In this document: positions 1 through 64,000 of the stretch, piece by piece | Numbering within the stretch: the first letter of the stretch is position 1 | How the letters are laid out: each line of letters opens with the position of its first letter | Source: Alphaproteobacteria bacterium | Lineage (GTDB): Bacteria > Pseudomonadota > Alphaproteobacteria > GM7ARS4 > G965262615 | Direction of reading: 5' to 3' | Length of the DNA stretch: 64,000 bases | Assembly (NCBI GenBank): GCA_965262615.1 | Contig: OZ253545.1 | Coordinates: forward strand, 1-64,000 | Notes under the pieces: model-generated | Databases searched by the model: none | The model's input: the letters and a program-made list of their open reading frames with translations, nothing else | Told to the model about the DNA's origin: nothing | Made by a program: the position numbers and the translations under genes

Positions 1-3000
1 CCGCCACAACGCCAACCCCCACCTCCGATGCCAACTTCACACTGATGCGCGCGCGCTCATTCACATTCTTCAAATCAAAAATCAATTGAGCCAAATCCTC
101 AATGGAATAAATGTCATGATGAGGCGGCGGTGAGATCAAACCCACCCCCTTGACCGAATGGCGCACCCGCGCAATCACCTCATCCACCTTGTGACCGGGG
201 AGCTGTCCGCCCTCACCCGGCTTTGCTCCCTGACATATTTTGATCTGAATATCATCGCCATTGACCAAATAGTGCGCCGTGACCCCAAAGCGTCCCGATG
301 CCACCTGTTTGATGGCAGAGCGCATGGAATCACCATTGTCCATGGGCTCAAAGCGTTCGGCTTCCTCGCCGCCCTCGCCCGTGTTGGATTTACCCCCCAA
401 GCGATTCATCGCCACCGCCAGCGTGCTATGAGCCTCACGAGAAATTGAACCAAAAGACATCGCCCCTGTGGCAAAACGCCGCATCAACGATGTCTCCGAC
501 TCCACATCACTCAATGCAATTTTCTCGCGTTTGCTGGTAAATTCCAAAGCGCCGCGCAAAGTCAATAATTGGCGTTGCTGCTCATTGATGGCATCGGCAA
601 ACTGACGATACCGCTCATCGGATTCCCCACGCACGCCATGTTGCAATGAGGCAATGGTGTCAGGCGTCCAGACATGAGCCTCTCCCTTGATGCGAAAGGC
701 GTAATCACCCCCCACATCGTCCCATTCCTTTGCCGCAAACGCCGCCTCATGGCGACGCTTATTCTCATGGGCAATGCCCTGCAAATCCATGCCGGACAGA
801 TGACTCACCGTGCCTGTGAAAAATTCACGCACCACCGATTCATGCAATCCCACACAGTCAAATATTTGCGCCCCGCAGTAAGAGCGATAGGTGGCAATGC
901 CCATCTTAGACATGATTTTAAGCAAGGACTTTTCTAATGCCTGCACATAATTGCGAACCGCTTCTTGGACAGAGAGTTCCTTCTCCAGCCGTCCATCATG
1001 CCGCGCCAGCTGGCGCACCACACGCAAAGCCAGCCACGGATGAATGGCATCCGCGCCATATCCCGCCAGCAACGCCATGTGGTGAGGCTCGCGACACTCA
1101 CCGCTATCCACCACCAACGAGACACGGCAGCGCAATCCATGCCGCACCAAATGATGATGCACCGCCGCCAATGCCAACAAACTGGGCATGGCAATGGCAC
1201 GAGACGACACCGTCCGATCGCTCACCACAATGGTGCGCGCCCCGTGTGATGCCGCCTCATACGCTTGTTGCTGCAACGATGAAACCGCCGCCGCCAAATC
1301 GCCCTCATAGCAGCTGTTCACAATCACCGTGCCTTCATCCTTTTGCAATGATGCCCACAGCTCTTCCGTCAAAAAAGGCGATTCCAGCGTCATGATGGTG
1401 GTGTCCAAAGGCTCGCCGCACCACACATCAAGGCGTTTGCCCAAAAAACTTTTGAGGCTCATCACCAATGATTCCCTGATGGGGTCAATGGCAGGATTGG
1501 TCACCTGAGCAAATCGCTGTTTGAAATAATCAAACAACAGACGGGCTCTGTGTGATAACACCGCAGGGGGCGTGTCTGCTCCCATAGAGCCTGTGGGCTC
1601 GCCGCCTGTGGTCATCATGGGAATGAGATAAAAGGATTCATCCTCCCATGTGTACCCAAAGGCACTTTTGATGGCATCATCCAGTGGCTCATCGTTGTGT
1701 GTCACCTTTGTTGGTTTCAAAGGACGGGTGCATGATTCATACCATTGCCGCCACGCCTGCCGCTGCCGCAAATCGCTCATGATATCCTCGTGGGTGACGA
1801 TGGTGTTCTTTTGCAAATCCACCAGCATCATCTCGCCGGGTTTGAGTCTTCCTTTGCGCACAATGGACGATGATGCCAACGCCACGCCGCCCATCTCTGA
1901 CGACAACACCACCAGCCCATCCTGCGTCACATGATAGCGCACAGGACGCAAGCCATTGCGATCCAACACCGCGCCCACCAGCTCACCATCACAAAAAGCC
2001 ACCGACGCAGGACCATCCCACGCCTCCATTTTCAGAGCATGGTAGGCGGCAAAATAACGCCGTTCATCGTCAACGCTCATCTGCTCCCACACATCGGGAA
2101 TGAGCATCTTCATGCCATGAGGCAGGTCGTAGCCATTTTTCAGCAAAAGATCCAATGCCTCGTCCAAACAGGCAGAATCCGACAAAGAGTCATCACAAAT
2201 ATTAAACTCGCGCGCCCGCAACCAATGACGATTGCCACTCAATGTGTTAATCTCACCATTATGACACAACAAGCGAAACGGCTGTGCCAGCGACCACGAA
2301 GGAAAAGTATTGGTGGAAAAACGCTGATGCACCAACGCCACCGCAGTCTCATAGGCTTCATTGGTCAAATCCTCATAAAAAGGAGCAAACACATTGGCAA
2401 CCATCATGCCCTTATAAACAATGGTGCGAGACGAACACGACGCGATGTGAATATGGTTGTCTTGCTCAATGGCTTTCTCACAGTCTTTGCGTAGCCGATA
2501 CAAGTCTTGCTCTAATTCGTCACCGCTCTTTTGTGATGCCACAATACATTGCTCAATGCACGGCGACTCAAGACTTCCCAGCACATCATGATTCAATGGC
2601 GGCGCACGCCATGCCGCAATGGTGAGATGATGCTCTTGTGCCAATGAGGCAACCAAGTGTTTGAAGCGTTTTTGTTGTGCGTCATCATGAGGCATGAAAA
2701 TCATGGCAACGCCATAGTGTCCTTGTGCAGGCAGGCGATCGCCCAATTCATCCTTTAAGAGGCGATGGGGAATGTGAGTCAGCATGCCCACGCCATCGCC
2801 TTCATCGGGGTTTGCTCCCACTGCGCCGCGATGGGTCAAATTGCACAATAGCTCCAGCCCTTGACGCACAATCTTATGGGATGCCTTATTGTGCATCTGT
2901 GCCACAAAACCAATGCCGCACGAATCGCTCTCCCGTGACGGCTCATAGAGCGTCACGCCGCCGCGCCGCATGTGCTCGTGCAATGTCTGTGTATCCTCCA

Positions 3001-3004
3001 TCAT
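1..3004 (-). CDS. gltB: Glutamate synthase large subunit (5' part; runs off the left edge)
   Basis: Manual translation from 3004: MMEDTQ...LYEPSRESDSCGIGFVAQMHNKASHKIVRQGLELLCNLTHRGAVGANPDEGDGVG (GATase-II N-terminus). Absent from the ORF track, apparently because its stop lies outside the window; the + strand shadow ORFs all share one frame. Confidence 0.93.
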   Translation of the reverse strand, partial: MMEDTQTLHEHMRRGGVTLYEPSRESDSCGIGFVAQMHNKASHKIVRQGLELLCNLTHRGAVGANPDEGDGVGMLTHIPHRLLKDELGDRLPAQGHYGVAMIFMPHDDAQQKRFKHLVASLAQEHHLTIAAWRAPPLNHDVLGSLESPCIEQCIVASQKSGDELEQDLYRLRKDCEKAIEQDNHIHIASCSSRTIVYKGMMVANVFAPFYEDLTNEAYETAVALVHQRFSTNTFPSWSLAQPFRLLCHNGEINTLSGNRHWLRAREFNICDDSLSDSACLDEALDLLLKNGYDLPHGMKMLIPDVWEQMSVDDERRYFAAYHALKMEAWDGPASVAFCDGELVGAVLDRNGLRPVRYHVTQDGLVVLSSEMGGVALASSSIVRKGRLKPGEMMLVDLQKNTIVTHEDIMSDLRQRQAWRQWYESCTRPLKPTKVTHNDEPLDDAIKSAFGYTWEDESFYLIPMMTTGGEPTGSMGADTPPAVLSHRARLLFDYFKQRFAQVTNPAIDPIRESLVMSLKSFLGKRLDVWCGEPLDTTIMTLESPFLTEELWASLQKDEGTVIVNSCYEGDLAAAVSSLQQQAYEAASHGARTIVVSDRTVSSRAIAMPSLLALAAVHHHLVRHGLRCRVSLVVDSGECREPHHMALLAGYGADAIHPWLALRVVRQLARHDGRLEKELSVQEAVRNYVQALEKSLLKIMSKMGIATYRSYCGAQIFDCVGLHESVVREFFTGTVSHLSGMDLQGIAHENKRRHEAAFAAKEWDDVGGDYAFRIKGEAHVWTPDTIASLQHGVRGESDERYRQFADAINEQQRQLLTLRGALEFTSKREKIALSDVESETSLMRRFATGAMSFGSISREAHSTLAVAMNRLGGKSNTGEGGEEAERFEPMDNGDSMRSAIKQVASGRFGVTAHYLVNGDDIQIKICQGAKPGEGGQLPGHKVDEVIARVRHSVKGVGLISPPPHHDIYSIEDLAQLIFDLKNVNERARISVKLASEVGVGVVA

Positions 3005-3074
3005 TTGCCTTTGGTGTGTTCTCATTATAATATAAGAGATGGTAATCTATATCCAATGAAACAAAGAGACAACC

Positions 3075-4049
3075 ATGCGTTCAGAAAAATCTCACTGCCT
3101 TGAATTTTTTCGCGAGATTTTGCGTCTGGAGGCGCGCGGCGTGGACACCACCGCCGCCTCACTGGATGAATCCATTGAACAGGGCGTTGCCATCCTGCGG
3201 GCATGTGACGGGCGGGTGATTGTCACGGGGATGGGAAAAAGCGGACACATTGCGCGCAAAGTGGCAGCCACCCTGTCATCCACAGGCACGCCCGCACAAT
3301 TTGTCCATCCCGCCGAAGCGGGACACGGCGATTTGGGAATGATCACGCCGCATGATGTCATCCTCGCCCTGTCTCATTCGGGCGAGACTGCTGAACTCAT
3401 GCCCATTCTGGCTCATGCCAAACGCTTCTCCATCCCACTGGTGGGAATGGCGCGAGCGGGTGACCACAACTTATCGCGCGCGTGTGATTATCTGTTTGCC
3501 CTGCCATCTCTTACGGAGGCGTGTCCTCTTGGACTTGCACCCACCACCTCTTCCACCGTCATGCTGGCACTGGGCGATGCCATCGCTCTCACACTTTTGC
3601 AAAGCAAGGGATTTTCCCAAAAAGACTTTGCTCATATCCATCCGGGCGGCAAGCTGGGTGCGAACCTGCTGCATGTGGCGGACATCATGCATCCCACCGA
3701 CCAATGCCCCCTCATCACCCAAGACACCCCCATGAAAAATGCCCTCATCACGATGACGCAAAAACACTTTGGCTGTCTCGGCATTGTCAATGACAACAAT
3801 CATCTGCAAGGCATCATCACCGATGGCGACCTGCGCCGCCACATGGATGACCAATTCCTCCACAAAAAAGCAGGACAAATCATGACGCACAATCCCCTCA
3901 TGGCAACCACCGACCAATTCGCCTCACACGCCCTTGCCACGATGAATGAGCATCACATCACGGTGCTTTTTGTTTCCGCCACCCCTTCCTCTAAAGAGGT
4001 GGTGGGGCTTGTGCATATTCACGATTGTCTGCGGGCAGGCGTTGAATAG
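3075..4049 (+). CDS. kdsD: KpsF/GutQ arabinose-5-phosphate isomerase (SIS + CBS domains)
   Basis: GMGKSGHIARKVAATLSSTGTPA, HGDLG, EACPLGLAPTTS, HPGGKLG, C-terminal CBS pair. Confidence 0.93.
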   Translation: MRSEKSHCLEFFREILRLEARGVDTTAASLDESIEQGVAILRACDGRVIVTGMGKSGHIARKVAATLSSTGTPAQFVHPAEAGHGDLGMITPHDVILALSHSGETAELMPILAHAKRFSIPLVGMARAGDHNLSRACDYLFALPSLTEACPLGLAPTTSSTVMLALGDAIALTLLQSKGFSQKDFAHIHPGGKLGANLLHVADIMHPTDQCPLITQDTPMKNALITMTQKHFGCLGIVNDNNHLQGIITDGDLRRHMDDQFLHKKAGQIMTHNPLMATTDQFASHALATMNEHHITVLFVSATPSSKEVVGLVHIHDCLRAGVE

Positions 4050-4625
4050 GAGGGGTGATTTTCAACCGCAACACCCGCGTGGGGTGACAACGGGGTGACA
4101 ACGGATAACCTCAAACCTATAGAGTTGGTGGGTTTTGTTCATATTCACGATTGTCTGCGGGTAGGCGTTGAGTAGGAGGTGTGATTTTCAACTGCAACAC
4201 CCGTGGGGGTGACAACGGATAACCTCAAACCTATAGCCGTGAAACGAAAAAACCTGCCCCTTGCTGGGAAAAAGTTGAGTCAAACTCATCATCAATCTCG
4301 CCCACAATCTCTTAAAGAATTGGTGGGTTTTGTTCATATTCACGATTGTCTGCGGGCAGGCGTTGAGTAGGAGGCGTGATTTTCAACTGCAACACCCGTG
4401 TGGGGGTGACAACGGATAACCTCACTATAGCCGTGAAACGAAAAAACCTGCCCCTTGCTGGGAAAAAGTTGAGTCAAACTCATCATCAATCTCGCCCACA
4501 ATCTCTTCCCACAATCTCTTAAAGAGTTGGGGTGATTTTCAACTGCAACACCCGTGTGGGGTGACAACGGATGACCTCAAACCTATAGCCGTGAAACGAA
4601 AAAACCTGCCCCTTGCTGGGAAAAA
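3990..4625. repeat. Mosaic tandem array of the kdsD 3' end, the CNNM gene 3' end and an internal CNNM segment
   Basis: catattcacgattgtctgcggg occurs 3x; gtgattttcaac(c/t)gcaacaccc 4x; gttgagtcaaactcatcatcaatctcgcccacaatctctt 2x and also at ~4772-4810 inside the gene. Confidence 0.92.
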
Positions 4626-5763
4626 TGCGCGCCTCATGCACCAGCAAGCCGCCGATGGTGGCGGCATCCTCATCGGGCAGTGACCAGTCACAGTGACGAT
4701 TGAGATCCCGCACAGTCATGCCGCCCCACACCACCACCGAGCCATCCTTGCGCACTCTGATGGTTTGAGGCGTTGAGTCAAACTCATCATCAATCTCGCC
4801 CACAATCTCTTCCAGAATGTCCTCCAGCGTGACAATGCCCTTAAAGTCACCGTATTCATCCACCACCAACGCAAAATGCTCCTTGCGCTGACGAAACAAC
4901 TGCAATTGATGAAGCAAGGAAGTGGTCTCTGGAATGAACCACGGCTCTTTGAGGGCTTTGTCCAGAGACTGTTTGCGTCTGATGGCGCGCAACAATGCTT
5001 TCACATGCAAAACTTTGACAATGTTCTCTTCCTTATCCTGATACAAAGGAACGCGGCTATAGGCATTGCTGCTCACCAAATCAATAATGTCATTCATGGG
5101 CATGGTTTGGTCTAAGGCAAAAACATCTTGCCGATGCACCATGATGTCGGCGACATCCACATCATCCAAATCAAGAATGCTGCGCAGCATGACTTTTTCT
5201 TGGCGCGCCGATTGGTCGGTCTGAGCGTGCAGTTCAATGGCTCCCAGCAGTTCTTCTTCCTCGCTGTTGCTGGTGTCGGCACGGGGCCCTCGTCTCACCA
5301 TCCTCACCACGAAAGTCATCAAAAGCACGATGGGGGACAACAGACGCGTCAGCAACGCCACCAAAGGCGCAACCAACATGGCAGAACGCAACGGATGATG
5401 AATCGCCCAACTCTTAGGGACAAGTTCGGCAAAAACAAAAATGGTCATGGTCATGACGAATGTGGCAATCGCCAGCCCCGCATCACCAAACAGACGCAAA
5501 CACACACTGGTCGCCAGCACCGAGGCGGTGATGTTAAAGGCATTGTTGGCAAGAAGCAGCGCACCGATAAAGCGATCTTTGCTTTTTTGCAATTGTTCCA
5601 CCAACAGAGCGCGCCGCTCTCCTTCTTGTGCTTTTTTGCGCAAGCGCGAGCGCGAGGCAGCCGTGAGCGCCGTCTCAGAGCCTGAACAAAACGCCGATGC
5701 CAGTAGCAATGCCACAATCAACACCAAATCCAGCCATTCCTGCATCAGCCATGCCATCGTCAT
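4519..5763 (-). CDS. HlyC/CorC (CNNM, DUF21-CBS-CorC) membrane transporter
   Basis: SAFCSGSETALTA, AELVPKS, YSRVPLY, VVDEYG, TLEDILEEIVGEIDDEFD. Confidence 0.92.
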   Translation of the reverse strand: MTMAWLMQEWLDLVLIVALLLASAFCSGSETALTAASRSRLRKKAQEGERRALLVEQLQKSKDRFIGALLLANNAFNITASVLATSVCLRLFGDAGLAIATFVMTMTIFVFAELVPKSWAIHHPLRSAMLVAPLVALLTRLLSPIVLLMTFVVRMVRRGPRADTSNSEEEELLGAIELHAQTDQSARQEKVMLRSILDLDDVDVADIMVHRQDVFALDQTMPMNDIIDLVSSNAYSRVPLYQDKEENIVKVLHVKALLRAIRRKQSLDKALKEPWFIPETTSLLHQLQLFRQRKEHFALVVDEYGDFKGIVTLEDILEEIVGEIDDEFDSTPQTIRVRKDGSVVVWGGMTVRDLNRHCDWSLPDEDAATIGGLLVHEARIFPSKGQVFSFHGYRFEVIRCHPTRVLQLKITPTL

Positions 5764-6902
5764 GACAGTGATGCCTCCAAAAATTCATGCAAAAAAGCCA
5801 CAATCTCTTTTTCCGTATGACCTTCATGCACACGAGCAAAACCGATGCCATCACTCAAAATCAGCGTGACCGCGCCGCCTTTGTTTTTCTTATCAAAAGT
5901 CATGGCTTGCCACAAAGACTGTGGCAAAGACTGTGGCAACGATTTTTTTGTCGCCACAGCGCGCCGCCATGCCTCATCCAATTGCACATCGGCAATATGA
6001 CGCACCACCCTGTCTCTGTCATCGGATGAGCAGAGGTTCTTTTGATATGAGAACGCCATGGCGGCTTCCAATCCGCCTGCGACCGCCTCACCATGCAGCA
6101 GTGAGCCATCATAACCGCACACCGCCTCAAAGGCATGGCCGAAGGTGTGTCCCAAATTGAGAAGAGCCCGCCTGCCAGACAGCTCAAAAGGGTCATCCAT
6201 GACAATCTCTCGCTTCATGAGAATTCCTCGTTCAATGGCATGGCTGAGTGGCTTTGTCTCACGCGCCAGCACCGCCGCGCCATTGGTCTCCAGCCACGAG
6301 AAAAATGCCTCATCGCCCAACACGGCATACTTGATGAGTTCCGCATACCCCGCTTTCATATTCCGCTCATCAAGACTGTGCAGAAGAGAGATATCGGCAA
6401 TGACGGCGCGAGGTTGATAGAACAGCCCCACCAAATTTTTACCCTGAGCCGTGTTGATGGCGGTCTTGCCACCAATGGCACTGTCGGTTTGTGCCATGAG
6501 GGTCGTGGGATAGTGAATCAGTCGCACCCCACGAGCCAGCAGTGCGGCGGCAACGCCGGTGACATCCCCCACAACGCCGCCGCCCAACGCCACCATCACG
6601 CTGCGCCGCGAACAACCAAACGCCAGTGCCTCTTCACAAATGTTCCGCAGTGTGTCCCAGTTCTTGCTGGCTTCGCCTGCTGCCATCACATAACTGCCGC
6701 AGTGCAGACCACTTTGCTTCAAGGATTCCGACAAAGATGAGAGATAAAGAGGCGCGACATTGGCATCACTGACGATCAAAACACCCTCCACATCGTCAAT
6801 GCCTTGCCACAGCTTCGTGCCGCGCGTGAGCACATTCTCCCCCACAATAATGGGAGTCTCGCCTCCTTCGTGCGATAACAGATGAATTGTTGGCTCAGTC
6901 AT
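5760..6902 (-). CDS. aroB: 3-dehydroquinate synthase
   Basis: GGGVVGD, PTTLMAQTDSAIGGKTAIN, LLNLGHTFGHA, LLHGEAV; start placed at MTEPTIH, overlapping the aroK stop. Confidence 0.95.
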   Translation of the reverse strand: MTEPTIHLLSHEGGETPIIVGENVLTRGTKLWQGIDDVEGVLIVSDANVAPLYLSSLSESLKQSGLHCGSYVMAAGEASKNWDTLRNICEEALAFGCSRRSVMVALGGGVVGDVTGVAAALLARGVRLIHYPTTLMAQTDSAIGGKTAINTAQGKNLVGLFYQPRAVIADISLLHSLDERNMKAGYAELIKYAVLGDEAFFSWLETNGAAVLARETKPLSHAIERGILMKREIVMDDPFELSGRRALLNLGHTFGHAFEAVCGYDGSLLHGEAVAGGLEAAMAFSYQKNLCSSDDRDRVVRHIADVQLDEAWRRAVATKKSLPQSLPQSLWQAMTFDKKNKGGAVTLILSDGIGFARVHEGHTEKEIVAFLHEFLEASLS

Positions 6903-7416
6903 GATGCAAACGATTTGTAATGATGCGCGCAATGCCGTGACAATCGTCACGGTGGGTATCAATATGGTGATGAGCTTGGGTGTAGTGAGCCACACGCCGC
7001 CCGAGAAGCACCCGCAATTGATGATAGCGGCGCGCGCCTTGCAACAAAGGTCTGTTTCTCGCCGTGGTGCGAGAGACCAGCACAAAAGGCGGAGCTTTGA
7101 GCCATATCACTTCCCCATAAAGACGCGCCAGACGGCGCACATCGTCATGACAAAATGCCCCGCCCCCCAATGACACCACCGCCACACTGCCACGCAATCG
7201 CTTGAGACACGCCGTCACAAGACGGCGTTCCAGCAGCCGAAAATAACGCACCCCCCGATGGCGAAAGAGAAACGGAATGGAACGCTGTGTTGCGCTTTCA
7301 ATCATGGCATCACTATCCCACACGGCACATTCGTAGTGGCTCGCTAAAATTTTTGCCACTGTGGATTTGCCACTGCCCATCATGCCCACCAAAATGATTG
7401 TCTTCGCCCTTGACAT
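6895..7416 (-). CDS. aroK: Shikimate kinase
   Basis: LVGMMGSGKST, SLGGG, RPLL; directly upstream of aroB. Confidence 0.92.
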   Translation of the reverse strand: MSRAKTIILVGMMGSGKSTVAKILASHYECAVWDSDAMIESATQRSIPFLFRHRGVRYFRLLERRLVTACLKRLRGSVAVVSLGGGAFCHDDVRRLARLYGEVIWLKAPPFVLVSRTTARNRPLLQGARRYHQLRVLLGRRVAHYTQAHHHIDTHRDDCHGIARIITNRLHHD

Positions 7417-7446
7417 CGCATCCGTGTTGCGTCATGACACGCCATC

Positions 7447-7608
7447 ATGACACCCAGAGAACGCGCCGCTTTGAAAAAAATGATTCGCACCGCTCTCACC
7501 ATCGGACTGTGTGTTTATCTGGTGCTGTGGCTTTTGGTGGATATGAGTCCGCCGCAACAGCAGGTGACAGTCACGCTGCCATCGCATATTTTGGTTGAAT
7601 GGCAATGA
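7447..7608 (+). CDS. Small single-pass membrane protein (53 aa), divergent from aroK
   Basis: Manual translation MTPRERAALKKMIRTALTIGLCVYLVLWLLVDMSPPQQQVTVTLPSHILVEWQ*; one hydrophobic helix; fills the gap; below the ORF-track cutoff. Confidence 0.65.
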   Translation: MTPRERAALKKMIRTALTIGLCVYLVLWLLVDMSPPQQQVTVTLPSHILVEWQ

Positions 7609-7627
7609 TTCCATCACGCCCATCAAT

Positions 7628-8869
7628 CTATTCTATGGGCTTGAGAAGGAAATCAGGCAAGAAGCGTTCACCGGGCTGAACGGGAGCGGATGACTCTTGC
7701 GGTTTTGACTTTCTTTGAGACTGCTTCTTGTCTTGTGTGATTACCTCAAAGCGTTGTTTGCCGCGCGCGAGCAATGCTTCAATGGCTTCCACAAGTGAAC
7801 GCTCCCCTTGTGTGGCAAGGGTATAGGATTCTCCTTGCTTGCCTGCGCGCCCGGTGCGTCCACTGCGATGAATGTAATCTTCCGCATGGGTGGGAACATC
7901 ATTGAGAAAAACATGGGTGATTTCGGTGACATCAATGCCGCGCGCCACCACATCACTGGCGACCAACAACCGCACACTTCCTTGCCGAAATCCATCCAAA
8001 ATATCCATGCGCTGTTTTTGTTGCATGTCGCCGTGCAACGCCGCCACCTTGATGCCAGAATTTCGCAAATCGCGAGACAGACGCTCCGCCACCGCCGCAA
8101 TGTCCCGCTTGCGATTGCAAAACACAATGGCGCGCTCAATGGTGTGAACCGATCGCCGCACAATGGCACTCAACGCACGATTCTTGCCGCGCTCATCCAC
8201 CCATGTGAGATAATGCTTGACATCTTGAGAAGCACTGGACACAGGAGCAGCTTTCACCATTTTGGCATCAGCCATCACATCTTGAGTGAGGGTGAGAATG
8301 TCATCCGGCATGGTGGCGGAAAACAACAAAGTCTGACGGCGGGGCGAGACAAATGACAAAATCTCTCGCACATCGGGCAAAAAACCCATATCCAGCATGC
8401 GATCGGCTTCGTCAATCACCAGCAGCATAATGTCATGCAACATGACATTGCCGCGCCGCACATGATCCAACAGTCGCCCCGGGGTCACAATGAGCACATC
8501 AGGAGACGAACGCAACGCCTTGTGCTGCAAGGGAAAAGATTCACCGCCAATGAGCAAAGTGCTTTGCAAATCATGATGACATCCCAAAGTCGCCATGACC
8601 TCTTGCACCTGAGCGGCGAGTTCACGGGTGGGCTCTACGATGAGGGCGCGCGGCATGCGATTGCCGCCGCGATGACGCTCCAACATATCCAGCATGGGCA
8701 TGACAAACGCCGCCGTCTTGCCAGATCCCGTCTGTGCCAATGCCACCACATCACGACCCTGCAGCACATACGGCACAACCTTTTGCTGAATGGATGTGGG
8801 TTCATCGTATCCCGCCGCCTCAACCGCGTCCAACAGACGATCGCTGACGCCTAATAAATGAAAACTCAT
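7628..8869 (-). CDS. DEAD-box RNA helicase (RhlE-like)
   Basis: Q motif, AQTGSGKT, PTRELA, DEADRMLDMGF, SAT, ARGID, HRSGRTGRAG. Confidence 0.93.
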   Translation of the reverse strand: MSFHLLGVSDRLLDAVEAAGYDEPTSIQQKVVPYVLQGRDVVALAQTGSGKTAAFVMPMLDMLERHRGGNRMPRALIVEPTRELAAQVQEVMATLGCHHDLQSTLLIGGESFPLQHKALRSSPDVLIVTPGRLLDHVRRGNVMLHDIMLLVIDEADRMLDMGFLPDVREILSFVSPRRQTLLFSATMPDDILTLTQDVMADAKMVKAAPVSSASQDVKHYLTWVDERGKNRALSAIVRRSVHTIERAIVFCNRKRDIAAVAERLSRDLRNSGIKVAALHGDMQQKQRMDILDGFRQGSVRLLVASDVVARGIDVTEITHVFLNDVPTHAEDYIHRSGRTGRAGKQGESYTLATQGERSLVEAIEALLARGKQRFEVITQDKKQSQRKSKPQESSAPVQPGERFLPDFLLKPIE

Positions 8870-8901
8870 GAAGCCATTGTAAGGGAAAAAAAACAAAATA
8901 A

Positions 8902-9756
8902 AAAGTCTCTTGCAGAGTATCTTTTTAAGTGACAGCATAAAATCATGCCCAAAACTCTATTACCAGCGACCGAGAGTGTCACCCATCATGAGTGGCTGAT
9001 GCGCCCCTACACACAAGATGCCGTCAATGTTCTCATGACGCAGCAATCCATCTCACGGAAGGTGGCACAATTAAAGTCTCTTGCAGAGTATCTTTTTAAG
9101 TGACAGCATAAAATCATGCCCAAAACCCTATTACCAGCGACCGAGAGTGTCACCCATCATGAGTGGCTGATGCGCCCCTACACACAAAATGCCGTAAATA
9201 CTCTCATGACACAGCAATCCATCTCACCGGAGGTGGCACAATTAAAGTCTCTTGCAGAGTATCTTTTTAAGTGACAGCATAAAATCATGCCCAAAACCCT
9301 ATTACCAGCGACCGAGAGTGTCACCCATCATGAGTGGCTGATGCGCCCCTACACACAAAATGCCGTAAATACTCTCATGACACAGCAATCCATCTCACCG
9401 GAGGTGGCACAATTAAAGTCTCTTGCAGAGTATCTTTTTAAGTGACAGCATAAAATCATGCCCAAAACCCTATTACCAGCGACCGAGAGTGTCACCCATC
9501 ATGAGTGGCTGATGCGCCCCTACACACAAAATGCCGTAAATACTCTCATGACACAGCAATCCATCTCACCGGAGGTGGCACAATTAAAGTCTCTTGCAGA
9601 GTATCTTTTTAAGTGACAGCATAAAATCATGCCCACAACCCTATTACCAGCGACCGAAAGTGTCACCCATCATGAGTGGCTGATGCGCCCCTACACACAA
9701 GATGCCGTCACCGCCCTCATGACGCAGCAATCCATCTCACGGGAGGTGGCACAATT
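8902..9756 (+). repeat. 5 x 171-bp tandem direct repeat of the recJ promoter region and first ~42 codons
   Basis: Units start aaagtctcttgcagag at 8902, 9073, 9244, 9415 and 9586; the fifth runs into recJ. Confidence 0.96.
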
Positions 9757-11374
9757 CATGACCATGCGCGCCATTGACGATGATTTTGAGCTCTGGCTCA
9801 CCCCATCGCTCAAAGACCACACGCCCGACCCCGCCATCATCACCGACATGAGCAAAGCCGCGCAGCGCATCGCTCACGCCATCAAAACCAACGAGACGAT
9901 TGGCATCATATCGGATTACGATGTGGATGGTGTCACGGCGGCGGCGCAGTTGGTGCGATTTTTGCGTCACTACGATGCCCCTCATGCGGTGCGTATTCCT
10001 CATCGGCAAGAGGGTTATGGACCCAATCCAAACCTGCTGAATGAATTGACCAATGAAGGCGCAAGTTTATTGGTGTCATTGGATGGCGGCACGGCATCGG
10101 GCGCATTGTGGAAAACCGTCTCGCACGATGTGATTGTGGTGGATCATCATTTGTGCATTGAGCCGCTCAGCATTCACGGCTTCATCAATCCACAGCGTGA
10201 CGATGACACCAGCGGTCTCACCATGCTGTGCGCCAGCGGTCTCACCTTTTTATTGCTGATTGAACTACGCCGAACCCTACGCCGTGACGGCATGAGCGAT
10301 TGTGACCTTCTGCCGTTGCTGGACTTCGCCTGTCTGGGAACGCTGTGTGACATGGTGCCTCTCAGCGGTTTCAATCGCGTGCTCACTCGTGTGGGACTGC
10401 GTCAGTTGCAGAACAAGGGGGCAAGCCATCACGGACTACGGGAATTGATGAAAGTAGCTGGCATCAAGAAAGATAAAAACTCGAATGAGTATAAAATTTC
10501 ACCTGATGACATTACTTTTGGTTTGGGTCCTCGCCTTAATGCGGCGGGCAGAATGGAGCATGCCAAGAGTGCCTTGCACCTGCTCACCACCGACCATGAT
10601 GGAGAAGTCTTTATTCTTGCCAAAGAACTCAATGACCTCAATAAAGAGCGACAACTACAAGAGCAAGTTCATAGTGCCAAAATCATCAAAGAACTGTCTG
10701 ACAAACCTCGCCAGCCGTTTATTTTGGCGCGCGGGGATTATCATGAAGGCGTGGTGGGATTGCTTGCCAGCCGCCTTGCCAATCGCTACGAAACCCTCGC
10801 GCTGGTTTTGTATGAAAAACAAAACGGACACCTTTCGGGCTCGGTTCGCAGTGGCAATGGGGTGCATATTGGTGATGTGTTGGCGGCGGCTCGGCAAAAC
10901 AATTGCATTGTGCAAGGGGGCGGCCATGCGGCGGCGGGCGGGTTGACTCTTGCCGCCGACCAATGGAATGACTTTGAAGCCTTTCTCACCACAACATTGG
11001 GCAATCACCAACCGCCCACGCCGCAATGGCTGATTGATTTTGATCGCCCGTTGGCGGACATTGGGTCGGTCATGGGCGCGCTGACGGCTTTTGCACCGTG
11101 GGGCATGAATCATCCGCCGCCGCTGGTGCTGTCTCGGAATTTATCGGTGCACGATGTGCGGTTTATCAAAGACGGTCATCTGCGCTGCCGCCTGTGCGAC
11201 ACCGATGGCAAGAGCTGGGAATCAATCGCCTTTCGTGCCTACGACACACCACTGGGAAACATTCTATATAAGAACGAAGGATTGGCTCGCCCCCTGCTGC
11301 TGCGCCTGAATGACGGCATGGATTCCATTCACATCATAGACACCACAAAAAGTACCACAAATCTTAATATCTAA
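9629..11374 (+). CDS. recJ: ssDNA-specific exonuclease RecJ
   Basis: DYDVDG, R.EGYG, VVDHH, GTLCDMVPL, GPRLNAAGR, GGGHAAAGG. Confidence 0.95.
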   Translation: MPTTLLPATESVTHHEWLMRPYTQDAVTALMTQQSISREVAQFMTMRAIDDDFELWLTPSLKDHTPDPAIITDMSKAAQRIAHAIKTNETIGIISDYDVDGVTAAAQLVRFLRHYDAPHAVRIPHRQEGYGPNPNLLNELTNEGASLLVSLDGGTASGALWKTVSHDVIVVDHHLCIEPLSIHGFINPQRDDDTSGLTMLCASGLTFLLLIELRRTLRRDGMSDCDLLPLLDFACLGTLCDMVPLSGFNRVLTRVGLRQLQNKGASHHGLRELMKVAGIKKDKNSNEYKISPDDITFGLGPRLNAAGRMEHAKSALHLLTTDHDGEVFILAKELNDLNKERQLQEQVHSAKIIKELSDKPRQPFILARGDYHEGVVGLLASRLANRYETLALVLYEKQNGHLSGSVRSGNGVHIGDVLAAARQNNCIVQGGGHAAAGGLTLAADQWNDFEAFLTTTLGNHQPPTPQWLIDFDRPLADIGSVMGALTAFAPWGMNHPPPLVLSRNLSVHDVRFIKDGHLRCRLCDTDGKSWESIAFRAYDTPLGNILYKNEGLARPLLLRLNDGMDSIHIIDTTKSTTNLNI

Positions 11375-13751
11375 TTCGCACGCCGCCATAAACGCCAAAG
11401 GGCAAGCCCACCGACTGAAAACGCCGTGTCGTGCCACCGCCCGCCACTTCCGTTGGGTCGGCAATGAGACCAAAAGTCTCGTAGTCTTGGTCAAACAGAT
11501 TGTCCATGCGCAAAAATGCTTCCACATTGTCATGAAAGCGATAGCGGCTGTGCAGGGACACGATGGCATAGGCATCCAAAGTCTCCAACTGATTGGATTC
11601 ATCGCCTCGGTAATACTGGTCACCAACCACAACCACATCTAAGCCCACATTGAGCTCGGGCAGAATGTCATAGCCCACAAAAAAACCGCCACTGTGTTGA
11701 GGAATGCCCGTAATACGGTCACCCTTTGAGACCTGAATTTTGCCGTTTGTCGCTTCGCTGTGAGCTTCGCTGGACACCTCAAAATCGGTTTCAAAGGTGG
11801 CTTGCAAAAAGCTGTAATGAAATCGCCAATTGAGGTCGCGCCAGCTTCCCGCCAGCAGAAATTCGCCGCCCTGACGCTTGGTGTCACCGACATTTTGAAA
11901 GTAGCCGGTTCCCACTTGACTGCCCGCAATAAAAAGAATGTCGTTGCGATTGACTCCATGAAAATACGCCGCCGACCATTCCCACGACACATCGCGGCTC
12001 TTGGCATTGCCGCGTAACCCCAATTCAAAGCTGCGATTGCGCACCTGTTCCAGTGGCGGGTCTGCCAAAAATGCGTTGGGCAGGCGACATGGGGCATCTT
12101 CGCTGGCACATCCCAGCTCCGCCGCCGTGGGCGCACGACTGGATTCGCTGTAGTTGCCATAGAACTGTACCGGTTTTAATGCCCGCCACACCACACCAAC
12201 GGACGGATTAAAACGCTGAAAAACATGATTGCCGTTGAGAGCCGTCCCTTGCTGATCCTTCATTTCAATCTTTGTCCAGTTCCAGCGTCCCGCCAGAGTC
12301 ACATCCACATCGTCAGTGAGTGCCATCACATCCATGAGATACAAGCCAAAATGGGTGTTGGTGGTGTCCAGCCCCACGGGCGCGGCTTCTGGTGATGTCG
12401 CCCCAATGGTGATGCCAGACAGCGTGATGCCGCGCGTCTCATTGATAAAGCCAATCTCACTGGATGAATGATACGACACCTCCCCCATGTCCAACGCCAT
12501 GCCGCCGATGAGAATGTTATCAAACGACCCCCAAGCGGTTTTGAAGCGATCCTCATAGGTGGCTTGCACATTGAAACCGCCACTTTGACTCTCCGTCTCA
12601 CTACGATTATAAGCACCCCCATTATCCTCAAGGTCATCCTCTTCAAGACTCAAGCCATGGAGATTATTGAGAGCTTCCACATAGTCATCTTTTTCGATGA
12701 GCTGATTGTTGGCATCTCTATAGCGTTCATCGCCACATTCAGCTTCGCTACTGCCCTCTTCAGCCGCGAGATATTCCTCACCGCCAACATTACACTCTTC
12801 TAGTTCAAATTCATCGCCGTTGGTGGTTTCACGGTCTCTGTCACGAAAATAGGCGTTGCCTTGAATGCTGATTTGAGAATCCACCTCAAAATTGAATGTG
12901 CTGTTGAGTGCAAACAGCATGTTTTCGGTGATATCGGGATGAGTAAAGACGGCTTTGCGTCCCTCACGAGCAATGAGATCCACGGGAGCGGGCCCATTGC
13001 CTCTGATGTCACTGATTCCCAGCGTCCAATCAAGAGATACTTCCAGTTTTTTATCACGATAGCGGGCATCAGAGAAAAACTGATGGTAGCTGGATTCAGA
13101 GAATTTGCGATAGCCCTCATCTTCCGCGCCTTTGTAGCCGGCATAGACCGCCCAGTTTTTGTTTGACCATCCGCTTTCAGCGATTCCTTCCACTCGTCCG
13201 AATTGTCCGCCGCCAATCTCGGCACTGATTCCTTTGTTGTCAAAGCCGTTTTTCATCTGCAGAGCCAGTGCCCCGCCGAGGGCATTGAGTCCAAAGATGG
13301 GGTTGGCTCCTGAGATCATCTGTGCCTGCTGGACGGCAAATTCGGGAATGCCATCCCACTGCACCACATCGCCAAAGGGCTCATTGACGCGCACGCCATT
13401 TTGATAAACCGCCAATCCTTGCGGCAATCCCAAAAGGGGTGAGGCGGTGTAGCCTCTGTAATGCAAGTCGCGCTGCAACGGACTGTTTTGCGCGTCAATG
13501 ATTGAGACTGACGGAATGAGTTTGCGCAAACTGGAAGCCAAGTCCCAATCGCGCGCCTCTTGCAACATCGCACCACTCGCCGTGTAACTGCTGGACGCCA
13601 CGCGATCTTTCGGCAATGACGCGCCAAGAACCGGCGTAACAGCAATGACTTCAATATCTTTTAGTTTGACGGGCTCTGTTTGTTGTGCCGACACTCCATT
13701 GGAACTGGTCGCAAAGGCAATAGCAAAAAATAAACAACAACGCTTCATCAT
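11364..13751 (-). CDS. TonB-dependent outer-membrane receptor
   Basis: Signal peptide, IEVIAVT TonB-box-like segment, plug (GLPQGLAVYQNGVRVNEPFGD, GLNALGGAL), NLFDQDY, C-terminal GVRIRY. Confidence 0.92.
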   Translation of the reverse strand: MMKRCCLFFAIAFATSSNGVSAQQTEPVKLKDIEVIAVTPVLGASLPKDRVASSSYTASGAMLQEARDWDLASSLRKLIPSVSIIDAQNSPLQRDLHYRGYTASPLLGLPQGLAVYQNGVRVNEPFGDVVQWDGIPEFAVQQAQMISGANPIFGLNALGGALALQMKNGFDNKGISAEIGGGQFGRVEGIAESGWSNKNWAVYAGYKGAEDEGYRKFSESSYHQFFSDARYRDKKLEVSLDWTLGISDIRGNGPAPVDLIAREGRKAVFTHPDITENMLFALNSTFNFEVDSQISIQGNAYFRDRDRETTNGDEFELEECNVGGEEYLAAEEGSSEAECGDERYRDANNQLIEKDDYVEALNNLHGLSLEEDDLEDNGGAYNRSETESQSGGFNVQATYEDRFKTAWGSFDNILIGGMALDMGEVSYHSSSEIGFINETRGITLSGITIGATSPEAAPVGLDTTNTHFGLYLMDVMALTDDVDVTLAGRWNWTKIEMKDQQGTALNGNHVFQRFNPSVGVVWRALKPVQFYGNYSESSRAPTAAELGCASEDAPCRLPNAFLADPPLEQVRNRSFELGLRGNAKSRDVSWEWSAAYFHGVNRNDILFIAGSQVGTGYFQNVGDTKRQGGEFLLAGSWRDLNWRFHYSFLQATFETDFEVSSEAHSEATNGKIQVSKGDRITGIPQHSGGFFVGYDILPELNVGLDVVVVGDQYYRGDESNQLETLDAYAIVSLHSRYRFHDNVEAFLRMDNLFDQDYETFGLIADPTEVAGGGTTRRFQSVGLPFGVYGGVRIRY

Positions 13752-13858
13752 GACTCATCCTCCCTTGTCGGTCATGGGTGATAAAAGAAGTCTTTGAAAG
13801 AGGTCTTTGCAAAAGGACAAAATATCCTTATACATTAAGGATGATAGGAAAAATTTTT

Positions 13859-14686
13859 ATGAAAATCAACAGTGCCATAACCAGAATTCGCGTGGGCTCA
13901 GCCATTGTTGCTGCGATGGTGTTCATGTCATCGGCTGCCTACGGAAATGATATTTGGAGTCGCGGTAGTGATTATTTCATTCGTTTGGAATCTCAGGACA
14001 CTCTGCGCAATCAGACACCGCCGCGCAACAATCACCCTCATAGCTTGAGCAAGGAGTCCATTCGTCAGGCATTGAGTCTGCTGTATTACGCGCCCGCCTC
14101 CGATGACGAAGCCACGCCGCTTTTTGCCGAACAAACCCTTGATTTGTTGAGTGTGGCTCTGCACAACGGCTTGCGGGAGGCGAGCCCCACGCAGGATGTC
14201 ACCTTCTTGGTAGAGACATGGCATGAGTTGTTTCTGGGTTTGAGCGAAGCCCTTGTGGTGGGGGGGCGCGCTTTTTTTGTGGGTGATTCGCTCCAATTGA
14301 TTGTCGGCACGCTGCGGTCTCCCAATCGCCGTTCGTTGTCGGAGGCGGAGGGTCAGGTGGTCAATAAGGACACGCGCCTGCATCCTTATTTCATCGGCTA
14401 TCGTGACAAACGCATTCGCCACAAGGGGGTGCTCAGTGCCGAAGCCAATTCGGGAGTCTATACGGCATCCTCCAATCGCCGCGATTGGCTGGTCTTCACC
14501 CCCGCCGCCCTCGGCAGAGGAAAAGTCGCCGAAAAATCATCCGCAAAAATGCCCGCCATAGACGACATGGAACTGAAACCCTCAGTCCGCAAGCGTCTTG
14601 AGGCTCTGAAAAAACTGCGAGACGATGGGCTTATTTCCGATGACGATTTTCAACAGAAAAAACGCGACATTCTCAACGACCTGTAA
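13859..14686 (+). CDS. Exported SHOCT-domain protein
   Basis: Signal peptide; C-terminal RLEALKKLRDDGLISDDDFQQKKRDILNDL; start uncertain (13778/13841/13859). Confidence 0.8.
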   Translation: MKINSAITRIRVGSAIVAAMVFMSSAAYGNDIWSRGSDYFIRLESQDTLRNQTPPRNNHPHSLSKESIRQALSLLYYAPASDDEATPLFAEQTLDLLSVALHNGLREASPTQDVTFLVETWHELFLGLSEALVVGGRAFFVGDSLQLIVGTLRSPNRRSLSEAEGQVVNKDTRLHPYFIGYRDKRIRHKGVLSAEANSGVYTASSNRRDWLVFTPAALGRGKVAEKSSAKMPAIDDMELKPSVRKRLEALKKLRDDGLISDDDFQQKKRDILNDL

Positions 14687-14720
14687 GCAACCCCTCAGCA
14701 ACCTCTCATCACCCTCTCGG

Positions 14721-14793
14721 CGACCCCAACGGGATTCGAACCCGTGTTACCGCCTTGAAAGGGCGATGTCCTAGGCCTCTAGACGATGGGGTC
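14721..14793 (-). tRNA. tRNA-Glu(TTC)
   Basis: Reverse complement GACCCCATCGTCTAGAGGCCTAGGACATCGCCCTTTCAAGGCGGTAACACGGGTTCGAATCCCGTTGGGGTCG; CCA not encoded. Confidence 0.95.
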
Positions 14794-14890
14794 CCATAAA
14801 GTGATGTAAACTATGACAAGGAAAATGACAAGGCGAATCACAAGTCATCTCTGTCTTGACTTTACATCTAATTGCTTCTAGCTGAATGGT

Positions 14891-15290
14891 GTCAGGCGGT
14901 CGGACGGTCGCTCTTGTCATTCTTGATGAGGGAGGAAAGTCCGGGCTCCAAAGGGATGAGGATGACGGGTAACGCCCGTCGGGGGTGACCCTAGGGATAG
15001 CGCCACAGAAAATATACCGCCGCGATTCGCGGTAAGGGTGAAAAGGTGCGGTAAGAGCGCACCGCACGAATGGTAACATTCGTGGCTCGGCAAGCCCCAT
15101 CCGGAGCAAGCCTAAACAGAACGGCGAATTGTGAGAAAAACATCTGAAATGGTGAAGTCTCAAATCGGCGAATCCCACGTCTGTCCGTTCAGGTGAGGTG
15201 CATGAGGCAAGCGGTAACGATTGTCCCAGATGAATGACCGTCTCGCATGAAATCCATGACGAACAGAACCCGGCTTACAGACCGCCTGAC
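14891..15290 (+). ncRNA. rnpB: RNase P RNA (class A)
   Basis: GAGGAAAGTCCGGGCTC and ACAGAACCCGGCTTA universal motifs; P1 ends gtcaggcggtc / gaccgcctgac; TTGACT-17bp-TAGCTG upstream. Confidence 0.96.
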
Positions 15291-15325
15291 AAAAACAAAA
15301 TGACAAAAAAGATGACATCAAGAGA

Positions 15326-16177
15326 GTGACACATTACATGACTTCATCAATTCTCGCACCGTCCGGCAAAAATCGTGCCTCTGAAAATTTTCCTGTGGGC
15401 TCATTGCTCATTGCGCGCGATTTGCGAAAAACTGTTCATTTGTATTATCAATGGGCGCGCGCCAGCGATGACATCGCCGACAGTGCCACCCTCACGCCGT
15501 CCGACAAGAAAAAACGCCTCCGCCAGTTGCATGATTGTCTCACCCGTGACACCCCAAACGCGCCGCCCTTTTGCGCGCCCCTCAAAGACCATCTGCAAAG
15601 CCATGATGTTCCCCTGCGCCACGCCACCGATTTGCTCATTGCTTTTACCAAAGATGCCGACAATCATCGCTATGACACATGGGATGCCCTCATCAATGAT
15701 TACTGCATGAATTCCGCCGCTCCTGTGGGACGCTTCTTGCTTGCTTTGCACGGCGAACAAACGGGCGGATTGTTCTACAGCGATGCCCTGTGCAATGTGC
15801 TGCAAATTCTCAATCATCTGCAAGACATCAAAGACGATGCCACGAAACTTCAACGCATCTATCTGCCGCGCCAGTGGATGACACAATATGGCGTGACCGA
15901 CAAGGATTGCACCCGCGATGCCATGACTCCAGCACTGCGCCAACTGGTCAATCGCATGCTGGATGCCTGCGATGATCTCATAGCGGAAGCCAAAAAACTA
16001 CCCTTCTTATTGGCGAACCCCCGCCTGCGAATGGAATCGGCGGGCATTGTCCGCATTGCCCAACAATTAAGCACATTGTTGCGGCGGCATGACCCTCTCG
16101 CTGGCAGAGTGAAGCTCAGCAAAGCGATGTATGCCTCTTGTCTGGGGCGCGGCATCGTGCGAGGAATAATCTCGTAA
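15326..16177 (+). CDS. hpnC: Squalene synthase HpnC-like
   Basis: SGK..ENFPVGSLL, ARASDDIAD, YCMNSAAPVGR, LQILNHLQD, RIYLP. Confidence 0.88.
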   Translation: MTHYMTSSILAPSGKNRASENFPVGSLLIARDLRKTVHLYYQWARASDDIADSATLTPSDKKKRLRQLHDCLTRDTPNAPPFCAPLKDHLQSHDVPLRHATDLLIAFTKDADNHRYDTWDALINDYCMNSAAPVGRFLLALHGEQTGGLFYSDALCNVLQILNHLQDIKDDATKLQRIYLPRQWMTQYGVTDKDCTRDAMTPALRQLVNRMLDACDDLIAEAKKLPFLLANPRLRMESAGIVRIAQQLSTLLRRHDPLAGRVKLSKAMYASCLGRGIVRGIIS

Positions 16178-16239
16178 GGTGGGAGCTTGTCATGGTTTTA
16201 TCTTGCGCGATGTATTGTTAAAGTGATATAGTCATACTC

Positions 16240-17151
16240 ATGGAAGCTATGCTCGTAGTCATTGTTGTTGCTGTTGCTCTGCTTGTGGTTATTGCCTTTG
16301 CTACATTTCGAGCTGTTTCAGAGGTTAAAGAAAGACAGACTGACCAAAGAGCCGACCTTGCAGAACAAAAGAGTGAAATGCTGGAAACACTCGCTCCTCT
16401 GAATGCAAGGTTGGGTGAAATAAGCGCGATGAAACATCCCATTAACGAGCTCAATATGGCTTTTGCTAAAATCGGCGACAGAGGCTACATTGGTGAAATG
16501 CAATTGCAAGATATTGTCAGAGACCAATTGCCAGCAAAATTTGTGCAATGGCAAACAACGCTTCCCGATGGCAAACGCCCCGATTGCTTGCTGGATTTTC
16601 CCCAACCTGTCGGCAAAATAGTGATTGATGCAAAATTCCCATCGGATGTGTATCAACAGTATCATCGCGCTGGCACTGAAACGGAACGCAAAAATGCACT
16701 CAAGAGATTCAGAGACAGCATAAAAGCAGACATTGATGGTGTCTCGCGTAAATACATAGAAGGCAACATGGCAGAAAAAGCTTTGCTTTTTATACCAAGT
16801 GAAGGGATTTTTTCGCTCATTCACGAACAGTGCAATGATTTAGCACAGTATGCCTATAGAAAAGGCGTGTTCATTGTGTCCCCTGCTACTTTATGGGCGG
16901 TGCTCAATACCATCAGGGCTGTTTTGCGTGATGTAGAAATGAAAGAACACATCAACGCCATCAAACAATTAATTAATAAAGTGGGCGATGACGCACAACG
17001 CCTCAGTGATCGCGCTCATAAGCTGCAAAAACATTTCAATTCAGCACAAGATGATGTCAGAGGCATGGTCACATCAGCCAGTAAAATAGGAACAAACGCA
17101 AAAAAAATCACCGAAGAACCCGAACAGATTAGTCTGTTGTCTCATGATTAA
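16240..17151 (+). CDS. rmuC: DNA recombination protein RmuC family
   Basis: N-terminal TM, RGYIGEMQL, RPDC, IDAKFP, LFIPSEG, VSPATL. Confidence 0.9.
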   Translation: MEAMLVVIVVAVALLVVIAFATFRAVSEVKERQTDQRADLAEQKSEMLETLAPLNARLGEISAMKHPINELNMAFAKIGDRGYIGEMQLQDIVRDQLPAKFVQWQTTLPDGKRPDCLLDFPQPVGKIVIDAKFPSDVYQQYHRAGTETERKNALKRFRDSIKADIDGVSRKYIEGNMAEKALLFIPSEGIFSLIHEQCNDLAQYAYRKGVFIVSPATLWAVLNTIRAVLRDVEMKEHINAIKQLINKVGDDAQRLSDRAHKLQKHFNSAQDDVRGMVTSASKIGTNAKKITEEPEQISLLSHD

Positions 17152-18325
17152 GCTTAGTTTTATTCTCTTGTTTCTCGTGTCATCGGCTCACGGTTTGTCG
17201 GGCTTTGAGCCGCCGGGCAGTCGTCTTCGTGTGATGCTTGATTCCCTGCCTGAGCCATACGAGGAGGATGCCTCTTCCAACAGCCCCCGCACCGTCCCGC
17301 CGCCACCGAATTGGCGACCTCTTGTGGCGAATGGCTGGCGCGTCAGCATCTTTGCTCAAGACTTGCGCGGTGCACGAGAAATGACCAAAGACGCACGCGG
17401 ATTTGTTTATGTAACCCTTCCCTATGACGATGAAATTGTGCGTCTGCAAGAGTCCCCTGATGGTAACACCATCATGACGCGATGCCATGACGATTTTGAT
17501 TTTCCCTACGGCATAGAGTTTCATAACAATTCGCTCTATGTGGCAGATTCGGACGGCGTGTGGCGATTGGCGGGCGATGACCCGTGCCTTGACAGCGACC
17601 CCACCCTTCTCACGCCGCCTCATGCCATGGGGCGGGCGCGCGGGCATCGCTCTCGCAATCTTGCCATTGCCCCTGATGGCGCAAGTTTTTTCGTGGCGAT
17701 TGGCTCTATCGGCAACATTGCGGACGAGCCGTCCCCCCATGCCACCATTCAACAATTCACCATAGACGGCAAGCCTTTGAAAACCTACGCGTCTGGCTTG
17801 CGCAATCCTGTGGGCTTGGCGTTTAATCCTGCAGACAACACATTGTGGACATCGGTCAATGAGCGTGACTGGCTGGGCGACCGCCTCGTGCCAGACTATG
17901 TCACTCGCGTGCAAGAGGATGGCTTTTACGGATGGCCTTACGCTTATCTGGGGGGCATTCCCCAACCGGACTATGCCGAGCTCGCGCCCGACAAGGTGGC
18001 GGCGACTCTGTTGCCCGATGTGCTCATACGGGCACACTCTGCGCCACTGGGCATGGCATTTTTTCAAGGGGATTTATTTGTCGCCCTGCATGGCTCATGG
18101 AATGCCGGGGTGGCTCAGGGCTACATCGTGGCGCGCATTGAATTCACCGATGGCAAGGCATCCCCCCATTACGAAGTCTTCATGACCAACTTTCGCCAAG
18201 ACGATGGCACAGACCGCCCCATCGTGACGGGACGACCCGCCTCTGTCCTCGCCTATGACGACACATCAATTCTGGTGAGTGACGATGCCGCCGGCATCAT
18301 CTGGCGAATCGTAAAGATTGACTGA
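17144..18325 (+). CDS. PQQ-dependent sugar/sorbosone dehydrogenase family (beta-propeller)
   Basis: GLRNPVGLAF, VNERDWLGDRLVPDY, FYGWPY, AHSAPLG, HGSWN, GRP, VSDD. Confidence 0.9.
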   Translation: MIKLSFILLFLVSSAHGLSGFEPPGSRLRVMLDSLPEPYEEDASSNSPRTVPPPPNWRPLVANGWRVSIFAQDLRGAREMTKDARGFVYVTLPYDDEIVRLQESPDGNTIMTRCHDDFDFPYGIEFHNNSLYVADSDGVWRLAGDDPCLDSDPTLLTPPHAMGRARGHRSRNLAIAPDGASFFVAIGSIGNIADEPSPHATIQQFTIDGKPLKTYASGLRNPVGLAFNPADNTLWTSVNERDWLGDRLVPDYVTRVQEDGFYGWPYAYLGGIPQPDYAELAPDKVAATLLPDVLIRAHSAPLGMAFFQGDLFVALHGSWNAGVAQGYIVARIEFTDGKASPHYEVFMTNFRQDDGTDRPIVTGRPASVLAYDDTSILVSDDAAGIIWRIVKID

Positions 18326-18657
18326 TTTTCTGCCGCGCAATATCCACATATTGACGATGGCACAGACCGCCCCATCGTGACGGGACGACCCGCCTCTGTT
18401 CTTGCCTATGATGACACATCAATTCTGGTGAGTGACGATGCCGCCGGCATCATCTGGCGAATCGTAAAGATTGACTGATTTTCTGCCGCGCAATATCCAC
18501 ATATTGACGATGGCACAGACCGCCCCTCGTGACGGGACGACCCGCCTCTGTCCTCGCCTATGACGACACATCAATTCTGGTGAGTGACGATGCCGCCGGC
18601 ATCATCTGGCGAATCGTAAAGATTGACTGATTTTCTGCCGCGCAATATCCACATATT
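18200..18657. repeat. 3 x ~153-bp tandem repeat of the convergent dehydrogenase/methyltransferase 3' ends
   Basis: Units start gacgatggcacagaccg at 18200, 18353 and 18506; a few substitutions and a 1-bp deletion in copy 3. Confidence 0.95.
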
Positions 18658-19540
18658 TTTGCTCCAACTCATAACCAATGAAGTGGCGTTCCGTTTGCAC
18701 CGCCGCCACCGCCGTTGTGCCCGCTCCCATGAAGGGGTCAAGAATGACATCGCCCTTGTAGGAATACAAATTAATCAAACGGCGCGGCAGCTCCAACGGA
18801 AACGGTGCGGGGTGTTGCTCCCTTTTGGCACTGGCAGCAGAGAAGTGCCACACGCTTTTGGTGGCTTCCATGAAATCATCACGACCGATGGTGCTTTCCT
18901 TGATGGGATCGCGTTGATACTGCCCCTTAGAAAAAACCAAAATATACTCATGCACATCGCGCAAAGAGGGATTGCTCGCCGACTTCCAGCTGCCCCACGC
19001 ACACGATGACCCCGCACTCGCCCCCTTGTCCCAAATAATCTCGCCCCGCATGAGAAAATCACACTCGCCCGCCAGCTCAATAATGGAAGCATGGAGAGGA
19101 ATGTAGGGTTTGCGTCCGATGTTGGCGATGTTGATGCAGGCGCGTCCGCCATCCACCAACACCCGATGGGTTTCTTGCAGAACGGCGCGCAAAAAATTTT
19201 TATAACCATCAAGTGAAAGATCCTCATCGTATTCCTTGCCCACATTGTAGGGGGGCGAGGTCACCATGAGATGGACGCAATTATCAGGCAAGTGCCTCAT
19301 GGAACGACTATCATGACAATAAATAACATCAAGAGCACTTTCTTTCAGCTCATTGACTTTGTTTTCTACACTGACACCATTTTTGACTGGCTTAGCATCA
19401 CGATAGATTTTGCGCTGATAAAAACGGCTGGCATCGTGTCCTTCGCGCTTTGGCGTTCCAAAGGAGGTTGTGTGACTTTTCTTTTTATTTTTATACAATG
19501 TGATGCCCCGTTTCCTGTTCAATTGTGTGCAACCGCTCAA
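18602..19540 (-). CDS. Site-specific DNA methyltransferase, beta class (SPPY; probably N4-cytosine)
   Basis: VTSPPYNV, HPAPFP, ILDPFMGAGTT; true start uncertain (possibly TTG at 19498). Confidence 0.9.
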   Translation of the reverse strand: MSGCTQLNRKRGITLYKNKKKSHTTSFGTPKREGHDASRFYQRKIYRDAKPVKNGVSVENKVNELKESALDVIYCHDSRSMRHLPDNCVHLMVTSPPYNVGKEYDEDLSLDGYKNFLRAVLQETHRVLVDGGRACINIANIGRKPYIPLHASIIELAGECDFLMRGEIIWDKGASAGSSCAWGSWKSASNPSLRDVHEYILVFSKGQYQRDPIKESTIGRDDFMEATKSVWHFSAASAKREQHPAPFPLELPRRLINLYSYKGDVILDPFMGAGTTAVAAVQTERHFIGYELEQKYVDIARQKISQSLRFAR

Positions 19541-20702
19541 GAGAGAGAGAAGTGGAAGAAATCACAAAAACATTCTCGGCACGACACGAGGTGGAAGAAT
19601 TCAAAGAAGTTGCCACAACAATCAACCGACACGCACCCTTATTGTGTGATGCCTTCATCAATGCCTGTGCAGCATCATCAACTGTTTCATTTTTTCGTTG
19701 AACGCGAATAAACACGGGCAACCCAAACAATTCTTGCTTGAGCACACCATCTATACCACGATTGCGATGAACTGGAATGTAATCAATGCCCGACAAATGC
19801 TTTGATGCTTCCGATGAATGATTTTTATACGCTTCCTCACCAAGTCGCAAGAGTGCCGATTCGGTCACAATGGGCTTTTTCAATCGCGCTCGCGTCAATG
19901 CTATTGCTTCATCAGAAATATCAATGCCTATTGAATTGCGATTGAGCAATTTTGCAGCAACAAGGGTCGTTCCACTGCCACAAAACGGATCTAGCACTGT
20001 ATCCCCCTCATCGGTCACAAGAGTGATGATTTGGTTCATCAACACAACAGGCTTCTGAGTCGGGTAGCCGACACGCTCCTTTGCCTTTGGATTGAGAAAT
20101 GGAATATTCCAAACATCAGAGAGAGGAACTCCCTTTTTGACTCCATTGCCAATCACAGTGCCGTGCTTCTCATCACGGGCATACACCGATTTATTGCGGA
20201 AATCCCGAGTGCGCTTTTGCATAATTTGGTCAACATTGGTTGATGAAGAATACTCACCATAGACGGGATTAAACTTGAAGTTCGCTGTTTTGGAATAGAA
20301 AAAGATCGTCTGATGAGCTGACAACATGCCCTTTTTCGAATTTGACCATCTTTTGAAATGCCAAATAATTTCAGACTGAAAACATTCAGGGGAAAACAAT
20401 CGATCCAGCAACAATCTTACGATATGAGAGGCTGACTTGTCACAATGAAAAAACAGACTTCCCGAATCTTTCAGGGTGTCTCTTGCTAAAGAAACTCTCT
20501 GAAAAATGAAATCCGCATATGATTCCGTGCTATCCCATAGATCATGAAAGGTGAATTTCTTGCCACCACTCCTTGTGATGAGATGATGAGTCCGCTGTGT
20601 GAAAAATGGCGGATCAACATAGACCAAATCAATGGAGCGCGGCTTGATCCGCCCAAGGACATCCAAGCAATCCCCCATAAAAGTTTGTGCTTTATGCTCC
20701 AC
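19491..20702 (-). CDS. Site-specific DNA methyltransferase, beta class (DPPF; probably N6-adenine)
   Basis: VYVDPPF, YPTQKP, VLDPFCGSGTT. Confidence 0.9.
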   Translation of the reverse strand: MEHKAQTFMGDCLDVLGRIKPRSIDLVYVDPPFFTQRTHHLITRSGGKKFTFHDLWDSTESYADFIFQRVSLARDTLKDSGSLFFHCDKSASHIVRLLLDRLFSPECFQSEIIWHFKRWSNSKKGMLSAHQTIFFYSKTANFKFNPVYGEYSSSTNVDQIMQKRTRDFRNKSVYARDEKHGTVIGNGVKKGVPLSDVWNIPFLNPKAKERVGYPTQKPVVLMNQIITLVTDEGDTVLDPFCGSGTTLVAAKLLNRNSIGIDISDEAIALTRARLKKPIVTESALLRLGEEAYKNHSSEASKHLSGIDYIPVHRNRGIDGVLKQELFGLPVFIRVQRKNETVDDAAQALMKASHNKGACRLIVVATSLNSSTSCRAENVFVISSTSLSLERLHTIEQETGHHIV

Positions 20703-21333
20703 CGAAATTCTCCACCGCAATCTTTTCAAGAATTTCTTTGAGATTCACCTTTGTGTATTCTTGGACATAGTTCCACGCGCCATCACCATAATAATACTCA
20801 CCTTCAACGCCTGCATAGAGTGTTTCCAGTGTTTTCTGAATTCTCTGTGCTTGTTTTCGGTTAGGATAGTAAAACATAATTCTGATGGGCTTGAATCCTG
20901 CCTCTTTTACATTCTGCATTCTCGTGTGTTCTTTGGTGATGTGGTCACCGTCGGTGGTTGCATCTCTCCACTTAATTTCAATAGCATCTCGGTCAATGAG
21001 ACAGTCAATCTCAAAGGTCTTGGGTCTGTGTCCAAGCGTATTTGGTATTTTGACGGAGCCAGAGTGAGGAAAAATTTCTAAAAAACACAATTTTGCGGCA
21101 TCTTCCAAAAAAGAGCCTGCGTATTTGTAGAGAAAGCGTCCTTTATTCTGGTAGATATCAATCAATCTTCCTTCTTTGTCGGAGATGCCAAGCACCCGAT
21201 AGATGAGATGATGGCTATGATCATCTCTCTGCATTTCTTCATCGCGCTTTTCCATGCGTTGTTTAAGCTTGACAGCATATTGATTGGCAAGGTCTCTAAT
21301 CTTGATCTCTACACCTCGTGTTGCATCAGGCAT
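20692..21333 (-). CDS. ApaLI-like type II restriction endonuclease
   Basis: LIYRVLG..EGRLIDIYQNKGRFLYKYAGSFLE, FEIDCL..AIEIKWRDATTDGDH (PD-D/ExK-type core); overlaps the MTase start. Confidence 0.82.
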   Translation of the reverse strand: MPDATRGVEIKIRDLANQYAVKLKQRMEKRDEEMQRDDHSHHLIYRVLGISDKEGRLIDIYQNKGRFLYKYAGSFLEDAAKLCFLEIFPHSGSVKIPNTLGHRPKTFEIDCLIDRDAIEIKWRDATTDGDHITKEHTRMQNVKEAGFKPIRIMFYYPNRKQAQRIQKTLETLYAGVEGEYYYGDGAWNYVQEYTKVNLKEILEKIAVENFGGA

Positions 21334-21372
21334 GACACAGCTCACCAAAAAATACTCAACTCAATCAGCTTC

Positions 21373-22353
21373 CTATCTTTTTCCAATTGCTTTTGCCTTT
21401 TGCACCATGACTTCGGCTTGTTTAATTGACGCGATGTCAATGAGTCTTCCGTCCAGCGTGACCGCGCCCTTGCCTTCTTTTTGCGCCACCTTCATGGCAT
21501 CAAGAATGCGCTGTGCCTTGGTGACTTCCTCCTCGCTGGGGGTGAAGACATCATTGGCGAGTGCCACCTGTGAGGGATGAATCGCCCACTTGCCCTCGCA
21601 TCCCAAAGTCGCCGCACGATTGGCTTGGGCGCGATAGCCATCGGAATCGTTAAAGTCACCAAAAGGACCATCAATGGGACGCAAGCCATTGGCACGCGCC
21701 GCCACCACCATGCGCGCAATGGCATAGTGCCACATATCACCCCAATGCACCTCACGCTGACCGTTGTCATCGGCATCGGTGAGCACATGGTAGTTGGGAT
21801 TGGGACCGCCGATGTTGGTGGTCTTGGCTCTGGTGGATGCCGCATAGTCCGCCACGCCAAAGTGCAACGACTCAAGGCGAGGGGATGCCGCCGCAATCTC
21901 ATGGACATTCTGCATGCCCAGCGCAGTCTCAATAATCAGCTCAAAGCCGATTTTGCCGCGCTCCAAGCCAGTGGCATCTTCCAACTGCGTCACCAGCATG
22001 TCCAACGCATAAATATCCGCCGCCGTGCCCACTTTGGGAATCATGATGAGATCCAAGCGTTTGCCCGCCTGTTCAATGACATCCACCACATCGCGATACA
22101 TGTAATGGGTGTCCAAGCCATTGATGCGCACCGACATGGTCTTGCCCTTCCACGCCATGTCATTGAGCGATTGAATAATGTTTTTGCGCGCCTGTTCTTT
22201 TTCATCGGGGGCAACGGCATCTTCCAAATCAAGAAACACCACATCCACATCGGCTTGTTCGGCTTTTTCAAAAAAACGCGGACTGCTACCAGGAACAGCC
22301 AACTCACTGCGATTGAGTCGGGCGGGGGCTTGTTCAACGATCTTAAAACTCAT
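21373..22353 (-). CDS. mcl: Malyl-CoA/beta-methylmalyl-CoA lyase (CitE family)
   Basis: PARLNRSELAVPGS, DLEDAVAP, HFGVADYAAS, IDGPFGDF, GKWAIHP; AAGGAGG RBS before MSFKIVEQ. Confidence 0.88.
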   Translation of the reverse strand: MSFKIVEQAPARLNRSELAVPGSSPRFFEKAEQADVDVVFLDLEDAVAPDEKEQARKNIIQSLNDMAWKGKTMSVRINGLDTHYMYRDVVDVIEQAGKRLDLIMIPKVGTAADIYALDMLVTQLEDATGLERGKIGFELIIETALGMQNVHEIAAASPRLESLHFGVADYAASTRAKTTNIGGPNPNYHVLTDADDNGQREVHWGDMWHYAIARMVVAARANGLRPIDGPFGDFNDSDGYRAQANRAATLGCEGKWAIHPSQVALANDVFTPSEEEVTKAQRILDAMKVAQKEGKGAVTLDGRLIDIASIKQAEVMVQKAKAIGKR

Positions 22354-22405
22354 GGCATCCTCCTTTGATGTGGAAAATTCGTCATACCATGCTTGTGTCA
22401 TCATC

Positions 22406-23320
22406 TCAAGTTTTTTTTGCCAAAGGATGATGCCTGTGCAGCGTGTCTCGCTTTCTTTGGGTGGAAACATGCGTATAAATCTGCGTGGTGGCAATATGAC
22501 GATGCCCCAGCAGCGTCTGAATAACCCGCAAATCCGCCCCTCCCTCCAACAAATGAGTGGCGAACGAATGACGCATGGCGTGCGGTGAGACATCATGAGG
22601 GTCAAGCCCCGCCTGCACCGCCAATGCTTTGAGCAATTGAAACACCCGTTGGCGCGTCATGGGCTTGGACGCGCGCCGCCTGCGAAAAATAAAATCATGC
22701 CCATCACCTCCGCACCATGTGTGCCATTGCTGCAGAGCGTGAGCGGCGGGCTCACCCATCGGCACAAGACGCTGCCTGCCGCCCTTGCCTCTGACGCTCA
22801 CCGTTGCCGATGCCACATCATAATCTCCCCAGCGCAGCGAGAGCATCTCACTCACCCGCAAGCCGCAGCCGTATAAAATCTCTACGATGGCGCGAACGCG
22901 TGCCGCATCAGGCTGACGATGAGGCATATCATCAATTGCCGCCAGCAAGGCATCCATTGTCTCCAATGACAACGCATGAGGCAAACCGCCGCGCACCAGC
23001 GGCGATGACAACAACGCCAACGCATCGCCCTCATAACCGATCTCATCTTGCAAAAAAGAAAAAAACGCTCGCAATGCCGATGCTCGCCGCGCTCTCGTGG
23101 TCGCCGCATAGCCGCGCGCCGCCAAATCATTCATGTAGTCCATCACCTGCGCGCCCGATGCCTCCTCAAGAGGCAACCGCTTCGTCTCAGACAGCCATGT
23201 GGCACAGTGGGTGACATCACGCTCATAAGCTGCTACCGTGTTGTGACCGCGTCCCGCAACACCCACAAGCATATAGGTAAACTCGCGAATGGCTCGTGTC
23301 GTGGATGAATTCATCGCCAT
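22406..23320 (-). CDS. xerD: Tyrosine recombinase XerD-like
   Basis: LYGCGLRVSE, GKGGRQRLVP, SPHAMRHSFATHLLEGGADLRVIQTLLGH, TTQIYTHV. Confidence 0.85.
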   Translation of the reverse strand: MAMNSSTTRAIREFTYMLVGVAGRGHNTVAAYERDVTHCATWLSETKRLPLEEASGAQVMDYMNDLAARGYAATTRARRASALRAFFSFLQDEIGYEGDALALLSSPLVRGGLPHALSLETMDALLAAIDDMPHRQPDAARVRAIVEILYGCGLRVSEMLSLRWGDYDVASATVSVRGKGGRQRLVPMGEPAAHALQQWHTWCGGDGHDFIFRRRRASKPMTRQRVFQLLKALAVQAGLDPHDVSPHAMRHSFATHLLEGGADLRVIQTLLGHRHIATTQIYTHVSTQRKRDTLHRHHPLAKKT

Positions 23321-23339
23321 TGTTACTTACATAAGCATC

Positions 23340-24479
23340 ATGCTGATTCATGAATATCAAGGCAAGGCTTTATTGGCAACCACATCCATCACCATTCCCC
23401 CTGGTGGCGTGGCGAGCGATGCCGATGAGGCACAAAAAATTGCCAAACAACTAGGCGGCGATGCATGGATGGTGAAGGCGCAAATTCATGCGGGCGGACG
23501 CGGCTTGGCGGGCGGCATCGGCACGGCGCATAGCGTGGCAGAAGTCAAAGAACAGGCAACGCGGCTGCTCAAAACTCGCCTGCGCACCAAACAAACCGAT
23601 GCGGACGGACTCATGGTCAATCATGTGTATGTTGAAAAAAAACTGCCCATCGCTCAATCCATGTATCTGTGCATGATGATGAACCCAGCTTCTGCCTGCC
23701 TCACCTTGCTGGCGGCACACGATGGCGGTGTTCATATTGAAGATGGCGATGCCCCATTGCTGAGGGTGGATTGTCCGCCGGCAACGGCAATTCAACCCTT
23801 TCATGCCCGCCTCATTGCCGAATTGTATAAAGTGCCACACCTTGCGTCATCCCTGCTGCCGTTGCTGCAATCGCTGTATGATGTGTGTCTGCAAGAGGAC
23901 ATTCTTCAGTTGGAGATCAATCCTCTCGCCCTCACCCACAATGATGAATGGGCGGTGCTGGATTGCAAAGTCGCGCTTGATGACAATGCGGCGTTTCGTC
24001 ATGACAACTGGGCATCTCTGGTGGATGACTCCCAAAGCGCGGCGATTGATGTGATGGCGCGCCAGCTTCAATTGCGCTACATCGGTTTGGATGGCTCTAT
24101 CGGCTGCATGGTCAATGGCGCAGGACTGGCAATGGCAACCATGGATGCCCTCGTGCAGCAAGAGCTCTCTCCAGCCAACTTTCTTGATATTGGCGGCGAT
24201 GCCGATGTGAATCGTGTGCAGGCGGCGTTGCAATTGATGGTGGAGTCGGCAAAGGTGTCGCATATTTTCATCAACATTTTTGGCGGCATTGTCCATTGTG
24301 ATATGATTGCCCGCGCGCTCATCACCGCCAGCGAACGGCTGAACATCACCATTCCCATCGTGGTGCGTCTTGCGGGTGCGAAATCTGATGAGGCGCGCGC
24401 TCTTTTGCAACAATCATCTCTGACCATGCACGCCGCCACCACACTGCAAGAAGCTCTGACCGCCATCAAGGAGGCATGA
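23340..24479 (+). CDS. sucC: Succinate-CoA ligase beta subunit
   Basis: IHEYQGK, KAQIHAGGRG, EINPL, GCMVNGAGLAMATMD, ANFLDIGG, NIFGGI. Confidence 0.9.
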   Translation: MLIHEYQGKALLATTSITIPPGGVASDADEAQKIAKQLGGDAWMVKAQIHAGGRGLAGGIGTAHSVAEVKEQATRLLKTRLRTKQTDADGLMVNHVYVEKKLPIAQSMYLCMMMNPASACLTLLAAHDGGVHIEDGDAPLLRVDCPPATAIQPFHARLIAELYKVPHLASSLLPLLQSLYDVCLQEDILQLEINPLALTHNDEWAVLDCKVALDDNAAFRHDNWASLVDDSQSAAIDVMARQLQLRYIGLDGSIGCMVNGAGLAMATMDALVQQELSPANFLDIGGDADVNRVQAALQLMVESAKVSHIFINIFGGIVHCDMIARALITASERLNITIPIVVRLAGAKSDEARALLQQSSLTMHAATTLQEALTAIKEA

Positions 24480-25381
24480 TGGCAATTCTTGCCGACAAAA
24501 ATACCAAGCTGCTGTGTCAGGGTTTGACGGGCAAGCAAGCCACCATTCATGCCCAAGCCATGCTGTCGTGCGGCACGAATCTGGTGGGCGGAGTTGTTCC
24601 CAATAAGGGAGGAAGCAGTCATGTGGGCTTGCCCGTCTTCTCTACCGTGGACACGGCACGCGCCCAAACCCACGCCACCGCCAGCATCATTTTCGTGCCT
24701 CCGCCCTTTGCCGCCGATGCCATTCTTGAGGCGGCACTGGCTTCTATGGAATTGATTATTGTCATCACGGAGGGCATTCCCGTGATGGACATGATGCGGG
24801 TGCGTCACACATTGCGCGCAATGCCATCGCCGCCGACTCTCATTGGCCCCAATTGCCCTGGCATCATGACGCCTCCCACCTGTCGCATGGGCATCATGCC
24901 TCATGAGATTTTTCAAGCGGGGTCGGTTGGCGTTGTGTCTCGTTCGGGCACGCTGACCTATGAGGCGGTGTCGCAATTGAGTGCGGCGGGCATGGGACAA
25001 TCCAGCTGTGTGGGCATTGGCGGCGACCCCATCGGTGGTGCGCGCTTTGCCGATTGCTTGCGGTTATTTTTTGATGATGATGACACCGATGCCATCTTCA
25101 TGGTGGGCGAAATCGGTGGCACGGCAGAAGAAGAAGCCGCGCAATTTCTCATGTTACATGGATGTCAAAAGCCTGTCGCCGCGTTCATCGCTGGCAGCAG
25201 TGCGCCCCCTGGCAGACGCATGGGACACGCTGGCGCGATGATCTCTCAAGGACAAGGCACGGCGCGTCATAAAATGGAGCAGTTGGAAAAAGCGGGCGTG
25301 GTCATGGCATCCTCCGCCGCCACCATGAGCGATGCCATGCGTACCGCCATCGCCACCCATGATGCCTCACGCCGCCAATGA
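24476..25381 (+). CDS. sucD: Succinate-CoA ligase alpha subunit
   Basis: CQGLTG, ITEGIP, IGPNCPG, SRSGTLTYEA, GIGGDP, RMGHAGA. Confidence 0.92.
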   Translation: MMAILADKNTKLLCQGLTGKQATIHAQAMLSCGTNLVGGVVPNKGGSSHVGLPVFSTVDTARAQTHATASIIFVPPPFAADAILEAALASMELIIVITEGIPVMDMMRVRHTLRAMPSPPTLIGPNCPGIMTPPTCRMGIMPHEIFQAGSVGVVSRSGTLTYEAVSQLSAAGMGQSSCVGIGGDPIGGARFADCLRLFFDDDDTDAIFMVGEIGGTAEEEAAQFLMLHGCQKPVAAFIAGSSAPPGRRMGHAGAMISQGQGTARHKMEQLEKAGVVMASSAATMSDAMRTAIATHDASRRQ

Positions 25382-26395
25382 ATCCTTGCTGTCACCATCC
25401 AGCGATGCCCTGCCGCGCCGGTAGGTAAAGTCTGCCACAGATAAAATCGCCTGCACCCACTCGTTCGTCTCATCACCCAGCACGGCACACGACCGCCGAC
25501 ACGCCTGCCGATAGCGTTGATGAGCATGGTCAAAAGCCCAACGCAAACTTCCCAAATCACGCACCAATTGACGAACGCTGTGCCAATCTTCCTCGCTCTT
25601 GCGAGCAAACGCCTCCTCCAGTAATTGACGCTCCCGCGCCGAGCCTTGACCATAGGCATGCATCACGGGCAATGTCACCCTGCCTTGCTTGAAGTCTTCC
25701 CCCACCGCTTTGGCATCATTGTGATGTCCGCAATAATCCATCACATCATCCACCTGCTGATAAAAAATTCCCAGTGCCATGCCATACTCGCGCCACGCAA
25801 GACGCTGCTCGTCGGCAACATCAGCAATGCACGCCCCCATCTCCAGTGAGGCAGAAAACAAGCGCGCCGTTTTTGCCGCAATGATATGGTCATAAGTCTC
25901 TTGACTCAAATCCAATTGGTCAGCCGTCACCAATTGCAGTGATTCCCCTTCGGCAATGTCGGCGGCGGCATCGGATAAAATTCGCAAAATGGTCTCATTG
26001 CCATAGCGCACCACCAAATCAAAAGATTTCGCCAAAAAAAAGTCACCCACAAGAATACTGGCTTTATTGCTCCAACGGCGATGCGCGGTGATGGTGCCTC
26101 GACGGCGCGTGCTTTCATCAATGACATCATCATGCAGCAAAGTGGCGGTGTGAATAATTTCCACAGCAGAGGCTAAAAAACGATGCCGATGACCCTCATA
26201 GCCACCCCAGCGTGCCGCTCCCATCAGCAACATGGGACGCAAATCCTTGCCTCGTGATGCCATCATGTGTTCTCGCACCGCAGGAATGAGCGGCACAGAC
26301 GATGACAACGCCGCACTCATAATGCGCGTCACCCATCGCCTGTCTTGCCCAGTCAGATGCCGAAAATGATGATAGTGATCTTCTGCTGAACTCAC
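25367..26395 (-). CDS. ispB: Polyprenyl diphosphate synthase (IspB-like)
   Basis: GKDLRP, HTATLLHDDVID..RRG, QQVDDVMDY; probable GTG start at 26395 with GGGAGG upstream. Confidence 0.87.
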   Translation of the reverse strand: MSSAEDHYHHFRHLTGQDRRWVTRIMSAALSSSVPLIPAVREHMMASRGKDLRPMLLMGAARWGGYEGHRHRFLASAVEIIHTATLLHDDVIDESTRRRGTITAHRRWSNKASILVGDFFLAKSFDLVVRYGNETILRILSDAAADIAEGESLQLVTADQLDLSQETYDHIIAAKTARLFSASLEMGACIADVADEQRLAWREYGMALGIFYQQVDDVMDYCGHHNDAKAVGEDFKQGRVTLPVMHAYGQGSARERQLLEEAFARKSEEDWHSVRQLVRDLGSLRWAFDHAHQRYRQACRRSCAVLGDETNEWVQAILSVADFTYRRGRASLDGDSKDSLAA

Positions 26396-26461
26396 GATTT
26401 TTCCAAATCCCTCCCATAGAGCATGGAATGACTGTGTGCTATAGTCAAGGGGGTTTTGCCT

Positions 26462-27232
26462 ATGGAGACGATTCTCATTTCTCACGATGATGCATCCTGT
26501 GACGGCATTTTGAATCATGCCATCCGATTGTATCAGCCGCGCACGGGGGCGCGATTTAATGGCGATTCCATTCTGTTGGCGGCGGCGGTGGCGGCGCGTC
26601 CTCATCAAACCGTGTTGGAATTGGGAATGGGAGTGGGCGCAGTGAGCATTGCCCTTGTGTGGCGCATGAAAAAAATGATGCGCGTCACCGGCATAGAGCG
26701 ACAGAAAATCTTGTGTGACTACGCCCGCCACAACATCATGCACAATGACATGACCCGCCAATGTCGCGTTGTGCATGGCGACATTCAAACCATGCCTGCC
26801 TGTTGTGAGCAGACGGCGTTTGACCATATCGTCACCAATCCGCCGTGGCGTGATGGGGGCGTTGAGATGCCTTCTGCCCTGCAATCGCGTCGCCAAGCCT
26901 TTCATCAGACGGATGTCTCTTTGCGTGATTGGACGCGCATTGCCTTGCGTCTGGCGGCGCGCCGCGCCACCATAACAATGATTGTGTCTTATGCCCACAA
27001 GGCGTTATTGATGTCATTGTTTGCGGATGCTGGTTTTGGCGTGACGGCACGACCTGTGCGGGCTCATCGGCATCAAGAGTCGCGGCGGCTGATTGTCAAA
27101 GCCGAGCCCGCATCATTGGGTCATGAGTGGCGAGAGCTTGAACCTTTGACTTTGCATCAAGACAATCATCATGACACCAAAGCGGCACACGATATTTTGC
27201 GTGGCGGCAAAGCCTTGTCATGGCATGACTGA
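26462..27232 (+). CDS. tRNA1(Val) A37 N6-methyltransferase-like SAM methyltransferase
   Basis: DSILLAA, VLELGMGVG, FDHIVTNPPW; divergent from ispB. Confidence 0.8.
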   Translation: METILISHDDASCDGILNHAIRLYQPRTGARFNGDSILLAAAVAARPHQTVLELGMGVGAVSIALVWRMKKMMRVTGIERQKILCDYARHNIMHNDMTRQCRVVHGDIQTMPACCEQTAFDHIVTNPPWRDGGVEMPSALQSRRQAFHQTDVSLRDWTRIALRLAARRATITMIVSYAHKALLMSLFADAGFGVTARPVRAHRHQESRRLIVKAEPASLGHEWRELEPLTLHQDNHHDTKAAHDILRGGKALSWHD

Positions 27233-27249
27233 TATTCTACTGTTGCCTC

Positions 27250-28098
27250 ATGCATCTTCAAGACATTATTGCCAGCCTCAATGATTTTTGGCGAGGCGAG
27301 CAATGCGCCCTGCTGCAACCCTATGACCTCATGATGGGTGCGGCGACTTTTCATCCCGCCACGGCTTTGCGAGCATTGGGCAAGAAGGCGTGGCGGGCGG
27401 CCTATGTGCAGGGATGCCGCCGTCCCACCGATGGACGCTATGGCGAAAATCCCAACCGATTGCAGCACTACTATCAGTATCAGGTGGTCATCAAGCCATC
27501 GCCACCCGCATTGCAAGACACATACCTCAAAAGCCTTAAACAATTGGGAATTGAGCGTGATGGACATGATATTGTTTTTGTGGAGGATGACTGGGAAAGC
27601 CCCACACTGGGCGCGAGCGGCTTGGGATGGGAGGTGCGCTGTGATGGCATGGAAATCACCCAAATGACTTACTTTCAGCAAATGGGCGGCTGGGAGTGTC
27701 ATCCCGTGACGGCGGAAATCACCTACGGCTTGGAGCGATTGGCATTGTTTTTGCAAAAAAAATCATCGGTGTTTGAGCTGCAATGGAATAAAAACCTTAC
27801 CTATGGCGATTTGTTTGCCCAAAGCGAAAAAGAAGAAAGTGATTACAATTTTCACCACAGCAACTATGGTCAGCTGCTGGAGGCATTTAGTGGACAAGAA
27901 AAACAATGCGGACACTTGCTCAGGGAAAAATTGGTGTTGCCGGCATGGGAGTGTTGTGTGCGAGCCAGTCATGTGTTTAATCTGCTGGATGCGCGCGGGG
28001 TGATTGCTGTGAGTGAGCGACACAACTACATCGGACGCATTCGCCGCTTGGCGCGTGAGGTCACCAAAACATGGTTAGAACAAGAGCCACAGACATGA
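27250..28098 (+). CDS. glyQ: Glycine-tRNA ligase alpha subunit
   Basis: RRPTDGRYGENPNRLQHYYQYQV, EDDWESPTLGASGLGWEV, EITYGLERL. Confidence 0.96.
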   Translation: MHLQDIIASLNDFWRGEQCALLQPYDLMMGAATFHPATALRALGKKAWRAAYVQGCRRPTDGRYGENPNRLQHYYQYQVVIKPSPPALQDTYLKSLKQLGIERDGHDIVFVEDDWESPTLGASGLGWEVRCDGMEITQMTYFQQMGGWECHPVTAEITYGLERLALFLQKKSSVFELQWNKNLTYGDLFAQSEKEESDYNFHHSNYGQLLEAFSGQEKQCGHLLREKLVLPAWECCVRASHVFNLLDARGVIAVSERHNYIGRIRRLAREVTKTWLEQEPQT

Positions 28099-30188
28099 AA
28101 AAGTGGATTGTGCAATTCACCCATGAGACCATGCCCGCCCGCATGCAGCCACAGGCGGAACACACCATGCGCGAGGTGGTCAAAAATGCCCTTGAGAGAC
28201 ATGGACTGTTCTATACATATGATACACTGCAAGACATAACCGTCCATGCCACACCTCACCGAATGGTTGTCATCGTAAAAAATGTTCAGGCACAGGCAAG
28301 AGAGACACTAGAAGATGGGGACTGGAAACAAGGCCCCCGCGTGGATGCGCCGCAACAGGCTTTGGATGGTTTCAAGCGGCAGAATGGCATTAAAAATTTA
28401 GATGAGGAATGTGAGAAGCGTCTCAACAATAAGGGGGTTGAGTGTTATTTTTTCTATAGAGTCCCCCCACCCCCCATTGATTGTCTGCCGCGCGTGCTGG
28501 AAGATATGTTGTTGAACATGAAGTGGCAAAAATCCATGCGCTGGGGTGAGGGGCGTTTTGCGTGGGTGCGTCCATTGCGAACAATTGAGTCGGTGTATGA
28601 CGCAAAAAAACTGCAGGGCGGTTTTTTTCTCGGCGATGACACCACCCCGCCCCAATACATGGAAACGCCTCACTCCAACACAGAGCTCTTTCTTTCCTTT
28701 GCTAAACTGGCGGCTGATGATGACTATGACCATCTGGCACGCGAGAAAAGAGAAAAATCCATCACCCAACAGGTGCGGGCGATTGCCGATAAGCATCGCC
28801 TCACATTCAAAAAAACCAATGTGACCATGATGGCGGGCTTGAGTGAGAACCCCGTCATGCTGAGCTGCCCGTTGCCCAAACTGGCACACACTCTGCCCAA
28901 TGTGGTGATTCAGGCGGTGTGTGACGCTCAATACAATGTCATCCCACTTCAAGACACAAACAACACCATCACCCATGTTGCCTTCGTGACCGACAATGCT
29001 CCGCAAAAATCTCATGCCACCATCATTGAGGGCTACGGCACTTTGCTCAAAGCGCGCCTTGCCGATGCTGATTTTTACATGAAGCGAGATCAAAAAAAGC
29101 CGTTGCAACATTATGCCGACCAATTGGCACGCATGACCTTTTTCGCCGGTATGGGCAACATGATGGACAAAACCACATACATGGCAAAAATCATCAATCA
29201 CATGACAGCCATGCCACTGGACGAAGCTGAAAAAATGACTCAGCTTGCCAAAGCCGACCTCACCACGCAGATGGTGGCAGAATTCCCCGCACTACAAGGC
29301 ATCATCGGCGCGTATTATTACAGCGAAAAAGAAAAAGAAAAGCATAACAGCGAATGGGCAGAAGCCATGCGCGACCATTATCGCCCATTCTCTATGGAGG
29401 ATGACCTGCCAGCCAGCGAGCTGGGATGTGTTCTGGCACTGGCAGACAAATTGGATACGGTGGTAAGTTTTTTTGTCGCAGGCAAATCTCCCACGGGTTC
29501 AAAAGATCCCTATGGCTTGCGCCGCGCCGCCATCGGCATCGCTCGCATTCTCATAGAACGACTGAAAACCTATTCTCTTAGGGAACTCATTAATTGCGGA
29601 ATGTCCCGAACTTTTACTGATGGTGAATTAATGACTGAAGGTCGGATAAAAATCACTCGTCCTACGGGTGAATATGCAGAAGAAATCTATCGTTTCATCG
29701 CTGAACAAATGCTCCGCTATTTAGAAAAAGAATATGATAGCCACGCTATTGTCTCCATTTTGGAAATGGAGCAATCAATGACTGTTGCAGAACAAATGGA
29801 ACGCAGCTATGCCTTAAGTGATTTGTTGAGAAAAGATTATGATTTAAATTTTAGAAATGTGTATTCGCGAGCGAATCACTTCGCAAAAGAAGGTGCATCG
29901 CAAGAATACGACTCCAACCTTTGCCAAGAAAAAACCGAGCAAGCGGTCTATGTCCAATGGCAAAAAGCCAGAGGCGAGAAAGAGTTTGCTTCTCGCCTGC
30001 AAGGATTTGAAGGCTTGCACAAACCTTTGGAGATTTTTTGTGCCACCGTCAAAGTGCTTGATGATGACGAAAAAATACGAGCCAACCGCATCGCCTTGAT
30101 GGACGGCATCAAAAAAGACTTTGATGAATTGTGTGACATGGAAAGATTTCTTAACCTCACCGCCGCTCCATCTATGTGGTCACGATGA
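28095..30188 (+). CDS. glyS: Glycine-tRNA ligase beta subunit
   Basis: ETMPA, TPHR, KSMRWG, KADLTTQMVAEFPALQG, PTGSKDPYGLRR, IRANRIAL. Confidence 0.93.
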   Translation: MKKWIVQFTHETMPARMQPQAEHTMREVVKNALERHGLFYTYDTLQDITVHATPHRMVVIVKNVQAQARETLEDGDWKQGPRVDAPQQALDGFKRQNGIKNLDEECEKRLNNKGVECYFFYRVPPPPIDCLPRVLEDMLLNMKWQKSMRWGEGRFAWVRPLRTIESVYDAKKLQGGFFLGDDTTPPQYMETPHSNTELFLSFAKLAADDDYDHLAREKREKSITQQVRAIADKHRLTFKKTNVTMMAGLSENPVMLSCPLPKLAHTLPNVVIQAVCDAQYNVIPLQDTNNTITHVAFVTDNAPQKSHATIIEGYGTLLKARLADADFYMKRDQKKPLQHYADQLARMTFFAGMGNMMDKTTYMAKIINHMTAMPLDEAEKMTQLAKADLTTQMVAEFPALQGIIGAYYYSEKEKEKHNSEWAEAMRDHYRPFSMEDDLPASELGCVLALADKLDTVVSFFVAGKSPTGSKDPYGLRRAAIGIARILIERLKTYSLRELINCGMSRTFTDGELMTEGRIKITRPTGEYAEEIYRFIAEQMLRYLEKEYDSHAIVSILEMEQSMTVAEQMERSYALSDLLRKDYDLNFRNVYSRANHFAKEGASQEYDSNLCQEKTEQAVYVQWQKARGEKEFASRLQGFEGLHKPLEIFCATVKVLDDDEKIRANRIALMDGIKKDFDELCDMERFLNLTAAPSMWSR

Positions 30189-31063
30189 GCTCACCGTTGA
30201 CACGGCTTCGCGCCGCTATTGAGCGTCACGGCAAAAAACCCCTTGCCGATGCTCTCACCGCGCTGGAACAAAACCCGCTCGGTGACCAATCCCTTGCCTT
30301 GTTGCAAGAATGCTTTGACAACCCCCACAAAAATTCCCATGTCATCGGCGTGACGGGTCCTCCTGGTGTGGGCAAATCCACCCTGCTGAATGGTCTCATT
30401 GTCACGCTGCGCGAACGGCACAAAAAGATTGCGGTCATTGCCGTGGATCCCTCATCGCACCAAAGCGGCGGCGCGTTGCTGGGCGACCGCACCCGTCTCA
30501 ATCAACACGCGAGCGATGCCCATGTGTTCATTCGCTCCCAAGCCGCGGGCGACCAACTGGGGGGGCTTGCTCGCAGCACGCTGGCGACCATGCTGGTGAT
30601 GCGCAGTCTCTACGATGAGGTCATCATAGAAACGGTGGGCGTGGGGCAGTCGGAGATTGATGTGCTGCACATCAGCGACACCATCCTCTTGTGTCTGCAA
30701 CCAGCATCGGGAGACGCGCTGCAATCCATGAAAGCGGGCATCATGGAAATCGCCGACATTTTTGTGGTGACCAAAAGCGACCTGGGCCACATCGCCCGCC
30801 AAACCGCCGCCGACATCAAAACAACCTTGCGTCACGAAAGCACATCGTGGCAACGCCCCCTTGTCATGACCTCCGCCTTCAACGGCACGGGATTGGACGC
30901 TCTTTACGATGCCATCTGCCAGCACCGTGAGCAGTGTCATGAACGCATCGCCCAAAAAAGACAAACCCACAGCGAGCGATTTTTTCAAAGCTGGCAACAC
31001 ATCAAAAACAAACAAACAAAAGCCACCGCTCGCAGCTTTAGTGACGCGAAGAATCTGCGATAA
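30185..31063 (+). CDS. meaB: MeaB/ArgK family GTPase (methylmalonyl-CoA mutase chaperone)
   Basis: GVTGPPGVGKST, AVDPSS..GGALLGDR, ETVGVGQSE, KAGIMEI. Confidence 0.88.
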   Translation: MSSPLTRLRAAIERHGKKPLADALTALEQNPLGDQSLALLQECFDNPHKNSHVIGVTGPPGVGKSTLLNGLIVTLRERHKKIAVIAVDPSSHQSGGALLGDRTRLNQHASDAHVFIRSQAAGDQLGGLARSTLATMLVMRSLYDEVIIETVGVGQSEIDVLHISDTILLCLQPASGDALQSMKAGIMEIADIFVVTKSDLGHIARQTAADIKTTLRHESTSWQRPLVMTSAFNGTGLDALYDAICQHREQCHERIAQKRQTHSERFFQSWQHIKNKQTKATARSFSDAKNLR

Positions 31064-31916
31064 CAGCCTCAAGCCACGCAGGAATACGCAGTGCAAAAAC
31101 GCCGTCATCACTGCTGAGCCGACACGGCTCACGCATTTTTGCCGGCATGAGCCCAAGACCCCAATCCGCCGCATGACAACACAGCTCATACGAATTCCCC
31201 CGCTCATCCAACAACGGATGCGCTCCCCACGCGCCGGATATTTTCTCCACAGAGACCACACGCTGCTTGAGAGCGTTGCGATGGTGAAGACGCGCCGTGA
31301 CTTCTTGTCCCATGTAGCATCCCTTGTCCAGCGAGACGGCGCGCAAATGATCCATGTGATAGGCAAGGGGCAACGACACCGCAGGCTGATAATCCTCCGC
31401 TCCCTCCATCACCGCCCAGCGATAGCGAAAATCACGATAATGCAACACATCGGTACGACTGTGCTGTGGCAACGCCGCCAACGCATTGTCATCACGATAC
31501 CACACGCGCCGACCCAGCACCGCCAAACGCACATCATGAAACACCCACCGCGAATTGCTTTGATGCATCACAGTTCCACAAGAAGATGGCTCACCGTTGT
31601 CATCATCATGCCACAACGCCGCCACCCGCCATGATGTGGGCGTGCATTGCACTCGCGCCCGCAAACGCCGCAACAACAATGTGCGTATGAAATTGTCTTG
31701 CTGAGAACGGTCGGTCTCCAACAAAAAGCCCTCTCGCGTTCTGCCAATGACAAACTCGTGACGCAAGCGTCCTTGTGGTGTCAGCAACGCCCCCCACGAC
31801 AATGATTGATGGGTCACCGCGTCCATATCACAAGTGAGCAGTCCTTGTAAAAATTCGTCACTGTCATCTCCCTCAACGGCAATAATGGCTCTGTGAGGCA
31901 AAAGCGTGAGATTCAT
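31038..31916 (-). CDS. ygfZ: Folate-binding Fe-S assembly protein YgfZ
   Basis: FLQGLLT, LLTPQG, KGCYMGQEVTAR. Confidence 0.9.
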   Translation of the reverse strand: MNLTLLPHRAIIAVEGDDSDEFLQGLLTCDMDAVTHQSLSWGALLTPQGRLRHEFVIGRTREGFLLETDRSQQDNFIRTLLLRRLRARVQCTPTSWRVAALWHDDDNGEPSSCGTVMHQSNSRWVFHDVRLAVLGRRVWYRDDNALAALPQHSRTDVLHYRDFRYRWAVMEGAEDYQPAVSLPLAYHMDHLRAVSLDKGCYMGQEVTARLHHRNALKQRVVSVEKISGAWGAHPLLDERGNSYELCCHAADWGLGLMPAKMREPCRLSSDDGVFALRIPAWLEAVIADSSRH

Positions 31917-33100
31917 GGCTGACGAGATTGAATAAAGTGCGTGAGAGATTCGTTTTTCATGTGAGTCATCATCTGCCTGTTCATATCATCAATGAGACCC
32001 CAGCCGCGATAAATCAAGGCGGTATAGAGTTGCACCGCCGATGCGCCCGCCGCCAGACGCGTCACCACATCCTCACCATCACTGATGCCACCACAGCTGA
32101 TGACGGGAATGTGCTCAGGCAATTGCTGGCGCACCAGCCGTAACATCTGCAAGGAGCGTTGCTTGATGGGCAAGCCCGACAAACCGCCTATTTCTTTTTT
32201 ATGATGACTTTTGAGATGAACAGGAGGTTTGTCTCTCGTGTTGCTGGTGTTGCTGACAATGAAACCATCCACACCCGCCGCCAAGGCACTCGTCACCTGC
32301 TGACACAAAGCATCATCATCCATGTCGGGCGACAATTTTGCCAACAAAGGCACGCCTCCTTTTTTGTGCCATCCGCACCCCACCGAGAGTGCTGCCTCAA
32401 TCACGGCGGCGGTCGGTGTGGGCTGTGTCAAGCTGCCAGTGGGAGCATTGGGACAAGACAAATTGAGCGTGATCCAATCACTGTAAGCAATGACATCATC
32501 AATGGCGCGCCGATAATCATCAACGACGGTGCGAGTGTTTCCATTCAGCAATGTCTCTGTATTGGCAGCCACATTGACACCCAGCAACGGTAATTTTTCC
32601 CCCTTCCTTTCACTCTCCAAACGAGTTCTTTTCAACCGATCTGCCAAAGCCGCCGAGCCATAATTGTTTATGCCGAAGTTATTGATGATCGCGCCGTCAG
32701 CCTCCAAATGAAAAATTCGCCGCGGATTCTGATTGCCTTTTTGCGGCTTGGGCGTGACGCTTCCCAATTCCACAAATCCCACACCCAGTTTGCCCCAACC
32801 ACGAATGGCAATGCCATTTTTATCCACACCCGCCGCCAAGCCAATGGGAGAACACACATCCCGACCAAAAAACTGCCTGCACAACGATGGCGAAACCGTC
32901 ACCCGTTTGCGTTGCCAACGCACAAAATACAACATCGCCTTATGAGAGTGTTCAGGATGCTTTTCACGCGCCAAACGCATGGCACCTACTACAACCTTTT
33001 CGGCTTGTGCTCGTGCTGGGTGGACACTAAATCCTCGTTTTGCATAATCTGCCTTAACAGACCACGAACCTAGGCGATTGACCACATGTTTATAACTCAT
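31913..33100 (-). CDS. pyrD: Quinone-dependent dihydroorotate dehydrogenase
   Basis: PIGLAAGVDKN, GSVTPKPQKGN, NLSCPN, KLSPD, SNT, GGLSG, VQLYTALIY. Confidence 0.92.
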   Translation of the reverse strand: MSYKHVVNRLGSWSVKADYAKRGFSVHPARAQAEKVVVGAMRLAREKHPEHSHKAMLYFVRWQRKRVTVSPSLCRQFFGRDVCSPIGLAAGVDKNGIAIRGWGKLGVGFVELGSVTPKPQKGNQNPRRIFHLEADGAIINNFGINNYGSAALADRLKRTRLESERKGEKLPLLGVNVAANTETLLNGNTRTVVDDYRRAIDDVIAYSDWITLNLSCPNAPTGSLTQPTPTAAVIEAALSVGCGWHKKGGVPLLAKLSPDMDDDALCQQVTSALAAGVDGFIVSNTSNTRDKPPVHLKSHHKKEIGGLSGLPIKQRSLQMLRLVRQQLPEHIPVISCGGISDGEDVVTRLAAGASAVQLYTALIYRGWGLIDDMNRQMMTHMKNESLTHFIQSRQP

Positions 33101-33358
33101 TGGTTCCTCTCCTTGACATTGAGGGTTGAGAAATTTAGTGCAAAGACATAAATTCTCATTGGTGCACTACCCACATGCCGTAGCCACAATAGCATTGTTA
33201 CCAATATATGGCAATAGCTCAATATATGGCAATACACACTATGTGAAAATAGCACAATACATATGAAAATAACATATGCCTATCTATTTTTTGGTCTAGC
33301 GGATTCTATCAAACAATTTCATTGCGACTGATCGTGTTTGTCGTTACATAGAAGGAAT

Positions 33359-33431
33359 GCCGAATTAGCTCAGTTGGTAGAGCGGCTGATTTGTAATCAG
33401 TAGGTCGGGGGTTCGAATCCCTCATTCGGCA
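33359..33431 (+). tRNA. tRNA-Thr(TGT)
   Basis: GCCGAATTAGCTCAGTTGGTAGAGCGGCTGATTTGTAATCAGTAGGTCGGGGGTTCGAATCCCTCATTCGGCA; CCA not encoded. Confidence 0.95.
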
Positions 33432-33727
33432 CCGTCTTTTTTCTCAAAGAGTTGTTCTTCCATGGCGATACATTGCTCAATCATCATGCGCCAGATGGCG
33501 GTGACTGTCTCGCCATCCATCGCCAGTGATTCAGCCGCTTGACGCTGTTTGCGAATGATTGCCTCAATGCGTTTTTCATCAATGATGTCCTCGCGCCCCT
33601 TGAAATCCACCACCTGTCGCACATAGGCACACCGCTCCGCCAATAGCAGTAGCAGTGCCTCATCAATGCGATCAATCTCTTGGCGAACCTCTGCAAGGGA
33701 GTCACATTTTTTTGCCTGATGACTCAT
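33422..33727 (-). CDS. Chorismate mutase (AroQ/PchB family)
   Basis: SLAEVRQEIDRIDEALLLLLAER, IIDEKR; start could be 33784. Confidence 0.87.
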   Translation of the reverse strand: MSHQAKKCDSLAEVRQEIDRIDEALLLLLAERCAYVRQVVDFKGREDIIDEKRIEAIIRKQRQAAESLAMDGETVTAIWRMMIEQCIAMEEQLFEKKDGAE

Positions 33728-33780
33728 GGTCGTTCCTGCCGTTTCCTCATGATGCTTTGTAGCATGAAGCCTTGCATGTT

Positions 33781-35133
33781 TCAATAAGACACCAAATCAT
33801 ATAATGCTTCCGTCTCGCCGTTCCAACGTTGCAACAACTGATGAGCAAATGTTTCTTGGTCTCGTGCTTGTTGCCACAAAGGAGCAAGATAGAGCGATTC
33901 GTCTCGTCCCTCGTCATCCACGATGTGTCGTCTGATCAAAGCTTCTTGTGCCATTTCCAACAAATCCAAGATGAGATGGTGCACAGTCTCGGCGGAATTG
34001 GTGTTGATTTTGCTGGCAAAACCATCCTTCATGATGGCTTCGCGCAATGCCTCTCGGTGCTCGTGTGATGATGCCCACGCCTTGATGCGATGCCACACAT
34101 CCGCAATGATGCTGGAGTCATAGAGCAATCCCGTCCACAAAGCCGCCAGTGCACAGATGGCTTGATGATGTCCGCCATCCGCCCCGCGCACCTCCAAATA
34201 ATGCTTCAGACGCACATCGGTAAAGACCGTGCTCATGTGATCGCGCATGTCGGCAAATGTGGCGCGTATTCCTCGCGCCTCGGGCAATGTGCCCGCCATG
34301 AAGTCACGAAAAGAACGCCCCGCCACATCATGATACGCACCGTCACGGCGATAAAAATACATCGGCACATCCAACAAATAAGAGGCATACCGCTCAAAAC
34401 CAAAACCATCCTCAAACACAAAGGGCAAATCACCGCAGCGGTCATCATCGGTGTCGCGCCACACATGAGAGCGATAACTGAGCCAATCGGTGCGAACCCC
34501 CTCCTTGAGAGGTGAGTGGGCAAATAAAAATTGAACCACCGATTGCAGTGCCAGCGCAATGCGAAATTGCCGCACCATCGTGGCTTCGCTGTCAAAATCC
34601 ACATTGACCTGAATGGAACAAGTGCGCAGCATCATGTCCAGCCCCAAGCTTCCCTGCTGCGGCATGTAGCGGCGCATGATGTCGTAGCGAGCTTTGGGCA
34701 TCCAGTGAATCTCATCCCGATGCCAGAAGGGAGCAAACCCCATGCCGAACAAACCCAAATGCAATGGCTCGGCGGCTTTGCGACACTCGCGCAAATGACG
34801 CGCCACTTCCTCACAAGTGCGGTGAATATTCTTCACCGCCGCCCCTGACAGTTCAATCTGCCCCCCCGGCTCTAGCGTGATGGATGCGTTGTCTTTTTGC
34901 AAAGCAATCAGTGTGTCGTCTTCATACACCCCCTGCCAGCCGTGGACGATGAATTGTCGCAGAAATGATTGCACCCCTCGCGCGCCCTCGTAGGGCACCG
35001 GAGCGAGGTTTTTTTTGTCAAAAAGAAATTTCTCATGTTCCGTGCCGATGCGCCATTGGTCACGGGGGGTGATTCCCGATTCCAGATAGGCGGCGATGGC
35101 ATCGGGATTTTCTATGATGTCATCTTCGTTCAT
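33781..35133 (-). CDS. gshA: Glutamate-cysteine ligase
   Basis: WRIGTEHEKF, TLEPGGQIELSG, MPKARY, MMLRTC, RLKHYLEVRGADGG. Confidence 0.94.
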   Translation of the reverse strand: MNEDDIIENPDAIAAYLESGITPRDQWRIGTEHEKFLFDKKNLAPVPYEGARGVQSFLRQFIVHGWQGVYEDDTLIALQKDNASITLEPGGQIELSGAAVKNIHRTCEEVARHLRECRKAAEPLHLGLFGMGFAPFWHRDEIHWMPKARYDIMRRYMPQQGSLGLDMMLRTCSIQVNVDFDSEATMVRQFRIALALQSVVQFLFAHSPLKEGVRTDWLSYRSHVWRDTDDDRCGDLPFVFEDGFGFERYASYLLDVPMYFYRRDGAYHDVAGRSFRDFMAGTLPEARGIRATFADMRDHMSTVFTDVRLKHYLEVRGADGGHHQAICALAALWTGLLYDSSIIADVWHRIKAWASSHEHREALREAIMKDGFASKINTNSAETVHHLILDLLEMAQEALIRRHIVDDEGRDESLYLAPLWQQARDQETFAHQLLQRWNGETEALYDLVSY

Positions 35134-35890
35134 GGTGCGTCATTCGTGCCAGTTGCAAAAGAGAGAGTGCCAAAAATGCGGCACTATCCACTCTATAGAA
35201 GTTTTGTCCCAAATGCACCTGTTCAATTGTGCTGGCGGATGGATGGCGGGCGACCCAATGACACTCCTCATCGCTCCAGCCGCCCTCAGAGCCAATGATG
35301 ACTCCCGCGCCAGAAGAAACATCGCCCTGCGCACAATGATGCCATAGATGTTGCGTGGGGTGAGAGGCATCATAGGGATGACAAAAAAACAACCGAACCC
35401 GAGATGACCAAATGTCAATGGCTTGAGCAAAAGAACAAAGGGGCTTGATTGTGGGGCATGAAAGTAACCCGCATTGTTCGGTTGCCGCCATGGCAACCGC
35501 AATTGATGATGCATGGTTGATGGAACGGCGCGCTGAGTGATGACTCACCACAGGCTGAATGACATCACAGCCGGCTTGGACGGCTTGTTCAATCACATGA
35601 TGCCAACGAGACCCCTTAGGCGGCGCACACAACAACACAAGGGGTTGTGATTCATCCACTGCCCGTAGCTGTTCGCCCACAGAAACGACCAAACATTCCT
35701 TGCTGATGGAGCGAATCACGCCGTGCCATTCACCATCACGCCCATTGAAAACACGCATCTCATCACCCACTTTTGCCCGCAGAACATGAGCCAGCTTGTG
35801 AAAATGACCATGCCTCCTGTCAATTGTGATTTTGACCCCATGCCCAAGAGATTCATTCACCAAAAATCGTCTGAATGTATGAAGGTTCAC
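35120..35890 (-). CDS. rsmE: 16S rRNA m3U1498 methyltransferase
   Basis: HVLR, FNGRDGEW, AATEQC, IIGSEGGWS..E, LGQNFYRVDSA. Confidence 0.88.
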   Translation of the reverse strand: MNLHTFRRFLVNESLGHGVKITIDRRHGHFHKLAHVLRAKVGDEMRVFNGRDGEWHGVIRSISKECLVVSVGEQLRAVDESQPLVLLCAPPKGSRWHHVIEQAVQAGCDVIQPVVSHHSARRSINHASSIAVAMAATEQCGLLSCPTIKPLCSFAQAIDIWSSRVRLFFCHPYDASHPTQHLWHHCAQGDVSSGAGVIIGSEGGWSDEECHWVARHPSASTIEQVHLGQNFYRVDSAAFLALSLLQLARMTHHERR

Positions 35891-35985
35891 GGTTCACGGT
35901 TCACAGTTTATGGTTCATGGTTCACAGTTTATGGTTCATGGTTCATGGTTCATGGTTCATGGTTCATCATCATCATCATCATCAT
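35884..35985. repeat. 12 heptamers (GGTTCAC/GGTTCAT/AGTTTAT) followed by (CAT)6 at the rsmE start
   Basis: Read directly; on the minus strand the unit is ATGAACC/GTGAACC, the first 7 nt of rsmE. Confidence 0.93.
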
Positions 35986-35989
35986 TATC

Positions 35990-36024
35990 AAAAAAATAGG
36001 GGCGACATTGCTGCCGCCCCTATT
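35990..36024 (-). terminator. Rho-independent terminator of the OMP gene
   Basis: Stem AATAGGGGCG / CGCCCCTATT followed by a T-run on the minus strand, 25 bp after the OMP stop. Confidence 0.8.
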
Positions 36025-36048
36025 GCAAGGTTGTCTTTCAGCGAACGA

Positions 36049-37809
36049 TTACAAGGGACCGAGACCGTCAAAGGTGTAACCAAGTCCAAGAGAGATGCGG
36101 TTGTCATCAAACCCACCGTAATTGAGGATTCTGCCGTCTTGCACACCGCCACGCCCAAGCACCGTCACATTGCGTTCTTCATGGTCCAGATAAGTCCAAT
36201 CCATGCGCATGAAGAGATTGTCATAAAGGACACTTTCCACCCCCAAGCCAATGCGATAACTGCCCAATCTGTATTTGTCCACCTCCACAGACGAACTACC
36301 AAGAGTCGCATCGGCGATACTATTACAGGGATTTGTAACATCAGCATTGGATGTGAAATTGGAACTGTGATTCTCGTTTTCAAACTGCGTCCACCCATAA
36401 CCGCCCTTGAGATAAACAAGGGTCTGTGGCGTGAAGCGATAGCCCAACCGTCCCAAAAGGGCAACATCAGAGTGGCGTTTGAAAACATCGCTCCTGACAG
36501 TACAGTTATTAACCGCTGATTGTCCTGCTCCCGTTGTCGCACCCGGCGTTAAACCGTAGTTTTTCGCCACTTCACTCTCAGTGGGGCTACCGAACTCAAT
36601 TTCGCTTCCCAAATAGATGCCATCCAATTGGGATCTTTCAAAAACACGCCCCATGTCAAACCCATAGCCAACGAAACCTGCCCAGCCAAAGAAGTCCTGA
36701 CCAAAATCATTGCTCTTGTTTGTCCTGGTATTGCTCGTGCCAGAGGTGGTTCTCCAATTTGTCGAATCGGACTCGTTGTAAGCGGCATTGCTGTGGTGGA
36801 AGAGTGCTCCAGCATAGACACCATCACCGACCACGCCGCCTCTGACCTTCATGTTCTTGTGCTCGCCCTCACTGCCCGGATAGAAGGTAAAGCCCACCTG
36901 CAATGAATATGTGCGAGCGGCATACTGACGGTTATCACCTGTTCCTGTCGCCAAAACTGCGTCGCGACTGCCCGAATCACGAGTATCCAGCGCGTCCAGA
37001 GAATCATCGTAATCTCTGACAAGCCAGCCAAAGCGCAAGGCACTGCGATCACCAATGGCGATTTCCGAGCCGAAACCAAAGTTCCAAGCGTGGGCAACAT
37101 CACGAGAACCACGCACCTGAGAAGAACCACGGCTTGCTATGTCATAGAATCCCATGCTGTAGCCCACCTGCGTATAGAACAAATGATAAGGCTGCACCAA
37201 GTAACCCATGCGGGTGGAAAAATCCAAATCATAATCCATATTAACCGTGCGCGACCTCATATCAGAAGTTGGGGTCACACCCGCAGGGGTCGTGCTCGTC
37301 CCCGAATAGGTCTGTTGATCATCAGTATAGCTGTATCTTTTCTTGGTGATGGATGCGCCAAACTCACCTCCCAGATAGAAGCCGTGACGCTCAAACACTT
37401 CACCAACTCCCAGAAACATACCAAATCCACTGTTGTCACTAAAGGCGTTGAGGCTGCCATCACCCGCCGCTTGCGTAGCATTACCGGCAGCAGAACTATT
37501 TCGTTCCATTCTGCTGGCGTTATCCCGAACGACACCGCTGGAATTTTGCAACAGGAATCCCAAATAGGGACCCTCAAACATATAGCTGCGAGAGATGATG
37601 CGTCCTCTGCGTATGTCGCGAACTTCCGGCTCGAAATCCTCATCAGCAAATTCAAAGGTGGTGTCTTCAAATTCGTCATAATACTCTTCTTCGTCTCCGA
37701 CATCGGCAAACGATTGAGACACACTCAACGACACCGCCAAGAGAATCATCACCAACAAACGAAGGTGACCATCGGTATCCCTTTTTAAGAAATTAGCAAG
37801 CATTGACAT
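36049..37809 (-). CDS. Outer-membrane protein with two tandem small beta-barrel domains
   Basis: Signal peptide, acidic N-terminus, two repeats of G.Y.G ... R.GY ... G.G.E ... R..W ... G..Y/F; ends RISLGLGYTFDGLGPL. Confidence 0.75.
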   Translation of the reverse strand: MSMLANFLKRDTDGHLRLLVMILLAVSLSVSQSFADVGDEEEYYDEFEDTTFEFADEDFEPEVRDIRRGRIISRSYMFEGPYLGFLLQNSSGVVRDNASRMERNSSAAGNATQAAGDGSLNAFSDNSGFGMFLGVGEVFERHGFYLGGEFGASITKKRYSYTDDQQTYSGTSTTPAGVTPTSDMRSRTVNMDYDLDFSTRMGYLVQPYHLFYTQVGYSMGFYDIASRGSSQVRGSRDVAHAWNFGFGSEIAIGDRSALRFGWLVRDYDDSLDALDTRDSGSRDAVLATGTGDNRQYAARTYSLQVGFTFYPGSEGEHKNMKVRGGVVGDGVYAGALFHHSNAAYNESDSTNWRTTSGTSNTRTNKSNDFGQDFFGWAGFVGYGFDMGRVFERSQLDGIYLGSEIEFGSPTESEVAKNYGLTPGATTGAGQSAVNNCTVRSDVFKRHSDVALLGRLGYRFTPQTLVYLKGGYGWTQFENENHSSNFTSNADVTNPCNSIADATLGSSSVEVDKYRLGSYRIGLGVESVLYDNLFMRMDWTYLDHEERNVTVLGRGGVQDGRILNYGGFDDNRISLGLGYTFDGLGPL

Positions 37810-38000
37810 AGCTTCTCTCCTTCAAGAAATGAGAGACAGGTGACTCATTGACTGTAGCACCCCATCTCCGCAAAGATTCATGTTAGCGATACACACCCCA
37901 CACCTCACTCACGGCAAAGCCCATGACATGTATCATTCCCATTTTTACATCATCTTTTATAAAAAGTAAAGCCCCAATTCATAATGATGATGAGAAAATT

Positions 38001-39368
38001 TTATAAGCCCCACTGGTCAAACGCATAAATGACGGCAAGACTAATGCGATTTTCTTGAATGTTATGCAGGGCTCTGTTGTCACCAATGGTGAAATCCAGC
38101 ACATCGGCATAAGTCCAATCCAATCGGGCGGTGATGTTGTCGTAGACGACGCTTTCAATTCCCGTTCCCACAGAAAATCCGTTGACAAAAGTTTTAGCCG
38201 AAGTGGCACTGCTGCCCCCCTGTTCATACTCCAAGCGCACCCAGTTGTAGCCGCCGCGCGCATACACCATCGTTGCCGGCGTATACAGATATCCAATCCG
38301 CACACCCCAATCAATGGCAACGGGACGCTTGATCTCAGAATCACTGCCCTCATAGACAGTGTGAGAGACCAAGTTCGTGTCAAGACGCAATTCAGTTCCC
38401 AAGTAAATGTCTCTTCGTCCCTTGAAGAAGCGATTGGATCCGATTCCCACAATGCCGCCCACACTGCCGCCTCTCATGCCGACACTATCGCTACTGGCGG
38501 CTGTGTTGCCATCACGCAAATCAGCGGCACTGCTGTATTGACCCTTCACCCCCACATAGACACCATTGAACACAACGCGATTCACCTTCATTCGGCGAGC
38601 ATCAGGACGCTCCTCAAAGCGATAGACCAACCCCACCCGAGAGGTAAAGCTGCGGGGTTTGAGTTCGGTGCGCGGATTATATGCTCCCAAAGACAATTCA
38701 TAATAATCTCGCATCGCCCAATCCAAACGGAAGAAGGCGTTGCCGCCGAGGGACGCCTCCATGCCCAAGCCCACATGATACCCATGCAACAACTGAGCCT
38801 TCTCCAGCGTGATGGTATCGCCTTGCCTGTAATTATAATTAAAGTTGCTGGCACTGTATCCGCCCTGCAGGAACATGAGCGCGCCGTCATGAGAGGCGTA
38901 GGATAATCTCATTCCCACATCAAAGTCGTAGGTGTTTTCCAGATTGTAGAAATCAGTCGCCGACCGAGAAACATGCGTACGCCGCTTAATGATAGAAACC
39001 GACGATGCACCGCCCACATAAAAGTGATGACCATTCTTTGCCATGACCATGTAATCGTATCCGCCATAGAAAGTTCCTCCCATGACGCTCTGCAATCCGC
39101 GATCCTCCGCGCCGTTTGCGCTGGTCTCATTGGAGTATCCCGTTCCGTAGGCGAGTCCAGCCCCGCCGTGACTGCCCTCAAAATAACGAGACTCAGGTTG
39201 CAATGACACACGATCCATTGGCATGGTGTCCGATGGCATGGCATCGGTTTGCATGGTGTCATATGACATGTCGTCATATTGGGCGTGGGCACTGCTCGCC
39301 ATCACACCGCCAAGAGCAAAGCTCAGAACGGCAGCAACGAAGCAAAAATAAGGTGTTTTCATTGTCAT
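38001..39368 (-). CDS. Outer-membrane protein with two tandem small beta-barrel domains (paralog of the adjacent gene)
   Basis: Signal peptide (SAHA); ESVVYDNITARLDWTY matches ESVLYDNLFMRMDWTY in the neighbour; ends RISLAVIYAFDQWGL. Confidence 0.75.
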   Translation of the reverse strand: MTMKTPYFCFVAAVLSFALGGVMASSAHAQYDDMSYDTMQTDAMPSDTMPMDRVSLQPESRYFEGSHGGAGLAYGTGYSNETSANGAEDRGLQSVMGGTFYGGYDYMVMAKNGHHFYVGGASSVSIIKRRTHVSRSATDFYNLENTYDFDVGMRLSYASHDGALMFLQGGYSASNFNYNYRQGDTITLEKAQLLHGYHVGLGMEASLGGNAFFRLDWAMRDYYELSLGAYNPRTELKPRSFTSRVGLVYRFEERPDARRMKVNRVVFNGVYVGVKGQYSSAADLRDGNTAASSDSVGMRGGSVGGIVGIGSNRFFKGRRDIYLGTELRLDTNLVSHTVYEGSDSEIKRPVAIDWGVRIGYLYTPATMVYARGGYNWVRLEYEQGGSSATSAKTFVNGFSVGTGIESVVYDNITARLDWTYADVLDFTIGDNRALHNIQENRISLAVIYAFDQWGL

Positions 39369-39575
39369 GGGTCTTCCTCACAATCGTATCAGACATAAAT
39401 TCTTTCTTGTGTGACACATCAAAAACTATGAAACAGCTATAAAAGCTATGAAACAGCTATGACACATCAAAAATGCGAGACACGGTACGAGCCCCGTCAT
39501 CGCGAGGTATCATAACAAAACGAGAGCCGTAGGGCAAGCATGAAAATGTCAGTTTTTGGTCATCCATGACAAGGA

Positions 39576-40538
39576 TTATACTTTAATCTGGGGCGATATA
39601 TTGAGTGAGCCTTTTTCATTGCTCTTGATATAGCCCGTGTCCTTGCTGTCAAAAATGGCTTTGGTGAGTTCCAGCAAAATCAAGTTCTTCACCTCTTTTT
39701 CATTGTCGCTATCGGTCGCCATCACAGAATCCAGTATTGCCCTGTGAGAATTCAGGGCATTTTGTCTCTGCCTGTTGAGATTGTATAAGTGCCGTTCCGC
39801 CGCATGACCCTTAGAAAAATGGGCAATCAAAAATATCCCCAGAGACAAGACAAAAAATTTAAGCAAGGCATTGCTGACAAACATCCCATAATCTACTTGA
39901 CCATCTTTTGGAAAAGATGTGCCATCAACATAGAAGGCAACGGCAAGAATTGCCGTAACAACAATACAGCCTATCATAGTCCGAAAATTTTTATGGGCTC
40001 TTCTTTTATTCTCCTTTGCCTCATCCCCAAAGAAAGTGCCGAATTTTTCTCCCTCTTCTTTCTGCTTTTCTGTTTGAGCACTTTGAAGAAGCTCCTCTGC
40101 TTTTTTCACATTGTCCAAGCCACCCTTGAGGGCATCTAAAAGTTTTTTCGCCTGTTCTTCAGTATTCTTTAGCTTTTCATCCTCATGAGAGCCAATAGCT
40201 CGCATATATTCTCTGACCGTAGAAGTGCGTTGAATGATGTCACTTTTCTTGTTTTTAATCTTGCTGATATAATTTTCCTTTTCTGCCGTATCTCCAAAAT
40301 TTCTCACATCTTGAGCAAAACCAAAAAAATTTTGCAATAGATTTTCCATTTCTTGTACACGGTTATCGGGCAAATCGGCAAAATTTGGATGGAATAAAAT
40401 ATCATCAAATACCTTTTTGATTTGAGCAAAATCCTTTTCTGCTCCTTTTAAATTATGGTTGCCCAAGTCCTCACGGAGCAACGCGTTCCACGCCAATTGC
40501 TCGTATGCTTTTTTTATATCGGGATTAAGTTCAGCCAT
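39576..40538 (-). CDS. Hypothetical coiled-coil protein with two TM helices
   Basis: 320-aa AT-rich ORF; charged helical N-terminus, two hydrophobic segments, RQRQNAL motif. Confidence 0.75.
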   Translation of the reverse strand: MAELNPDIKKAYEQLAWNALLREDLGNHNLKGAEKDFAQIKKVFDDILFHPNFADLPDNRVQEMENLLQNFFGFAQDVRNFGDTAEKENYISKIKNKKSDIIQRTSTVREYMRAIGSHEDEKLKNTEEQAKKLLDALKGGLDNVKKAEELLQSAQTEKQKEEGEKFGTFFGDEAKENKRRAHKNFRTMIGCIVVTAILAVAFYVDGTSFPKDGQVDYGMFVSNALLKFFVLSLGIFLIAHFSKGHAAERHLYNLNRQRQNALNSHRAILDSVMATDSDNEKEVKNLILLELTKAIFDSKDTGYIKSNEKGSLNISPQIKV

Positions 40539-40576
40539 CCTGACACCTTGAGGAATTTTACCCCTTCGCTCTCACA

Positions 40577-40819
40577 TCAATGCTTCTTGTCACGCGGTGG
40601 GAATGGGTCATTGCCAGGGGCAACCGTGTCTGAATCCCGCCATCTGCCATATTTATTTTGTGTCACAACTTCGCCGCCGCCATTATTTTCGACTATTTCC
40701 TTTGCAGCTTCTTGGGCTTGTGCTTGCGTTGAGTGGATACTAGAGGCTCGCTGTGCATTAGGTGCTTTAACAGCCCAGCCATCTGGGTGTTTGACGACAT
40801 ATCTATTATTACTTGACAT
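40577..40819 (-). CDS. DUF2188 family protein
   Basis: YVVKHPDGWAVK..AQRAS..HSTQAQAQEAAK..GGEVVTQNKYGRWRDSDT..GNDPFPPRD; AAGGAG RBS. Confidence 0.85.
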   Translation of the reverse strand: MSSNNRYVVKHPDGWAVKAPNAQRASSIHSTQAQAQEAAKEIVENNGGGEVVTQNKYGRWRDSDTVAPGNDPFPPRDKKH

Positions 40820-40939
40820 TGCTTTGCTCCTTGATTTTGGAGTTTGGAAAAATGGTCTATAAGACACAAGCCTTGCAGACATCGACACCATTTATGGTAG
40901 CCAAAATATAAAAAATGTCAATATATTGTGGAAAATAAA

Positions 40940-40968
40940 TTTTGCGGTGTGAATTTTACACCGCAAAA
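40940..40968. terminator. Hairpin just beyond the att copy; probably the displaced tRNA-Ser terminator
   Basis: TTTTGCGGTGT-GAATTTT-ACACCGCAAAA, a perfect 11-bp inverted repeat. Confidence 0.65.
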
Positions 40969-40986
40969 CTCAACGCTTCATCTTTT

Positions 40987-41039
40987 TGGCGTAGAGGGGG
41001 GGGGGATTCGAACCCCTGATACGGCTCAAAACCGTATAA
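40987..41039 (-). repeat. att direct repeat (duplicated 3' half of tRNA-Ser)
   Basis: Matches 50591-50640 except for two substitutions and a G-run of 10 rather than 7. Confidence 0.93.
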
Positions 41040-41775
41040 TGTGTTCCTCTCTGTTATAGACGCGTTGAATGTTGGTGAGAAAAAGATTGCCGGTCTTACT
41101 GACGGCTCTGGCTTCATCTTGAATGTGAATGTTGATTTGAAAGTCATTTCTCCAGTTGCGTCCTTCAAAGCCGTTGTGAGGGATGACGGGATCATTCAAA
41201 AATATAGCGCGTCCTTCAAAATCATCGCGCAGGCGATCCAGCACGATGATATTGGGCGCAATGAGCAAGAAATTGCGAGCGAGATTTGAATTGTCCTCGT
41301 AGGTTTTGTGAAAGAAGCTCCAAGCGATGGCGAGGCTCATGGTTTTGGTCTTGCCGCTGCCTGTTGCCATTTTGACAACCAATCTGCGCCAATGCTCTGG
41401 AAACATACCAGCTGACACCGCCCCTGAGCTGTCAAAACGCATGAGGTCGTATTTGTCTTTGAATTCAATCACCTCATGCAGATAAATGATGGTTTCTATG
41501 GCTTCTCTTTGAGCAAAATAGTATTGAAAAAGCGAGCCATCCTCTTGAGGGTGGTCGGTTGCAAACCACCATGTGAGAAGGGCGCGGCTGGTGGCGGAGC
41601 ATCCCTCGTAGTTTGTGTCACGCCATTTTTTGACGGCGGTGCGTAATTGCTCCACCAGAGGCGGCAGCAGACAATCATACCCCATGCTTTTCAGCCCATC
41701 AGGCGTGGGATACCAACGCGTTGACGGGTCAACAATGTCATGAGGCGATAAAGGAAAATCCTTACCAAGAGGCAT
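41026..41775 (-). pseudogene. res: Type III restriction enzyme Res subunit, C-terminally truncated at att
   Basis: YFAQREAIET, KMATGSGKT, IAPNIIVLDRL; only 249 aa, reads into the att repeat and stops before the DEAH motif. Confidence 0.85.
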
Positions 41776-41802
41776 AATCCTGTCCTTTCTTTTGGTCTGT
41801 TT

Positions 41803-44031
41803 TCATATCCTTACCTCAATTACGGTCATGGAGTCGTTGCCGAATATGTCTACCACTTTGATGGCGACTTTGCGAGTGCCTGAGTCGCATTCTATGGGGG
41901 TGGTGATGAATTCCAGTTGTTTGTTTTTCTTGGTGCGGAAGCTTTGCCATTCGTTTTCAAAGATGAAGTTTCCTGTGGTCATGACATCCATCTCTGTGCC
42001 GTCCTTGCCATCGGTGAGGATGACTTCGGGCTTGCTTTCGTAGTTGAAATCCACCGACCAGTAGTCAATCCAGTCCGACCATTTTTTGGTGATGGTTTGC
42101 TGGGAACAAATGCCGTTGGTGTCCTTGCTGATTTTAACAAGCTGCCCGCGCTCCAGTATGATGGTGCTGCCGCCGTTTTTGAGGTTGGCGATGGCGGTCT
42201 CCATGGTGCCCTCATTGTAGGCGACCGAAAACCCAGTGAGTTCTATTGCCAGCATGGTTTTTTTGCCCTTGCCTGTGATGTGAGGCTTGGCTTCAATGTA
42301 GGCGATGTCGTGAAACACCACCTGATTGCGCTCCACGGCTTTTTTGTCAAACACATCACGGGGGATGTATTTGAGAGCCAGCATCACCCCTTGTTGCTTG
42401 GCTTCTTCTTGAGCGTGGGTGTTGAGGGACATTTCAAACTCAAAGGCAAGAATATCCACATTGATGATGCCGCGCCGTTTGCATTCCGCCACCACCTCAT
42501 CCACAAAATGACCCGTGACCGGCAGATTGATGGGACCCACCACCACCATGTGATTGCCCTTTTTGCCATGAAACATGGCGTCCGATGCAATGGACTCGGC
42601 GGCATAAGCTCGCAAAATGAGCCTGAGATAGTCCTGTTCTTTGACGCGCCATTGTTGAGCCTGTTGGTCATCATTGAGGTTGGTGTTGATGCCCACATAG
42701 TGCTGTCGCTCATACTTGCCCAGATTGAGAATCTCAAACGCGCGATAGTCCATGCCGTTCTTTTTGAGCTGTCGCTGCACATTGATCATGCGCTTTTTGG
42801 TGGTGTGAATGGCGAATTTGCCCAAGTCGGAGCAGATCCACTTGCGTCCCAGCTTTTCCGCCACCGCCGCGGTCGTCCCCGAACCACAAAAAAAGTCAGC
42901 GACAATATCGCCTTCTTTTGTACTAATATTTAAAATCCTCTCTAAAAGGTCTTCAGAATTTTCTGTAGGATATTTTGTTGTAAAAGAATATCCCGGAATA
43001 TCTGTCCAATTTGTATCTAAAGCCATTGTATCAGATGGCTTTACATAATACTCAAGACTATTTAGCTTCTCATTGAACCTCAATGTACCTTCGTCTATCA
43101 TTCTTTCCATGCGCTTTTGATTAAACTTAAAATGTTTCCCCGACGGCGGATAAAAAACCCGCCCAAACAAATTTCTTTCTCTTGGCTTCCTTTCTCCATC
43201 ACTATCATCCGTTCTTCTCCAATAGCCTTCTCTTATCTTGTCTCTTTTTTTGTCAATATTTATGAATTGAGAATCCTTTGATTGGAAATATACGAAAAGC
43301 GTATCTGTCGCGACAGGCAGAGAAAGTCTTCCTTGAGAAGTGACATTTTTTTTAATTCTATTTACCAGAATTTCTGACTGGAAATGTTCTTTTCCAAAAA
43401 CTTGGTCGAGCATAACCTTGACATAGTGTCCCCAGTGATGGTCAATTCTTAAAAAGAAAATTCCATCATTTGAAAGCATATCTTTCATTAATTGAACACG
43501 CTCAAAAAGCATACTTAAAAAAGTGTTCCCTTGGTTGCCCCATGTATTTCTATATGCAAATTCCTCCAGAATGGATGGGCTTTTGACAAATGGCTCGTTA
43601 GAATTATCATCACCAATATCTACCTTAATAGAGTAATCCAAACCAGCACTAAATGGTGGGTCAATATAGATGAGTTTGATGCCTCCTGCCTCCTCAATCG
43701 TGCGGCGCGTGTTGCCGCTTTTGAGGGATGACAAAATGAGTCTATTATCGCCCCAGATGAGTTTGTTTGCCCAGCCGCTGATTTGTCTGCCGCTGTGGGC
43801 ATCAAACAATTCCCCTTGCTGATGCCGCACCTCTTCGCTACGGGGTTCATCCACCTGTTCAATGGTTTGAAAGGGCAGCACCACATTGGTGACATCCTTG
43901 GTCTTGCCATTCCACACCAGCTCCACCTCTCGCTGGTCACCAAACAACAAAAACCGATACTTCTCGTCCAACGCCTTGCCATCCTCAAGCAAGCGGGTGA
44001 TATCTCTGATTTCATTGTCGCTCAAACGCAT
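41803..44031 (-). CDS. mod: Type III R-M adenine methyltransferase Mod subunit
   Basis: ELVWNGK, NKLIWGDN, IYIDPPF, VADFFCGSGTT, IDYWSVDF, VKVVDIFGND-like C-terminus; upstream of res. Confidence 0.9.
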   Translation of the reverse strand: MRLSDNEIRDITRLLEDGKALDEKYRFLLFGDQREVELVWNGKTKDVTNVVLPFQTIEQVDEPRSEEVRHQQGELFDAHSGRQISGWANKLIWGDNRLILSSLKSGNTRRTIEEAGGIKLIYIDPPFSAGLDYSIKVDIGDDNSNEPFVKSPSILEEFAYRNTWGNQGNTFLSMLFERVQLMKDMLSNDGIFFLRIDHHWGHYVKVMLDQVFGKEHFQSEILVNRIKKNVTSQGRLSLPVATDTLFVYFQSKDSQFINIDKKRDKIREGYWRRTDDSDGERKPRERNLFGRVFYPPSGKHFKFNQKRMERMIDEGTLRFNEKLNSLEYYVKPSDTMALDTNWTDIPGYSFTTKYPTENSEDLLERILNISTKEGDIVADFFCGSGTTAAVAEKLGRKWICSDLGKFAIHTTKKRMINVQRQLKKNGMDYRAFEILNLGKYERQHYVGINTNLNDDQQAQQWRVKEQDYLRLILRAYAAESIASDAMFHGKKGNHMVVVGPINLPVTGHFVDEVVAECKRRGIINVDILAFEFEMSLNTHAQEEAKQQGVMLALKYIPRDVFDKKAVERNQVVFHDIAYIEAKPHITGKGKKTMLAIELTGFSVAYNEGTMETAIANLKNGGSTIILERGQLVKISKDTNGICSQQTITKKWSDWIDYWSVDFNYESKPEVILTDGKDGTEMDVMTTGNFIFENEWQSFRTKKNKQLEFITTPIECDSGTRKVAIKVVDIFGNDSMTVIEVRI

Positions 44032-44209
44032 CAGGGCATGATAAGCACATCGGCACGGAATGAAAAGCCAGAAAAACATTATATTTACTTATAATGAGTT
44101 AAGAGTTACCAAAAAATCTTTGCTCGTTGAATAGCTCTGTCAGGTAAGGTAGATTATTCTCAAGGAGGGTAGTTCTGTCCTATTCTGGACAATCAGAAGC
44201 AGAACTATA

Positions 44210-46222
44210 ATGGTTGTGCCAGTGGGTTGGATAAGTCAGCTAATAGGGAAATTTACGGGGTGGTTTTGTCGTGTCCTGAAAAGATTCACTGACCCTTCTT
44301 CTGATAAAAACGAAAACTCATCGCCTGATGCCTCTACGCCAATTCCACCTCAACTACACCCCAACACTCACCCGCCAATTTTGCCAGAACATCAATCTTC
44401 CACCGAAGATAATCAAAGCGAGCAAAACCAAAAAGTCAAAGGAAATCATCCCGCAGACATTCCAGGGCGACGGAATCCGAAGCACACAGAATCAGAGCCC
44501 GAAGCTAAGGAAAAAGAATCGTCATCCTTCCGTCCTCAATTGATGTGTCGGAGAAAGGCTGGTGCTTGGCAGGTTATTGTGTCTGGGAATGAGGAGTGTC
44601 CCATCAAAGGGGTGCGTCTTGGGAATCAAGATTTGGAGGTCATCAATCAAGAATGTCCCATAGACTCACTGGAGGGACATCTTGTCACTTGGTCTGAAAA
44701 TGGGGATAAACGCGAAGTCGCGTTATTCAATGGCGAGCCTCTCATTTTCAAATTTTCAAAAAACTGGAAGGGCACGGAGATTTCTCAAATCACGAACGGT
44801 CATTTCATCGTCATCGCTCCTGCCGAATGGACAAGGGTGGGCGACAGGCGAGACGCTGGTGGGGCGGAGCCTTGTAAAGATGAAAAATTCAGGGCGCATT
44901 TTTTCTCTCGGAATAAAAATGATTCGGATGAGGAAATCAAAGGTTTTGAAGGACAGCCGCCCCTTCCTGTTGGTTTGAGCATAGAATGGGATGGCGAGAG
45001 AGTCTTTGATGACTCGGCGGACGAAGGCATCCTGTTCGTTGGAGATGCTCCAAAGCCCGTATTGTCACCAGATATTGCGAGCGCACGAGTTGTAGAGGAA
45101 ACGGAAGATGGTGGCGGTTGGGGGGAGAACTTTATTCCAAGTGATGAGAAACTTGCAAAAGTTTTGAACGGCAGAGAGGGACATTTTTCTCTTCGCATTT
45201 ACGCGCGTGGATCAAGGCGTGAGCTTGATAGCAAGCAGTTTCGTTATATGAGTCAATTGAAAGAAATCCGTGTTGATGATGAGTCATATACAGCCGCCAC
45301 CGCTATCGCGCCCACATCTGCAGGATATTCACCAACGGAAGTGCAATTCATTGCCAGAGACGGCAGCAGGCTGACTCCGAAATCATTACCCGAATTTTCT
45401 CATGCGAAGCTGGTGGGGGATGTCATTAAAGTTCCACCACACCATAAAGCAGATCGCATTGTTTGTGCTCTTGAGACAAAGACCAATGATGTGCAGATTG
45501 TGTTACAGCTGCCAAAAATATGGTGGCGATTGGAGAGCGATGGCGATGATGCGGGTGAATGGAGTGACAAACCCATCACCATGACACGAGAGGAATTTCG
45601 TGATCATGCTCGCGATGAGATAAAGATTTCAATCTTATCCAAGCGATGCAAATTGGTGCATACGGGATTCAACGACAAGCGGGATAAACAATACTCCCGC
45701 AAAGAGCAGGATGAGTGCATTCAAATTCCCTTGTATGCATTTGATGACAGGCTGCCAACTGAGCCAGAATCTCGTGCCCCTCTTCAATTCAATGTTGAAT
45801 GGATGGGAACAGTCACGACACTCATTCAGTTTGTTTCGCGACAAGGTGCAAGTGAAACAAAGTCGCTCCCTCGCACCGTAAAGCCAAGTTCCAAAAATGA
45901 AGTAAAGGGCGTTAAAAGAAACTACGGTTCTGATTCGTTACGAGATACGAGTAGAAAAAAGCCGCCCACTCTTCCAAAAGTCAGGCTCATCAAGCCAGAA
46001 GCCACCGCCGTTTGGCTGGTGGAGAATAGTTCTCTCACTTTTAAGCAGATTGCGGATTTTGTTGACATGCATGTTCTGGAGATTCAGGCAATTGCGGATG
46101 GCGAAGCTCATGCCGACCTTATAGGTGAAGACCCCGTTAAAGAATTGCATCAGCTCACCAGAGAAGAGATTGAACGCTGTGAAAAAGACCCAGAAGCTTC
46201 TCTCAGACTTAAAGAAATTTAG
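44210..46222 (+). CDS. Hypothetical 670-aa helicase partner with a C-terminal TrcR/DUF1013-like domain
   Basis: Disordered N-terminus, beta-rich core, linker, then KPEATAVWLVENSSLTFKQIADFVDMHVLEIQAIADGE...QLTREEIERCEKDPEASLRL. Confidence 0.8.
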   Translation: MVVPVGWISQLIGKFTGWFCRVLKRFTDPSSDKNENSSPDASTPIPPQLHPNTHPPILPEHQSSTEDNQSEQNQKVKGNHPADIPGRRNPKHTESEPEAKEKESSSFRPQLMCRRKAGAWQVIVSGNEECPIKGVRLGNQDLEVINQECPIDSLEGHLVTWSENGDKREVALFNGEPLIFKFSKNWKGTEISQITNGHFIVIAPAEWTRVGDRRDAGGAEPCKDEKFRAHFFSRNKNDSDEEIKGFEGQPPLPVGLSIEWDGERVFDDSADEGILFVGDAPKPVLSPDIASARVVEETEDGGGWGENFIPSDEKLAKVLNGREGHFSLRIYARGSRRELDSKQFRYMSQLKEIRVDDESYTAATAIAPTSAGYSPTEVQFIARDGSRLTPKSLPEFSHAKLVGDVIKVPPHHKADRIVCALETKTNDVQIVLQLPKIWWRLESDGDDAGEWSDKPITMTREEFRDHARDEIKISILSKRCKLVHTGFNDKRDKQYSRKEQDECIQIPLYAFDDRLPTEPESRAPLQFNVEWMGTVTTLIQFVSRQGASETKSLPRTVKPSSKNEVKGVKRNYGSDSLRDTSRKKPPTLPKVRLIKPEATAVWLVENSSLTFKQIADFVDMHVLEIQAIADGEAHADLIGEDPVKELHQLTREEIERCEKDPEASLRLKEI

Positions 46223-46273
46223 TCATTGACGAATGGGAGAAGAGGGCTCACCCTATATCCGTTGAGGAGCGGC

Positions 46274-49200
46274 ATGATGGCAAACGAAGTTGATATAAAG
46301 CATCTCAAGCAATGGACGAAGAGAATTCACCAACGCTATGTGGATTATTTGACCACCTCATTCTTTTTCTCAGACCCTGATTTGCGCCGATCGTTTCGTG
46401 ATGCTCTTGGCAAAGAGGGAAGGCTGCAGAAAGAGGCTTCAGAAGAACATTTTGAATTCAAAAAGGGAATGCACGCTCATCAATTGGCGGAAAAAATTTT
46501 TGCAGGCAAAAATGTGAGTGATCTTAAGCACGCATTAATTGGTGATGCGTTGTATGACCATCAAGAACAAGCCATCAAAAATGCCTTTGCGAAGCAAAAG
46601 AATTTGGTTGTTGCTACTGGGACTGCCAGTGGCAAGACCGAGAGTTTTCTTTATCCCATTTTGTTTGAATTATTTCGCCAGCACCTTGCGGGAGATTTGA
46701 AAAATCCTGGGGTGCGCGCCATGATTCTGTATCCCATGAATGCACTGGCGAACGACCAGCGCGAACGCTTGGGAGAAATTTGCAAGAAATTGAAAGAGGC
46801 AGGCTCTCAGTTCAAACCGACATTTGGGCAATACATTGGGCAAACTCCAGAGGACGAAAAAAACGAGTGGCGCAATGCGTCCGAGCGCGAAAAAAATCGC
46901 TTAGATGGGGAACTGGTTTTTCGTAAAGAAATGCGTGACACACCGCCTCACATTTTATTGACCAATTATTCAATGCTGGAATATTTGCTCATTCGCCCCA
47001 AGGATACTCCTCTGTTTGATGGTGACAGAGGCGCGCATTGGCAGTTTCTCGTTCTGGATGAGGCGCATCAGTATCGCGGTGCCAAGGGGATGGAAATCGG
47101 CATGCTGATGCGGCGTCTCAAGCAGCGATTGCGTGACGGGGGGCGGCAAGATTCTTTTCGCTGCATCGCCACCAGTGCCACCATGTCATCGCGCGAAAAT
47201 CAAGAAGACAGAAAGGCGATTGCCGAATTCGCCAAAAAACTTTTTGACGAGCCTTTTGCCGAGGATGACATCATATTTGGCAAAAGGGAAAAGGTTAAAG
47301 ATGAAAGCACGCCGAGCCGCCATCATGCCTTTTTGCGTGGGCTTCAGGGTGCGTTTCTTGTCCATAAGAATGGCAAGGACACTGTGGCACTCAATCGCAA
47401 GGATGAGGACGACAGCAAAGAAAAAAGCGAACCTCTTGAGATCGCGCTGTGCCGCGAATGCGGACAACATTATTATGTCGGCAAAGAACAAGATGGCAAA
47501 CTGAGAGAAGGAATTCGCGATCCCAGTCATGAAGAATTCGGCGTGGATTACTATCTGCCAGATGAAACGGGGAAAGGAGTTTTATGTCGGCAATGTGGGG
47601 CTCTTGCGAAGTCATCATGCGATTGCACAAATTCGGCGTTCATTGCCGTCAAGAAATGCAAATCTCACAAAGAGCATCCCGACGAATTGGAGAAGTGTGA
47701 GGCTTGCGGCTATGGGCGTGGCAGCATTGGTGACCCTGTGCGAGAGATTGTGCATGGCTCGGATGGACCGGGCACTGTGATCGCCACCACTGTGCATGAG
47801 GTGCTACACGAATTTCTTCCCGAAGACAAACGCAAAATTTTGGCTTTTGCCGACAGTCGCCAGCGAGCGGCATTCTTTGCTTGGTATATTGAGGATTCCT
47901 ACAGGAATATTCTTCACCGCAATCTCATTTACAGAGCGATGAACTCCGAAGACATTGCGGATGAAGGTTTAACCATCAACGACTTGACCCATTGCGTGTA
48001 TAAATTGTGGGAAAAGATTGGACTCTTTGAAAAACCAAGTGCAAGTAAGGCGGAAAAATCCCGTGAAGTGTCAGAATCCGTTCTGCGCGAGGCGGTGACT
48101 GATGATAAAAGGAGGTCTTTGAGTGGTGTTGGCTTGGTGAAATGGTCTGTCAAATTACACCCGAATTTGAAGCTGCCCCCCGAAATGCTTCAACCGCCGT
48201 GGAATTTCAGCGAGGATGATGCTTACGCTCTGATCCGTTATCTGCTGGACAATATGCGCTCGCATCAAAGAGCCATAAGTTTGCCAGAAGATAGTAAAAC
48301 CGCAAAATGGGCGGATATATCACCGTATGAGCAGAAGCCAAAGGGGAAGACACTTGTGCAATGGTGTAACACAAAAAATACCATTGTTGGTTGGTTTCTT
48401 CACAGAATTCTTGACGCAAAAGAAAGTGGGCTATCGGATGAAGAGAAGCACTCTTGTGCCGCAAAACTCCTGCGCAAGATTTGGTATGAATTGCGAGATT
48501 TACCAGAAAATGATCCTATGCTCATGCGTATATCGCACCGTAGCGACGCGTTTCTTCTGAATTGTGGCTGGGTGCGGGTAAAGCTGGCAAAGCCTGATGA
48601 AATTTGGCGTTGTGAAGACTGCACCACGCTCAGTAGCCATAACATTCGCGATGTTTGTCCGCGCAAGGGGTGTGGTGGCATGTTGAAACCTGTTGATGAG
48701 GATAAGCAGAAGGTTCTTGAAGGAAATCACTATCGCAAGCTCTATAAAAACGCTCATCTGCCGCCGAAACTGCGCGCGAAGGAACACACCGCTCAGATTG
48801 AGGCGAATGAGGCGGCTCAAAGACAGAGCGAATTCAAGGATGGTAAAATTCATCTGCTGAGTTCCTCCACCACATTTGAGTTGGGTGTTGATCTTGGCGA
48901 TTTGGATTGTGTTTTTCTGCGTAATGTTCCGCCAGAGCCGTTCAATTATGTGCAACGGGCTGGTCGTGCGGGGCGAAGAGATTCTCCGGGTCTGGTCTTG
49001 ACCTATTGCGACCGCAATCCGCATGATCTCTATCATTACGAAGACCCCGAACGCATCATGAAAGGTGAGGTGCGTCCGCCACAGCTGCACATGACCAACC
49101 ATAAGATTGTATCACGCCACATGGTGGCTGCCGTCTTATCTGAATTTTTTAGGGCACATCCAGAACGGTTTGAAAGTGTGGAGAGCTTTGTTGACGATTG

Positions 49201-50563
49201 GGAAGGCATGGAAGACCCGCAAGTGGCAAGTGACATTCGTCAATTTTGCAAAAAGAACAGCCAATTGAAAGAATCTTTGTGTCGCATCGTGGATGAGAAT
49301 ATGCACAAGAAAGTCGGGCTCAAGGATGATGCGTGGATTGATGAAATTGCGGGCAAAGACAGTCGTCTTGTTAAGGCGGTGAAGGAGGTTTTGAACGACC
49401 ATAAAAAACTGGAGGAAATTCTTGGAAAACTCAGTAAAGAAAAAAAATATCAAGAGTGCGACCAAATAGTGAAGCGTCAAAACACCATCAAAGGTGAGAG
49501 GGTTCTTGATTTTCTTTCACGCAAAGCGGTCATTCCCAAATACGGCTTTCCTGTTGATGTTGTTGAGCTTGACATCCATTCTGGTGATAAGAATGTTTCG
49601 CTCCAGCGCGACCTATCTCAGGCAATTGGCGAATATGCGGCGGGCAGCAAGGTGGTGGCTGATAAAAAGGAATGGATTCCCTACGGCATTAAGACAATTG
49701 CTGGTAAAAGGTGGAAGGAGCAGTATTACCACTACACCAATGCTCGCGACTTTAAGAATTGGAGCGAAGGTGAAAGCGAAGACGAAAAAGACAAACAGGG
49801 GCGTCAATATCTCATTCCAGAGTTTGGTTTTGTCACTGAGTGGTTCAAAAAAGCTCCAGAGCCACGGAGAGGGGCGCGCCGTCTCTACACGACGCGTCCT
49901 TTCTTTCCTGGTTTCAAGGATCAAAAAGAGCCAGAGTCCAAAAATATAGCGGGTGTGAATGTCACTCCCGCCACCCCTGGCACTCTGGTGATCCTTTGTG
50001 AAGGAAGAAAAAGAAATGGTTTTTATATTTGTCCTGATTGCGGTACTCAAAGAGCAGAGCGCGAGATTCCCCACAAAACACCGTGGGGTTCAACATGTAG
50101 GACACCGCCGCGTCCTTTTTCCCTCGGTCACGAATTGGAGACCGATGTTGTGTGTCTTCATTTTCCGAATCTGTGTGATGAATGGGAAGCTTATTCCGTT
50201 GCCTATGCGATGTTGTTGGGTGCGGCGGATAGATTGGGCGTTCCCGATAATGATTTGAATGTCACCATCACGGGAGGTAAAGGTAAAGACGAGTACGCAG
50301 TCGTACTTTATGACAATGTTCCAGGCGGAGCAGGTCTGGTGGCGCAGCTTGAGAAAGAAGATGTTTTTTGTGATATCCTTAAGAGTGCCGAAGCGCGTGT
50401 TCAAGGTCAATGTGGCTGTGATTCAAGTTGTTACGGTTGTCTTCGAAGCTATCGCAATCAGTTCGCACATGCAGACCTCAATCGGCAACGGGCAAAGGAA
50501 ATTCTCGAAAGTTGTGTGGGACAAATGGTTGGACAGGCAAGCTTGCCTTCCCTCAAAACATAG
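46274..50563 (+). CDS. Large DEAD/DEAH helicase with Zn ribbons and C-terminal DUF1998 (DruE-like)
   Basis: TGTASGKTE, YPMNALANDQ, LLTNYSMLEY, DEAH, SAT, FADSRQ, TTFELGVDLG, QRAGRAGRR, YDNVPGGAG, CGCDSSCYGCL; GAGGAG RBS. Confidence 0.9.
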   Translation: MMANEVDIKHLKQWTKRIHQRYVDYLTTSFFFSDPDLRRSFRDALGKEGRLQKEASEEHFEFKKGMHAHQLAEKIFAGKNVSDLKHALIGDALYDHQEQAIKNAFAKQKNLVVATGTASGKTESFLYPILFELFRQHLAGDLKNPGVRAMILYPMNALANDQRERLGEICKKLKEAGSQFKPTFGQYIGQTPEDEKNEWRNASEREKNRLDGELVFRKEMRDTPPHILLTNYSMLEYLLIRPKDTPLFDGDRGAHWQFLVLDEAHQYRGAKGMEIGMLMRRLKQRLRDGGRQDSFRCIATSATMSSRENQEDRKAIAEFAKKLFDEPFAEDDIIFGKREKVKDESTPSRHHAFLRGLQGAFLVHKNGKDTVALNRKDEDDSKEKSEPLEIALCRECGQHYYVGKEQDGKLREGIRDPSHEEFGVDYYLPDETGKGVLCRQCGALAKSSCDCTNSAFIAVKKCKSHKEHPDELEKCEACGYGRGSIGDPVREIVHGSDGPGTVIATTVHEVLHEFLPEDKRKILAFADSRQRAAFFAWYIEDSYRNILHRNLIYRAMNSEDIADEGLTINDLTHCVYKLWEKIGLFEKPSASKAEKSREVSESVLREAVTDDKRRSLSGVGLVKWSVKLHPNLKLPPEMLQPPWNFSEDDAYALIRYLLDNMRSHQRAISLPEDSKTAKWADISPYEQKPKGKTLVQWCNTKNTIVGWFLHRILDAKESGLSDEEKHSCAAKLLRKIWYELRDLPENDPMLMRISHRSDAFLLNCGWVRVKLAKPDEIWRCEDCTTLSSHNIRDVCPRKGCGGMLKPVDEDKQKVLEGNHYRKLYKNAHLPPKLRAKEHTAQIEANEAAQRQSEFKDGKIHLLSSSTTFELGVDLGDLDCVFLRNVPPEPFNYVQRAGRAGRRDSPGLVLTYCDRNPHDLYHYEDPERIMKGEVRPPQLHMTNHKIVSRHMVAAVLSEFFRAHPERFESVESFVDDWEGMEDPQVASDIRQFCKKNSQLKESLCRIVDENMHKKVGLKDDAWIDEIAGKDSRLVKAVKEVLNDHKKLEEILGKLSKEKKYQECDQIVKRQNTIKGERVLDFLSRKAVIPKYGFPVDVVELDIHSGDKNVSLQRDLSQAIGEYAAGSKVVADKKEWIPYGIKTIAGKRWKEQYYHYTNARDFKNWSEGESEDEKDKQGRQYLIPEFGFVTEWFKKAPEPRRGARRLYTTRPFFPGFKDQKEPESKNIAGVNVTPATPGTLVILCEGRKRNGFYICPDCGTQRAEREIPHKTPWGSTCRTPPRPFSLGHELETDVVCLHFPNLCDEWEAYSVAYAMLLGAADRLGVPDNDLNVTITGGKGKDEYAVVLYDNVPGGAGLVAQLEKEDVFCDILKSAEARVQGQCGCDSSCYGCLRSYRNQFAHADLNRQRAKEILESCVGQMVGQASLPSLKT

Positions 50564-50590
50564 GTATCATAAGGGCTTGCAGGGCACTCT

Positions 50591-50683
50591 TGGCGGAGAG
50601 GGGGGGATTCGAACCCCCGATACGGCTCAAAACCGTATAACGGATTAGCAATCCGCCGCTTTCGACCACTCAGCCACCTCTCC
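50591..50683 (-). tRNA. tRNA-Ser(GCT)
   Basis: Reverse complement GGAGAGGTGGCTGAGTGGTCGAAAGCGGCGGATTGCTAATCCG...GGTTCGAATCCCCCCCTCTCCGCCA with a long variable arm. Confidence 0.96.
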
Positions 50684-50712
50684 AAGAACCACACGCAAAC
50701 AACGCGACCACG

Positions 50713-50880
50713 CTATTTAATCTTGGCTTCTTTGAACATCACATGTTTTTTGGCAATGGGGTCGTATTTACGCACCTCCATTTTCTCGGTGACATTGCGC
50801 GGATTCTTACGGGTTACATAGAAAAAACCCGTGTCCGCCGTGCTCACCAACCTGATTTTAATCACCGCCGATTTCGCCAT
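50713..50880 (-). CDS. rpmG: 50S ribosomal protein L33
   Basis: Manual translation [55 protein letters not shown]; below the ORF-track cutoff. Confidence 0.96.
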
Positions 50881-50930
50881 GAACCAATCTCCTTACCCCC
50901 ACACTATAATGTTCCCCATGCCATAACAAG

Positions 50931-53498
50931 TCACGCCGCCGCGACTTTTTTGGCTTTGTGCGTCCGTGTCGGCTTGGCAGTTTTGGCTTTGGACTTGGCT
51001 TGGGGTTTGATTTTGCCTTTTCTTGCCTTTGCCGCCAGCAATGCCAAGCCTTGCTCCAGAGTCAATTCCTTTGCCTCCGTACCATGAGGCAACGGCGCGC
51101 GCACCGCATTATGCCCCACATAAAAACCATAGCGACCTCGCACCAACACCACCAATTTGCCGTCCGAAGGATGCGTCCCCAACTCGCGATCCCCTCTCGC
51201 GCGTTTTTTCTGCAACGCCGTCTCAATCAATTCCATCGCCCGATTTGCTCCGATGGTGAGAACATCCTCATCTTTGGGGATGGTCGCCGACACCCATCCG
51301 CATTGCAAATACGCCCCAAAGCGTCCCACATGAGCCATAATCATCTCATCCATTTCCTCATGACGAGTCACCTCACGCGGCAAGGAAAGCAACCGCACCG
51401 CCTTGGCAAAATCCACCGTTTCGGCTTCGTAGTGCGGCGTGAGACCAAACCGCTTGGGCTTGGGAGTCTTCTTGCCCGCCGCTCCCTCACGCTCCCAATG
51501 CAAATACGCCCCGTAAGGACCATACCGCATCGTCACCTCACCGCCATCGGGATGAACCCCCAAAATGCTTTCTTCGCGCTGAGGCTCATTGCCATCACTG
51601 CCAAAAGAACGACTATACCGACACTCAGGATACAAAGTGCAACCAATAAACGCGCCATACCGGCTCAGCTTCAAGCTCAAACGACCCTCCTCACAACGAG
51701 GACACACCTGCCCATCGGGAAATAACAATTCAGCCAATGTCTCATTCAAAGCATCAATGATGGCACGGGTGCTGAGGGAACTGGCTCCCGTCATGGCGTG
51801 AGTGAAATCTTGCCAAAACTCACCCAGCACCGATTTCCATTGATGGCGACCTTGAGCGATATCATCCAACTGATTCTCCAAAGACGCAGTGAAATCATAG
51901 GCAATGTGGCGATTGAAAAAATGATTCAAAAAACAAGTCAAAATACGCCCTCTGTTTTCAGGCATAAACCGCCGACTCTCCAGCGTCACATACTGACGCT
52001 GCTGCAACACATCAATGATGCTGGCATAGGTGGAGGGTCTGCCGATGCCCAGCTCTTCCATTTTTTTCACCAGACTCGCCTCACTGTAGCGCGGCGGCGG
52101 CTTGGTAAAATGCTGTGAGGTCTCCACCTTTTGCAATGACACCGCGTCACCCTTGTGCAGTGGCGGCAGCAACTGATTTTTGTTCTCGCCACTGTCGTCA
52201 TCATCACGCCCTTCTTCATATAATTTAAGAAAGCCGTCAAACAGCACCCGATTGCCATTGGCTCGCAAAATGAGAGAGCCGTCATCAGTGGAAATGTCTG
52301 CACTCACCTGTTCCAATTGGGCATCCGCCATTTGACACGCCATCGCCCGCCGCCAAATCAAGCCATACAATTTATGTTGGTCATCGGTCAGATGTGCTCG
52401 CATTGTGTCGGCGTGTTGCGTGCAATCGGTGGGACGAATGGCTTCGTGAGCCTCTTGAGCATTTTTTGCCTTCTTTTTGAACAGACGCTTTTGCTCAGGC
52501 ACATATTTCTTGCCATACAGAGACTCAATATGCCGCCGCAGCATGGTGACGGCATCATTGGCAAGATGAGTGGAGTCGGTACGCATATAAGTAATGAGTC
52601 CGATGCGTCCGTGTCCGATGTCAATTCCCTCATAGAGCTGTTGTGCGGTGCGCATGGTGCGTTTGGCAGAAAATCCCAATTGCCGCGCCGCCTCTTGCTG
52701 CATGGTGGAAGTGGTAAAAGGCGGCGATGGACGGCGCGCTCGCAAGGATGTCTTGTGGTCACCCACATGCAGGCGGGCTTTTTCTAAAATAGCTTGAGCG
52801 GCATGGGCATGGTCTTGAGTCAAACCGTATTGGGCGATTTTTTTGCCCTCCCTGTGGGTGAGACGCGCCTTGAATGATTCCCCGTCCTTGCTGATGAGCT
52901 GTGCCACCAGCTGCCAGTATTCTTGCGGCTCAAAAGCTTCTATTTCCAGCTCACGCTCACAAATCAATTTCAGTGCCACCGATTGCACCCGCCCCGCCGA
53001 GCGACTCCCCGGCAGCTTGCGCCACAAAAGAGGCGAGAGCGTAAAGCCCACAAGATAATCCAACGCACGGCGCGCAAAATAAGCATCCACAAGATTCTGA
53101 TTGATCGCACGCGGATGGCTCATGGCATGACGCACCGCATCCGGTGTCACTTCATGAAACACCACTCGTTTGATGTCAATGGATTTGTCTTTGAACGCCT
53201 GCTGTTTTTGCAAAGCCGCCACAATGTGCCACGAAATAGCCTCCCCTTCGCGATCGGGGTCGGTGGCAAGATAGAGCGTGGTCGCGCCATCCAACGCTTG
53301 CGTGATGCGTTTGAGTTTGTCGCGCGCGCCCTTAATCTCCACCCAGTCCATGGCGAAATCGTCATCGGGACGCACCGAGCCATTCTGTGACGGCAGGTCA
53401 CGCACATGCCCATAACTCGCCAAAACATGATAGCTGCCGCCAAGATACTTATGCAATGTCTTTGCCTTGGTGGCGGATTCTACAATCACAACATCCAT
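50931..53498 (-). CDS. topA: DNA topoisomerase I
   Basis: IVESATKAKT, GHVRDL, ATDPDREGE, SAGRVQS, LITYMRTD, GIGRPSTY. Confidence 0.96.
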   Translation of the reverse strand: MDVVIVESATKAKTLHKYLGGSYHVLASYGHVRDLPSQNGSVRPDDDFAMDWVEIKGARDKLKRITQALDGATTLYLATDPDREGEAISWHIVAALQKQQAFKDKSIDIKRVVFHEVTPDAVRHAMSHPRAINQNLVDAYFARRALDYLVGFTLSPLLWRKLPGSRSAGRVQSVALKLICERELEIEAFEPQEYWQLVAQLISKDGESFKARLTHREGKKIAQYGLTQDHAHAAQAILEKARLHVGDHKTSLRARRPSPPFTTSTMQQEAARQLGFSAKRTMRTAQQLYEGIDIGHGRIGLITYMRTDSTHLANDAVTMLRRHIESLYGKKYVPEQKRLFKKKAKNAQEAHEAIRPTDCTQHADTMRAHLTDDQHKLYGLIWRRAMACQMADAQLEQVSADISTDDGSLILRANGNRVLFDGFLKLYEEGRDDDDSGENKNQLLPPLHKGDAVSLQKVETSQHFTKPPPRYSEASLVKKMEELGIGRPSTYASIIDVLQQRQYVTLESRRFMPENRGRILTCFLNHFFNRHIAYDFTASLENQLDDIAQGRHQWKSVLGEFWQDFTHAMTGASSLSTRAIIDALNETLAELLFPDGQVCPRCEEGRLSLKLSRYGAFIGCTLYPECRYSRSFGSDGNEPQREESILGVHPDGGEVTMRYGPYGAYLHWEREGAAGKKTPKPKRFGLTPHYEAETVDFAKAVRLLSLPREVTRHEEMDEMIMAHVGRFGAYLQCGWVSATIPKDEDVLTIGANRAMELIETALQKKRARGDRELGTHPSDGKLVVLVRGRYGFYVGHNAVRAPLPHGTEAKELTLEQGLALLAAKARKGKIKPQAKSKAKTAKPTRTHKAKKVAAA

Positions 53499-53543
53499 GA
53501 CTGGCATAAGTGACAAAAGACGCCTCACAAAGCAAGAGGCAAT

Positions 53544-54653
53544 TTACGACACCAATGACACCTTATTGCCGGCATGATAACGCACCAAGCCCTCCAGCTC
53601 CAACTGCACCAGCACATAAGTCACCGCCTGATGGGATGCCCCACTCTCGCGAATGAGCTCATCCACGCCAATGGGCGTGAGGCTGAGCAGCTGCATGATG
53701 ATGTCCCGCAATTGACGCAGTTCGGTCTCATCGGGCAGTGGTTGCGGCTTGGAAGGGGGCGGAATTTTTTGCTCTCTCAGTGAGGTCATCTCTCCCTCTA
53801 AAATATCAATAATTTCCTGACCGCTCTCCACCAGATGCGCGCCGTCTTTGAGCAGTTTGTTGGGGCCTTTGCTGCGAGGGTCGGACGGTGCGCCCGGAAT
53901 GGCAAACACCTCTCTGCCTTGTTCGGCGGCACATTGTGCGGTGATGAGCGAGCCGGACCGCAACGGAGCTTCCACCACCACAACACCCACCGCCAAGCCC
54001 GACACGATGCGGTTGCGTCTGGGAAACAATTGGGGACGGGGCATCGTGCCCCAGGGCATCTCACTGATGATTGCCCCCACCGAGACGATGTCATGATACA
54101 GCTCTTCGTTTTCTGGAGGATAGATATGATCCACGCCGCCCGCCATGACCGCCACCGTTCCACCCTGCAATGCCCCTTGATGAGCGGCGGTATCAATGCC
54201 GCGTGCCAGTCCCGATACCACCACATAGCCGGCTTGGGTGAGAGCCTCACTGCATTGACGCGTCCATAGGCGGGCATGGGCGGAAGCATTGCGCGTGCCC
54301 ACCATCGCCACACACTTTTGTTGCAACAAATGATGATGCCCGCGCACCGTCACAATAGATGGCGGGTCATCCAGTTCCGCCAACAAAGGTGGATAATCCG
54401 CCGCGCCATAGACAAAAACCGATGCGTCATGGTCTTTGATGTGTTGTCGCTCTTTTTGCGCCCGTGCCTCATCACAAATCACAATGGCACTTTTGCTACG
54501 CGCCGCCATCGTGGGCAATTGACGCAATGCCTCCGTGCCACTGCCAAACAGCTCAATCAATTTGCGAAAAGTGACCGCACCCACGCGCTCACTGCGAGCC
54601 ACACGAAGGGCGGCAATCAGTTCTTCTTCCTGTTTATGAGCCGTCACCATCAT
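53544..54653 (-). CDS. dprA: DNA-processing protein DprA
   Basis: VGTRNAS, VSGLARGIDTAAH, FPRRNRIVSG, SGSLITA. Confidence 0.94.
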   Translation of the reverse strand: MMVTAHKQEEELIAALRVARSERVGAVTFRKLIELFGSGTEALRQLPTMAARSKSAIVICDEARAQKERQHIKDHDASVFVYGAADYPPLLAELDDPPSIVTVRGHHHLLQQKCVAMVGTRNASAHARLWTRQCSEALTQAGYVVVSGLARGIDTAAHQGALQGGTVAVMAGGVDHIYPPENEELYHDIVSVGAIISEMPWGTMPRPQLFPRRNRIVSGLAVGVVVVEAPLRSGSLITAQCAAEQGREVFAIPGAPSDPRSKGPNKLLKDGAHLVESGQEIIDILEGEMTSLREQKIPPPSKPQPLPDETELRQLRDIIMQLLSLTPIGVDELIRESGASHQAVTYVLVQLELEGLVRYHAGNKVSLVS

Positions 54654-55235
54654 TTATCGCACACGAAATCGGTGTTCCTTGCCGTGCCACAGGGCAATGA
54701 TATTGTGCCAGTGCGCAAGGACAATCATCAATGATATCACCACCACAGCAAACCATAACGCATCCTCTCCTTGCATCCACCACACGCACGGTGTCGCCAG
54801 TGCCATGCACACAGATGCCAGCGAAACATATCCACTGAGTAAAAAAACAATCCCCCATACACCAATCAGTGCCGCGAGCAAAACAGGCTCAAGCACCAAC
54901 ACGATGCCCACCAGCACCGCCACCCCCTTGCCGCCACGCCCATACAGCCAGATGGGAAACATATGCCCCAGCACCACACACATCATCGCCACCTGCACCA
55001 ACAGGTCGTCAGACACGAATACCGCCATCACCACAGCGGCTTTGCCGGCATCCAATACAAATGTGACCAGCCCCAGCCATCGTCCCAACAGACGAGTCAC
55101 ATTGGTCGCCCCCACATTACCGGAGCCGTGTTCGCGCACATCCACACCATAAAAACGCGCGAGCACATAGCCAAAGGGAACAGAGCCAATGCCATAGCCC
55201 ACCAATGCCGCCATCCACACAGAACCATCCATCAT
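54654..55235 (-). CDS. plsY: Glycerol-3-phosphate acyltransferase
   Basis: GSVPFG, GSGNVGATN, GHMFP, GGKGVA. Confidence 0.93.
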   Translation of the reverse strand: MMDGSVWMAALVGYGIGSVPFGYVLARFYGVDVREHGSGNVGATNVTRLLGRWLGLVTFVLDAGKAAVVMAVFVSDDLLVQVAMMCVVLGHMFPIWLYGRGGKGVAVLVGIVLVLEPVLLAALIGVWGIVFLLSGYVSLASVCMALATPCVWWMQGEDALWFAVVVISLMIVLAHWHNIIALWHGKEHRFRVR

Positions 55236-56509
55236 GACATCATCACCCCATCCACCAAAGTCCAGCGCACCGCCCCTTTGACTTTGTGTCCATCAAACGG
55301 TGTGCTATGAGAGAGGCTAACAAATGACGCGCCATCAATCACGCCCTCCTTGTTCACATCAAAACAAACCATATCCGCCGCCCACCCTTTATGCAATCCA
55401 CCCAGTGGCAGACGGGTGACTGTGGCAGGATGATGAGTCACACACGCCAGCCATGCCAACAACGAACAGTGCCCCTCATGATACAAACGCAGCGACAAAG
55501 GCAATAATGTCTCCAGTCCCACTGCGCCCACAGCCGCCTGCGAAAATGGCAGAGATTTGCTTTCGCTGTCTTGAGGCTCATGGGCTGACACAATAACATC
55601 AATCACCCCTCGCGCCACGCCCTGCACCACCGCTTGGCGGTCGCTCTCCTCACGCAATGGCGGCATGACGCGCGCCGCCGTGCAGTAATCCGTCACCGCA
55701 TCCTCCGTCAGCCACATATAAAGAGGTGCCGTGCCCGCCGTCAGAGACAAGCCCTCCGTTTTTGCCGCCGCCAACAATGACACCGCTTCGGCGGTGGTCA
55801 CCAAGTTCACATGAACGCGCGCCCCCGTCTCGCGCACCAAACGAATGATGCGCTCCAAAACCATCGCCTCCGTAAATGAAGGAATCCCCTCAACACCCAG
55901 ATGAGTCGCCAAAAAACCCTCATTCATCACGCCATGACCAAAGGATGCCTCCTGCAACGAAACAAGCAACAGAGAATCATGAGCCCTGCTATAAAGCATG
56001 GCATTATATAATGTCTTGACGGAACACATCCGCTCGCCATCGCCAAAGGCAATCACCCCCGCTTCTTGCAAAAGCCCCATGTCGGTCAGTATCTTCCCTT
56101 CTCGCCCTTGGGTGAGTGCGGCGGTGGGATAGAGCTTGCTCCTTTTGGCTTCACGAGCTTTGCGTTCCATAAATCCCACCATGCCGGCATGATCCACCAC
56201 CGGCTCGGTATCGGCGGTCGCCACCACCGCCGTCACCCCACCTTGAGCCGCCGATGACAACGCCGAGAAAATCGTCTCCTTATGAGATTCCTCATGCTCT
56301 CGCACCGACACCTGCATATCAATCAAACCCGCCGCCAGACAGTGCCCCTCACAATCCACAATGGCGCAATCACCGCCGCAATTGTCTGCCGTCACCTGCG
56401 CCCCCCAATCCTCAATCACGCCATCGCGCACCAGCACGCCTCCCATGCCGTCATGGGCGGTGGCACAATCCAGCACCCGTCCATTGACATAAGCGGTGCG
56501 CATCGTCAT
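55232..56509 (-). CDS. pyrC: Dihydroorotase-like protein (probably the inactive PyrC'-type ATCase partner)
   Basis: Amidohydrolase fold, PPLR, GLETLLP, TPFDG; HxH motif replaced by QVS; coupled to pyrB. Confidence 0.85.
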   Translation of the reverse strand: MTMRTAYVNGRVLDCATAHDGMGGVLVRDGVIEDWGAQVTADNCGGDCAIVDCEGHCLAAGLIDMQVSVREHEESHKETIFSALSSAAQGGVTAVVATADTEPVVDHAGMVGFMERKAREAKRSKLYPTAALTQGREGKILTDMGLLQEAGVIAFGDGERMCSVKTLYNAMLYSRAHDSLLLVSLQEASFGHGVMNEGFLATHLGVEGIPSFTEAMVLERIIRLVRETGARVHVNLVTTAEAVSLLAAAKTEGLSLTAGTAPLYMWLTEDAVTDYCTAARVMPPLREESDRQAVVQGVARGVIDVIVSAHEPQDSESKSLPFSQAAVGAVGLETLLPLSLRLYHEGHCSLLAWLACVTHHPATVTRLPLGGLHKGWAADMVCFDVNKEGVIDGASFVSLSHSTPFDGHKVKGAVRWTLVDGVMMS

Positions 56510-57450
56510 GACAAAACCCCCATCGCCCACTCAATGCACGCCATGCGCACCGCCACCCCATTGTGCACCTGTGATTGAATCACACTGTGATTGATGTCAT
56601 GGGCTAAGCCGCCATCAATCTCCAAACCGCGATTGATGGGACCCGGGTGCATAATCAGTGCACCCTTCGCCGCCAGACTAAAATGCTCCTGCGTCAAACC
56701 ATAGAAACGAAAATACTCCTTGCGTGATGGAATCACCCCTCGTTCAATGCGCTCCTTTTGCAACCGCAGCATCATCACAATATCACAATCGCGTATGCCT
56801 TCCTTGATATCGTAAAAACACTTCACGCCCCACCGCTCAATGTGTGATGGCATCAACGGCGGCGGCGCAATGAGGTGCAGCGATGCTCCCATTTTTTTCA
56901 ATAAGTGTATATTAGAGCGCGCAACACGCGAATGTTTGATATCACCACAAATCGCCACCCGCAAATTTTTGATGGATTTTTTGTGTTGAATCATGGTGCA
57001 CGCATCCAGCAAAGCTTGGGTTGGATGCTCATGGCGACCATCCCCCGCATTGATGACCACGCACGACAAATCATCCGCCAAATTGCGCACCGCCCCCGAA
57101 AAAGGATGACGAATCACCAACACATCAGGCTGCATGGCATCCAATGTGATGGCGGTGTCGTGCAGAGTCTCCCCCTTCTTGATGGCACTGTCCACCAATT
57201 GCAAATTGCTCACGCTGATGCCCAGTCGCTTTGCCGCCAATTCAAATGATGTGCGGGTGCGGGTGGAAGTCTCAAAAAAAAGATTCATCAGCGTGCATCC
57301 CGCCAATGAATTGTCTCCCTTTGCCTTTTTGGGGTCTCGCAGCCACGCCAGAGCGCGCGTCAAAATGACATCAATATCTTCTCGCGCCAGACCCTCAATC
57401 CCCAATAAATGCCGATGGGATGGATGTTTTGATGGGACGCGCGCAGTCAT
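56506..57450 (-). CDS. pyrB: Aspartate carbamoyltransferase
   Basis: FFETSTRTRTSFE, NAGDGRHEHPTQALLD, HSRVARS, MHPGPINRG. Confidence 0.96.
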   Translation of the reverse strand: MTARVPSKHPSHRHLLGIEGLAREDIDVILTRALAWLRDPKKAKGDNSLAGCTLMNLFFETSTRTRTSFELAAKRLGISVSNLQLVDSAIKKGETLHDTAITLDAMQPDVLVIRHPFSGAVRNLADDLSCVVINAGDGRHEHPTQALLDACTMIQHKKSIKNLRVAICGDIKHSRVARSNIHLLKKMGASLHLIAPPPLMPSHIERWGVKCFYDIKEGIRDCDIVMMLRLQKERIERGVIPSRKEYFRFYGLTQEHFSLAAKGALIMHPGPINRGLEIDGGLAHDINHSVIQSQVHNGVAVRMACIEWAMGVLS

Positions 57451-57532
57451 CAAAGGGTGAGTATGAAGCAACCGCCACCCTCGCACAAGAGGTCATCTTG
57501 ACCTGCCCTCATATTTTCTGCCACAGTGGCTT

Positions 57533-59350
57533 ATGGCTGACAATTTCAAATCTCATCGTTCTGACCGCCAGATTTTGCGGCGCGTGGTGGTGGAGTACAT
57601 GGGCAGATACTGGGAAAATTTTGCCGGCGGTGTCCTCTGCATGCTTATGGTCGCCGCCGCCACCGCCGCCACCGCTCAACTCATGCAGCCCATCCTTGAC
57701 GATGTCTTTTTGAACAAAGACCAAACCATGATTTATCTTGTGCCTCTCGTCATCATCATCGTCTTTGTGTTCAAGGGAGGAGCAGAATTTGGTCACATGA
57801 TGCTCACGCGGCGCGCCTCTTCCTTCATCATGGTTGACTTACAAAATCAATTGTTTGACACCATTCTCAAGCGGGAGATTGTCTTCTTTGATCACAATTC
57901 CAGCGGCATGCTGGCGGCGCGTTTTACCACTGAAGTCATGATGGTGGTCAATGCGGTGGTCAATTTGCTGGTGGGCTATGTGCGTGATGGACTCTCCTTC
58001 TTGTTTTTGCTGCTGGTCATGATTTATCAAGATTGGCAGCTGTCCATCATCGTCTTGCTGGTTTTCTCCCTTGCCTACACCCCCGTGTTGATGCTTGCCA
58101 AACGCTCGCGCAACGACTCCGCCGTGCAGCAACAATCTATGGGGAAGCTCAATGCCCAACTGGTGGAAATCTTTTCCGGCATCCGCATGGTGCAATCCTA
58201 CGGCAGAGAAAAAGAAGAAAATAAACGCATGAAGCAAACCACCACAAAAATTCGTGAGATCATGAACAACATGGCGCGCCTGCAAGCCATGCCGCGCCCC
58301 ATCATGGAGGGACTCACAGGCATCGCCATCGCCATCGTGGTCTATTACGGCGGACAGCAAGTGTTCTCAGGAGAAGCCACACCAGGTGAATTGTTTTCCT
58401 TCATCACCGCCATGCTCCTTGCCTATAAGCCCGCCAAATCGGTCATCAATCTGCATATTCAATTGCAAATGGGACTCACAGCCGCCAATAATATTTTCAA
58501 AATCTTTGATAGCCCCCCCGCCATCAAAGACAAACCCAATGCTTATAATCTTCCCAAGGATGACACAAACGGCTGGTCTCTCACTTTTGATCAAGTTGAT
58601 TTCTCCTACGATGGACACCATCAAGCATTGCAAAACATGTCAATGACAATCCCCGCTCATCAAACGGTTGCGCTGGTGGGGCCATCGGGCGGCGGCAAAT
58701 CCACCACCTTCAATCTCATCGGCAGATTCTATGACCCGCAAAAAGGACGCATCACCATCGGCAACCACGCCATTCAAGATGTGACGCTGGAATCACTGCG
58801 CGCCAAAGTGGGATATGTCAGCCAAGACATCGTCATCTTCAATGACACCATCGCCAAAAACATTTTATTCGGCAAAGAAGACGCAACCCACGATGACATG
58901 CACAACGCCAGCCGCAAAGCATTTGCCGATGAGTTTATCAGTCAATTGCCGCAAGGCTATGACACCCTCGTGGGCGAGAACGGTGTGTTGCTGTCGGGGG
59001 GACAAAAACAACGCATTGCTCTTGCTCGCGCCTTGCTCAAAAGCGCACCCATCCTGCTGCTGGATGAAGCCACCGCCGCACTGGACAACGAATCGGAATT
59101 CTACATTCGCTCCGCTCTCCATGAACTCAAGCGACACCATACCATTGTCATTATTGCCCATCGTCTCAGCACGGTGCGTGATGCCGATTGCATTTTTGTC
59201 ATTCAAAATGGCTCGGTGGTGGAGAGCGGTAATTATCAAACACTGCTGAACAAGAAAGGTGTCTTTACTCAATTGCATGAATTTCAAAGTGCCGTTGAAA
59301 CGATGGATCTCAAGCGTCCGATGCGTCCTCTTGTTTCTCCCTCTTCTTGA
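57533..59350 (+). CDS. msbA: Lipid A export ABC transporter, permease/ATPase
   Basis: TM domain plus GPSGGGKST, LSGGQKQR, LLLDEAT, IAHRLST; in an operon with waaA-lpxK. Confidence 0.88.
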   Translation: MADNFKSHRSDRQILRRVVVEYMGRYWENFAGGVLCMLMVAAATAATAQLMQPILDDVFLNKDQTMIYLVPLVIIIVFVFKGGAEFGHMMLTRRASSFIMVDLQNQLFDTILKREIVFFDHNSSGMLAARFTTEVMMVVNAVVNLLVGYVRDGLSFLFLLLVMIYQDWQLSIIVLLVFSLAYTPVLMLAKRSRNDSAVQQQSMGKLNAQLVEIFSGIRMVQSYGREKEENKRMKQTTTKIREIMNNMARLQAMPRPIMEGLTGIAIAIVVYYGGQQVFSGEATPGELFSFITAMLLAYKPAKSVINLHIQLQMGLTAANNIFKIFDSPPAIKDKPNAYNLPKDDTNGWSLTFDQVDFSYDGHHQALQNMSMTIPAHQTVALVGPSGGGKSTTFNLIGRFYDPQKGRITIGNHAIQDVTLESLRAKVGYVSQDIVIFNDTIAKNILFGKEDATHDDMHNASRKAFADEFISQLPQGYDTLVGENGVLLSGGQKQRIALARALLKSAPILLLDEATAALDNESEFYIRSALHELKRHHTIVIIAHRLSTVRDADCIFVIQNGSVVESGNYQTLLNKKGVFTQLHEFQSAVETMDLKRPMRPLVSPSS

Positions 59351-59354
59351 TGCC

Positions 59355-60638
59355 ATGGCGCGCTGGTTTTCTTTGTTATCCGCGTATCATCACATCAGCC
59401 CCTTGTTTCGTCCTCTGATGCCACTGCTGGTGCAAGCACGGCTACGGCAGGGCAAGGAAGAAGCGTCACGCACTCAGGAACGCTACGGCGTGGCATCTCA
59501 TGCCCGCCCGCACGGAACGGTCGTCTGGGTGCATGGCGCGAGCGTGGGAGAATCTCTCTCGGTGCTGCCATTGCTGACAGCTCTGTTGCAACGCATGCCG
59601 CACCTCTCCATTGTGATGACCACCGTCACCGTCAGTGCCGCCCAATTGTTGCGAGAGCGATTGCCCGCCGCCGCCATTCATCAATACAGCTGCTTTGATG
59701 TGCCTTGTTATGCCGAGCGATTTCTTGTCCATTGGCGACCGCAGATGGTGTTGTGGCTGGAATCGGAGCTGTGGCTCAATCAATTGACCGCCATTCATCG
59801 CCGTCACATTCCGTTGTTTTTGCTGGGAGGGCGACTTTCAAAAAGGAGTTTTAGACGATGGCAGCGCGCCCCTTCTATTATTCGTAAGGTTTTGTCTTAT
59901 TTTGATGTCATCTTTGCTCAGAGCTGTGTTGAGGCTGACAGGTTCTCTCAATTGAGCGGTCGCCATCGCATCACGGTTGCCAATTTGAAAATGATTCCGC
60001 CATTGGTGTCTGTTGATGCCCACAAACGCCGCTGGCTGCAGCACCAATTGCAAGGCAGGCATTGTTGGCTGGCTGCCAGCACCCATGATGGCGAAGAGGC
60101 GATGATGGTGGCGTGTCATCGTTATTTGTGTGAGCATTTTTCTGATTTGGTGACCATCATTGCGCCGCGCCATGCTCGTCGCGGTGATGCCATCGCCGCC
60201 GCCATGACGGCTGCCAACATTCCTCTGGCGCGCCGCTCCCGTGACGACACCCTGCCGCCTCATCAAGGGATTTATCTGGCTGACACAATGGGCGAGATGC
60301 CATTGCTGTATGAAAGCGTGCCTGTGTCTGTGATCGGTGGCTCGCTGGTGAATCATGGCGGACACAATCCGCTGGAAGCCGCCCGAGCCAAAACCGCCGT
60401 GCTGTTCGGACAATACATGGATAATTTTCAACCGCTGGCACAAGAACTCATTGACCACAATGGCGCACGCATGGTGACCAATGAACGCCAACTGAGCCAA
60501 CAACTGCACACTCTGCTCGCCAATGAGAATGAGTGTAGGAAAATGTCATCGGCTGCCGCCGCCTTTGCCCATGAAACAGGTCGTCATGTTTTGGATGATT
60601 ACCTTGAACGCATCCTGCCATGGCTATCATCTCCATGA
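59355..60638 (+). CDS. waaA: Kdo transferase
   Basis: WVHGASVGE, ESELW, ASTHDGEE, APRH, DTMGEM, GGHNPLE. Confidence 0.94.
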   Translation: MARWFSLLSAYHHISPLFRPLMPLLVQARLRQGKEEASRTQERYGVASHARPHGTVVWVHGASVGESLSVLPLLTALLQRMPHLSIVMTTVTVSAAQLLRERLPAAAIHQYSCFDVPCYAERFLVHWRPQMVLWLESELWLNQLTAIHRRHIPLFLLGGRLSKRSFRRWQRAPSIIRKVLSYFDVIFAQSCVEADRFSQLSGRHRITVANLKMIPPLVSVDAHKRRWLQHQLQGRHCWLAASTHDGEEAMMVACHRYLCEHFSDLVTIIAPRHARRGDAIAAAMTAANIPLARRSRDDTLPPHQGIYLADTMGEMPLLYESVPVSVIGGSLVNHGGHNPLEAARAKTAVLFGQYMDNFQPLAQELIDHNGARMVTNERQLSQQLHTLLANENECRKMSSAAAAFAHETGRHVLDDYLERILPWLSSP

Positions 60639-61609
60639 CCCCTTTCAGAACACCGTCTTTTTGGTATGAGCGCGCGTTTTCATGGCAATCTCATTGCCTT
60701 GCGCCACTGTCATGGCTCTATGGTGTGCTGGGAGACATTAATTACCGCCGCCGCAAGAGCGTCACGCGCGTGACCCCTGCCGTTGTGACGGTGGGCAATG
60801 CCGTGGCAGGGGGTGCGGGCAAAACACCCGTTGTCAAAAGTCTGGCAGCCATTGCCCAAAAAATGGGTATTGGCACTCATATTGTGAGTCACGGCTATGG
60901 TGGCGCAATCCGCCACGCCACGCGCGTGAATGACTCCATTCATGATGCCACCATGGTGGGTGATGAGGCTCTGTTGCTTTCGTCCATTGCGCCCACATGG
61001 GTGGGCAAACGCGCGCAAGCCCTTCGTGCCGCCGCCAATGCCGACCTGGTGCTGCTGGATGACGGATTTTTTGACCCTCATATTCACAAGAACCATCATC
61101 TATTGGTGGTGGATGGCATGAGCGGATTTGGCAATGAGCGCGTCATCCCTGCGGGACCATTGCGCCGTCCTTTGGCTCGCGCGCTTGAGCAGCACCCCAC
61201 ATGGGTGATGATTGGCGAGGATTGTCACCATCTGCACAAACGCTATGGCGAAGGATGCGATGTCTGGCGCGCCGATAAGGTCTTTCACAGCTCACAGCCC
61301 ATTGCCAACACAAACATCATTGCCGCCTGTGGACTAGCTCGCCCTCAGGCATTTTTTGATATGATTGACACCAATGGCGGACATCTCATCGCCTCGTTTG
61401 CCTATCCCGACCACAAGCCACTGCCGCCACGCCACATTGAACGGTGGAAACAGATGGCAAAAAAAAACAACGCCCTGCTTGCCATCACCGCTAAAGATTT
61501 TGTAAAAATTCATCCAAGCCAGCGCAGCGACATTGTGGTATGCGATGTCACCATTGCGTGGCATGATGAAAAAATCGTCCGAGACACCATCAAAAAACTC
61601 TGTCCATGA
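60635..61609 (+). CDS. lpxK: Tetraacyldisaccharide 4'-kinase
   Basis: VGNAVAGGAGKTP, GYGG, GDEA, LDDG, PAGPLR, PDH. Confidence 0.93.
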   Translation: MTPFRTPSFWYERAFSWQSHCLAPLSWLYGVLGDINYRRRKSVTRVTPAVVTVGNAVAGGAGKTPVVKSLAAIAQKMGIGTHIVSHGYGGAIRHATRVNDSIHDATMVGDEALLLSSIAPTWVGKRAQALRAAANADLVLLDDGFFDPHIHKNHHLLVVDGMSGFGNERVIPAGPLRRPLARALEQHPTWVMIGEDCHHLHKRYGEGCDVWRADKVFHSSQPIANTNIIAACGLARPQAFFDMIDTNGGHLIASFAYPDHKPLPPRHIERWKQMAKKNNALLAITAKDFVKIHPSQRSDIVVCDVTIAWHDEKIVRDTIKKLCP

Positions 61610-62526
61610 TGAAACCACTCAAACATATCCGCTATATCGTGGAAGCAGCTCTATTGCTGTTGCTGTTTTTCTTTTTTCGTGTTCTGGGATTGGATCGGGC
61701 ATCGGCGTTGGGCTCTTATCTGGCTCGTCATTTTGGTCCTTTGCTTCATCTGCACAGACGGGCGCGCAGCAACCTTCGCCTGCTCAAAATGACCGCCAAT
61801 GAACAAGAAGAGCAAAAGATTTTGCGCGGCATGTGGGACAATCTGGGACGAGTCGTGGCGGAATATATCTATCTGGGTCAGCTGCAGCTCTATGATGATC
61901 GCCCTGCCGTTGCGCGCTCTCCCTATTTGGGTCGGGTGCAAGTGAAAAATCGCCAACGCTTGGAGCAATTGTTATCATCAAACAAAGGCGTGATTTTTTT
62001 CGCAGCACACCTTGCCAATTGGGAATTGAGCGCGCTGTGTGTGACCTCTTTGGGATATCCTCTCACGGTGGGATATCGTCCGCCCAACAATCCGTGGGTG
62101 CGCTGGATGATTGGTTTTTTCCGCCGCCCTGTGGCGAAGTATTTTGCCTCTAAGCTGGATGGCGGTGGGCGAGATTTTATTCGCGCCATCAGACGACACG
62201 AAGCTCTCGGAATTGTGGCGGATCAAAACACCGGCAGTCTGCAATTGCCTTTTTTGGGTCAATCGGCACGCACATTGGAGATGCCCGCCCGCTTGGCTCT
62301 GCAATTTGATGTGCCCCTCGTCCCCATCCATGTGGTGCGCACACACGGCTCTCATTTCACACTGACGGTGGAAAAACCTCTTGCCTACACAAAAAAGACA
62401 TCCATCAGCGAGCTGACTCACAAGATGAATGATCGCATCTCAGATTGGATTAGACAAAACCCCGAACAATGGCTGTGGATTCACAACCGTTGGAAGCACG
62501 GTGCTTACGGCTCATTTGTGCCATAA
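61606..62526 (+). CDS. Lipid A late acyltransferase (LpxL/HtrB family)
   Basis: HLANWE, ADQ, PEQWLWIHNRWK. Confidence 0.9.
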   Translation: MMKPLKHIRYIVEAALLLLLFFFFRVLGLDRASALGSYLARHFGPLLHLHRRARSNLRLLKMTANEQEEQKILRGMWDNLGRVVAEYIYLGQLQLYDDRPAVARSPYLGRVQVKNRQRLEQLLSSNKGVIFFAAHLANWELSALCVTSLGYPLTVGYRPPNNPWVRWMIGFFRRPVAKYFASKLDGGGRDFIRAIRRHEALGIVADQNTGSLQLPFLGQSARTLEMPARLALQFDVPLVPIHVVRTHGSHFTLTVEKPLAYTKKTSISELTHKMNDRISDWIRQNPEQWLWIHNRWKHGAYGSFVP

Positions 62527-63404
62527 CGCTTGGGTTGCGGCAGTGTTTGCGGCGGCTGAATGGCGGCATCGGCGAGAGCGGGCGGCAAATCGCTGACCAG
62601 AGCCGGATCAATGGCGGTGAAATTCAAATAGACCCCCCAATGCAAGTGAGGCCCTGTCACGCGCCCCGTTGCCCCGATGCTGCCAATCACATCCCCTCGC
62701 TGAACCGATTGCCCTGGCGTGACGCTGATCTCATGCAAATGGGAATAGAGGGTGAACAGTCCCAACCCGTGATCCACAATGATGGTATGCCCCGTGAAAA
62801 AAAGGTCGTGCCGTGCGAGTCTCACAATGCCGCCATCGGCTGCGACGATGGGCGTTCCTTGCGGTGCGGCGATGTCCAGCCCCAAATGACGGGCGCGCGG
62901 CTGTCCATTGAGCACCCGCCGTGAGCCAAAAACCCCACTGACGCGCCCATCAACCGGCACACGCAATGGCAACTGAGGCAATCGGGAACAATCCACCTCA
63001 GCCCTTGCCTCACGCATGGCAATGCGCTCCGTGCCAATGCGCTTCAACGCCGCGAGATCGGGTGTCACTTTTGCCTGTGGCAAGCCCTCAATGTGCGTCT
63101 CTTTATACTGGCGCGGCGGCACGGCAATCTCCCATGAAGTAATTATGTCTTCATCGTCCTTGACGCTCACCGTCACATCGCCGTGCAACAACGCCGGCAC
63201 CGCCAGCAAAAAATGACGGCCACACAAAGCCCGCTTCAAGCCTCCTTGGGTGCGTAATCCATGCTGAGACGGCAAAACTCCCGAGAGCAAACCGCCGCCC
63301 ACCGCAATGCCCTCAAAGGAAAAATCAGAAAAAACACGCTCCTCTGCCGAGACGCTGGAAAGCGTCATCATCGTCACCAGTATCCATCTGTGCAGTGGCA
63401 TCAT
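62505..63404 (-). CDS. M23 family metallopeptidase
   Basis: [29 protein letters not shown]. Confidence 0.9.
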
Positions 63405-64000
63405 GTCTCTCCCGTGACATCCAATGAACCATCAAACCATTCTATGGTCAATTGGTGATTGTCTCCCACTTGACTTTTGCGTGCCACCAATGACTGTGTC
63501 CCATCACGGCGATGCACCAACGCATAGCCCTGCCGCAAAATATGACGATAGGAATGAGCCTCCACCACTCGGCGGGCGGCGGCAATGGCATCACGATGAC
63601 GGCGCAGCATGGTATTGATTACCCACTGCCAGCGTTGCGTTTTTTCATCCAATGCCCGTCTTTGATGCTCAATGCGATGCTGTGGATGCACAAGAGCCCG
63701 AGCGGTCAGCTGCCACAGCTCCTTACGGCGCGCAATGACCGCCATCATGGCATGACGAAGGCGCGCAATGCTCTCACTGTGCGCGCTTTGCAATTGAGCC
63801 AAGAGTGGCGTTGCCAGCTCCGCCGCCGCGGTGGGGGTGGCGGCGCGCTGGTCGGCGACATCATCGCTCAATGTGACATCGGTCTCGTGTCCCACGGCGG
63901 AAATCACGGGAATAACCGAGCGCGCAATCGCCCGCACCACCTCTTCTTCATTGAACGCCCATAAATCCTCAATGCTGCCGCCACCGCGTCCCACGATGAG
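63401..64000 (-). CDS. xseA: Exodeoxyribonuclease VII large subunit (3' part; runs off the right edge)
   Basis: [38 protein letters not shown]. Confidence 0.94.

Follow-up and report, generated by a model that had tools for sequence, protein, structure and literature searches.

Druantia systems share the helicase DruE, which is accompanied by DruA-D in type I, by DruM, DruF and DruG in type II, by DruF and DruL in type IV (PMC8565338), and by DruH in type III. The Himpich et al. preprint describes the PLD nuclease domains of the helicase as dispensable in Druantia III-A, a subtype that removes phage while growth and viability are unaffected, and as absent from III-B, whose helicase comprises DEAD, Helicase_C and MZB/DUF1998 domains and a nuclease-less end. 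A compact helicase of the same nuclease-less kind is attributed by Bell et al. to a 'type III-like' branch, and the Wu et al. preprint proposes that DruH of III-A is a protein-recognising infection sensor.

A comparable pair lies in a 64,000-nucleotide stretch of alphaproteobacterial DNA (contig OZ253545.1, positions 1 to 64,000; 'the window' below). Like Druantia type III, and especially III-B with its DruH and compact DruE, it is a two-gene unit in which a helicase of the DruE/YprA family lies downstream of its partner, and its location in a tRNA-integrated island is a further likeness to type III. The features are as follows.

40990-41041, no strand: copy of the tRNA-Ser 3' end (att-like direct repeat; 41-nt repeat, 98% identical to 50600-50640), left border of the island
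41026-41775, minus strand: type III res fragment, 249 aa, truncated at the att repeat (Pfam ResIII, 2.1e-12)
41803-44079, minus strand: mod, a DNA methyltransferase (Pfam N6_N4_Mtase, 5.8e-32)
44210-46222, plus strand: gene 1, partner protein, 670 aa (ORF and translation; 24 homologues)
44210-44521, plus strand: gene 1 N-terminus, residues 1-104 (alignment A1, composition)
44522-45889, plus strand: gene 1 conserved family core, residues 105-560 (alignment A1)
45809-46214, plus strand: polymorphic cassette (core end, linker and tail), replaced in co-occurring variants
45980-46219, plus strand: copy of the TrcR (DUF1013) N-terminal domain, gene 1 residues 591-670 (Pfam, BLASTP)
46274-50563, plus strand: gene 2, predicted compact DruE-type helicase, 1429 aa from ATG 46274 (PADLOC, Pfam)
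46556-47197, plus strand: DEAD/DEAH helicase domain, gene 2 residues 111-324 counted from 46226 (Pfam PF00270, 2.1e-20)
48755-48979, plus strand: helicase C-terminal domain, gene 2 residues 844-918 (Pfam PF00271, 2.1e-12)
50201-50443, plus strand: MZB/DUF1998 zinc-binding domain, gene 2 residues 1326-1406 (Pfam PF09369, 5.8e-12)
50591-50683, minus strand: intact tRNA-Ser(gct), right border of the island (ARAGORN; Rfam tRNA, 64.1 bits)

The island is genuine and spans 9.6 kb, because a copy of the tRNA-Ser 3' end, extending to about 50 nt when read along the sequences (left copy ~40990-41041), borders it opposite the intact tRNA-Ser(gct), whose 3' end points toward gene 2. GC content is 0.44-0.48 within the island and 0.49-0.56 beyond, and apart from genes 1 and 2 the island carries just mod and a fragment of res. 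The type III restriction-modification (R-M) locus is decayed: the res fragment terminates within the att repeat and covers just positions 69-207 of the 970 in the NCBIfam BPTD_3080-family restriction endonuclease model, and the intact res partner of mod is now absent. A sequence-only reading of this DNA had described two plus-strand genes in a tRNA island beside a type III R-M locus; the ORFs (44210-46222 and 46226-50563) and the island were found where it put them, and the R-M locus is present but degenerate. Such an island, low in GC, bordered by att repeats and holding R-M remnants, fits a defence context.

The gene 2 ORF is open from TTG 46226 (1445 aa), and ATG 46274 is the more likely start because GAGGAG stands 4 nt upstream; the resulting 1429 aa agree with the earlier estimate of about 1430. 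The GKT Walker A motif and the DEAH box are intact and readable in the translation. The best PADLOC models are DruE1 (7.1e-170, 566 bits) and DruE3 (3.9e-143), so that the helicase shared with types I, II and IV is matched best by DruE1 and not by the DruE3 of type III, and the PDB sequences matched are a 2108-aa helicase (9tu7, 5e-73) and YprA (6znp, 4e-23, 84 bits). No nuclease family is among the Pfam matches of gene 2, and the 39 residues left after the MZB domain are too few for a C-terminal nuclease. By these criteria gene 2, the sole copy in the genome, reads as a compact DruE-type helicase without a detectable nuclease domain, much as the sequence-only reading had recognized in it a DUF1998 helicase of the DruE type. 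Pfam, PADLOC and NCBIfam detected no nuclease or other effector family in either gene.

Gene 1, which may start at a GTG two codons in, where its homologue P0003 starts, does not resemble the known partners. None of the PADLOC models for DruA-D, DruM, DruF, DruG, DruL or DruH matched it, while DruH of Klebsiella, used as positive control, matched 10 DruH models; direct alignment of gene 1 with this DruH (hhalign) gave an E-value of 0.66, and by sequence gene 1 is not a DruH. The two proteins also differ in length (670 aa against ~1100 aa) and layout, for the long disordered N-terminus and exchangeable C-terminal module of gene 1 go unmentioned for DruH in the texts examined. The first 104 residues contain a short amphipathic N-terminal helix and a low-complexity stretch rich in proline, serine and acidic residues, closed by a basic P-x-x-I-G-G-R-R-like motif, and gave no match in a Pfam search; across the family this region is highly variable in length (median 188 aa, maximum 486). 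The core matched nothing in Pfam, PADLOC, NCBIfam or the PDB sequences; its own HMM matches 171 proteins and 58 positions are conserved at 90% or more among 156 cores. By alignment, members of the family thus share a conserved core of ~455 aa, which follows a disordered N-terminus and precedes a variable tail. The family was previously unnamed, although partners of the 'III-like' branch of Bell et al. might be listed in the supplementary tables of that paper. Members come almost exclusively from metagenomes; none was found in 400 other genomes of the class, in 400 of a phylum sample or in viral contigs.

The pairing itself is conserved. In seven of eight related metagenome loci a DruE homologue, 52.6-63.5% identical to gene 2, directly follows the gene 1 homologue, with ORFs that abut or overlap; the eighth stops inside gene 1. 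Three of these loci (L021, L022 and L017) carry the pair as an isolated insert, as the scanned flanks are housekeeping genes, with DUF1501/DUF1800 genes around L021, and at L019 and L020 restriction-type genes adjoin it. A more distant relative, on a Clostridium butyricum plasmid, encodes a DruE-like helicase of 1559 aa that aligns with 97% of gene 2 at 30.5% identity; it too is matched best by DruE1 and preceded by one large gene. Its 1069-aa partner matches neither the DruH models nor the gene 1 family, so nuclease-less DruEs appear to pair with several unrelated partner families. On these comparisons the pair is a Druantia-like system whose partner belongs to a new family, and not a demonstrated member of a known subtype. 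Of the compact Druantia-like system first proposed, the DruE-type helicase and the two-gene tRNA-island module stand.

The earlier claim that gene 1 ends in a captured domain of TrcR (DUF1013), a cell-cycle factor of alphaproteobacteria associated with RNA polymerase, held up and was extended. The only Pfam match in gene 1 is TrcR (PF06242; E 2.4e-10, 41.1 bits against a cut-off of 22.2), pairing residues 623-669 with profile positions 1-46 of 139. Because the Pfam model begins ~33 residues into TrcR, a BLASTP alignment with the genome's own TrcR reaches further and covers the whole string originally quoted: residues 591-669 align with TrcR 2-79 at 50 of 79 identical positions (63%, E 4e-29), with 24 of the 27 native-invariant positions retained. 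The last 80 residues and the TrcR N-domain, the first of two similar domains in TrcR, thus align over their entire length; the basic linker, second domain and acidic tail of TrcR are absent. A separate full-length trcR stands outside the window (G000:C1:182876-183274, E 4.3e-43, profile positions 1-134 of 139, 188-aa ORF), so that gene 1 is not the sole copy. Unlike trcR, the tail has the codon composition of the island; its third-position GC is 0.41, as in the remainder of gene 1, against 0.57 in native trcR, which indicates that the capture is old. A chimeric assembly at the junction was ruled out by contigs from four public runs (two studies; one run possibly the source sample), which span 45.9-46.0 kb without differences, and by five other metagenome proteins with the same architecture. 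Literature searches yielded no description of the fusion.

TrcR-type tails are only 31-55% identical among themselves, whereas Rhodobacterales native TrcR N-domains are near-identical, so the tails diverge much faster than the native domain. Just 10-14 of the 27 native-invariant positions are kept by three of the four versions of the tail, which fits a conserved docking to RNA polymerase poorly. Single samples hold more than one version of the cassette. In runs X2 and X4, contigs connect 45808 directly to 46215, and run X1 has a loose end at 45808 whose translation gives the residues found after 'WMG' in homologue P0005; support for replacement is moderate, since the variant contigs were matched at 90% likeness and the sides of the joint are only 30 and 55 nt long. 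Mosaicism is evident in P0003 and P0005, with cores 92.6% and tails 47% identical, and in three proteins that differ by ~18% in the core and have a 100% identical tail. Such variation resembles an arms-race surface more than a housekeeping tether.

The C-terminal domain varies widely among homologues. Among the best 150 representatives, of which 145 were scorable, L13e-like tails number 121, S5 tails two, and TrcR and coiled-coil tails one each; one unassigned type occurs three times, two further types occur twice each, 12 tails are singletons and one is too short for classing. Many tails have no assignable family, and the tail position is kept in 144 of the 145. The L13e-like tail matches the archaeal L13e model NF008914 (2.3e-11) and, among PDB sequences, an eL13 chain (1e-4). 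To our knowledge L13e is a ribosomal protein of archaea and eukaryotes that is absent from bacteria, and the module is without an evident docking target in a bacterium. The S5 tail is near-complete: of the 156 positions in the bacterial S5 model it spans 4-151 (3.6e-33). In one case, L022, sigma-70 regions 2-4 are added at the N-terminus, and the sigma-70 part of the relative P0027 matches PADLOC MzaA (3.5e-65), a bacterial defence protein with sigma-70-like parts. A tree of 156 cores infers the L13e-like tail as ancestral with at least 18 tail changes, recovers the TrcR-tail clade as monophyletic (6/6, support 1.0) and places S5 tails at two separate points. The partner has acquired a host transcription-factor domain, as first suggested, but as one of many alternative tails and in place of an L13e-like one. 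Those modules that can be identified come from RNA-binding, DNA-binding or RNA-polymerase-associated proteins, TrcR being termed an RNA-polymerase-associated factor in PMC12864828. Comparison across the different tail types gives 52.6-63.5% identity for the helicase and only 28-42% for the partner core; docking of the helicase is therefore unlikely to be the task of the tail.

The explanation that best accommodates these data, to which we give a probability of about 45%, is a two-gene Druantia-like anti-phage module in which gene 2 would be the motor, gene 1 a sensor or adaptor, and the tail a dock onto nucleic acid or the expression machinery. Plant NLR immune receptors carry integrated decoys, and the tail may likewise be a bait, a mimic of a host factor (TrcR, sigma-70 or S5) bound or modified by phage takeover proteins, whose capture would activate the partner and license the helicase. 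Both cases have a copy of a host-protein domain at the end of an immune protein, varied by lineage, and recognition of the tails by phage proteins would be by analogy only. Near-complete S5, present at two places in the core tree, and sigma-70 regions 2-4 exceed what minimal nucleic-acid binding needs; the fast divergence of TrcR-type tails, the mosaic proteins, the multiple cassettes inside single samples and the sensor role proposed for DruH of III-A (Wu et al. preprint) point the same way, as does the retention of native-invariant positions in the window's tail, expected of a mimic. A pure decoy of a host protein is nevertheless weakened because the dominant, inferred-ancestral tail, in contrast to NLR decoys, has no bacterial original, and its bacterial context is indicated by the sigma-70 regions in the same L022 protein and the DUF1501/DUF1800 genes around L021. 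About half of the native-invariant positions are lost in most versions of the TrcR-type tail and the idea comes with no known phage partner, which leaves the bait rather unlikely.

It is improbable that the tail is itself the effector, released or exposed to compete with its native counterpart (with TrcR for RNA polymerase, with S5 for its place in the 30S subunit, or with sigma for the core polymerase), so that host and phage gene expression stalls in a growth-arrest type of defence. All identifiable tails derive from essential gene-expression components, the TrcR copy is an N-domain fragment, the usual dominant-negative form, and neither protein shows an effector family. However, a helicase-only DruE needs no separate effector, because the PLD nuclease of Druantia III-A is dispensable and III-A clears phage without harm to growth (Himpich et al. 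preprint); an L13e-like tail would meet no native competitor in bacteria, and the idea is wholly inferential. Little probability also attaches to a helix-turn-helix-like DNA-binding end that autoregulates the operon, or to a tolerated relic, with tail variety reflecting neutral domain accretion. The TrcR N-domain may read as a small helical DNA-binding module, though no family or structure match backs it, one relative has a weak helix-hairpin-helix match (E 0.0068), and the tails without an assignable family would suit a relic; the two S5 placements, the constant tail position and the identical tail on divergent cores speak against it, and ribosomal RNA-binding modules would be odd for a promoter-binding autoregulator. 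A non-defence MrfA/YprA-type DNA-repair helicase with an accessory protein is very improbable, for the YprA/MrfA match is far below that to DruE1 (84 against 566 bits), and the att-bounded low-GC island beside R-M remnants, the restriction genes adjoining the pair at other loci, the patchy distribution (0/800 other sampled genomes) and the mosaic, polymorphic alleles all oppose it.

If the pair is the anti-phage module favoured here, it would be self-contained and carried on the decayed 9.6-kb tRNA-Ser island; defence is the function that we infer for it. Gene 2 would serve as a motor that itself has no nuclease domain; it would load where intermediates of phage replication or recombination are single-stranded and unwind these intermediates, with polarity and substrate taken from published work on Druantia III. 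For gene 1, a sensor or ssDNA-binding role could be carried over from Druantia III by analogy only, since no sequence links it to DruH. Its exchangeable C-terminal module, which has repeatedly been swapped, as the core tree suggests, for pieces of cellular transcription and translation proteins, would be the specificity or targeting element, most likely docking the partner onto nucleic acid or the host transcription-translation machinery, although the binding target is the most conjectural part of the scheme. Docking would be to RNA polymerase through the TrcR N-domain copy in this alphaproteobacterium, and to RNA or the ribosome through L13e-like or S5 modules in its relatives; this would place the helicase, by recruitment or by release, at DNA under active expression after injection.

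Judged by its sequence, the locus at 44210-50563 is a helicase system resembling Druantia, and its partner protein belongs to a new family of modular build. The interval is filled by two plus-strand ORFs, gene 1 for the partner protein and gene 2 for a compact helicase of the DruE type, and the pair shares its island with only a DNA methyltransferase (mod) gene and a restriction subunit (res) fragment.

Features of the island
about 40990-41041: copy of the tRNA-Ser 3' end, about 50 nt (repeat family D4, 98% over 41 nt)
41026-41775, minus strand: type III-like restriction subunit (res) fragment, 249 aa, which stops inside the att-like repeat
41803-44079, minus strand: DNA methyltransferase, 758 aa
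44210-46222, plus strand: gene 1, ORF of 670 aa
46226 (TTG, from which the frame is open) or 46274 (ATG, probable start) to 50563, plus strand: gene 2, ORF of 1445 or 1429 aa
50591-50683, minus strand: tRNA-Ser(gct), 3' end facing gene 2

The start of gene 2 is most likely the ATG at 46274, which has GAGGAG 4 nt upstream; the gap to gene 1 is then 51 nt and the protein has 1429 residues. With tRNA-Ser at one side and the copy of its 3' end at the other, the island measures 9.6 kb, and the tRNA island proposed from sequence alone is thus retained. Its GC content is 0.44-0.48, against 0.49-0.56 around it, and no integrase was found among the island ORFs within the repeats. The type III restriction-modification (R-M) neighbour claimed in the sequence-only reading stands in part, in that the mod gene and a res remnant do adjoin the pair; the res gene, however, survives only as the 249-aa fragment, which covers no more of a 970-position model than positions 69-207, and the locus is decayed, its methyltransferase orphaned. 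The ending of this fragment in the att-like tRNA-Ser repeat suggests a deletion between att copies. Rfam gave the tRNA as its sole match, and in promoter and terminator scans consensus matches were near shuffle expectation and clear operon signals were absent.

Housekeeping genes flank the island, with topA, dprA and plsY on one side and genes for outer-membrane proteins, an rsmE-like and a gshA-like gene on the other. Just beyond the att repeat, a low-GC segment at 39576-40891 holds a 320-aa ORF without family match and a DUF2188 ORF (4.3e-18), which may be what is left of an earlier insertion at that tRNA. Two adjacent minus-strand outer-membrane beta-barrel genes (586 and 455 aa) occupy 36049-39368, are 71% identical over a stretch of 55 nt and are probably paralogues. 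At 35871-35973, tandem 7-nt units of the GTTCACG and GTTCATG types cover the 5' end of the rsmE-like methyltransferase ORF (35120-35890, minus strand) and the stretch just upstream of it; the tract lies downstream of an outer-membrane beta-barrel gene and could be slippage-prone.

The assignment of gene 2 to the DruE type with a DUF1998 domain is borne out by its Pfam domains (DEAD, 2.1e-20; Helicase_C, 2.1e-12; MZB/DUF1998, 5.8e-12) and by the PADLOC models, of which DruE1 (7.1e-170) and DruE3 (3.9e-143) match it and all seven for DruE do so at 1e-100 or better. The protein therefore has what marks a DruE, namely an SF2 core and an MZB/DUF1998 domain together with DruE scores, and a GKT motif, a DEAH motif and a cysteine cluster are visible in its translation. 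Among solved structures (PDB), it matches 9tu7 (a 2108-aa helicase, 5e-73), 9wae (1970 aa, 8e-42) and YprA 6znp (4e-23), and it is single-copy in the 1.54-Mb genome. No phospholipase D (PLD) or other nuclease family is present among its Pfam matches, and its C-terminus lies only 39 residues beyond the MZB domain. In this it differs from the DruE of Druantia III-A, which carries C-terminal PLD-like nuclease domains and has about 2000-2100 aa compared with the 1429-1445 aa of gene 2, and resembles the compact DruE of Druantia III-B, the subtype described in the preprint of Himpich et al. as lacking the PLD domains; nuclease-less forms are also described by Bell et al. (2025) as the most frequent in a 'Druantia type III-like' branch.

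The partner is what sets the locus apart. In Druantia III, A or B, it is a DruH homologue, whereas gene 1 is not DruH at the sequence level, and the III-B order, in which the partner precedes a compact DruE that lacks PLD domains, is shared by the pair through architecture only. An initial search gave 24 homologues of gene 1, aligned as A1, and hhalign of A1 against a Klebsiella DruH returned a probability of 0.1% (E 0.66). That Klebsiella plasmid type III DruH, used as positive control, matches 10 DruH3 models in PADLOC, while gene 1 and five relatives match no model except for MzaA, found by the sigma-70 part of one relative. Nor does gene 1 give any PADLOC match to the DruA-D, DruM/F/G or DruF/L proteins that accompany DruE in Druantia I, II and IV. 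The proposal of a compact Druantia-like system accordingly holds for DruE and the two-gene order; the partner matches no Dru partner model. A compact DruE-like helicase of 1559 aa (best model DruE1) was also observed on a Clostridium butyricum plasmid (L025:2768-10653), downstream of a 1069-aa protein matched neither by DruH models nor by the gene 1 family and possibly another unnamed Druantia-like partner; nuclease-less DruEs thus pair with several unrelated partners. Since the gene 1 family is recognised neither by the PADLOC models (2023) nor by NCBIfam, such loci would score as orphan DruE. The literature searched, partly at the level of titles and abstracts, gave no defence link for DUF1013, no fusion of L13e or S5 in phage defence and no Druantia with an integrated decoy, and the main text of Bell et al. 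(2025) makes no mention of ribosomal, DUF1013, TrcR, L13e or decoy. The view that the fusion had not been described is thus upheld for this literature; the supplementary partner lists of Bell et al. for their 'type III-like' branch may already include this family.

In A1, a short amphipathic N-terminal helix is followed by a stretch rich in proline, serine and acidic residues, very variable in length and ending in a basic GGRR-like motif, then by a conserved core of ~455 aa (gene 1 residues ~105-560), and finally by a variable C-terminal part. A core of this kind adjoining a DruE gene is the mark by which the family is set up as new. The core HMM matched 171 of 172 supplied proteins, and when 1.84 billion cluster representatives were searched with the profile, 5094 matched at E<=1e-3, of which 2203 reached 1e-10 and 734 reached 1e-30; these counts take in some matches to the Ig-like part only. 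For example, the 4314-aa protein P0161 matches the Ig-like linker domain of the family and nothing else, in 46 stretches; this domain, placed between the core and the L13e-like tail, therefore belongs to a widespread repeat family, and low-scoring matches are not all family members. A search of PDB sequences with the family profile found only eL13 chains, through the tail (best 1.1e-4), and nothing for the core.

That the C-terminal domain changes between homologues of the core, a point raised by the sequence-only reading, is amply seen. In Pfam searches of nine A1 homologues, two close relatives had TrcR matches that fall just short of the cut-off, with 21.6 and 21.9 bits, and three had Ribosomal_L13e at 17.3-27.7 bits, for which the cut-off is 24.9; two had both ribosomal protein S5 domains and two no match. 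Against NCBIfam models, the L13e-like tail matched archaeal L13e (2.3e-11) and the S5 tail matched bacterial S5 over positions 4-151 of 156 (3.6e-33), both under the curated cut-offs that mark true ribosomal proteins. Tails were classed by their last 75 residues in the best 150 representatives, of which one lacked the core and four had an incomplete core end, leaving 145. The L13e-like type accounts for 121, and 91 of these are long enough for the Ig-like domain that precedes the L13e-like part in A1. The others comprise three of one type without family match, two each of two further such types, two S5, one TrcR, one coiled coil, one too short to class and 12 singletons, with truncated proteins among the latter. 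Ten odd tails gave in Pfam only a weak helix-hairpin-helix match (0.0068), a MacB-like domain (3.6e-10) and an N-terminal DUF4389. A 61-aa L13e-like tail matched no protein of 33-107 aa, in a weak search that needs shared 5-residue words. At the other end of the protein, nine long N-terminal extensions held no domain match, and a 1331-aa ORF on a single metagenome contig (L022:5616-9611) carries sigma-70 regions 2, 3 and 4 (1e-16 to 7e-24) and a second sigma-70 region 1.2 on the N-terminal side of the core; its translation ends in an L13e-like stretch that Pfam does not match. The sigma-70 part of this ORF (P0027) is the one that matches the defence protein MzaA (3.5e-65).

The DUF1013/TrcR domain proposed for the end of gene 1 is confirmed, TrcR (PF06242) being its sole Pfam match (2.4e-10; 41.1 bits, the cut-off being 22.2), by which residues 623-669 align with positions 1-46 of the 139-position profile. 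As the sequence-only reading had required, the genome has its own separate, full-length trcR (C1:182876-183274, E 4.3e-43, in a 188-aa ORF), so the fused copy was rejected as the sole trcR. By BLASTP, residues 591-669 of gene 1 align with positions 2-79 of this TrcR (50/79 identical, E 4e-29), and the 78-residue string is therefore a copy of the whole N-terminal domain. Native, stand-alone TrcR (13 sequences aligned) consists of two similar domains, at about 1-80 and 100-165, with a basic linker between them, and gene 1 holds the first only; by comparison with a DUF1013 protein, which covers the full 139-position profile and stands alone at about 190-270 aa, the likeness is one of domain-level homology. 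The tail retains 24 of the 27 positions invariant in natives and is closest to the TrcR of its own host (62.5%), the next seven natives listed being at 52-57%. A recent capture from the host's trcR was rejected, since DNA identity between the two is 75.6% over 131 nt and GC3 is 0.41 in the tail and 0.57 in trcR (0.43 in the rest of gene 1). A chimeric assembly near 45.9-46.0 kb was likewise rejected: four public runs, which come from two studies and of which one may be the source of the assembly, have contigs that cross the junction of core, linker, tail and gene 2 without differences (45779-46269 in X1 and X2, 45918-46269 in X4, 45710-46237 in X5), and the architecture recurs in five metagenome proteins (P0003-P0007) with an overall identity of 62-83%. 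No solved relative of the TrcR profile was found. Among proteins of 368-1173 aa, the TrcR tail found members of the family and P0174, nothing else; this 384-aa metagenome protein, with hexapeptide-transferase Pfam domains and a TrcR match, is probably two neighbouring genes merged by the gene caller and not a second kind of TrcR fusion.

The history of the tails was followed on a FastTree phylogeny of 156 cores, from which incomplete cores and P0029, P0146 and P0100, whose summed core matches far exceed one core length, were excluded. With midpoint rooting and parsimony, the L13e-like tail would be the ancestral state, and the tail type would have changed no fewer than 18 times, a figure inflated by truncated singletons. 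The TrcR group forms one clade (6/6, support 1.0). S5 tails occupy two positions, the P0022-26 clade and P0090, which is nested beside a sister of L13e type (support 0.878), and the S5 parts of P0090 and P0022 are 40% identical over 121 residues. In P0090 the S5-type tail stands behind an Ig-like domain; the protein looks like a second, independent acquisition of S5 by the family. Within the TrcR clade, P0001 and P0005 are 99% identical in the N-terminus, 80% in the core and 47% in the tail, and P0003 and P0005 92.6% in the core and 47% in the tail, while P0001, P0003 and P0004 have identical tails on cores that differ by ~18%. By these comparisons the proteins of the clade are mosaics. Four versions of the TrcR-type tail, aligned with native TrcRs, share 36-55% identity, and the three besides that in the window keep 10-14 of the 27 native-invariant positions. 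With reads placed at 90% likeness and joint sides of 30 and 55 nt, contigs of X2 and X4 join 45808 straight to 46215, and an X1 contig end at 45808 continues, in translation, as the residues after 'WMG' in P0005. Taken together, these joints are moderate evidence for more than one tail cassette (core end, linker and tail) within a single sample.

A metagenome scan gave eight loci, and directly downstream in seven lies a DruE homologue, which has 52.6-63.5% identity with gene 2; the eighth terminates inside gene 1. The ORFs of the pair overlap or abut in related loci, and the partner core, at 28-42% identity, is less conserved than the helicase. As the helicase is conserved across tail types, the tail was rejected as the element that docks to it. 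The flanks hold restriction-type genes at L019 and L020 and plain housekeeping genes at L021, L022 and L017; they thus vary between loci, and the pair therefore travels as a unit. Searches for the core found nothing in 400 other genomes from the class, in a 400-genome sample of the phylum or among viral contigs, and the 12 loci of a genome-contig scan with gene 1 were all stand-alone trcR, without the core. From the island, the R-M remnants, the homology to DruE and this patchy distribution, we infer that the pair is a candidate anti-phage system; a helicase for repair, with no part in defence, is very improbable.

DruE of Druantia III is reported to be a 3'-to-5' DNA helicase that engages phage intermediates containing ssDNA, and the preprint of Himpich et al. 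gives the PLD domains as dispensable in III-A. For DruH, Hu et al. (preprint) describe a globular N-domain, six Ig-like subdomains and a C-domain, with binding of ssDNA in competition with ATP, and Wu et al. (preprint) possible recognition of late phage proteins; the 2026 preprints are in conflict over contact between DruH and DruE. By analogy, gene 2 would be the motor and gene 1 a sensor or adaptor, and from the anatomy of the family the tail would be the part that decides the site or target of the partner's action. The reading we prefer, at a probability of roughly 0.45, is that the tail docks on nucleic acid or on the machinery of transcription and translation, because the modules that can be identified are TrcR, an RNA-polymerase-associated factor (PMC12864828), one sigma factor and two ribosomal proteins that bind RNA.

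A less likely account, to which we would give about one chance in four, makes the tail a bait: it would copy host factors (the TrcR N-domain, S5, sigma-70) that are attacked by phage takeover proteins, capture would unleash the nuclease-less DruE on the invader, and strains would exchange cassettes as phages shift their targets. The near-complete S5 and sigma copies, the two places of S5 on the core tree and the fast, mosaic and polymorphic evolution of the tails all fit a bait, but the commonest and apparently ancestral tail, the L13e-like one, copies a protein that is absent from bacteria. A tail acting as an effector by mimicry is improbable, and equally so one that is neutral or autoregulatory.

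For the question of how Druantia senses infection, the locus offers a natural experiment in which the helicase has been conserved while the last domain of its partner has been exchanged many times for modules of gene expression. The family adds a sizeable group of partners to such helicases, nearly all of it seen here in metagenomes. Were specificity to lie in the tail, tail swaps should re-aim the system, and such a result would tell steering by docking to RNA polymerase or the ribosome from baits for phage takeover proteins.
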